Shown: positions 1 through 24,000 of the stretch, piece by piece
Numbering within the stretch: the first letter of the stretch is position 1
How the letters are laid out: each line of letters starts with the position of its first letter
Source: an uncultured Rhodospirillaceae bacterium
GTDB taxonomy: Bacteria; Pseudomonadota; Alphaproteobacteria; Dongiales; Dongiaceae
Length of the DNA stretch: 24,000 nt
Direction: 5' to 3'
NCBI GenBank assembly: GCA_964569315.1
Contig: CAZMUZ010000018.1
Span: 6,835-30,834, forward strand
The notes under the pieces: model-generated
Database searches by the model: none
Told to the model about the DNA's origin: nothing
Seen by the model: only the letters and a program-made list of their open reading frames with translations
Position numbers and translations under genes: made by a program

Positions 1-1
1 C

Positions 2-490
2 ATGCATACGCAGCCCGGCAAGGGCGGCGCCTATCTTCAGGTCGAGCTCAAGGACATCCGCGACGGGACCAAGCTCAACGAGCGCTTCCGTTCGAGCGAA
101 ACGGTGGAGCGCGTGCGGCTCGACGAGAAGGAATACCAGTTCCTCTTCGCCGACGGCGATCTCTTTACCTTCATGGACAGCGACACCTTCGAGCAGATCA
201 CGCTTGCCGAGGAGCTGATCGGCGAACCCGCGGTCTTCCTGCAGGATGGCATGGTGGTGACGGTCGAGAGCTACGAGGGGAGCCCGATCAGCGTCGAGCT
301 GCCGGAGACGGTGATCATGCAGATCGTCGAGGCCGACCCGGTGGTGAAGGGCCAGACGGCGGCCTCCTCCTACAAGCCGGCGAAGCTTTCGAACGGGGTT
401 CGCGTGATGGTGCCGCCGCATGTCGAGTCCGGCACCCGCATCGTCGTCAACACCGCCGACTCGAGCTACGTCGAGCGGGCCAAGGACTGA
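2..490 (+). CDS. efp: Translation elongation factor P, N-terminus cut by the window edge
   Basis: The ORF is open to the window start. The translation contains the EF-P loop QPGKGGA and the C-terminal pattern [27 protein letters not shown]. Stop TGA at 488-490. Confidence 0.9.
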
Positions 491-546
491 GCGCGCAAGC
501 GCCGTCCGTCCAAGCCGGCATTTCGCGGGGGAACAACAGGAATCCG

Positions 547-1368
547 ATGGCCGTCCGTTCGCCCGCGATCAATGTGATGATGAAGGCGGCAGACCGCGCC
601 GCGCGCGGCCTGCGCCGCGATTTCGGCGAGGTCGAGCATCTGCAGGTCTCGCCGAAGGGGCCCGGCGATTTCGTCAGCACCGCCGACCTCAAGGCCGAGC
701 GGATCCTGCGCGAGGAGCTCGGCAAGGCACGACCCGGCTACGGCTTCCTCATGGAGGAAAGCGGCGAGACCGCCGGCAGCGACGGCGAGCATCGCTGGAT
801 CGTCGATCCGCTCGACGGCACCACGAACTTCCTCCACGGCATTCCCCATTTCGCCATCTCGATCGGGCTCGAGCGCGCGGGCGAGATCGTCGCGGCCCTC
901 ATTCTCGATCCGATCAAGGACGAGCGCTACTGGGCCGAGAAGGGCACCGGCGCCTTCCTCAACGACCGGCGCATCCGCGTGTCCGGACGCAGGCGGCTCG
1001 CCGATGCGCTGCTCGCGACCGGCATCCCCTTCGCGGTCCATGGCGACCATGCGCGGTTCGGCGCGGAGCTGGCCGCCGTCATGCCCGCCGTTTCGGGGGT
1101 ACGCCGCCTCGGCGCCGCCTCGCTCGATCTCGCCTATGTCGCGGCCGGCCGCTACGAGGGGTTTTGGGAGCGCGGCCTTTCGCCCTGGGACGTGGCGGCG
1201 GGGCTGCTGATCGTCCGCGAAGCGGGCGGCTATGTCAGCGAGATCGAGGCCGAAGGCAACCCGGTCGTCACCGGCAATGTCCTGGCAGCCAACGACCATC
1301 TCCATGGCGAGATCGCGCGGCTGCTGACCGGCCGCGTCGCTTGGTCGCGGCCCGCGCCCTCCGCCTGA
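547..1368 (+). CDS. suhB: Inositol monophosphatase family protein (SuhB-like)
   Basis: ATG at 547 with AGGA 6 nt upstream. IMPase motifs WIVDPLDGTTNF and WDVAAGLLIVREAGG are present. 273 aa. Confidence 0.85.
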   Translation: MAVRSPAINVMMKAADRAARGLRRDFGEVEHLQVSPKGPGDFVSTADLKAERILREELGKARPGYGFLMEESGETAGSDGEHRWIVDPLDGTTNFLHGIPHFAISIGLERAGEIVAALILDPIKDERYWAEKGTGAFLNDRRIRVSGRRRLADALLATGIPFAVHGDHARFGAELAAVMPAVSGVRRLGAASLDLAYVAAGRYEGFWERGLSPWDVAAGLLIVREAGGYVSEIEAEGNPVVTGNVLAANDHLHGEIARLLTGRVAWSRPAPSA

Positions 1369-1394
1369 GGCCGGGCCGGCGCCGGGCAAGCCGG

Positions 1395-1423
1395 TTGTTC
1401 GCCCCCGACCGCTTGATTATAGT
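1395..1423 (+). promoter_or_regulatory. Candidate sigma70-type promoter for the ompA-like/motA-like/motB-like cluster
   Basis: TTGTTC (1395-1400), a 17-nt spacer, then TATAGT (1418-1423). It lies in the only AT-rich patch between suhB and the ATG at 1461. Pattern match only. Confidence 0.35.
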
Positions 1424-1460
1424 TTTGATTCTGTTGGCAGAACCCTGGGGCAGGCGGCGC

Positions 1461-2846
1461 ATGCGCGATCTCGGCAATCGATTCGCAGACCGGTGGTCCC
1501 TGCCCGTCGCCGCGCTTCGACGTCGCGGGCTCGCGGCGGCCCTCGTCACGGCCGGACTGCTTCCCGCCCTGCCGGCGGCGGCGCAGCAATATATCACCGC
1601 CGACCGCAACGTGATCATCGACTATGGCGCGCTCGAGAATCTGGGACCGTCGCCGACCGGCCCGGTCGTGATCGGCGGCCCGGCCACTTACGGGAATCCC
1701 TACCCGGCCGGTAGTAGCGCGCCGCTGCCGGCGCCCGCCACGGCGCCGAACAGCATGGCCTTCGTGCCGAAGCCCTTCGTGCCCGGACCGATCGCGCCGG
1801 TGAAGCGCACCCAGAGCACCACGACCGAGGCAAGCCCGCCGGCGCCGGCGCCCGCTTCCACCGCCGCGGCCGCGGTGACGCCACCGCCGCCGCCCGCGCC
1901 GGCACCGGCGCCCGTGCCACCGCTCGTGCCCTCGACGGCCGCCACGGCTCCGAACGATGCGCCGGCCGCGCCGGCAACGACCGCCTCCGAGATGCCCGCG
2001 CCGCCGGTGGTGCCGGCACCGCCCGCCGCACCTGCACCCGAGATGACGGCGACGCCGGCACCGCCCGCCGCGCCAGAATCCGGGACGGCGGCCGCGCCGG
2101 AAGCGGTTGCCGACGCCGTGCCGGAGCCGCCCGATATGCCCGCGCCGCCCGATACTCCCGCGCCGGAAGACAGCACCGTTTCCGACAGCGTGACGACCCC
2201 GACGGGCGACGTGGCGGTCACCAACAATCTCGGCGCCACCACCCCGCCGCCGCCGGAAGCGCCGCCCGTCGCGGGCTGGCCTACCGATGCAGAAACGCCG
2301 CCGCCGCCGACCGCGCCCGAGAGCCCGGTCGCCGCCGAGGTGACCGACGAGACCGTGGAGAGCGCGGACGAGGCGGCCACGGTCGACGAGGAAACCGGCG
2401 AAGCCGTCGCCGACATCGAGGAAGGCGCCGCACAGGTCGAGGCCGAAGCGGCCGAGGCGGTGGAGGACCAGGCTGCCGAGGACGAGAATGCGGATGGCGA
2501 CCAGTCCGCCGCCCTGCCGCCGGAACTGCCGGCCGGGGAATCGCTCCGCATCACCTTCGCCTCGGAATCCGCCGAGCTGCCGCCCGACATGCTGCCGCAG
2601 CTCGATCAGATCGCGGAGAAGATGCTGGGCGACGAGGCGCTCAGGCTCCAGCTCATGGCCTATGCGGCCGGCACCGAGGATACGGCCAGCAAGGCGCGGC
2701 GCATCTCGCTCTCGCGTGCGCTCGCCGTCCGAGCCTATCTCATCTCCAAGGGCATCCGCAGCTCGCGCATGGACGTGCGCGCGCTCGGCAACAATGTCGA
2801 GGGCGAACCGGCCGACCGGGTCGATCTCGTCGCCCAGACTCCTTGA
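1461..2846 (+). CDS. Secreted Pro/Ala-rich protein with a C-terminal OmpA-like peptidoglycan-binding domain
   Basis: The track ORF 420..2846 overlaps suhB. The plausible start is the in-frame ATG at 1461 (MRDLGNRF...). An N-terminal signal-like segment (RRRGLAAALVTAGLLPALPAAA/QQ) is followed by about 270 aa of P/A/T-rich low complexity and an acidic E/D/A stretch. The last ~110 aa read like an OmpA_C domain (LRITFASESAELP...ISLSRALAVRAYLISKGI...RVDLV). Confidence 0.75.
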   Translation: MRDLGNRFADRWSLPVAALRRRGLAAALVTAGLLPALPAAAQQYITADRNVIIDYGALENLGPSPTGPVVIGGPATYGNPYPAGSSAPLPAPATAPNSMAFVPKPFVPGPIAPVKRTQSTTTEASPPAPAPASTAAAAVTPPPPPAPAPAPVPPLVPSTAATAPNDAPAAPATTASEMPAPPVVPAPPAAPAPEMTATPAPPAAPESGTAAAPEAVADAVPEPPDMPAPPDTPAPEDSTVSDSVTTPTGDVAVTNNLGATTPPPPEAPPVAGWPTDAETPPPPTAPESPVAAEVTDETVESADEAATVDEETGEAVADIEEGAAQVEAEAAEAVEDQAAEDENADGDQSAALPPELPAGESLRITFASESAELPPDMLPQLDQIAEKMLGDEALRLQLMAYAAGTEDTASKARRISLSRALAVRAYLISKGIRSSRMDVRALGNNVEGEPADRVDLVAQTP

Positions 2847-2907
2847 GACCGGCGGCGCTGCGCTTGGCCGCCGATCGCGATACCGACACGGGCCCGACCG
2901 AAGCCGC

Positions 2908-4044
2908 ATGACCGAACCGCGCCGCTACCTCATCCTGATGGCGATCGGCGTTGTGGCGGCCCTGGTCATCGCGATCCTGCTGATCGGCCCGCTCGCCGAA
3001 GCCTTCGCCTACAACGCGCCGCTCAATACCGGCATCTTCATCGTGCTGGCGATCGGCATCGTCTTCATCTTCTGGCAGGTGCTGCGGCTCTATCCGGAGA
3101 TCGCCTGGATCGAGAGCTTCCGCCGCGGCCAGCTCACCGCCGCCAAGCCGCAACTGCTCGGGCCCATGGCGAGCATGATCGGCGACCGCCAGGGACGGTT
3201 GCGGCTCTCGGCCGCCGCCCTCCGTTCGCTGCTCGACGGCATCAATTCGCGGCTGTCGGAATCGCACGATATCTCGCGCTACCTCATCGCCCTGCTGGTG
3301 TTCCTCGGGCTGCTCGGGACCTTCTGGGGGCTGCTCGGCACGATCCGCGCGGTCGCCGATGCGATCGGCGGAATCTCCGTCGCCGGCGGCGCCGAGGTCT
3401 CCTCGCTCTTCGATCAGCTAAAGCAGAACCTGCAATCGCCGCTCTCCGGCATGGGCACCGCCTTCAGCTCCTCGCTCTTCGGCCTCTCGGGCTCGCTGGT
3501 GCTGGGTTTCCTCGAGCTGCAGGCGGGCCAGGCGCAGAACCGCTTCTATAACGAGCTCGAGGACTGGCTCTCGGCCCAGACCCGCCTTTCCGCGGGCGGC
3601 CCGGTCGGCGACGGGGAGCAGCCGGTGCCCGCCTATATCCAGGCGCTGCTGGAGCAGACCGCCGAGGGGTTGGAGAACCTGCAGCGCACCCTCTCCCATA
3701 CCGAGGACGCGCGGAGCGAGGCCGCCGCGGTCACCAAGTCGCTTGCCGACCGGCTCGGCCTGCTCGCCGACCAGATGCGCACCGAGCAGCATCTGATGGT
3801 GAAGATCGCCGAGAACCAGGCCGCGCTGCAGCCGGTGCTGACCCATCTCGCCGACCTGCTCGGGCGCGGCGCCTTCGGCCTCGACGACCAGAGCCGCCAG
3901 CATCTGCGCAGCCTCGACGGGCTGGCGCAGCGGCTGCTCGAGGAAGCGACCCGCGGGCGCCAGCAGACCGTCGGCGAGCTTCGCAGCGAGATCAAGCTCC
4001 TCGCCCGCACCATCGCCGCGCTCGCCGAGGGCGAGCGCCAGTAG
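2908..4044 (+). CDS. MotA/TolQ/ExbB-family proton-channel-like membrane protein with a long C-terminal helical tail
   Basis: In-frame ATG at 2908 (MTEPRRYLILMAIG...), 61 nt after the upstream stop. Four hydrophobic segments are present. TM3 FLGLLGTFWGLLGTI resembles the TolQ/ExbB GLxGTVxG motif, and TM4 is MGTAFSSSLFGLSGSLVLGF. About 175 C-terminal residues (from ~3514) are charged, Leu/Ala/Gln-rich and heptad-like. Confidence 0.75.
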   Translation: MTEPRRYLILMAIGVVAALVIAILLIGPLAEAFAYNAPLNTGIFIVLAIGIVFIFWQVLRLYPEIAWIESFRRGQLTAAKPQLLGPMASMIGDRQGRLRLSAAALRSLLDGINSRLSESHDISRYLIALLVFLGLLGTFWGLLGTIRAVADAIGGISVAGGAEVSSLFDQLKQNLQSPLSGMGTAFSSSLFGLSGSLVLGFLELQAGQAQNRFYNELEDWLSAQTRLSAGGPVGDGEQPVPAYIQALLEQTAEGLENLQRTLSHTEDARSEAAAVTKSLADRLGLLADQMRTEQHLMVKIAENQAALQPVLTHLADLLGRGAFGLDDQSRQHLRSLDGLAQRLLEEATRGRQQTVGELRSEIKLLARTIAALAEGERQ

Positions 4045-4057
4045 AGGCCCGCGCCCC

Positions 4058-5218
4058 ATGCCCGGCTCGATCCGCGCCCGGCGGCCCTTCGAAGTCTGGC
4101 CCGGCTATGTCGACGTGCTGTCGACCCTGCTGATGGTCGTGATCTTCGTGCTGATGGTCTTCGTCATCGCGCAGTTCTTCCTCTCGAACGCGCTTTCCGG
4201 GCGCGACCGGGCGCTGGCCGAGATCAACCGACAGGTGGCCGAGCTTTCCGAGCTCCTGGCGCTGGAGCGCTCCACCAGCTCGGAGCTCCGGCTCAATCTC
4301 GCGGAGCTTTCGAACCAGCTCCAGTCCGCCGTCACCGCCCGCGATGCGCTGCAGCGCGAGCTCATCGCCGCGACCGGCGAGCGGAACGCGCTCAGGGCGA
4401 GCGGCGCCAATGCCGACGCCAGTCTCGAGGATGCCTACAAGGTGATCGAGGCCGACAAGGCCAAGATCGAGACCCTGCTCGGGAACGTCGCCGCGCTCGA
4501 AAGCCTGCGCGATGAGCTGATGCAAAGGCTCCATGCCGAGGAAACCGAGCATGAGCGGACCGCCATCGCGGCCGACAGGCTCACCGAGGAGCAGCAGCGC
4601 GAGATCGAGATCCTGAACCGGCAGCTCACCTCGCTCCGCCAGCAGCTTGCGCGGCTCTCGGTGGCGCTCGACGTCGCCAAGACCGAGGCCGAGGCGCAGC
4701 AGGTCCAGATCGTCGATCTCGGCAAGAAGCTCAACCTGGCGCTCGCCGGCAAGGTCGAGGAGCTCGCACGCTACCGCTCGGAATTCTTCGGCCGGCTGCG
4801 CGAGGTGCTGGGCGACCGCACCGATGTGCGGATCGTCGGCGACCGCTTCGTGTTCCAGTCGGAAGTGCTGTTCGACACGGCGTCGGCCGAGCTCGGCGAG
4901 GCCGGCCGGCAGCAGCTTGCCCAGTTCGCCCGTACCCTCGTCGAGGTCGCCGCCAGATTCCCGCCGGAGATCGACTGGATCCTCCGCGTGGACGGCCACA
5001 CCGACAACCGGCCGATCAGCACGCCGCAATTCGCCTCGAACTGGGAACTTTCGACGGCGCGCGCCATCGCGGTCGTCAAGTTCCTCGAATCCCAGGGACT
5101 TCCGCCGCAGCGCCTTGCGGCCACCGGCTTCGCCGAATATCAGCCGCTTGCCTCGGGCACGGGCGAAGACGTATTCCGCCTCAATCGCCGGATCGAGCTC
5201 AAGCTCGACCAGCGCTAG
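4058..5218 (+). CDS. MotB/OmpA-family protein: N-terminal TM helix with a conserved Asp, long coiled coil, C-terminal OmpA-like peptidoglycan-binding domain
   Basis: ATG at 4058, 13 nt after the upstream stop. The N-terminus WPGYVDVLSTLLMVVIFVLMVF matches the MotB/TolR/ExbD TM pattern with its Asp. About 200 aa of coiled-coil-like sequence follow. The C-terminus reads FVFQSEVLFDTASAELGEAG...VDGHTDNRPI...NWELSTARAIAVVKFL...GFAEYQP...NRRIELKL, a classic OmpA/MotB C-domain. Confidence 0.8.
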   Translation: MPGSIRARRPFEVWPGYVDVLSTLLMVVIFVLMVFVIAQFFLSNALSGRDRALAEINRQVAELSELLALERSTSSELRLNLAELSNQLQSAVTARDALQRELIAATGERNALRASGANADASLEDAYKVIEADKAKIETLLGNVAALESLRDELMQRLHAEETEHERTAIAADRLTEEQQREIEILNRQLTSLRQQLARLSVALDVAKTEAEAQQVQIVDLGKKLNLALAGKVEELARYRSEFFGRLREVLGDRTDVRIVGDRFVFQSEVLFDTASAELGEAGRQQLAQFARTLVEVAARFPPEIDWILRVDGHTDNRPISTPQFASNWELSTARAIAVVKFLESQGLPPQRLAATGFAEYQPLASGTGEDVFRLNRRIELKLDQR

Positions 5219-5227
5219 GAGCGTTCG

Positions 5228-6121
5228 ATGTCGGAAGCGATCCGCCGGGCGGCGGTGCTCAATATCGACATGGATCTGCTGCGGACCTTCCAAACCGTGG
5301 CGGAGCTGAACGGCGTGACCCGCGCCGCCGAGCGGCTCGGGCGCTCGCAGCCGGCGATCAGCCTGCAGCTCCAGCGCCTCGAAGGGCTGCTCGGGACCGC
5401 CCTCTTCCATCGCAACCGCCAGGGCCTGGCTTTGACCGAGGCCGGGCAGCTTCTGCATGGCTATGCGGAGCGCATCCTCGGCCTCAATGACGAGGCGATC
5501 ATCCGCCTCGTCGCGCGCAAGACGGTCGGCACCGTCAGGGTCGGGCTGCCGAACGACTATGCGGTGTCGGTGCTGCCGGAGAGCCTCGGCCGTTTCGCCG
5601 AGGCGCATCTCGATGCGAGCCTGACGGTCGGCTGCGCCCTCTCGACCGAGCTGCTGGCGGGGCTCGATGCCGGCGCCTACGACCTCGTCATCGCCATGAC
5701 CGCCGAGCCGCCGACGCGCCCGGCGATCCGGGTCTGGCGCGAGGCGCTGGTCTGGGTCGGCAAGCCGGGCACTGCGCGCGACCCGCAGGAGCCCGTGCCA
5801 CTCATCGTCTATCCCGAGGGTTGCATCTATCGCGAACGGATGGTGCGCGCCCTCAACGGGGTCGGCCGGGCCTGGCGCATGATCTATACGAGCCCGAGCC
5901 TCTCGAGCCTGATGGCGGCGGCGAAATCCGGCCTCGGCCTGACCGTGCTGTCGCGCCGCACCGTGCCGCCGGAACTGGCGCAGCTCGCACCCGGCGGCGA
6001 TCTGCCCACCCTCGAAAACGTCTGGGTGGGGCTTTATCGCGGCACGCAGAGCCTCTCGCCCGCGGCCGAGCGGCTCGCGGATTTCATCCTGAAGAGCTAC
6101 GAGCCCGAAGCGGCGCCTTGA
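5228..6121 (+). CDS. LysR-family transcriptional regulator
   Basis: ATG at 5228 with AGGAG overlapping the preceding TAG stop, leaving a 9-nt gap. HTH segment TFQTVAELNGVTRAAERLGRSQPAISLQLQRLE plus an LTTR-length substrate-binding region. 297 aa. Confidence 0.85.
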   Translation: MSEAIRRAAVLNIDMDLLRTFQTVAELNGVTRAAERLGRSQPAISLQLQRLEGLLGTALFHRNRQGLALTEAGQLLHGYAERILGLNDEAIIRLVARKTVGTVRVGLPNDYAVSVLPESLGRFAEAHLDASLTVGCALSTELLAGLDAGAYDLVIAMTAEPPTRPAIRVWREALVWVGKPGTARDPQEPVPLIVYPEGCIYRERMVRALNGVGRAWRMIYTSPSLSSLMAAAKSGLGLTVLSRRTVPPELAQLAPGGDLPTLENVWVGLYRGTQSLSPAAERLADFILKSYEPEAAP

Positions 6122-6335
6122 GCCGTTCCGCCGCCGCCCGAAGGCAAGACGGCGATGCGCGGCGCGCAGATGCCAGCGGTTCGGGAGCAGGCACGCGCCA
6201 GGACGAACCTGACCGCCTCTGTTCGACGCCGCAACCCGTCTCCTCACTCTTCGGCAACGCGTCACTTTCGAGATTCAGCATCGGCAAGGCCGCCGCTATA
6301 GTGCCGGGGCTGTATCAGTATGGAGTGTGTCTGCC

Positions 6336-6809
6336 ATGCCGTTCGTCGAGCCGACCGAGACCGATCGCCATTTCATGCGGCTTGCCCTGGCCGAAGCGCA
6401 GAAGAGCTTCGACGAGGGCGGCGTGCCCGTCGGCTCCGTCATGGTCCGCAACGGCAAGGTCTTCGCGACGGGCCAGAACCGGTTCCGCCAGACCAACGAT
6501 CCCACCTGCCATGCCGAGGTCGATTGCGTGCGCAACGGCGGCATGCAGATCGCCGGCTATGACGACGTGACGCTCTATTCCACCTTGAGCCCCTGCATGA
6601 TGTGCACGGGCGCGATGCTGTTCGTCGGCGTGCCGAAGGTGGTGATCGGCGACCGCGAGACCTATCCCGGCGACGTGGAATTCCTGGTGGCGCGCGGCCT
6701 CGAGGTCGTGCTGCTCGACGATCCGGACTGCATCCGGCTGTTGCGCCGCTTCATCCACGAGAACCAGGAATTCTGGAACGGCGTGGTGTTGGGCGGCGAC
6801 CGGGGCTGA
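6336..6809 (+). CDS. CMP/dCMP-type zinc deaminase resembling yeast Fcy1 cytosine deaminase
   Basis: The track start at 6327 is a GTG only 1 nt after GGAG. The ATG at 6336 has better spacing. Zinc motifs CHAE and PCMMC are present. Length (~157 aa) and blocks TLYSTLSPCMMCTGAM and VVLLDDPDCIRLLRRFIHENQEFW align by eye with my memory of Fcy1. Confidence 0.75.
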   Translation: MPFVEPTETDRHFMRLALAEAQKSFDEGGVPVGSVMVRNGKVFATGQNRFRQTNDPTCHAEVDCVRNGGMQIAGYDDVTLYSTLSPCMMCTGAMLFVGVPKVVIGDRETYPGDVEFLVARGLEVVLLDDPDCIRLLRRFIHENQEFWNGVVLGGDRG

Positions 6810-6831
6810 GCCCGCCCGCGTCCCCGCCGGC

Positions 6832-7911
6832 TCAGCGCGGCAGGATGTAGGCGCTCGCGGCGTCCCAGCCGAGGGCGAGCGCCTGTCCGGTCCCGAGATC
6901 GAGGCCGGCCACCTCGCGCTGCGGCTTCTGCACGCGGAACTCGAGGCCGGCGCCGGCCTCGACGAAGAGCGTCACGACCGAGCCGATGAACTGCTCGCTC
7001 ACCAGATTGCCGGAGACCCTGTTCTCCTGCGCCGCACCGCCGAGCCCGATGCCATCGGCGCTGACCACGTAATCCACCTCGTCCCCGGCCTTGATCCCGC
7101 GCCCGGCCGGCACGGTCGCCGAAAAGCGCCCGGCAGGCGTTGCGACCATGGCACGGTTGCCGTCGAGCGCCTCCACCTTGCCGGCGAGGATGTTGTTGGT
7201 GCCGACGAAGCCCGCCACGAAGCGGTTGACCGGGTTGCGATAGACGTCCTTCGCGGGCCCCGCCTGCTCTATCCGGCCGTTATTCATGATGACGACGCGG
7301 CTCGCCATGGCGAAGGCTTCGGACTGGCTGTGCGTCACGTAGAAGAAGGTGATCCCCAGCTCCCGGTGCAGGCGGATGAGCTCGGCCTGCATGCGGACCA
7401 CGAGATGGGCGTCGAGCGCACTCATCGGCTCGTCCAGCAGCAGGATCTCGGGCTCCGTCACGAGCGCGCGGGCGAGCGCCACGCGCTGCTTCTGGCCGCC
7501 GGAGAGCGTGCTCACGTCGCGGCCCGCGAACTCGCCGATGCCGAGCCGCTCCAGCCAGTGGAGCGCACGCTTGCGTCGCTCGGCGGCGCTCATGCCGCGC
7601 ATCTTGAGGCCGAACTCGACGTTCTTGAGCACGCTGAGAAACGGGAAGAGCGCGAGGCTCTGCCAGACCAGCGGCGTGTCGCGTTCCCAGGGCTTCACCT
7701 CGTTCATCAGGCGGCCGCGCAGCCGGATCTCGCCGGCGCTCGGCGCCTCAAGGCCCGCGATCATCCGCAGCGTCGTGGTCTTGCCGCAGCCGCTCGGGCC
7801 CATGATGGCGACGAACTCGCCCTTGTCGATCGCGAGATCGATGCCGCGCACGGCGACGGCCGCGCCGTAGCTCTTGGTGAGGCTGGATAGCGTCAGTAGC
7901 TGTTCAGCCAC
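6832..7911 (-). CDS. ABC transporter ATP-binding protein (PotA/spermidine-putrescine-type, with a C-terminal TOBE-like region)
   Basis: Walker A GPSGCGKTT, signature LSGGQKQRVALARAL, Walker B ILLLDEP. GTG start at 7911 overlaps the upstream permease stop by 8 nt. Confidence 0.9.
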   Translation of the reverse strand: MAEQLLTLSSLTKSYGAAVAVRGIDLAIDKGEFVAIMGPSGCGKTTTLRMIAGLEAPSAGEIRLRGRLMNEVKPWERDTPLVWQSLALFPFLSVLKNVEFGLKMRGMSAAERRKRALHWLERLGIGEFAGRDVSTLSGGQKQRVALARALVTEPEILLLDEPMSALDAHLVVRMQAELIRLHRELGITFFYVTHSQSEAFAMASRVVIMNNGRIEQAGPAKDVYRNPVNRFVAGFVGTNNILAGKVEALDGNRAMVATPAGRFSATVPAGRGIKAGDEVDYVVSADGIGLGGAAQENRVSGNLVSEQFIGSVVTLFVEAGAGLEFRVQKPQREVAGLDLGTGQALALGWDAASAYILPR

Positions 7912-8740
7912 GGGCAGGCTCCGTTGCTTGCGCTTCGCGGGACGCCAGCTTGCGGCGATCCGGATTGCGGATGATGAGGGCGACCTGCGCCAGAATCACC
8001 AGCAACATGGTGATGGTGAAGACGATGCTCCCGATCGCATTGATGCGCGGGCTGACCCGGCCCTGGAACAGGGCGAGGATCCGGACCGGCAGGGTCTCGT
8101 TGAAGCCCGAGACGAAGAAGGCGATGGCGAATTCGTCGAAGGAGACCGCCATGGTGATGAAGAGGGCGGAGAAGATCGACGGCAGGGCGAAAGGCAGGAT
8201 GATCTCGCGCATGGCGCGCCATTGGCTGGCGCCGAGATTCCAGGCCGCGGCCTCCAGGCTCGGATCCATCTGCGACAGCCGCAACCGGATGAGCGCCATG
8301 GCGAACGGCAGACAGAGCACGACATGGCTGACGATGACGGAATGGAGCTCGCCGAAGAGCCCGACCTGGGAAAGGAAGACGAGCATGGCAAGCCCGAGGA
8401 TCACCACCGGAATGGTCGGCGGCAGCAGCGCCAGCGCGAGATAGACGTTCTTGCCGAAGAAACGGTAGCGGAAATCGGTGTAGGCGGCCCCGAATCCGAG
8501 CACGGTCGAGAGCAACGAGACCGAAACGCCGATGATGAGGGTGTTGACGAGCGCCGGCAGGATCGTCGGATCGTCGGCGATCGCCTCGTACCATTCCGTG
8601 GTGAAGTCGCCGAGCGGCAAGGTCGGGAAGCGCTGCGAGTTGAAGGAGATGACGAAACTCACCACGATCGGCAGGAAGATGAAGCCGAAGACGAGGGCGA
8701 GATAGAGCCACAGCAGCGGATTGACGAAGCGTCCGCTCAT
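7904..8740 (-). CDS. ABC transporter permease (PotC-like)
   Basis: Start ATG at 8740 (MSGRFVNPLLWLY...) forms an ATGA overlap with the upstream permease stop. The protein is polytopic and hydrophobic with an EAA-loop-like segment LEAAAWNLGASQWRAMREIILP. Confidence 0.85.
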   Translation of the reverse strand: MSGRFVNPLLWLYLALVFGFIFLPIVVSFVISFNSQRFPTLPLGDFTTEWYEAIADDPTILPALVNTLIIGVSVSLLSTVLGFGAAYTDFRYRFFGKNVYLALALLPPTIPVVILGLAMLVFLSQVGLFGELHSVIVSHVVLCLPFAMALIRLRLSQMDPSLEAAAWNLGASQWRAMREIILPFALPSIFSALFITMAVSFDEFAIAFFVSGFNETLPVRILALFQGRVSPRINAIGSIVFTITMLLVILAQVALIIRNPDRRKLASREAQATEPARG

Positions 8741-9606
8741 GCGCGCTGCCCGCCCCGGCCATAGGCGAAGATGAGAGCGGCGAAGCAGATGACCAGCAAG
8801 GTCACCGCCATCATCACGGCGACGACCGAAGCCTCGGGCCAGTTCGCACCCGATTTCACCACGTCGAGGATGAGGATGCTCAAGGTCGGCGGCTTGCTGC
8901 CGCCGAGCAGCGTCGGGCCGACATAGTCGCCGAAAGCGAGGATGAAGGCGAAGGCGGCGGCCAGCACGAGCCCGATCTTGGCCGAGGGGATGATGACCTG
9001 GAACACGGTGCGGAGCGCGCCGCAGCCGAGATTGTGCGCCGCCTCCACCAGATTGCGATCGACATAGGCGAGGCTGAAGAGCTGCAGCAGGACGACCAGC
9101 GGCAGGACCAGCGTCAGGTAACCCACCATCGTGCCGAGGAGGTTGTTCACCATCAGAAACGGCCCCAGCCCCACGAAGCCGAACACCGCATTCACCATGC
9201 CGTTGCCGGTCAGGATGATCTTCCAGGTGTAGGTGCGGACGAGGTAGCTGGTGAAGAACGGCGTGATCAGCAGGAAGACCCCGAGCCAGCGCGTGTTGGT
9301 GCTGACCCGAAAGGCGAGGAAATAGGCGCAAGGGAAGGCCAGCAGGCTCGCCAGCGCCGCGGCCAGGAACCCGTAGAGACAGGTGCGGAAGTAGATGTCC
9401 CAGAAATAGCCGGCGGAGAGCAGCTTCGCCCAGTTATAGAAGCTGAAATCGGGCGTCACCCGGAAATTGACGACCACCCAGAAGCTCATCACCACCAGGA
9501 AGAGGAGCGGAGCGGCGAAGAAGGCGAGCTGCCAGACCAGCATCGGCAGGCCGAAGACGAGGCCGAAGGCGCGCGGCGCCCTCGCTCTTGCTGCCGTCGC
9601 CGGCAT
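8737..9606 (-). CDS. ABC transporter permease (PotB-like)
   Basis: Internal ATG at 9606 (MPATAARARAPRAFGLVFGLPMLVWQL...). The longer track ORF adds an Arg/Gly-rich non-membrane extension. EAA-like segment LVEAAHNLGCGALRTVFQVIIP. Confidence 0.8.
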   Translation of the reverse strand: MPATAARARAPRAFGLVFGLPMLVWQLAFFAAPLLFLVVMSFWVVVNFRVTPDFSFYNWAKLLSAGYFWDIYFRTCLYGFLAAALASLLAFPCAYFLAFRVSTNTRWLGVFLLITPFFTSYLVRTYTWKIILTGNGMVNAVFGFVGLGPFLMVNNLLGTMVGYLTLVLPLVVLLQLFSLAYVDRNLVEAAHNLGCGALRTVFQVIIPSAKIGLVLAAAFAFILAFGDYVGPTLLGGSKPPTLSILILDVVKSGANWPEASVVAVMMAVTLLVICFAALIFAYGRGGQRA

Positions 9607-9726
9607 GTGCCGCTCTGTCGTGGCTCCGCTGGACAATGCGGGATTCCCCTTCCGATCCGCCCCGATATCCTGTCGATCGCGCGCCGCGGGCCGCAGGGGC
9701 GAGCCGACCTGCCTGACGCCGCAGAC

Positions 9727-9755
9727 GGCGAGCCCCGGTTCGCCCGGGGCTCGCC
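9727..9755 (-). other. Intercistronic GC-rich stem-loop between the binding-protein and permease genes
   Basis: Perfect 12-bp stem GGCGAGCCCCGG / CCGGGGCTCGCC with a 5-nt loop and no U-tract. It lies in the 186-nt gap after the binding-protein stop at 9793. Confidence 0.5.
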
Positions 9756-9792
9756 TCACGCGGTTGTCGCTCTCGCGCTTCGTATGGCGCGA

Positions 9793-10935
9793 TTAGAGGT
9801 TCTTGAACTCGGTGAAGGCGTCGTTCCACTCGGTCAGCGACTGCTGTTTCGGCAGGTCGCGGATGAAGATCTTGCCTTCCTTGTACTCGTCCATGACGTT
9901 GCGCTGATCGAGCTGGTGCTGCAGGAGCTTCGCCCAGTCCGGATGCTGCTCGTTCAGCAGCGTCCAGCCCGCCTTGTTCGGGATCGAGCCCGAATAGGCG
10001 GGCTTGATCGCGATCCGCATCTGGCCTTCCGGCGACGCCATGTACTGGACGAACGCCTTGGCGAGATCCTGCTTGCTGCTGGTCTTGGCGATGCCCATCG
10101 CCTCGCTCCACTGCAGCCCGCCTTCGTCCGGCACGATGTCCTCGACCGGCACGTTCTCCTTCTTGAGCATGAGGGTGAGCCAGGCGCCGGTGCCCGGCAT
10201 GATCCAGGCTTCGCCCTGCGAGAGCATCGAGAAAGCCTGGGCGAAGGCGCCGATGCCGACGACCTGCGGCTTCAGGCTGAAGAGCGTGTCCTTGAGCTTC
10301 TCGAACTGCTCGGCGTTGATGTCGTAGGGCGGCTTGTTGCCGTTCGCGAGGCTAAGGCAGAGCATGGGCGGCAGGTACCAGTCGTACATGCCGACCTTCC
10401 CCTTCACCTTCTCGTTCCACATGATCTGGTAGGTCTTCATCTCGTCGGGCGACATATGCTCGGTGTTGTAGGTCATGCCGAGATAGCCGAAGCTCGTCAT
10501 CACCGCATACATCTTGTCGTCGGCCCACAGGCCCGGGAAATTCTGGAACTCGGGCCAGAACTCGTCGATGTGGTAGTCTGCCGGATCGAGCGTCTCGAGC
10601 ACGTCGGCCTGCCGCAGCATCTCGACATACTCGGCGTCGCTCAGCACCACGTCGAAGGTGCCTGGAGGCGACGAGTTGAGAAGCGCCAGCATGTTGTCGC
10701 CGCCGGTATATTCCTTGCCGACGATCTTGACCCCATGCGCCTGCTCGAATGGACCGACGACCGACGGGTCGGTATAGCCCGGCCAGCTCAGCAGCGTGAG
10801 TACCTCCTCCGCGCGGCCGCTCTTCGGCAGGGCGGAGGCCGCGACTGCGCCGCCGATCGTGGCGGCGGCGCCTTTCAACATCTTGCGCCGGCTCATCTCG
10901 CCGACGAACTGGCCTGGTGATATTCCGCGAAACAT
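9793..10935 (-). CDS. ABC transporter periplasmic substrate-binding protein (PotD/PotF family), Tat-like signal peptide
   Basis: ATG at 10935 with GGGAGGAA 7-8 nt upstream. The N-terminus MFRGISPGQFVGEMSRRKMLKGAAATIGGAVAASALP is twin-arginine-like, and an alternative start exists at 10896. The mature protein begins EEVLTLLSWPGYTDP, typical of the family. Confidence 0.85.
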   Translation of the reverse strand: MFRGISPGQFVGEMSRRKMLKGAAATIGGAVAASALPKSGRAEEVLTLLSWPGYTDPSVVGPFEQAHGVKIVGKEYTGGDNMLALLNSSPPGTFDVVLSDAEYVEMLRQADVLETLDPADYHIDEFWPEFQNFPGLWADDKMYAVMTSFGYLGMTYNTEHMSPDEMKTYQIMWNEKVKGKVGMYDWYLPPMLCLSLANGNKPPYDINAEQFEKLKDTLFSLKPQVVGIGAFAQAFSMLSQGEAWIMPGTGAWLTLMLKKENVPVEDIVPDEGGLQWSEAMGIAKTSSKQDLAKAFVQYMASPEGQMRIAIKPAYSGSIPNKAGWTLLNEQHPDWAKLLQHQLDQRNVMDEYKEGKIFIRDLPKQQSLTEWNDAFTEFKNL

Positions 10936-10968
10936 CTCGAATTCCTCCCTGTCTTCTCGGTTGCGTGC

Positions 10969-11066
10969 CCGGCATTGCGCCGGGCGCCGCCGCGCCGTTT
11001 TGTTATGACGGTCGCTGAGCCTACCCGCCTCGGATCGGGCGTCCAAATTATTAGCGGCAATGCCGG
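10969..11066. repeat. 10-bp perfect inverted repeat pair in the divergent control region
   Basis: CCGGCATTGC (10969-10978) and GCAATGCCGG (11057-11066). Each lies within a local palindrome (CCCGGCATTGCGCCGGG and CGGCAATGCCG). Confidence 0.6.
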
Positions 11067-11131
11067 TATTTGAATAGCCAATCGGCTGAGGTCTTGCCCT
11101 CCCGCATGAATCCGGCGAGGATTCGTTCTTG

Positions 11132-11147
11132 TTGACAATACAGTCAA
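11132..11147 (+). promoter_or_regulatory. Dyad TTGAC-N6-GTCAA abutting the creatininase Shine-Dalgarno sequence
   Basis: TTGACAATACAGTCAA at 11132-11147. AAGGAG at 11146-11151 and ATG at 11158. This could be an operator or an RNA hairpin occluding the SD. Confidence 0.3.
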
Positions 11148-11157
11148 GGAGCGGGCC

Positions 11158-11976
11158 ATGGCCGAAAGCGTCAGAATTGCCGAGATTCCGTGGACCAGCT
11201 ACGAGAAGCGCATCCGCGGGGGCGACGGCCTCGTCCTTCTGCCGGTCGGCTCGCTGGAGCAGCATGGGCCCCATCTGCCGCTGAACTGCGACATCGCCAT
11301 CCCGACCGCCATTTCCGAGCGGGTCGCGCAGCGGATCGACGGGCTCGTGGCCCCCACCATCGCCTATGGCTACAAGTCCCAGCCCAAGATGGGCGGCGGG
11401 CAGCATTTCCCGGGCACCACCAGCCTCGACGCCATGACCCTCATCTACACCGTGCGCGACGTGATCAAGGAGTTCGCGCGGCACGGCGTACGCAAGATGG
11501 CCGTGGTCGTGGGGCACTACGAGAACACGATGTTCACGATCGAGGGCATCGATCTCGCGCTGCGCGACTTGCGGGCCGACGGCGTCCAGGACATGAAGAT
11601 CGTGCGCGCCGACTATTGGGACTTCACCAGCCAGCAGACCATCGAGAAGGTCTGGACCGAAGGCTTCCCCGGCTGGGCGACCGACCATGCCGGCGTGATG
11701 GAGACCTCGATCATGCTGCATCTCCATCCGGAGCTGGTCGATATGGAGCAGTGCCCGATGCATCCGCCGGCGCAGTTCCCGCCCTATGACGTCTATCCGA
11801 TCAATCCGGCCTGGGTCCCGGCCGACGGTGCGCTCTGCTCGCCGAAGGTGGCGACCGCCGCCAAGGGCAAGATCATGATCGACGAGTTCACCGCCGAGAT
11901 CTCGAAGGCCCTCAAGGGCGAGTTCCAGCTCCGCGAAGGCGGCGGCCAGAGCAAGGCGAAGCGCGCCGCGGAGTAG
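11158..11976 (+). CDS. crnA: Creatinine amidohydrolase (creatininase)
   Basis: Aligns by eye along its length with my memory of Pseudomonas putida creatininase. Metal-ligand blocks GSLEQHGPHLPL, GHYEN and DHAGVMETS are present, as are YGYKSQPKMGGGQHFPGTTSLD and PPYDVYP. Confidence 0.88.
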   Translation: MAESVRIAEIPWTSYEKRIRGGDGLVLLPVGSLEQHGPHLPLNCDIAIPTAISERVAQRIDGLVAPTIAYGYKSQPKMGGGQHFPGTTSLDAMTLIYTVRDVIKEFARHGVRKMAVVVGHYENTMFTIEGIDLALRDLRADGVQDMKIVRADYWDFTSQQTIEKVWTEGFPGWATDHAGVMETSIMLHLHPELVDMEQCPMHPPAQFPPYDVYPINPAWVPADGALCSPKVATAAKGKIMIDEFTAEISKALKGEFQLREGGGQSKAKRAAE

Positions 11977-12019
11977 CTTCCCGCGACTGCCGAACGCCGA
12001 TCGGCAGGATCGAAAGCAG

Positions 12020-12054
12020 GAGAGCCGGGCGATGCCGCCCGGCTCTCTTTTTTC
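12020..12054. terminator. Intrinsic terminator shared by the convergent creatininase and creatinase genes
   Basis: 12-bp stem GAGAGCCGGGCG / CGCCCGGCTCTC with a 4-nt loop. TTTTTTC follows on the + strand. The - strand tail CTGCTTTCG is weaker. Confidence 0.75.
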
Positions 12055-12082
12055 TTTCCATGGGTCCGGAAGGATCCGGCCG

Positions 12083-13291
12083 TTACTTCTTGATGATGTT
12101 CTTCTCGGGGCCGAAGGGGAACTTCGTGATGTTCTCGGCGCCCTTCTCCTGCACCACCAGGATGTCGTGCTCGCGATAGCCGCCGGCCCCGGGCTGGCCC
12201 TCGGGCAGCATGATCATCGGCTCCATCGAGACCACCATGTTGGGCACCAGCACGGTCTCGATGTCCTCGCGCAGCTCGAGCCCCGCCTCGCGGCCGTAAT
12301 AGTGGCAGAGCACGCCGAAGCTGTGGCCGTAGCCGAAGGTCCGGTGCTGCAGCACGCCCTCGGCGGCGTAGATCTCGTTCAGCTCCTTGGCGATGTCGCT
12401 GCAGCGCGCACCCGGCTTGATGAGCTCGAGGCCGCGGCGATGCACCTTGACGTTGATCTCCCAGAGCTTGCGATGGGCGTCGCTGCAATGATCGAGGAAG
12501 AGCGTGCGCTCGAGCGCCGTGTAATAGCCCGCGATCATCGGGAAGCAGTTGAGGCTGAGGATGTCGCCCTTCTGCAGCTTCCGCGCGGTGACGGGGTTGT
12601 GGGCGCCGTCGGTATTGATGCCGGACTGAAACCAGGTCCAGGTATCCATCAGTTCGCCATGCGGAAAGGTGCGGCCGATCTCCCGCACCATCGCCTGGGT
12701 GGCATGGAGCGCCACCTCGTATTCCGGCACGCCCTCGCCCATCGCCTCGACGCAGGCGGCCCCGCCGATGTCGGCCGTGCGGGCGCCGTGCCGGATGATG
12801 ACGATCTCCTCGTCCGACTTCACCATGCGCAGGCCCATGGCGGCGCGGCTGATATCGACCAGCTCCACGCCCGGCAGCGCCGCCTCGATCTTCCGCTTGG
12901 TGTCGAGATTCATGTGATCGAACTCGACGCCGAGCCGGCCCTTGTTCGGGATCAACTCCTGCAGGGCGCGGATATAGTTGTCGCGCTGCCAGTCGGTGTA
13001 GACGAGATTGTCGTCGCCCACCGTGCGGCGCCAGGGCTGGCCCGCATCGATGTTGGCGCTGACCGTCGTCACCTTGTCGCCCGTGACGACGCAGCCGAAG
13101 GGCCGCCCGAACGAGCAATAGAGGAAATCGGTGAAGTAGTTGATGTTGTGATAGGAGGTGAACAGCGCCGTGTCGATCGAGCGCTCGCCCATCGTCTTGC
13201 GCAGCTTCGATTGGCGATTCTTGTACTCCGCCTCCGAGAAGGTGTGCTTGACCTTCTGGCCGTTGCGGATCCGTTTCAGCGATTCCAGCAT
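12083..13291 (-). CDS. Creatinase (creatine amidinohydrolase, M24 pita-bread fold)
   Basis: From the ATG at 13291 (MLESLKRIRNGQKV..., GGGGA 7 nt upstream) the 402-aa product matches my memory of P. putida creatinase almost block for block. Matching blocks include FTSYHNINYFTDFLYCSFGRP, SANIDAGQPWRRTVG, WTWFQSGINTDGAHNPVT, NCFPMIAGYYTALERTLFLDHCSD, RTFGYGHSFG and GAENITKFPFGPEKNII. Confidence 0.92.
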   Translation of the reverse strand: MLESLKRIRNGQKVKHTFSEAEYKNRQSKLRKTMGERSIDTALFTSYHNINYFTDFLYCSFGRPFGCVVTGDKVTTVSANIDAGQPWRRTVGDDNLVYTDWQRDNYIRALQELIPNKGRLGVEFDHMNLDTKRKIEAALPGVELVDISRAAMGLRMVKSDEEIVIIRHGARTADIGGAACVEAMGEGVPEYEVALHATQAMVREIGRTFPHGELMDTWTWFQSGINTDGAHNPVTARKLQKGDILSLNCFPMIAGYYTALERTLFLDHCSDAHRKLWEINVKVHRRGLELIKPGARCSDIAKELNEIYAAEGVLQHRTFGYGHSFGVLCHYYGREAGLELREDIETVLVPNMVVSMEPMIMLPEGQPGAGGYREHDILVVQEKGAENITKFPFGPEKNIIKK

Positions 13292-13374
13292 GATCTGTCC
13301 CCGATAAAGCCGCCGCCGCAGGGGCGCGGCCGAGGCGGGGGAGTTTCCGGGCTCGGCCGCCGGGAGGCAAATCA

Positions 13375-13399
13375 ATTGGCCTAATGACCGGATTGGCCT
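13375..13399. repeat. Direct repeat ATTGGCCT x2 in the AT-rich patch upstream of creatinase
   Basis: ATTGGCCT at 13375-13382 and 13392-13399. Read on the gene strand, these are AGGCCAAT about 80-110 nt upstream of the creatinase ATG. Confidence 0.5.
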
Positions 13400-13435
13400 C
13401 GATTATTGCGCGGCCGCTCTTCTCGCGCCCGAAAC

Positions 13436-15265
13436 TCAGGAAGCGGCCGGAATGGTGCGCTCCGCGGGCGTTTCCTGCAGCCCGAACTGCAGCAGCGCCA
13501 GGCGGCGATAGAGCCCGTCCTCGCGCAGAAGATCGGCATGGCGCCCGGTCGACACGATCCGGCCGGCATCGAGCACGACGATACGGTCCGCCTTCAGCAC
13601 GGTCGCGAGCCGGTGCGCGATGACGAGGGTGGTGCGGCCGATCATCAGCCGGTCGAGCGCTTCCTGCACCACCCGCTCGCTTTCGGCATCGAGCGCGCTC
13701 GTCGCCTCGTCCAGCAGCAGCACGGCCGGATTGCGAAGGATCGCCCGCGCGATCGCCACGCGCTGGCGCTGGCCGCCGGAAAGCCGGACTCCCCGCTCGC
13801 CGAGCTCGGTATCGAAGCCCTGCGGCAGCAGCCCGACGAACTCCATCACATGGGCGGCGCGCGCCGCCGCCTCCACCTCGGCATCGCTCGCTTCCGGGCG
13901 CCCGTAGCGGATGTTCTCGCGAAGGCTCGCCGAGAACACGACGGCCTCCTGCGACACCAGCCCCAGACGGTTGCGCAGCTCGGCCAGCGCCACCCGGCGG
14001 ATATCGACGCCGTCGAGCTCGATGCCGCCGGCCTGCGGGTCGTAAAAGCGCAACAGCAACTGGAAGAGCGTCGTCTTGCCGGCGCCCGAGGGGCCGACGA
14101 AGGCGATGGTCTCGCCCGGCCGCACGGCGAGATCGATCCCGTCGAGCGCGGCCGCGTCCGGTCGGCTCGGATAGGTGAAGCTCAACGCGCGAAACCGCAC
14201 CTCGCCGCGCGGCGGGACCGGCAGCGGCACGGGCACGGCCGGCGGGGTCACGTGCGACTCGACCGTCAACAGCTCCTCGAGCCGCTCCATGGCGCCGGCC
14301 GCCCGTTGCAGGTCGCCATAGACCTCGGTGATGGCGCCGACCGAGCCGGCCACGACGATGGCGTAGAACACGAAGGCGGAAAGCTGGCCGGAGCTGATCC
14401 GTCCGGCCAGCACGTCATGGCCGCCGACCCAGAGGATGCCGCTGATGGCGGTGAAGACGAGGAAGATCACGAGGCCCGACAGCATGCCGCGGATGCGGAT
14501 GCGCGCGATCGCGCTGCGAAAGGCGTCCTCGACCCGATCGGCGAAGCGGCGGCGATCGAAGGGCTCGTGGCCGAAGGCCTGGACGGTGCGGATCTCCTGC
14601 AGCACCTCGTTGGCCGACGCGCTGACGTCGGCGATCCGGTCCTGCGCCACGCGCGAGAGCCGGCGCACCATGCGGCCGAAGAGGATCAACGGCAGCAGCA
14701 CGAGCGGCACGACCAGGAAGACGAGGCCGGTGAGCTTGGCGCTCGTGATGGCGAGCATCACCGTGCCGCCGATGAAGAGCAGCAGGTTGCGGAGCGCCGT
14801 CGAGGCGGAGGAACCGATCACCACCTGGATGAGCGTCGTGTCGGTCGTGAGCCGCGACAGCACCTCGCCGGTCCGGGTGGTCTCGAAGAATTCGGGACTG
14901 AGCCGGATCACGTTGTCGAAGACCGCGCGCCGCAGATCGGCGACCACACGCTCGCCGATCCAGGAGACCAGCGAGAAGCGCGCATAGGTCGCGACGGCGA
15001 GAAGCGTCGTGACGCCGATCATCGCGATCACGGCCTGGTCCAGCAGCCGCTTGTCGCCGCCGACGAAGCCGTTATCGACCAGCATGCGGAGGCCTTGCCC
15101 CAGCGCCAGCACCGTGCCGGCGGCGACCACCAGCGCCAGCAGCGCGCCCAGGACCTGCAGCCGATAGGGCCGCAGCGAGACGAGCAGCGGCTTCAGCACG
15201 CCGAGCGCCCGGCCCTTCGGCCGCTGCGAGGCGCGTGCCGCCGACATCGGGGGGAGAAAGGTCAT
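13436..15265 (-). CDS. Fused ABC exporter (N-terminal 6-TM domain plus C-terminal ATPase, MsbA/Atm1-like type)
   Basis: 609 aa with a hydrophobic N-terminal half. Walker A GPSGAGKTT, signature LSGGQRQRVAIARA, Walker B VLLLDEATSALD. ATG at 15265, with an alternative at 15247. Confidence 0.88.
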   Translation of the reverse strand: MTFLPPMSAARASQRPKGRALGVLKPLLVSLRPYRLQVLGALLALVVAAGTVLALGQGLRMLVDNGFVGGDKRLLDQAVIAMIGVTTLLAVATYARFSLVSWIGERVVADLRRAVFDNVIRLSPEFFETTRTGEVLSRLTTDTTLIQVVIGSSASTALRNLLLFIGGTVMLAITSAKLTGLVFLVVPLVLLPLILFGRMVRRLSRVAQDRIADVSASANEVLQEIRTVQAFGHEPFDRRRFADRVEDAFRSAIARIRIRGMLSGLVIFLVFTAISGILWVGGHDVLAGRISSGQLSAFVFYAIVVAGSVGAITEVYGDLQRAAGAMERLEELLTVESHVTPPAVPVPLPVPPRGEVRFRALSFTYPSRPDAAALDGIDLAVRPGETIAFVGPSGAGKTTLFQLLLRFYDPQAGGIELDGVDIRRVALAELRNRLGLVSQEAVVFSASLRENIRYGRPEASDAEVEAAARAAHVMEFVGLLPQGFDTELGERGVRLSGGQRQRVAIARAILRNPAVLLLDEATSALDAESERVVQEALDRLMIGRTTLVIAHRLATVLKADRIVVLDAGRIVSTGRHADLLREDGLYRRLALLQFGLQETPAERTIPAAS

Positions 15266-15293
15266 GCGACGGTCCGCTCTGCCCGCACGGGGA

Positions 15294-15602
15294 TCAATCG
15301 TTTGCGGGCGGCAGGTCGAGCTCGGTCTCGATCAGGTCGAGCAGCCGCTCCGTGCCGCGGGTCGAGATCCACTGTCCCGCCCCGTCGCGCGCGAAATGCC
15401 AGGCGCCGCTCGCCGGCGAGGAAACCCAGATCTGCTGGTTCGGGCGATGGAGATTGATGACGTAGGTGCCGCCCTCCTCGAGCTCGACCGTGAGGATGCC
15501 GCCCGCCAGCTCGACGTCGGCATCGTCGCGCGCGGCCTCGATCCGGCTCATCAGGGCCCGGAGCGCTCGCTCGGCGGCGCGTTCGAAGCTGCTTTCATCC
15601 AC
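15294..15602 (-). CDS. cyaY: Frataxin-like iron-sulfur cluster assembly protein CyaY
   Basis: 102 aa with a GTG start at 15602. The pattern GGILTVELEEGGTYVINLHRPNQQIWVSSPASGAWHF parallels E. coli CyaY (GGVLTITF...[22 protein letters not shown]) as I remember it. Confidence 0.85.
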   Translation of the reverse strand: MDESSFERAAERALRALMSRIEAARDDADVELAGGILTVELEEGGTYVINLHRPNQQIWVSSPASGAWHFARDGAGQWISTRGTERLLDLIETELDLPPAND

Positions 15603-15789
15603 GGCGGCGGCCCTCGCGGAACCCGCCGGAAACCGCGGGCGTCCGGGCGCGAGGGCGGGCGCCGGGCCGCCGCGAGGCGGGTCGAGCCATCCCTAGCCCC
15701 AACGGCCCGGGCTTGGCAAGGCGACAGGCCGCCCGGGAGCCCTGAAAAAGCGGGAAAAATCGTCGCAGCGCAAGGAGTTGCGCGAGCCT

Positions 15790-15818
15790 TGCACGGCGGA
15801 GCGGCCTCCGCTATAAGC
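15790..15818 (+). promoter_or_regulatory. Candidate sigma70-type promoter of rpmE
   Basis: TTGCAC (15790-15795), a 17-nt spacer, then TATAAG (15813-15818), about 30 nt upstream of the ATG at 15850. Confidence 0.45.
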
Positions 15819-15849
15819 TCGCCTTCCCGAACGCGGAGCGCCGACGGCC

Positions 15850-16077
15850 ATGAAGGAAAAGATCCATCCGGAGTACCACGAGATCAACGTGGTGATGACC
15901 GACGGCACCAGCTACAAGACCCGCTCGACCTACGGCAAGGCGGGCGACACGCTTCGGCTCGACATCGACCCGAAGTCGCACCCGGCCTGGACCGGCGTGC
16001 ATCGCCTGATGGACAGCGGCGGCCAGCTCGCCAAGTTCAACAAGCGGTTCCAGAACCTCGGCATCAAGAAGGAATAG
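15850..16077 (+). CDS. rpmE: 50S ribosomal protein L31 (Cys-less form)
   Basis: [19 protein letters not shown]...HPAWTG...[10 protein letters not shown] matches L31. The CxxC zinc motifs are absent. Confidence 0.92.
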
Positions 16078-16124
16078 CGCCGGGCCCGGCCGGCCCGGGC
16101 TCTCGCAAGCGCGCTTTAAGGGAA

Positions 16125-16163
16125 AAGGGGCGTTTCCGGCAGCGGAAGCGCCCTTCGCATTTG
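16125..16163. terminator. Hairpin between the convergent rpmE and NQO1-like genes
   Basis: A ~13-bp stem (AAGGGGCGTTTCCG / CGGAAGCGCCCTT, including G-U pairs) with loop GCAG. The tails on both strands are only weakly U-rich. Confidence 0.5.
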
Positions 16164-16179
16164 CGGGGATCCGGCGGTC

Positions 16180-17040
16180 CTATTCCGGCCGATCCTGTTG
16201 CGCCCCGTCCTGCGTCGGCCCGTCCTGCTTCAAACGGCGGCGCTTCTCGTCGTAGCTCCAGCCGCCGCCGAGATCGAGCGTCTCCCGGTGTCGCACGAAG
16301 GGCGTATAGGCGGGCGCTCCCGGCTTCAGCCGATGCCGCTCGTCGAAATCCTCCCACAGGTTGAAGGGCAGCTCCGGCGTGCTGCCGATCGTGCGGATGC
16401 GCTCGGCCATCGCCGCCTCCGCCTTGCCCTTCTTCGCCGCGAGCTCCGGCGATTTCGCCCCCGCCGGCCCGCCATGAATCGCGAAGGAGAGGAGCGGCGG
16501 CAGCACCGTCATGCCGACATAGCGGAGGCTGATCAGCACCGGCCAGAGGGCAAGCAGCATGTCGCCCTCATTGCCGTTGTAGGAGCCGCCGTCGGTCGAG
16601 GCGCCGAGCGTGACCGAGAGCAGGGCCTTCTTGCCCCGGAACGGCCCGCGCTCGAAGCGGTTGGCGCTGGAATAGGTCGCGCCGTAGATCCAGATCCGGT
16701 CGAACCAGCCCTTCATCATCGCCGGCGGTCCCCACCACCAGACGGGAAACTGGAAAATCAGCAGGTCGGCGCGCCGCACCTTGTCGAGCTCGGCGACGAC
16801 CGCCGGCGGGGTCGCCGCGCGCTCATATGCGCTGCGCTGCTCGCCCTGGGTGTCGAAATAGCCCGGATCGTTTCGCGCACCGTAGTGACGCGGCCCCTCG
16901 ACCGGGTCGAAGCCTTGCGCATAGAGGTCGGAAATCTCGACGGTGGCGCCCTGCGCGCGAAGCTGCGCGGCCGCGACCCGCGCCAACCGCCCGTTCAGCG
17001 ATTGTGGCTCCGGCTGAGCCAGGACGATGAGCGCATGCAT
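16180..17040 (-). CDS. NAD(P)H dehydrogenase (quinone), Flavodoxin_2 / NQO1 (DT-diaphorase)-like
   Basis: ATG at 17040 with GGAGGAAA upstream. Blocks ALIVLAQPEPQSLN, ADLLIFQFPVWWWGPPAMMKGWFDR, GPFRGKKALLSVTLG and GDMLLALWPV parallel mammalian NQO1 as I remember it. Confidence 0.82.
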   Translation of the reverse strand: MHALIVLAQPEPQSLNGRLARVAAAQLRAQGATVEISDLYAQGFDPVEGPRHYGARNDPGYFDTQGEQRSAYERAATPPAVVAELDKVRRADLLIFQFPVWWWGPPAMMKGWFDRIWIYGATYSSANRFERGPFRGKKALLSVTLGASTDGGSYNGNEGDMLLALWPVLISLRYVGMTVLPPLLSFAIHGGPAGAKSPELAAKKGKAEAAMAERIRTIGSTPELPFNLWEDFDERHRLKPGAPAYTPFVRHRETLDLGGGWSYDEKRRRLKQDGPTQDGAQQDRPE

Positions 17041-17142
17041 GGAATTTCCTCCGCCTCCGGATCGCGGGCTGTCGGGGCTTCGGATGTACACGAAATCGCC
17101 GGGCGGCTCCATCCGGCGAAGGGCGCTGCAGCGCCTCGGGCT

Positions 17143-17565
17143 TCAGTCGTTCGCGGGCGTCACCAGGCCGGCGGCGAGGTCGTCGAGCCGGGCGACCCGG
17201 TTATAGAGGGCGAGGCTGCGCGACAGCAGGCTTTGCAGCACGTCCGGGAGGCCGAGCGCCTGCCAGGGACCTTCCACCGCGCAAACCAGCCGGCCGCCGA
17301 GCCGGCGCTGCTCCAGCATCGCCTCGACCGGCGAAAGCTCGCCCGCCGCGACCGCCCGCTGCACCAGGAGCCACGCCAGCACCTGGGTCAGCCGCGCCGT
17401 CACCCGCATCGCCTCGCAGCTCGCCACGAGCTGGAGGGCCGGGCGCTGCGTCGGGATGCCGTCGCGGCGGGAATCGACGAAATAGTCCCGCGCCTCGCGC
17501 ATCAGCGCGATGGTCTCCTCATAGGTGCGATCGAACTGAGCGAGGGTGGTCGAACCGCTCGGCAT
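17143..17565 (-). CDS. DUF1465 family protein (RcdA-like, regulator of CtrA degradation family)
   Basis: Internal ATG at 17565 (MPSGSTTLAQFDRTYEE...). The core CEAMRVTARLTQVLAWLLVQRAVAAGEL resembles the RcdA/DUF1465 signature. 140 aa. Confidence 0.7.
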   Translation of the reverse strand: MPSGSTTLAQFDRTYEETIALMREARDYFVDSRRDGIPTQRPALQLVASCEAMRVTARLTQVLAWLLVQRAVAAGELSPVEAMLEQRRLGGRLVCAVEGPWQALGLPDVLQSLLSRSLALYNRVARLDDLAAGLVTPAND

Positions 17566-17755
17566 TCTCGCCTGCCGTTGCTGGATAGGGTGGCCCCGGA
17601 AGGAGCCGGATCGGTCGGCACTCCAAGGTTCCCGTCCCCGGGGGGAAGAACCGGGGAGCAAGAATTCCGCCTGCGGCTTAACATTCCCTTTTCCGCCGCG
17701 CGGGAGGCAACCGGAAACTGGTCGAGCGGCCCGGATTTCAAGGGCTCCAGCGCCT

Positions 17756-17783
17756 CTTGAAGCCGAAAACCGCTGCCCTATAT
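17756..17783 (+). promoter_or_regulatory. RpoH (sigma32)-type heat-shock promoter upstream of hsp20
   Basis: CTTGAA (17756-17761), 15 nt, then CCTATAT (17777-17783). This equals CTTG-N17-CCTATAT and fits the alphaproteobacterial RpoH consensus CTTG-N17/18-CYTATNT. Confidence 0.6.
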
Positions 17784-17789
17784 CGAGTT

Positions 17790-17903
17790 CCGTCGGACGC
17801 CCTTTCCGGGGTCCGGCGATGACGTGACGGCCGGGGTATCGGCTCAGCGACGAGCGAATGCCCGGGATCGGAACCCATGTTGCTCACAAGGAGGATATGG
17901 CAA
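17790..17903 (+). ncRNA. ROSE-like RNA thermometer (5' UTR of the small heat-shock gene)
   Basis: The final hairpin spans 17875-17900: CCAUGUU(G)CUC - ACAAG - GAGGAUAUGG. It sequesters the SD AAGGAGGA against a UUGCUC segment with a single bulged G, the hallmark of ROSE elements. Further GC-rich hairpins lie upstream at about 17796-17815 and 17831-17866. The 5' boundary is inferred from the promoter. Confidence 0.65.
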
Positions 17904-18368
17904 ATGCGCAGCTTCGATTTCGCTCCCCTCTTCCGCTCCACCATCGGCTTCGACGGCATGGCGAATCTGCTCGAGTCCGCGCTCCGGACCGACGAGCAGG
18001 CATCGACCTACCCGCCCTACAACATCGAGAAGACCGGTGACAGCGCCTACCGCCTCACCATGGCGGTAGCCGGGTTCGGCGAAGAGGACATCACCATCAC
18101 GGCGCAGGACAACACGCTCGTCGTGAGCGGCAAGCTCGCGAAGAGCGATGAGGAGCGCAAGTTCCTCTATCGCGGCATCGCGGGCCGTGCGTTCGAGCGC
18201 CGCTTCGAGCTCGCGGAGCATATCCGCGTGAACGGGGCGAGCCTCGCGAACGGCCTGCTTCATGTCGAGCTGGTGAAGGAAGTGCCGGAGGCCATGAAGC
18301 CCCGCACCATCAAGATCCAGAACGGCGGCGCGAAGCAGCCGACCGTGCTCGAAGGGAAGGCGGCCTAG
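17904..18368 (+). CDS. Small heat-shock protein, Hsp20/alpha-crystallin family (IbpA-like)
   Basis: ATG at 17904 (MRSFDFAPLFRSTIGFD..., a typical class A rhizobial sHSP N-terminus), 8 nt after GGAGGA. Alpha-crystallin domain ends in GASLANGLLHVELV. Confidence 0.9.
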   Translation: MRSFDFAPLFRSTIGFDGMANLLESALRTDEQASTYPPYNIEKTGDSAYRLTMAVAGFGEEDITITAQDNTLVVSGKLAKSDEERKFLYRGIAGRAFERRFELAEHIRVNGASLANGLLHVELVKEVPEAMKPRTIKIQNGGAKQPTVLEGKAA

Positions 18369-18422
18369 TTACCGCCGAAGGCAGAAGACCGGATCTCTAG
18401 CCGATCCGGACCATGACAGTCT

Positions 18423-18452
18423 GGCCGGGCGGGCAACCGCCCGGCCTTTTTC
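18423..18452 (+). terminator. Intrinsic terminator of hsp20
   Basis: GGCCGGGCGG - GCAA - CCGCCCGGCC followed by TTTTTCC. Confidence 0.8.
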
Positions 18453-18460
18453 CTGTGGTT

Positions 18461-18715
18461 TCAGCACGCGGATTTTTTCGCGGCGCGGATTCTGCGTCCC
18501 CCGGTATCGCGCGGCGGATCGAAGCGATAGCGGTCGCGGATATGGTCGTTGAAATAGGCGCCCTTCGAGTCCGCCCGCAGGAACCCTTCGAAGACCTGCG
18601 GCGGCACCTCGTAATAGCGGTAGGGCCCGCCGGTTTCGCGAAACCAGATCGAAAGCGCCCGACGCGACGGGTCGTAGGCGATCCGGTCGATCGCCGAGGA
18701 GCTGACCAGGGGCAT
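18461..18715 (-). CDS. KTSC domain-containing protein
   Basis: ATG at 18715 with GGAGG upstream. SSAIDRIAYDPSRRALSIWFRETGGPYRYYEVPPQVFEGFLRADSKGAYFNDHIR matches the KTSC domain pattern. 84 aa. Confidence 0.75.
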   Translation of the reverse strand: MPLVSSSAIDRIAYDPSRRALSIWFRETGGPYRYYEVPPQVFEGFLRADSKGAYFNDHIRDRYRFDPPRDTGGRRIRAAKKSAC

Positions 18716-18823
18716 CGGCTCGCCTCCGACGCGAACAACGTCCTTACTCGCCAATGAACGAACGAAAGGGCGGCGCGTTCCCTTTCGAACGCGCACCCTT
18801 GGATTGCATCCATGTGGAATGCG

Positions 18824-19621
18824 TCAGGCGCTCGTCAGCAGCCGCTTCAGCGCCGCGATGGTCTCGTTCGGACGCTCGGCCATCATCATATGGCCGGTAT
18901 CGGGAATCGTGACCGTGGCGGCGCCGGTGAGCTGTTCGGCCAGGGGCTTCGCGGCCTTGGGCGACGTCATGCGGTCGTCGGCCCCCAGCACCAGCAGCGC
19001 GCAGCCCTTGAAGGCGGCCGCCGCGTCGAGCGCGCCCTTGTAGTCGGCGCAAGCGCCGAGGTCGGCCGCCAGCACGCCCGGCGCCGCGCGCTCCAGCAGC
19101 CGGATGCCGCCGCCCATCGTCCACAGGCCCGGCGCCTTGTTGCCGCCGACATGGCCGACGCTGCCATGGGCCCAGGAAGCGATGAGCTCGACCGCCTTCG
19201 GATCGTTCGCCCGTGCGGCCGCGAGCAGGTCGGGATGGACCGGCATGGCGGCGGCCACGCCCAGCAGCGCGATGCCGTCCACCCTGTCGCCGGCGCGCGC
19301 CGCGGCCGCGAGCGCGACGAGCGCGCCCATCGAATGGCCGACGAGAGCGGTGCGCTCGAGCCCCGCCGCCTCGACCACGGCCAGCACCCAGCCCGCCATC
19401 GCCTCGATCGAGGCGAGCGGCTTGCCGGTGGAGCGCCCGTGCCCCGGAAGATCGAGCGCCAGCACCGCGCGGCCGTGACCGGCGAAATATCGCGCCGGCA
19501 GGCTCCAGACGCTGTGATCCATCCCGGCGCCATGGAGGAAGACCGCGCCCGGCCGCCCGGGATCGAAGGGCTGGCCGCCGGTCGAGGCGAAGGCGCGCGC
19601 TCCCCCGACGCTGAGCTCCAT
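18824..19621 (-). CDS. Alpha/beta-fold hydrolase of unknown specificity
   Basis: 265 aa. HGAG oxyanion region, nucleophile elbow GHSMG, and a C-terminal DTGHMMM likely holding the catalytic His. It starts 7 nt after the metY stop. Confidence 0.8.
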   Translation of the reverse strand: MELSVGGARAFASTGGQPFDPGRPGAVFLHGAGMDHSVWSLPARYFAGHGRAVLALDLPGHGRSTGKPLASIEAMAGWVLAVVEAAGLERTALVGHSMGALVALAAAARAGDRVDGIALLGVAAAMPVHPDLLAAARANDPKAVELIASWAHGSVGHVGGNKAPGLWTMGGGIRLLERAAPGVLAADLGACADYKGALDAAAAFKGCALLVLGADDRMTSPKAAKPLAEQLTGAATVTIPDTGHMMMAERPNETIAALKRLLTSA

Positions 19622-19628
19622 GGCGGGC

Positions 19629-20924
19629 TCAGCCTTTCTGCGAGGCGCGCAGCGCCTGGTCGAGATCCGCGAGGATGTCAGCCGGATCTTCGAGCCCGAC
19701 GGAAATCCGGATCATGTCCTCGCCGACGCCGGCCGCGGCCAGCGCCGCCGCATCCATCTGCCGGTGCGTGGTCGAGGCCGGATGGATCACGAGGGTCTTG
19801 GCATCGCCGACATTGGCGAGATGCGAGGCGAGCGAAAGCGCCTCGATGAAGCGCCGCCCCGCCTCGCGCCCGCCCTTCACGCCGAAGCAGAGGATCGAGC
19901 CCGCGCCTTTCGGGAAGAGCCGCTTCGCGAGCGCATGGTCCGGATGCTCGGGCAGGTCCGGGTGATTGACCCAGGCGACGGCCGGATGGCGCTTGAGGGC
20001 CTCCAGCACGGCCTGCGTGTTCGCGACATGACGCGCCATGCGGAGCGGCAGGGTCTCGATCCCCTGCAGGATATGGAACGCATTGGCCGGGCTCATGCAG
20101 GCGCCGAAATCGCGCAGGCCTTCGACGCGCGCGCGCAGGATGAAGGCCTGCGGTCCGAACTCCTCGGCGAAATCGATGCCGTGATAGCCGGCATAGGGTT
20201 CGGTCAGGGTCGGGAACTTTCCCGACTTCTCCCAGTCGAACTTGCCGCTGTCGACCAGCACGCCGCCGATCGCCACGCCATGGCCGCCGAGCCACTTGGT
20301 GGCCGAATGGAGCAGCAGGTCGGCGCCGTGCTCGAAGGGCCGGTTGAGCCAGGGCGTGGAGAAGGTGGAATCGATCAGGAGCGGCACCCCCGCCTCGTGC
20401 GCGATGCCGGCGACCTGCTCGAGGTCCAGCACCTCGAGCCCCGGATTGCCGATGGTCTCGGCGAAGACGAGCCGCGTCTCCGGCCGGATCGCGGCGCGGA
20501 AGCCGGCGAGGTCGCGTGGGCCGACGAAGCTCGTGGTAATGCCGAAGCGGGGCAAGGTGAGGCGCAGCAGATTGATGCTGCCGCCATAGAGCGAGGCCGA
20601 AGCGACGATGTGCCCGCCCTGCCCCATCAGCGTGACGATCGCGAGCAGCAGGGCCGCATGGCCGCTCGCCGCCGCCGCGGCGCCGACGCCGCCTTCGAGT
20701 GCGGCGACGCGCTCCTCCAGCACCGCCACGGTCGGGTTCGAGATGCGCGAATAGATGTGGCCGGTGCGCTCGAGATTGAAGAGCGACGCGGCATGATCGA
20801 CATCGTCGAACACGTAGGAGGTCGTCATGTAGAGCGGCAGGGCGCGTGCGCCGGTGGTCGGGTCCGGCTGCTGTCCCGCATGCAGGCTCAGCGTGTCGAA
20901 CTTGTGAAACTTCGGATCGGCCAT
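19629..20924 (-). CDS. metY: O-acetylhomoserine aminocarboxypropyltransferase/sulfhydrylase (PLP-dependent)
   Basis: ATG at 20924 (MADPKFHKFDTLSLHAGQ...) with GGGGGAAG upstream. The Cys/Met-metabolism PLP family is indicated by the lysine motif HSATKWLGGHG and by ISNPT. 431 aa. Confidence 0.88.
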   Translation of the reverse strand: MADPKFHKFDTLSLHAGQQPDPTTGARALPLYMTTSYVFDDVDHAASLFNLERTGHIYSRISNPTVAVLEERVAALEGGVGAAAAASGHAALLLAIVTLMGQGGHIVASASLYGGSINLLRLTLPRFGITTSFVGPRDLAGFRAAIRPETRLVFAETIGNPGLEVLDLEQVAGIAHEAGVPLLIDSTFSTPWLNRPFEHGADLLLHSATKWLGGHGVAIGGVLVDSGKFDWEKSGKFPTLTEPYAGYHGIDFAEEFGPQAFILRARVEGLRDFGACMSPANAFHILQGIETLPLRMARHVANTQAVLEALKRHPAVAWVNHPDLPEHPDHALAKRLFPKGAGSILCFGVKGGREAGRRFIEALSLASHLANVGDAKTLVIHPASTTHRQMDAAALAAAGVGEDMIRISVGLEDPADILADLDQALRASQKG

Positions 20925-20995
20925 CGCTCGCTTCCCCCCGGCCTGTCGCCCGCATCGCGACGCGCCGTGTCGCCGGATATCTTCCGCCAAAGAAG

Positions 20996-21038
20996 AAGGC
21001 CGCTCGATCCTTATCCAAGGACCGGCGGCCTTTTTTAT
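20996..21038. terminator. Long hairpin with T/A tracts on both sides (bidirectional terminator-like) in the metY upstream region
   Basis: AAGGCCGC-TCGA-TCCTT-ATCC-AAGGA-CCG-GCGGCCTT forms about 15 bp. TTTTTTAT follows on the + strand. On the - strand it is preceded by AAAAAA and followed by TTCTTCTTT, about 70 nt before the metY ATG. Confidence 0.55.
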
Positions 21039-21076
21039 GTCTGAGCCTCAACCCTGTCTAACTTGCGGACGGAAAC

Positions 21077-21104
21077 GTTATGAGGCGCGAGGCAAATCCG
21101 TCAA
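21077..21104 (-). promoter_or_regulatory. Candidate sigma70-type promoter reading toward metY
   Basis: On the - strand: TTGACG (21104-21099), a 16-nt spacer, then CATAAC (21082-21077). Pattern match only. Confidence 0.3.
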
Positions 21105-21205
21105 GCCGAGAATCCGCTTTTTCGCTACAATGTGCGCGCGACAGAGCGGTCGGCCGGGTCAACTTCCCCGCGAAGTCTGGAACCCTTCCATATTGTGCCG
21201 AAGCC

Positions 21206-21236
21206 AGAAAAAAAGCCGCCGGAAACCGGCGGCTTC
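21206..21236 (-). terminator. Strong intrinsic terminator on the minus strand with no annotated gene upstream
   Basis: On the - strand: AAGCCGCCGG-UUU-CCGGCGGCUU followed by seven U (plus-strand A run 21208-21214). Confidence 0.8.
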
Positions 21237-21568
21237 GAGTTAGACAGGGAGGCGCAAACATGGATCAGGGATCCAAGGCGAGGGTTTCAGGGACGAAAAC
21301 CTCACGCTGTCCATTTTTGGCGGAATTCATGAAGCAATCCTTAACATCCGGGCAATAGGCCCACGCCCCGGGCCGATTTCGCTTACCTAACTATTTCAAC
21401 GCTTTCATCGCCGAGGGCCGGTGCGACCCGGGAGGCTGCCGCTCATTCCTGTCCGAGGCGTCAGGCTTTTTCGGCACGCCGAACCGGACTGTCGCCCCGG
21501 CGAGACGGCGCTGCCGTCGTCGGCCCCCTGAGCCCGACCGCGCCGGGTGTACGCCCTGTGCGTCCGAG

Positions 21569-21653
21569 CTAGGGCGGCTTGAAGAAGGCCGCGGCACCGG
21601 CGCGGGGCTCTGCCTGGTCCCGATTTTCGCTTCGACCCGCGCGATCTCCGGCC
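21569..21653 (-). pseudogene. Degenerate duplicate of the 3' end of the DUF1192 gene
   Basis: The 85 nt align by eye with 22561-22645 at roughly 85% identity with two 1-nt indels. The reading frame is broken and no N-terminal part or start codon is present. The track ORF 21569..21808 only borrows its C-terminus (AGAAAFFKPP versus AGAAAFFKSR). Confidence 0.7.
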
Positions 21654-21819
21654 GACGCCCGGACAGATGGTCGTCCGGAAAATCCGGCGATCTTCAAGAC
21701 GGCAGATGCACGCCCCGATATGTTGCGGCAGCCGATGGGCAGGCGGTAGGTTTGCGATGGAGCCGTCCGGCGCTGCGACGATCGGAGAGATTCATTCATC
21801 AGCTCCAAGGAATCCGCCT

Positions 21820-22521
21820 ATGACTCCAGAGCTCGCCCTCTATTCCGCTGCCGTCTGCCCCTATGCCCAGCGCACGCACCTGCTATTGCTCGAGAAAGGG
21901 GTGCCCTACGAGACAGTCGAAGTCGACCTCAAGAACAAATCGGCGGAGTTCCTCGCAATCTCCCCCTATTCGAAGGTTCCCGTCATCAAGCGCGGGCCGG
22001 ATGTAGTCTGGGAATCCTCGGTCATCAACGAGTATCTGGAGGAGATCTACCCCAACCCGCCGATGATGCCGAGAGAACCCGGGCGCCGGGCGCTCGCCCG
22101 CGTCTGGATCGATTTCGCGAATGTAAAACTGTTGCCGACCTGGTATCGGCTTTTCCTCGCGCAGGATCCGGCGCGGCAGGCATTCCTCGCGGACGAGCTT
22201 ACCAGCCATTTCCTGTTCATGGAGCAGGCTGGCATTGCAGCGCTGTCGCCCTCCGGCCCCTTCTGGCTGGGCAAGCATCTGTCGCTTGTCGATCTTACAT
22301 ACTGGCCCTGGTTCGAACGGCTTGGGGCGCTGAAGCACTATCGCAATTTGGTTCTACCGCCCGAATGCCGACGCCTGCGTGACTGGATGAAGGTCATGTC
22401 GGCGCAGGACTCAGTCATGGCGATCGCTCGCCCGACTGAGTTCTATATCTCGGGCTACGCCTCCTATGCCGACGGCTCGGAGCAGGGCGTCACGGCCCGC
22501 GACATGCGCGCAGGCCAGTAG
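21820..22521 (+). CDS. Glutathione S-transferase family protein, Cys-type (omega/GSH-dependent reductase-like)
   Basis: ATG at 21820 with AAGGAA 7 nt upstream. The N-terminal thioredoxin-like domain has CPYAQR (active-site Cys position), SKVPV and WESSVINEYL. 233 aa. G+C is visibly lower than in the flanking genes. Confidence 0.8.
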   Translation: MTPELALYSAAVCPYAQRTHLLLLEKGVPYETVEVDLKNKSAEFLAISPYSKVPVIKRGPDVVWESSVINEYLEEIYPNPPMMPREPGRRALARVWIDFANVKLLPTWYRLFLAQDPARQAFLADELTSHFLFMEQAGIAALSPSGPFWLGKHLSLVDLTYWPWFERLGALKHYRNLVLPPECRRLRDWMKVMSAQDSVMAIARPTEFYISGYASYADGSEQGVTARDMRAGQ

Positions 22522-22560
22522 ACGCGAGACGACCTCGCGCGTCGGCCGCCTCCTGACGCC

Positions 22561-22746
22561 TCAGCGCGACTTGAAAAAGGCCGCGGCGCCGGCGCGATGG
22601 CTCTGCTTGGTCGCGATCTTCGCTTCGACCCGCGCGATCTCGGCCTTGAGCTCGGCGATGTATTCCTCGAGCTCGGCGACCGCGAGCGGCTCGAGATCGC
22701 GCTGGGCGGGCTTCTTCTTCCTCGGTTCGAGTTCTTCCGGATCCAT
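22561..22746 (-). CDS. DUF1192 family small protein
   Basis: ATG at 22746: MDPEELEPRKKKPAQRDLEPLAVAELEEYIAELKAEIARVEAKIATKQSHRAGAAAFFKSR (61 aa). This fits the alphaproteobacterial DUF1192 pattern. The 411-aa track ORF is an antisense shadow of the oxidoreductase gene. Confidence 0.75.
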   Translation of the reverse strand: MDPEELEPRKKKPAQRDLEPLAVAELEEYIAELKAEIARVEAKIATKQSHRAGAAAFFKSR

Positions 22747-22824
22747 GAGACAATTCCGTTCGCTTGCCTCGGCTTCGGACGCATTATAAACCAGCCTGGC
22801 TGCAATCGAGGAGTCTTCGCCCGC

Positions 22825-23826
22825 ATGTTCCTGCCCGCCGAGATGAAGGCGATCGTCGTCGAGAATCCGGGCAGCGCCGACCGGCTCCGCCTCATCCGCC
22901 GGCCGATACCGAAGCCAAGCGAAGGCGAGCTTCTCGTCCGCATCGCGGCCGCGGGCGTAAACCGTCCCGACATCCTCCAGCGCGAAGGCAATTACGGGCC
23001 GCCACCGGGCGCTTCCGACATTCTCGGCCTCGAGCTCGCGGGCGAGGTCGTCGGCAAGGGCTCGGGCGATACCGGGCCCTGGAAGATCGGCGACAAGCTC
23101 TGCGCGCTCGTCGCCGGCGGCGGCTACGCGGAATATTGCAACGTGCCGGCACCGCAATGCCTGCCCGTTCCGCGCGGGCTCGACCTCATCGAGGCGGCCG
23201 CGATGCCCGAGACCTTCTTCACGGTTTGGACCAACGTCTTCGAGCGCGCCGCCCTCAGGCCCGGCGAATCGATCCTCATTCACGGCGGATCGAGCGGCAT
23301 CGGCACCACCGCGATTCAGCTCGCTCATGTCCATGGCGCGACTGTGATGGCGACGGCGGGCGGGCCGGAGAAGGTCGCGGCCTGCCGCGCCCTCGGCGCC
23401 GAGCGCGGCATCGACTACAAGGTCGAGGATTTCGTGGCGGCGGTGAAGGACCATACCGGCGGTCGCGGCGCCGACGTGATCCTCGACATGGTCGGCGGCG
23501 ACTATATCGCGCGCAACCTCAAATGCCTCGCGCTGGAAGGACGCCTCGTGCAGATCGCCTTCCTCAAGGGCAGCAAGGTCGAGCTCGATCTCATGCATCT
23601 GATGCTGAAGCGGCAGACCCTGACGGGCTCCACGCTTCGGGCCCGTCCGGTCGCCGAGAAGGGCGCGATCGCCGCGAAGCTCAAGGATCGCGTCTGGCCC
23701 TGGGTCGAGGCGGGCCGAGTGAAGCCGGTCATCCACCGCACTTTCCCCCTCGCGGCCGCCGCCGACGCGCACCGCCTGCTCGAGGAAGGCCGGCATATCG
23801 GCAAGATCGTGCTGACGGTGGGTTAG
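22825..23826 (+). CDS. NAD(P)H:quinone oxidoreductase, zinc-free MDR family (PIG3/zeta-crystallin type)
   Basis: MKAIVVENPG..., AAGVNRPDILQREGNYGPPPGASDILGLELAGEV, and the cofactor motif HGGSSGIGTTAIQLA. The start is the ATG at 22825 (GAGGAG 12 nt upstream) or at 22843 (MKAIVV). Confidence 0.85.
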   Translation: MFLPAEMKAIVVENPGSADRLRLIRRPIPKPSEGELLVRIAAAGVNRPDILQREGNYGPPPGASDILGLELAGEVVGKGSGDTGPWKIGDKLCALVAGGGYAEYCNVPAPQCLPVPRGLDLIEAAAMPETFFTVWTNVFERAALRPGESILIHGGSSGIGTTAIQLAHVHGATVMATAGGPEKVAACRALGAERGIDYKVEDFVAAVKDHTGGRGADVILDMVGGDYIARNLKCLALEGRLVQIAFLKGSKVELDLMHLMLKRQTLTGSTLRARPVAEKGAIAAKLKDRVWPWVEAGRVKPVIHRTFPLAAAADAHRLLEEGRHIGKIVLTVG

Positions 23827-24000
23827 CGCTCGGTCTCCTCCGCCAGCATCTCGAGGTAGCGCGCGATCTCGGTATGGTCGGCGGCGCTGCCGAGCCGCGC
23901 CTCCGCGTCGTTCCAGAGGGCGATGCAGCGCTCCGCGAGCGGCGCCGGCGATCCGGTCGCGCCGGCGAGATCGAGGGCGGTGCGCAGGTCCTTCGCCATG
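23823..24000 (-). CDS. C-terminal fragment of a beta-hydroxyacid/3-hydroxyisobutyrate dehydrogenase-like NAD(P) oxidoreductase (continues beyond the window)
   Basis: Not in the supplied track. My hand translation of the - strand gives 58 open codons, ...MAKDLRTALDLAGATGSPAPLAERCIALWNDAEARLGSAADHTEIARYLEMLAEETER, then TAA (plus-strand tta 23823-23825). The KDL..A.D.A...G...PL...G..D pattern fits the family C-terminus. Its stop overlaps the convergent oxidoreductase stop (TTAG). Confidence 0.5.
   Translation of the reverse strand, partial: MAKDLRTALDLAGATGSPAPLAERCIALWNDAEARLGSAADHTEIARYLEMLAEETER

What the first reader, a model, noticed from the sequence alone, without database searches (positions are those of the whole stretch)
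1395..5218. Orphan stator-like operon: Pro-rich OmpA-like protein, MotA/ExbB-like channel and MotB-like anchor, with no flagellar, Tol, Ton or Zorya partners in view
Three same-strand genes are separated by 61 and 13 nt and preceded by their own candidate promoter. They encode (i) a secreted low-complexity protein ending in an OmpA-like domain. They also encode (ii) a four-TM protein with the GLLGTxWG motif of MotA/TolQ/ExbB ion channels. The third, (iii), is a single-TM protein with the invariant-type Asp (YVDVLSTLL) and an OmpA/MotB peptidoglycan-binding C-domain. That is the parts list of an ion-driven 5:2 stator unit. However, the neighbours are efp/suhB and a LysR gene, not fli/flg, tolA/pal/ybgF, tonB or zorCD. 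Both stator-like proteins carry long extra helical regions absent from the textbook MotAB, TolQR and ExbBD proteins, and there are two separate peptidoglycan-binding domains. The Pro-rich first protein loosely recalls the periplasm-spanning TonB/TolA partners, although its N-terminus looks like a cleavable signal. The function is not deducible from sequence. Envelope tethering, energised signalling and defence sensing are all open inferences.
Basis: partly seen in the sequence, partly recalled or inferred. Interest (0 to 1): 0.78.

Follow-up and report, generated by a model that had tools for sequence, protein, structure and literature searches.

The report
Conserved alphaproteobacterial ZorAB/MotAB-like ion motor
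The three genes are real and most likely encode a wall-anchored, ion-driven membrane motor related to flagellar stators and to the Zorya phage sensor; the motor pair (A and B) is a conserved chromosomal pair in many Alphaproteobacteria, and I found no tested function for it.

Summary
Three same-strand genes lie at 1461-2846 (g1), 2908-4044 (g2) and 4058-5218 (g3), separated by 61 and 13 nt.

- **g1** has a signal peptide, a Pro/Ala-rich spacer and an OmpA-like domain.
- **g2** is a 4-TM A-type channel subunit. Pfam MotA_ExbB is below threshold, but a ZorA1 HMM scores 8.6e-15. hhalign against a solved ZorA gives 93.5%. The AF2 model matches only ExbB, TolQ, ZorA and MotA.
- **g3** is a B-type subunit with a conserved TM Asp19, about 200 residues of periplasmic coiled coil and a MotS/PomB-like peptidoglycan-binding domain. 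It passes the NCBIfam PRK09039 cut-off.

"Orphan" is misleading. The g2-g3 pair is adjacent wherever the flank was long enough in 80 species genomes. It usually follows efp-suhB in a housekeeping neighbourhood, and the same holds in Sinorhizobium meliloti. g1 is accessory (58 of 80 loci). No flagellar, Tol, Ton or Zorya effector genes are nearby. The pair has no phage match, and its only 'plasmid' matches are 3.5-4.6 Mb non-mobilizable records.

The best reading is a non-flagellar, non-defence motor of presumed A5B2 stoichiometry, fixed to peptidoglycan, whose output is the A subunit's cytoplasmic helical tail. Its physiological role is unknown and probably concerns the envelope. I rate it a new variant of a known kind, of moderate interest.

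The parts
2..490 (+). efp (elongation factor P); a conserved syntenic neighbour, not part of the machine
   Evidence: ORF. efp sits upstream of the pair in most of 80 loci. Pfam EFP domains are found at the same position in a distant locus.
547..1368 (+). suhB-type inositol monophosphatase; a conserved syntenic neighbour
   Evidence: In S. meliloti the orthologous position is smc03994, annotated suhB.
   Evidence: The scan found no sigma-70 consensus. It found a weak hairpin with a T-poor tail at 1392-1411.
1461..2846 (+). g1: secreted accessory OmpA-like protein (461 aa)
   Evidence: Pfam OmpA 3.6e-9. A homologue occupies the same position in 58 of 80 loci.
1461..1586 (+). g1 signal-peptide-like N-terminus (residues 1-42, ending PAAAQ)
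   Evidence: Read directly from the sequence. Homologues have similar N-termini. No signal-peptide predictor was run.
1608..1646 (+). g1 conserved motif at the mature N-terminus, NVIIDYGALENLG (pattern h-x-h-D/N-x-x-V/A-L)
   Evidence: Found in 34 of 49 full-length homologues, against 0.8 expected in shuffles.
1647..2390 (+). g1 Pro/Ala/Thr-rich spacer (residues 63-310); its end overlaps an acidic stretch (residues 285-355)
   Evidence: Composition. The length varies widely among homologues.
2538..2843 (+). [quoted passage not shown]
   Evidence: Pfam OmpA over residues 365-445. NCBIfam PdsO/YiaD-type OmpA hits fall below their cut-offs.
2908..4044 (+). g2: A-type (MotA/ExbB/TolQ/ZorA superfamily) channel subunit, 378 aa
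   Evidence: PADLOC ZorA1 8.6e-15. hhalign to ZorA of 8vvn gives 93.5%. The top 50 Foldseek matches shown are all ExbB, TolQ, ZorA or MotA.
2926..3084 (+). g2 TM1 (residues 7-27) and TM2 (residues 41-59)
   Evidence: Hydrophobic segments and AF2 helices 4-24 and 37-59.
3280..3345 (+). g2 TM3, carrying the invariant GLLGTFWGL motif (3307-3333)
   Evidence: Invariant columns G134 to T145 in 24 homologues. This segment aligns to the ExbB GLFGTVWGI motif.
3448..3519 (+). g2 TM4, GMGTAFSSSLFGL...
   Evidence: Invariant columns P178, G181, M182, F186, S189, G192 and L193. It aligns to ZorA GAKIAFLTSVWGV.
3529..4041 (+). g2 cytoplasmic helical tail (residues 208-378), with conserved PAY..ALLEQTAE at its start and LR.EIRLLARTIA at its end
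   Evidence: AF2 helices 242-319 and 327-377. Conservation. Weak apolipoprotein-like profile hits.
4058..5218 (+). g3: B-type subunit (386 aa), NCBIfam PRK09039 'peptidoglycan -binding protein'
   Evidence: NF006543 scores 462.9 bits against a cut-off of 305. It lies next to g2 in all loci whose flank is long enough.
4097..4183 (+). g3 W-P-G-x-V-D motif and single TM helix; Asp19 is at 4112-4114
   Evidence: W14, P15, G16 and D19 are at least 90% conserved in 75 homologues. D19 is invariant in alignment A2. S. meliloti has WPGFVDALSTLL.
4190..4810 (+). g3 periplasmic coiled-coil region (residues 45-251), with a helix break at 172-176
   Evidence: AF2 helices 17-171 and 177-251. Family lengths range from 332 to 661 aa, and the variation lies in this region.
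4826..5215 (+). g3 MotB/PomB/MotS-type OmpA-like peptidoglycan-binding domain (residues 257-386)
   Evidence: Pfam OmpA 2.5e-14. PDB PomB and MotS 3.6e-16 to 1e-15. Foldseek to MotS 9ljl 7e-12 at 31% identity.
5228..6121 (+). LysR-family gene starting 9 nt after the g3 stop; a neighbour that may be co-transcribed, not a conserved partner
   Evidence: This adjacency is seen only in the closest relative, L001. The family was read from the translation and no HMM was run on it.

Best explanation
**What it is.** g2 and g3 encode the two subunits of a non-flagellar, peptidoglycan-anchored, ion-driven membrane motor of the MotAB/ExbBD/TolQR/ZorAB superfamily. The stoichiometry is presumed to be A5B2.

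**How it is built.**
- g2 is a 4-TM protein with both termini in the cytoplasm. It would form the outer ring.
- The TM helices of a g3 dimer would sit in the centre, with the conserved Asp19 facing the conserved Thr/Ser-rich TM3 and TM4 of g2.
- g3 is fixed to the cell wall through a long periplasmic coiled coil and a MotB/PomB-type OmpA-like domain.

**How it would work.** Proton or Na+ flow through the A/B interface would turn the A ring relative to the wall-fixed B dimer. The moving output is the A subunit's cytoplasmic helical tail of about 170 residues. This is a short version of the ZorA tail, and its conserved tip presumably contacts a cytoplasmic or membrane partner.

**Role of g1.** g1 is an accessory periplasmic peptidoglycan-binding protein. 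It has a conserved N-terminal strand-like motif and a Pro-rich spacer. It is present in about 70% of the related loci.

**Biological context.** The system is a vertically inherited chromosomal module of Alphaproteobacteria. Its role is most likely envelope-related, either sensing or mechanical coupling between wall, membrane and cytoplasm. It is not motility and not phage defence.

**Shown.** Family relationships, conserved residues, domain architecture and synteny.

**Inferred.** The 5:2 stoichiometry, ion coupling, rotation, the tail as output, and the physiological role.
For: **A subunit**
- PADLOC ZorA1 scores 8.6e-15.
- A profile search of the PDB hits ZorA 8vvn_C at 1.8e-4.
- hhalign to that ZorA gives 93.5% over 205 columns.
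- The AF2 model has pLDDT 79, and all 50 top Foldseek matches shown are ExbB, TolQ, ZorA or MotA chains.
- GLLGTFWGL and GMGTAFSSSLFGL are invariant across 24 homologues down to 33% identity.

**B subunit**
- It passes NCBIfam PRK09039.1-2.
- The WPG.VD motif is at least 90% conserved in 75 sequences.
- The C-terminal domain is most similar to MotS, PomB and MotB.

**Pairing**
- A and B are adjacent in every one of 80 loci whose flank is long enough, with short gaps.
- The gap is 2 nt in S. meliloti.

**Housekeeping character**
- The thiE, epmB-like, efp, suhB neighbourhood is conserved.
- S. meliloti carries orthologues at 44% and 42% identity next to suhB and rgsF.
- There is no phage match, and the only 'plasmid' matches are 3.5-4.6 Mb non-mobilizable records labelled plasmid or pSymB.

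**Published model for ZorAB.** ZorAB is described as a 5:2, PMF-driven, peptidoglycan-anchored motor with a rotating cytoplasmic tail (PMC11946911).
Against: - No multimer model or experiment supports the 5:2 assembly or ion flow here.
- Pfam MotA_ExbB is below its gathering score, and no NCBIfam MotA, TolQ or ExbB model hits at all.
- The tail has about 170 residues against about 500 in E. coli ZorA, and it contains two breaks. It may not form a ZorA-like bundle.
- The B coiled coil varies from roughly 130 to 450 residues. If extended it would be longer than the periplasm, so its geometry is unexplained.
- No phenotype is known. The inferred S. meliloti genes are absent from the held essential-gene lists and from the Rgs pull-downs.
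- The envelope role is a guess from architecture and context.
Confidence: 0.6

Rival explanations
1. It is a divergent flagellar stator (MotAB/PomAB-type), as automatic annotation names it. It would deliver torque to FliG.
For: - NCBI and JGI annotations call the homologues 'flagellar motor protein MotA' and 'chemotaxis protein MotB'.
- The g3 C-terminal domain is most similar to MotS, PomB and MotB.
- In one distant homologue the pair lies about 1 kb from hook genes (L082 and L083).
Against: - No NCBIfam MotA model hits g2. The MotB, MotD and MotS models hit g3 only through the OmpA domain and far below their cut-offs.
- The cytoplasmic TM2-TM3 loop has only about 65 residues.
- The conserved neighbours are efp and suhB, not fli, flg or che genes.
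- The same distant homologue sits next to topA and dsbD in another contig (L084).
- S. meliloti has its own MotA, MotB, MotC and MotF stator set (title and abstract of PMC9541039, listed) in addition to this pair.
Confidence: 0.05
2. It is a Zorya-like anti-phage sensor. ZorAB-type motor activity would be triggered by envelope damage and would signal through the tail to effectors encoded elsewhere.
For: - The best HMM matches are ZorA1 (8.6e-15) and ZorB3 (5e-23).
- hhalign to ZorA gives 93.5%.
- The A subunit has a cytoplasmic helical tail, as ZorA does.
Against: - No ZorC, D, E, F or G-like genes occur in the window or among the conserved neighbours.
- The synteny is fixed in the core genome from Rhodospirillales to Rhizobiales, which is unlike defence islands.
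- No copies occur on phages or true plasmids.
- NCBIfam ZorA subfamily models score far below their cut-offs, at 15 bits against 100 to 500.
- The tail is about one third of the ZorA length.
Confidence: 0.07
3. It is a Tol- or Ton-like energiser in which the Pro-rich g1 plays the role of TolA/TonB. g1 would carry force from the inner-membrane motor to the wall or outer membrane.
For: - g1 has a long Pro-rich spacer like TonB and a conserved N-terminal strand-like motif that could dock by beta-augmentation.
- g2 shares the GL(L/F)GT.WG motif with ExbB and TolQ.
- The top fold matches are ExbB and TolQ.
Against: - g1 has a signal-peptide-like N-terminus rather than a TM anchor that could sit in the A ring.
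- g1 is missing from 22 of 80 loci and from S. meliloti.
- g3 carries its own OmpA-type wall anchor. By my own knowledge of TolR and ExbD they lack such a domain, and this was not tested here.
- S. meliloti has a separate tolQRAB-pal system (PMC7327166).
Confidence: 0.1
4. It is a static envelope tether or scaffold. The channel-like fold would be a structural relic, and the proteins would merely link the inner membrane to peptidoglycan without ion-driven movement.
For: - The module has two peptidoglycan-binding domains and a long, length-variable coiled coil.
- There is no known output partner.
Against: Several features characteristic of ion coupling in this superfamily are strictly conserved: the TM Asp of B and the Thr/Ser/Gly faces of A TM3 and TM4. 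This holds down to 33-35% identity.
Confidence: 0.12

Closest known systems
ZorAB, the core of the Zorya anti-phage systems (PDB 8vvn, 8qyd; PMC11946911)
   Same: - The A subunit is the nearest by sequence (ZorA1 HMM 8.6e-15; hhalign 93.5% over TM3, TM4 and the start of the tail).
- A carries a cytoplasmic C-terminal helical tail.
- B has a TM Asp and an OmpA-like peptidoglycan-binding domain.
   Different: - The tail has about 170 residues against about 500.
- There are no ZorC, D, E, F or G effector genes.
- It is a core-genome, vertically inherited locus rather than a defence island.
- B has a periplasmic coiled coil of 130-450 residues. By my recollection ZorB has none, and this was not tested here.
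- NCBIfam ZorA models are not passed.
MotAB, PomAB and MotPS flagellar stator units
   Same: - The A subunit has four TM helices with N- and C-termini inside.
- B has a TM Asp.
- The B C-terminal domain is most similar to MotS and PomB (30-31% identity; Foldseek 7e-12).
   Different: - No MotA family model is matched.
- The TM2-TM3 loop is short (about 65 residues).
- There is a long A tail and a long B coiled coil in place of a plug and short linker.
- There is no flagellar gene linkage.
ExbBD and TolQR (Ton and Tol-Pal energisers)
   Same: - They are the best fold matches (ExbB 5sv0; TolQ 9kq0 and 8vlw).
- They share the GL(L/F)GT.WG motif in the pore-lining helix.
   Different: - By textbook knowledge, not tested here, ExbB and TolQ have three TM helices and ExbD and TolR lack an OmpA-like domain.
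- No TonB, TolA, TolB or Pal genes are nearby.
- hhalign to ExbB covers only 22 columns.
NCBIfam PRK09039 'peptidoglycan -binding protein', with the S. meliloti pair inferred to be SMc03993/SMc03992
   Same: - g3 passes the NF006543 cut-off.
- The S. meliloti pair next to suhB is 44% and 42% identical and has the same architecture.
   Different: - These are database names only. No function is attached to them.
- The S. meliloti locus lacks g1 and has rgsF (SMc03995) upstream of suhB.

Membership tests
MotA/TolQ/ExbB superfamily (Pfam PF01618) A subunit | Match to the PF01618 profile at or above its gathering score | tested here: not met
   17.4 bits against a cut-off of 22.9, E 0.0038, covering residues 103-152 only.
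MotA/TolQ/ExbB superfamily (Pfam PF01618) A subunit | A-subunit fold, with the conserved pore-lining helix pair | tested here: met
   The AF2 model (pLDDT 79) matches only ExbB, TolQ, ZorA and MotA chains among the top 50 shown, with prob about 1.0 and target-normalised TM-score up to 0.59. The GLLGTFWGL motif is invariant.
5:2 ion-driven motors (MotAB, ExbBD, TolQR, ZorAB) | A5B2 stoichiometry | not testable with these tools
   No multimer prediction or experiment was available.
5:2 ion-driven motors (MotAB, ExbBD, TolQR, ZorAB) | B subunit with a single N-terminal TM helix carrying a conserved Asp, encoded next to A | tested here: met
   Asp19 is at least 90% conserved in 75 homologues and invariant in 25. 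A and B are adjacent in all loci with enough flank.
Flagellar stator MotAB/PomAB | Match to curated MotA and MotB equivalog models at their cut-offs | tested here: not met
   g2 has no MotA model hit. g3 hits MotD, MotS and MotB models at 52-99 bits against cut-offs of 250-312, through the OmpA domain only.
Flagellar stator MotAB/PomAB | Genomic or regulatory linkage to flagellar genes | tested here: not met
   The window and the conserved neighbours are housekeeping genes. S. meliloti carries this pair; its separate flagellar stator is taken from the title and abstract of PMC9541039, listed.
Flagellar stator MotAB/PomAB | Cytoplasmic loop with the charged FliG-contacting residues | tested here: inconclusive
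   The loop has about 65 residues (63-127) and did not align to MotA in any search. No residue-level comparison was possible.
Zorya (types I-III) | ZorA and ZorB homologues | tested here: inconclusive
   PADLOC ZorA1 8.6e-15 and ZorB3 5e-23, and hhalign 93.5%. However, NCBIfam ZorA_2 and ZorA_4 score 15 and 14 bits against cut-offs of 100 and 500.
Zorya (types I-III) | Cognate effector genes (ZorC/ZorD, ZorE, or ZorF/ZorG) in the operon | tested here: not met
   None occur in the window or among neighbours conserved across 80 loci.
Zorya (types I-III) | Long ZorA tail (about 500 residues, about 70 nm) | tested here: not met
   The tail has about 170 residues, with breaks at 229-241 and 320-326. 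E. coli ZorA has a tail spanning residues 223-729 (PMC11946911).
Tol-Pal / Ton | TolQ-TolR-TolA-TolB-Pal or ExbB-ExbD-TonB gene set, with a membrane-anchored transducer | tested here: not met
   No such genes are nearby. g1 has a signal-peptide-like N-terminus, not a TM anchor. g3 has an OmpA-like domain.
NCBIfam PRK09039 (NF006543) peptidoglycan-binding protein | Score at or above the curated cut-off | tested here: met
   462.9 bits against 305.
OmpA-like peptidoglycan-binding domain (PF00691), in g1 and g3 | Profile match above the gathering score, with the conserved Asp and Arg of the DAP-binding site | tested here: met
   g1 scores 37.3 bits and g3 53.8 bits against a cut-off of 27.2. GHTDNRP...STARA in g3 and GTEDT...SLSRA in g1 were read from the sequence. 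Actual peptidoglycan binding was not tested.

The most novel reading that the evidence does not exclude
The pair is a housekeeping cousin of the Zorya sensor. It would be a PMF-driven rotary device, conserved across Alphaproteobacteria, that reads the state of the cell wall through its coiled-coil and OmpA arm. It would pass that information, or mechanical work, into the cytoplasm through a rotating helical tail. That would make it a new functional class of 5:2 motor. It could also be the evolutionary source of ZorAB, or a derivative of it.
Probability: 0.25. Interest if true: 0.8.

Novelty: new variant of a known kind. Interest (0 to 1): 0.55.

Why it matters
Only a handful of roles are known for 5:2 ion-driven motors: flagellar rotation, Ton uptake, Tol-Pal envelope maintenance, gliding and type 9 secretion, and Zorya defence.

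This pair has the Zorya-type layout of a wall-anchored B subunit and a tailed A subunit. It nevertheless behaves like a core gene pair across a whole bacterial class that includes rhizobia, Azospirillum and acetic acid bacteria.

If it is an active motor, it would add a new physiological role to the family. It would also give a tractable, apparently non-essential system, for example in S. meliloti, for asking what a rotating cytoplasmic tail does.

There is also a practical point. Current genome annotation mislabels these genes as flagellar MotA and MotB.

Tried and rejected
- PRK09039 appears only in unrelated genome notes.
- SMc03993 appears once, as an intragenic ChvI-binding fragment in an EMSA screen.
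- SMc03992 and the guessed neighbouring Rhizobium leguminosarum locus tags RL4023-RL4027 gave nothing.
- A substring search for 'c03993' was swamped by DOI strings.
- The Rgs/Tol-Pal paper does not list the pair among its pull-downs.
- The MotAB evolution paper and the 5:2 motor review do not describe this family.

**Identifying model-organism homologues.** Two cluster look-ups gave almost no names or taxa.

**Negative scans.** Rfam, tRNA and sigma-70 promoter scans of the window found nothing relevant.

**Tests that came out negative.**
- B length does not compensate for absence of g1: the median is 439 aa with g1 and 425 aa without.
- The protein downstream of an orphan distant A homologue is not a relocated B subunit.

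**Rejected idea.** I considered a functional link between efp and the polyproline-rich g1. I rejected it because the efp-suhB-A-B order persists where g1 is absent.

Full report
**Observation.** The window is GC-rich (64-74%). It carries, on the + strand, efp (2-490), a suhB-type inositol monophosphatase (547-1368), g1 (1461-2846, 461 aa), g2 (2908-4044, 378 aa), g3 (4058-5218, 386 aa) and a LysR-family gene (5228-6121). The intergenic gaps of 61 and 13 nt are as reported. The long antisense ORFs over this region are GC-driven shadow ORFs. The nearest database proteins are 98-100% identical and come from Dongiaceae (Rhodospirillales) metagenome-assembled genomes.

**g1.** The N-terminus looks like a signal peptide ending PAAAQ. 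It is followed by a short motif (NVIIDYGALENLG), a Pro/Ala/Thr-rich spacer (residues 63-310), an acidic stretch (residues 285-355) and an OmpA-like domain (Pfam 3.6e-9). A protein of this design sits directly upstream of g2 in 58 of 80 related loci, and its spacer length varies widely. The motif h-x-h-(D/N)-x-x-(V/A)-L near the mature N-terminus occurs in 34 of 49 full-length homologues, against 0.8 expected from shuffles. g1 is therefore a real but accessory gene. It is absent from 22 of 80 loci and from S. meliloti.

**g2.**
- Pfam MotA_ExbB matches only weakly (17.4 bits, below the 22.9 cut-off), and no NCBIfam MotA, TolQ or ExbB model hits.
- The PADLOC ZorA1 model scores 8.6e-15.
- A profile of 24 homologues finds the solved type I ZorA of Shewanella (8vvn_C, 1.8e-4) as the only membrane protein among the best 60 PDB matches shown.
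- hhalign of that profile against the ZorA segment gives 93.5% probability over 205 columns. These columns span the two core TM helices and the start of the tail.
- Against E. coli ExbB, only 22 columns align, around the GLxGTxWG motif.
- An AlphaFold2 model (mean pLDDT 79) matches only ExbB, TolQ, ZorA and MotA chains among the top 50 Foldseek PDB matches shown.
- The sequence shows four hydrophobic helices (residues 7-27, 41-59, 125-146 and 181-204). Positive charges flank them in a way that fits N- and C-termini in the cytoplasm. The TM2-TM3 loop has 65 residues and the C-terminal helical tail about 170.
- GLLGTFWGL and P..GMGTAFSSSLFGL are invariant down to 33% identity. The start of the tail (PAY..ALLEQTAE) and its end (LR.EIRLLARTIA) are also conserved.

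**g3.**
- It passes the NCBIfam equivalog PRK09039.1-2, 'peptidoglycan -binding protein' (462.9 bits against 305).
- The N-terminus carries WPGYVDVLSTLL at the start of a single TM helix. Asp19 is at least 90% conserved in 75 homologues taken from the loci and invariant in 25 database homologues.
- AlphaFold2 predicts one helix from residue 17 to 171, a break at 172-176, a second helix at 177-251, and then an OmpA-like domain.
- That domain is closest to the periplasmic domains of MotS, PomB and MotB (phmmer 3.6e-16 to 1e-15; Foldseek 7e-12 at 31% identity).
- Family members range from 332 to 661 aa, and the variation lies in the coiled coil. A conserved module (LG..LN.ALA..V.EL..YRSEFFG.LR) precedes the OmpA domain.

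**Distribution and context.**
- The A subunit family is large. There are 2512 clusters at 50% identity with E<=1e-3 and 517 with E<=1e-30.
- In the best 80 loci, g3 follows g2 wherever the flank is long enough, and efp-suhB precede the pair in most. These loci come from Dongiaceae, Rhodospirillaceae, Azospirillum, Thalassospira, Kiloniellaceae, Defluviicoccus, Acetobacteraceae and others.
- Clustering all ORFs of these loci shows a conserved housekeeping neighbourhood. It comprises GAPDH, aldolase, thiE, an EpmB-like radical-SAM gene, efp, suhB, optionally g1, then A, B and a convergent ABC exporter.
- A 35%-identical A homologue on a 47% GC contig still follows efp-suhB, but it has no B gene beside it.
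- g2 has no match in 50,697 phage records. Among 'plasmid' records it matches only 3.5-4.6 Mb, non-mobilizable records of Sinorhizobium and Shinella.

**Sinorhizobium meliloti.**
- The gene order there is thiE, a Sel1-repeat gene, an inositol monophosphatase, 'MotA/TolQ/ExbB proton channel family protein' (368 aa), 'peptidoglycan -binding protein' (342 aa), an ABC gene and rpmE.
- Published primers identify the Sel1-repeat gene as rgsF, SMc03995. rgsF is an essential factor that localises at zones of wall growth (PMC7327166).
- smc03994 is suhB.
- By sequential numbering the pair should be SMc03993/SMc03992. This is an inference.
- The proteins are 44% and 42% identical to g2 and g3 and keep WPGFVDALSTLL.
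- SMc03993 holds an intragenic ChvI-binding fragment in an EMSA screen (PMC3687685).
- Neither gene appears in the held essential-gene tables or in the Rgs pull-downs. Some of the stored supplementary files are truncated, so this is weak evidence of non-essentiality.
- S. meliloti also has a separate Tol-Pal system (PMC7327166). A separate flagellar MotABC/MotF stator is indicated by the title and abstract of PMC9541039 (listed).

**Interpretation.** The conserved adjacent A and B genes, the Asp-bearing TM helix of B, the Thr/Ser/Gly-rich invariant helices of A and the MotB-type wall anchor are the features shared by the 5:2 ion-driven motors. The nearest relative by sequence is ZorAB. Its published model is a PMF-driven A5B2 motor, fixed to peptidoglycan by ZorB, that rotates a cytoplasmic ZorA tail (PMC11946911).

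I therefore read g2-g3 as a wall-anchored ion-driven motor whose output is the conserved cytoplasmic tail of g2. Stoichiometry, ion flow, rotation and the tail's partner are all inferred, not shown.

The fixed core-genome location, the vertical pattern, the lack of effector genes and the absence from mobile elements argue against a defence role. The lack of any MotA-family match, the short cytoplasmic loop and the housekeeping neighbours argue against a flagellar role. g1 cannot be a TonB/TolA-type transducer because it has no membrane anchor and is dispensable in many lineages. It is more likely a wall-bound accessory factor, and its conserved N-terminal motif may dock onto a partner.

One point is unexplained. 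The B coiled coil has about 130-450 residues, which is about 20-65 nm if extended. My estimate of the membrane-to-wall distance is shorter than that. The break at residues 172-176 would allow a fold-back, but no coordinates or dimer model were available to test this.

**Comparison and novelty.** The sequences are already in databases under generic or wrong names: 'peptidoglycan -binding protein', 'MotA/TolQ/ExbB proton channel family protein' and 'flagellar motor protein MotA'.

The family passes the structural and residue-level tests for the superfamily. It fails the defining tests for flagellar stators, Zorya, Tol-Pal and Ton. I rate it a new variant of a known kind.

Its interest is moderate. 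Specialists already know that many uncharacterised MotAB/ExbBD relatives exist (PMC12505986). A ZorAB-like, tailed, wall-anchored motor conserved as a core gene pair across Alphaproteobacteria is nonetheless a concrete and testable lead.

Noticed in passing
window 2-490 (efp) and 1461-2846 (g1): g1 has three runs of four or more prolines and 20 Pro-Pro dipeptides. It lies two genes downstream of efp, whose product relieves ribosome stalling on polyproline. The efp-suhB-A-B order persists where g1 is absent, so a functional link is doubtful.
   Followed up: partly
window 1608-1646: The g1 family has a conserved short motif at the mature N-terminus (h-x-h-D/N-x-x-V/A-L; here NVIIDYGALENLG). It occurs in 34 of 49 homologues against 0.8 expected by chance. 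It may be a docking strand, but its partner is unknown.
   Followed up: partly
window 5218-5228: The LysR-family gene starts 9 nt after the g3 stop on the same strand, so it may be co-transcribed. This adjacency is seen only in the closest relative, L001.
   Followed up: partly
window 3628-4041 (g2 tail): The profile of the g2 tail gives weak hits to apolipoprotein A-I and A-IV (E 5e-5 to 1e-3). Sources have labelled homologues 'gas vesicle protein' or 'phasin'. This suggests amphipathic, possibly membrane-surface-binding helices.
   Followed up: no
L081 3340-7979 (S. meliloti): In S. meliloti the pair lies two genes downstream of rgsF (SMc03995), an essential polar-growth and division factor. 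The gene inferred to be SMc03993 contains a ChvI-binding fragment reported in an EMSA screen.
   Followed up: partly
L085 and L086 1741-2880: A 35%-identical A-subunit homologue on a 47% GC contig still follows efp-suhB but has no B gene next to it. EamA and pyruvate kinase genes follow instead. The protein of 420-481 aa further downstream is unrelated to g3.
   Followed up: yes
window 1230-2909 (-), 3992-6265 (-), 420-2846 (+, upstream part): Very long ORFs lie antisense to, or extend upstream of, the real genes. They are GC-rich shadow ORFs, and their translations are Arg/Gly/Pro-rich with low complexity.
   Followed up: partly
window 6327-24000: The rest of the window is metabolic or transport. 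It holds an ORF I read from its translation as a cytidine/deoxycytidylate-type deaminase (6327-6809; no HMM was run). An ABC uptake system spans about 6832-11763, of which only the solute-binding protein was confirmed by Pfam. Pfam also identified creatininase (11158-11976), an M24 creatinase/prolidase (12083-13375, -), an ABC exporter (13436-15265, -), a flavodoxin-like reductase (16180-17112, -), a Cys/Met PLP enzyme (19629-20990, -), a GST (21667-22521) and a zinc ADH (22597-23826). A DUF1192 match lies on the opposite strand near 22561-22740. S. meliloti also has a DUF1192 gene a few kb downstream of its pair.
   Followed up: partly
L082 and L083 1303-5087 compared with L084: One distant homologue (P0210) has flagellar hook genes (flgE, flgD, fliK-like) about 1 kb upstream on the opposite strand in two contigs. 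The identical protein sits beside topA and dsbD in a third contig, so the flagellar linkage is not conserved.
   Followed up: yes
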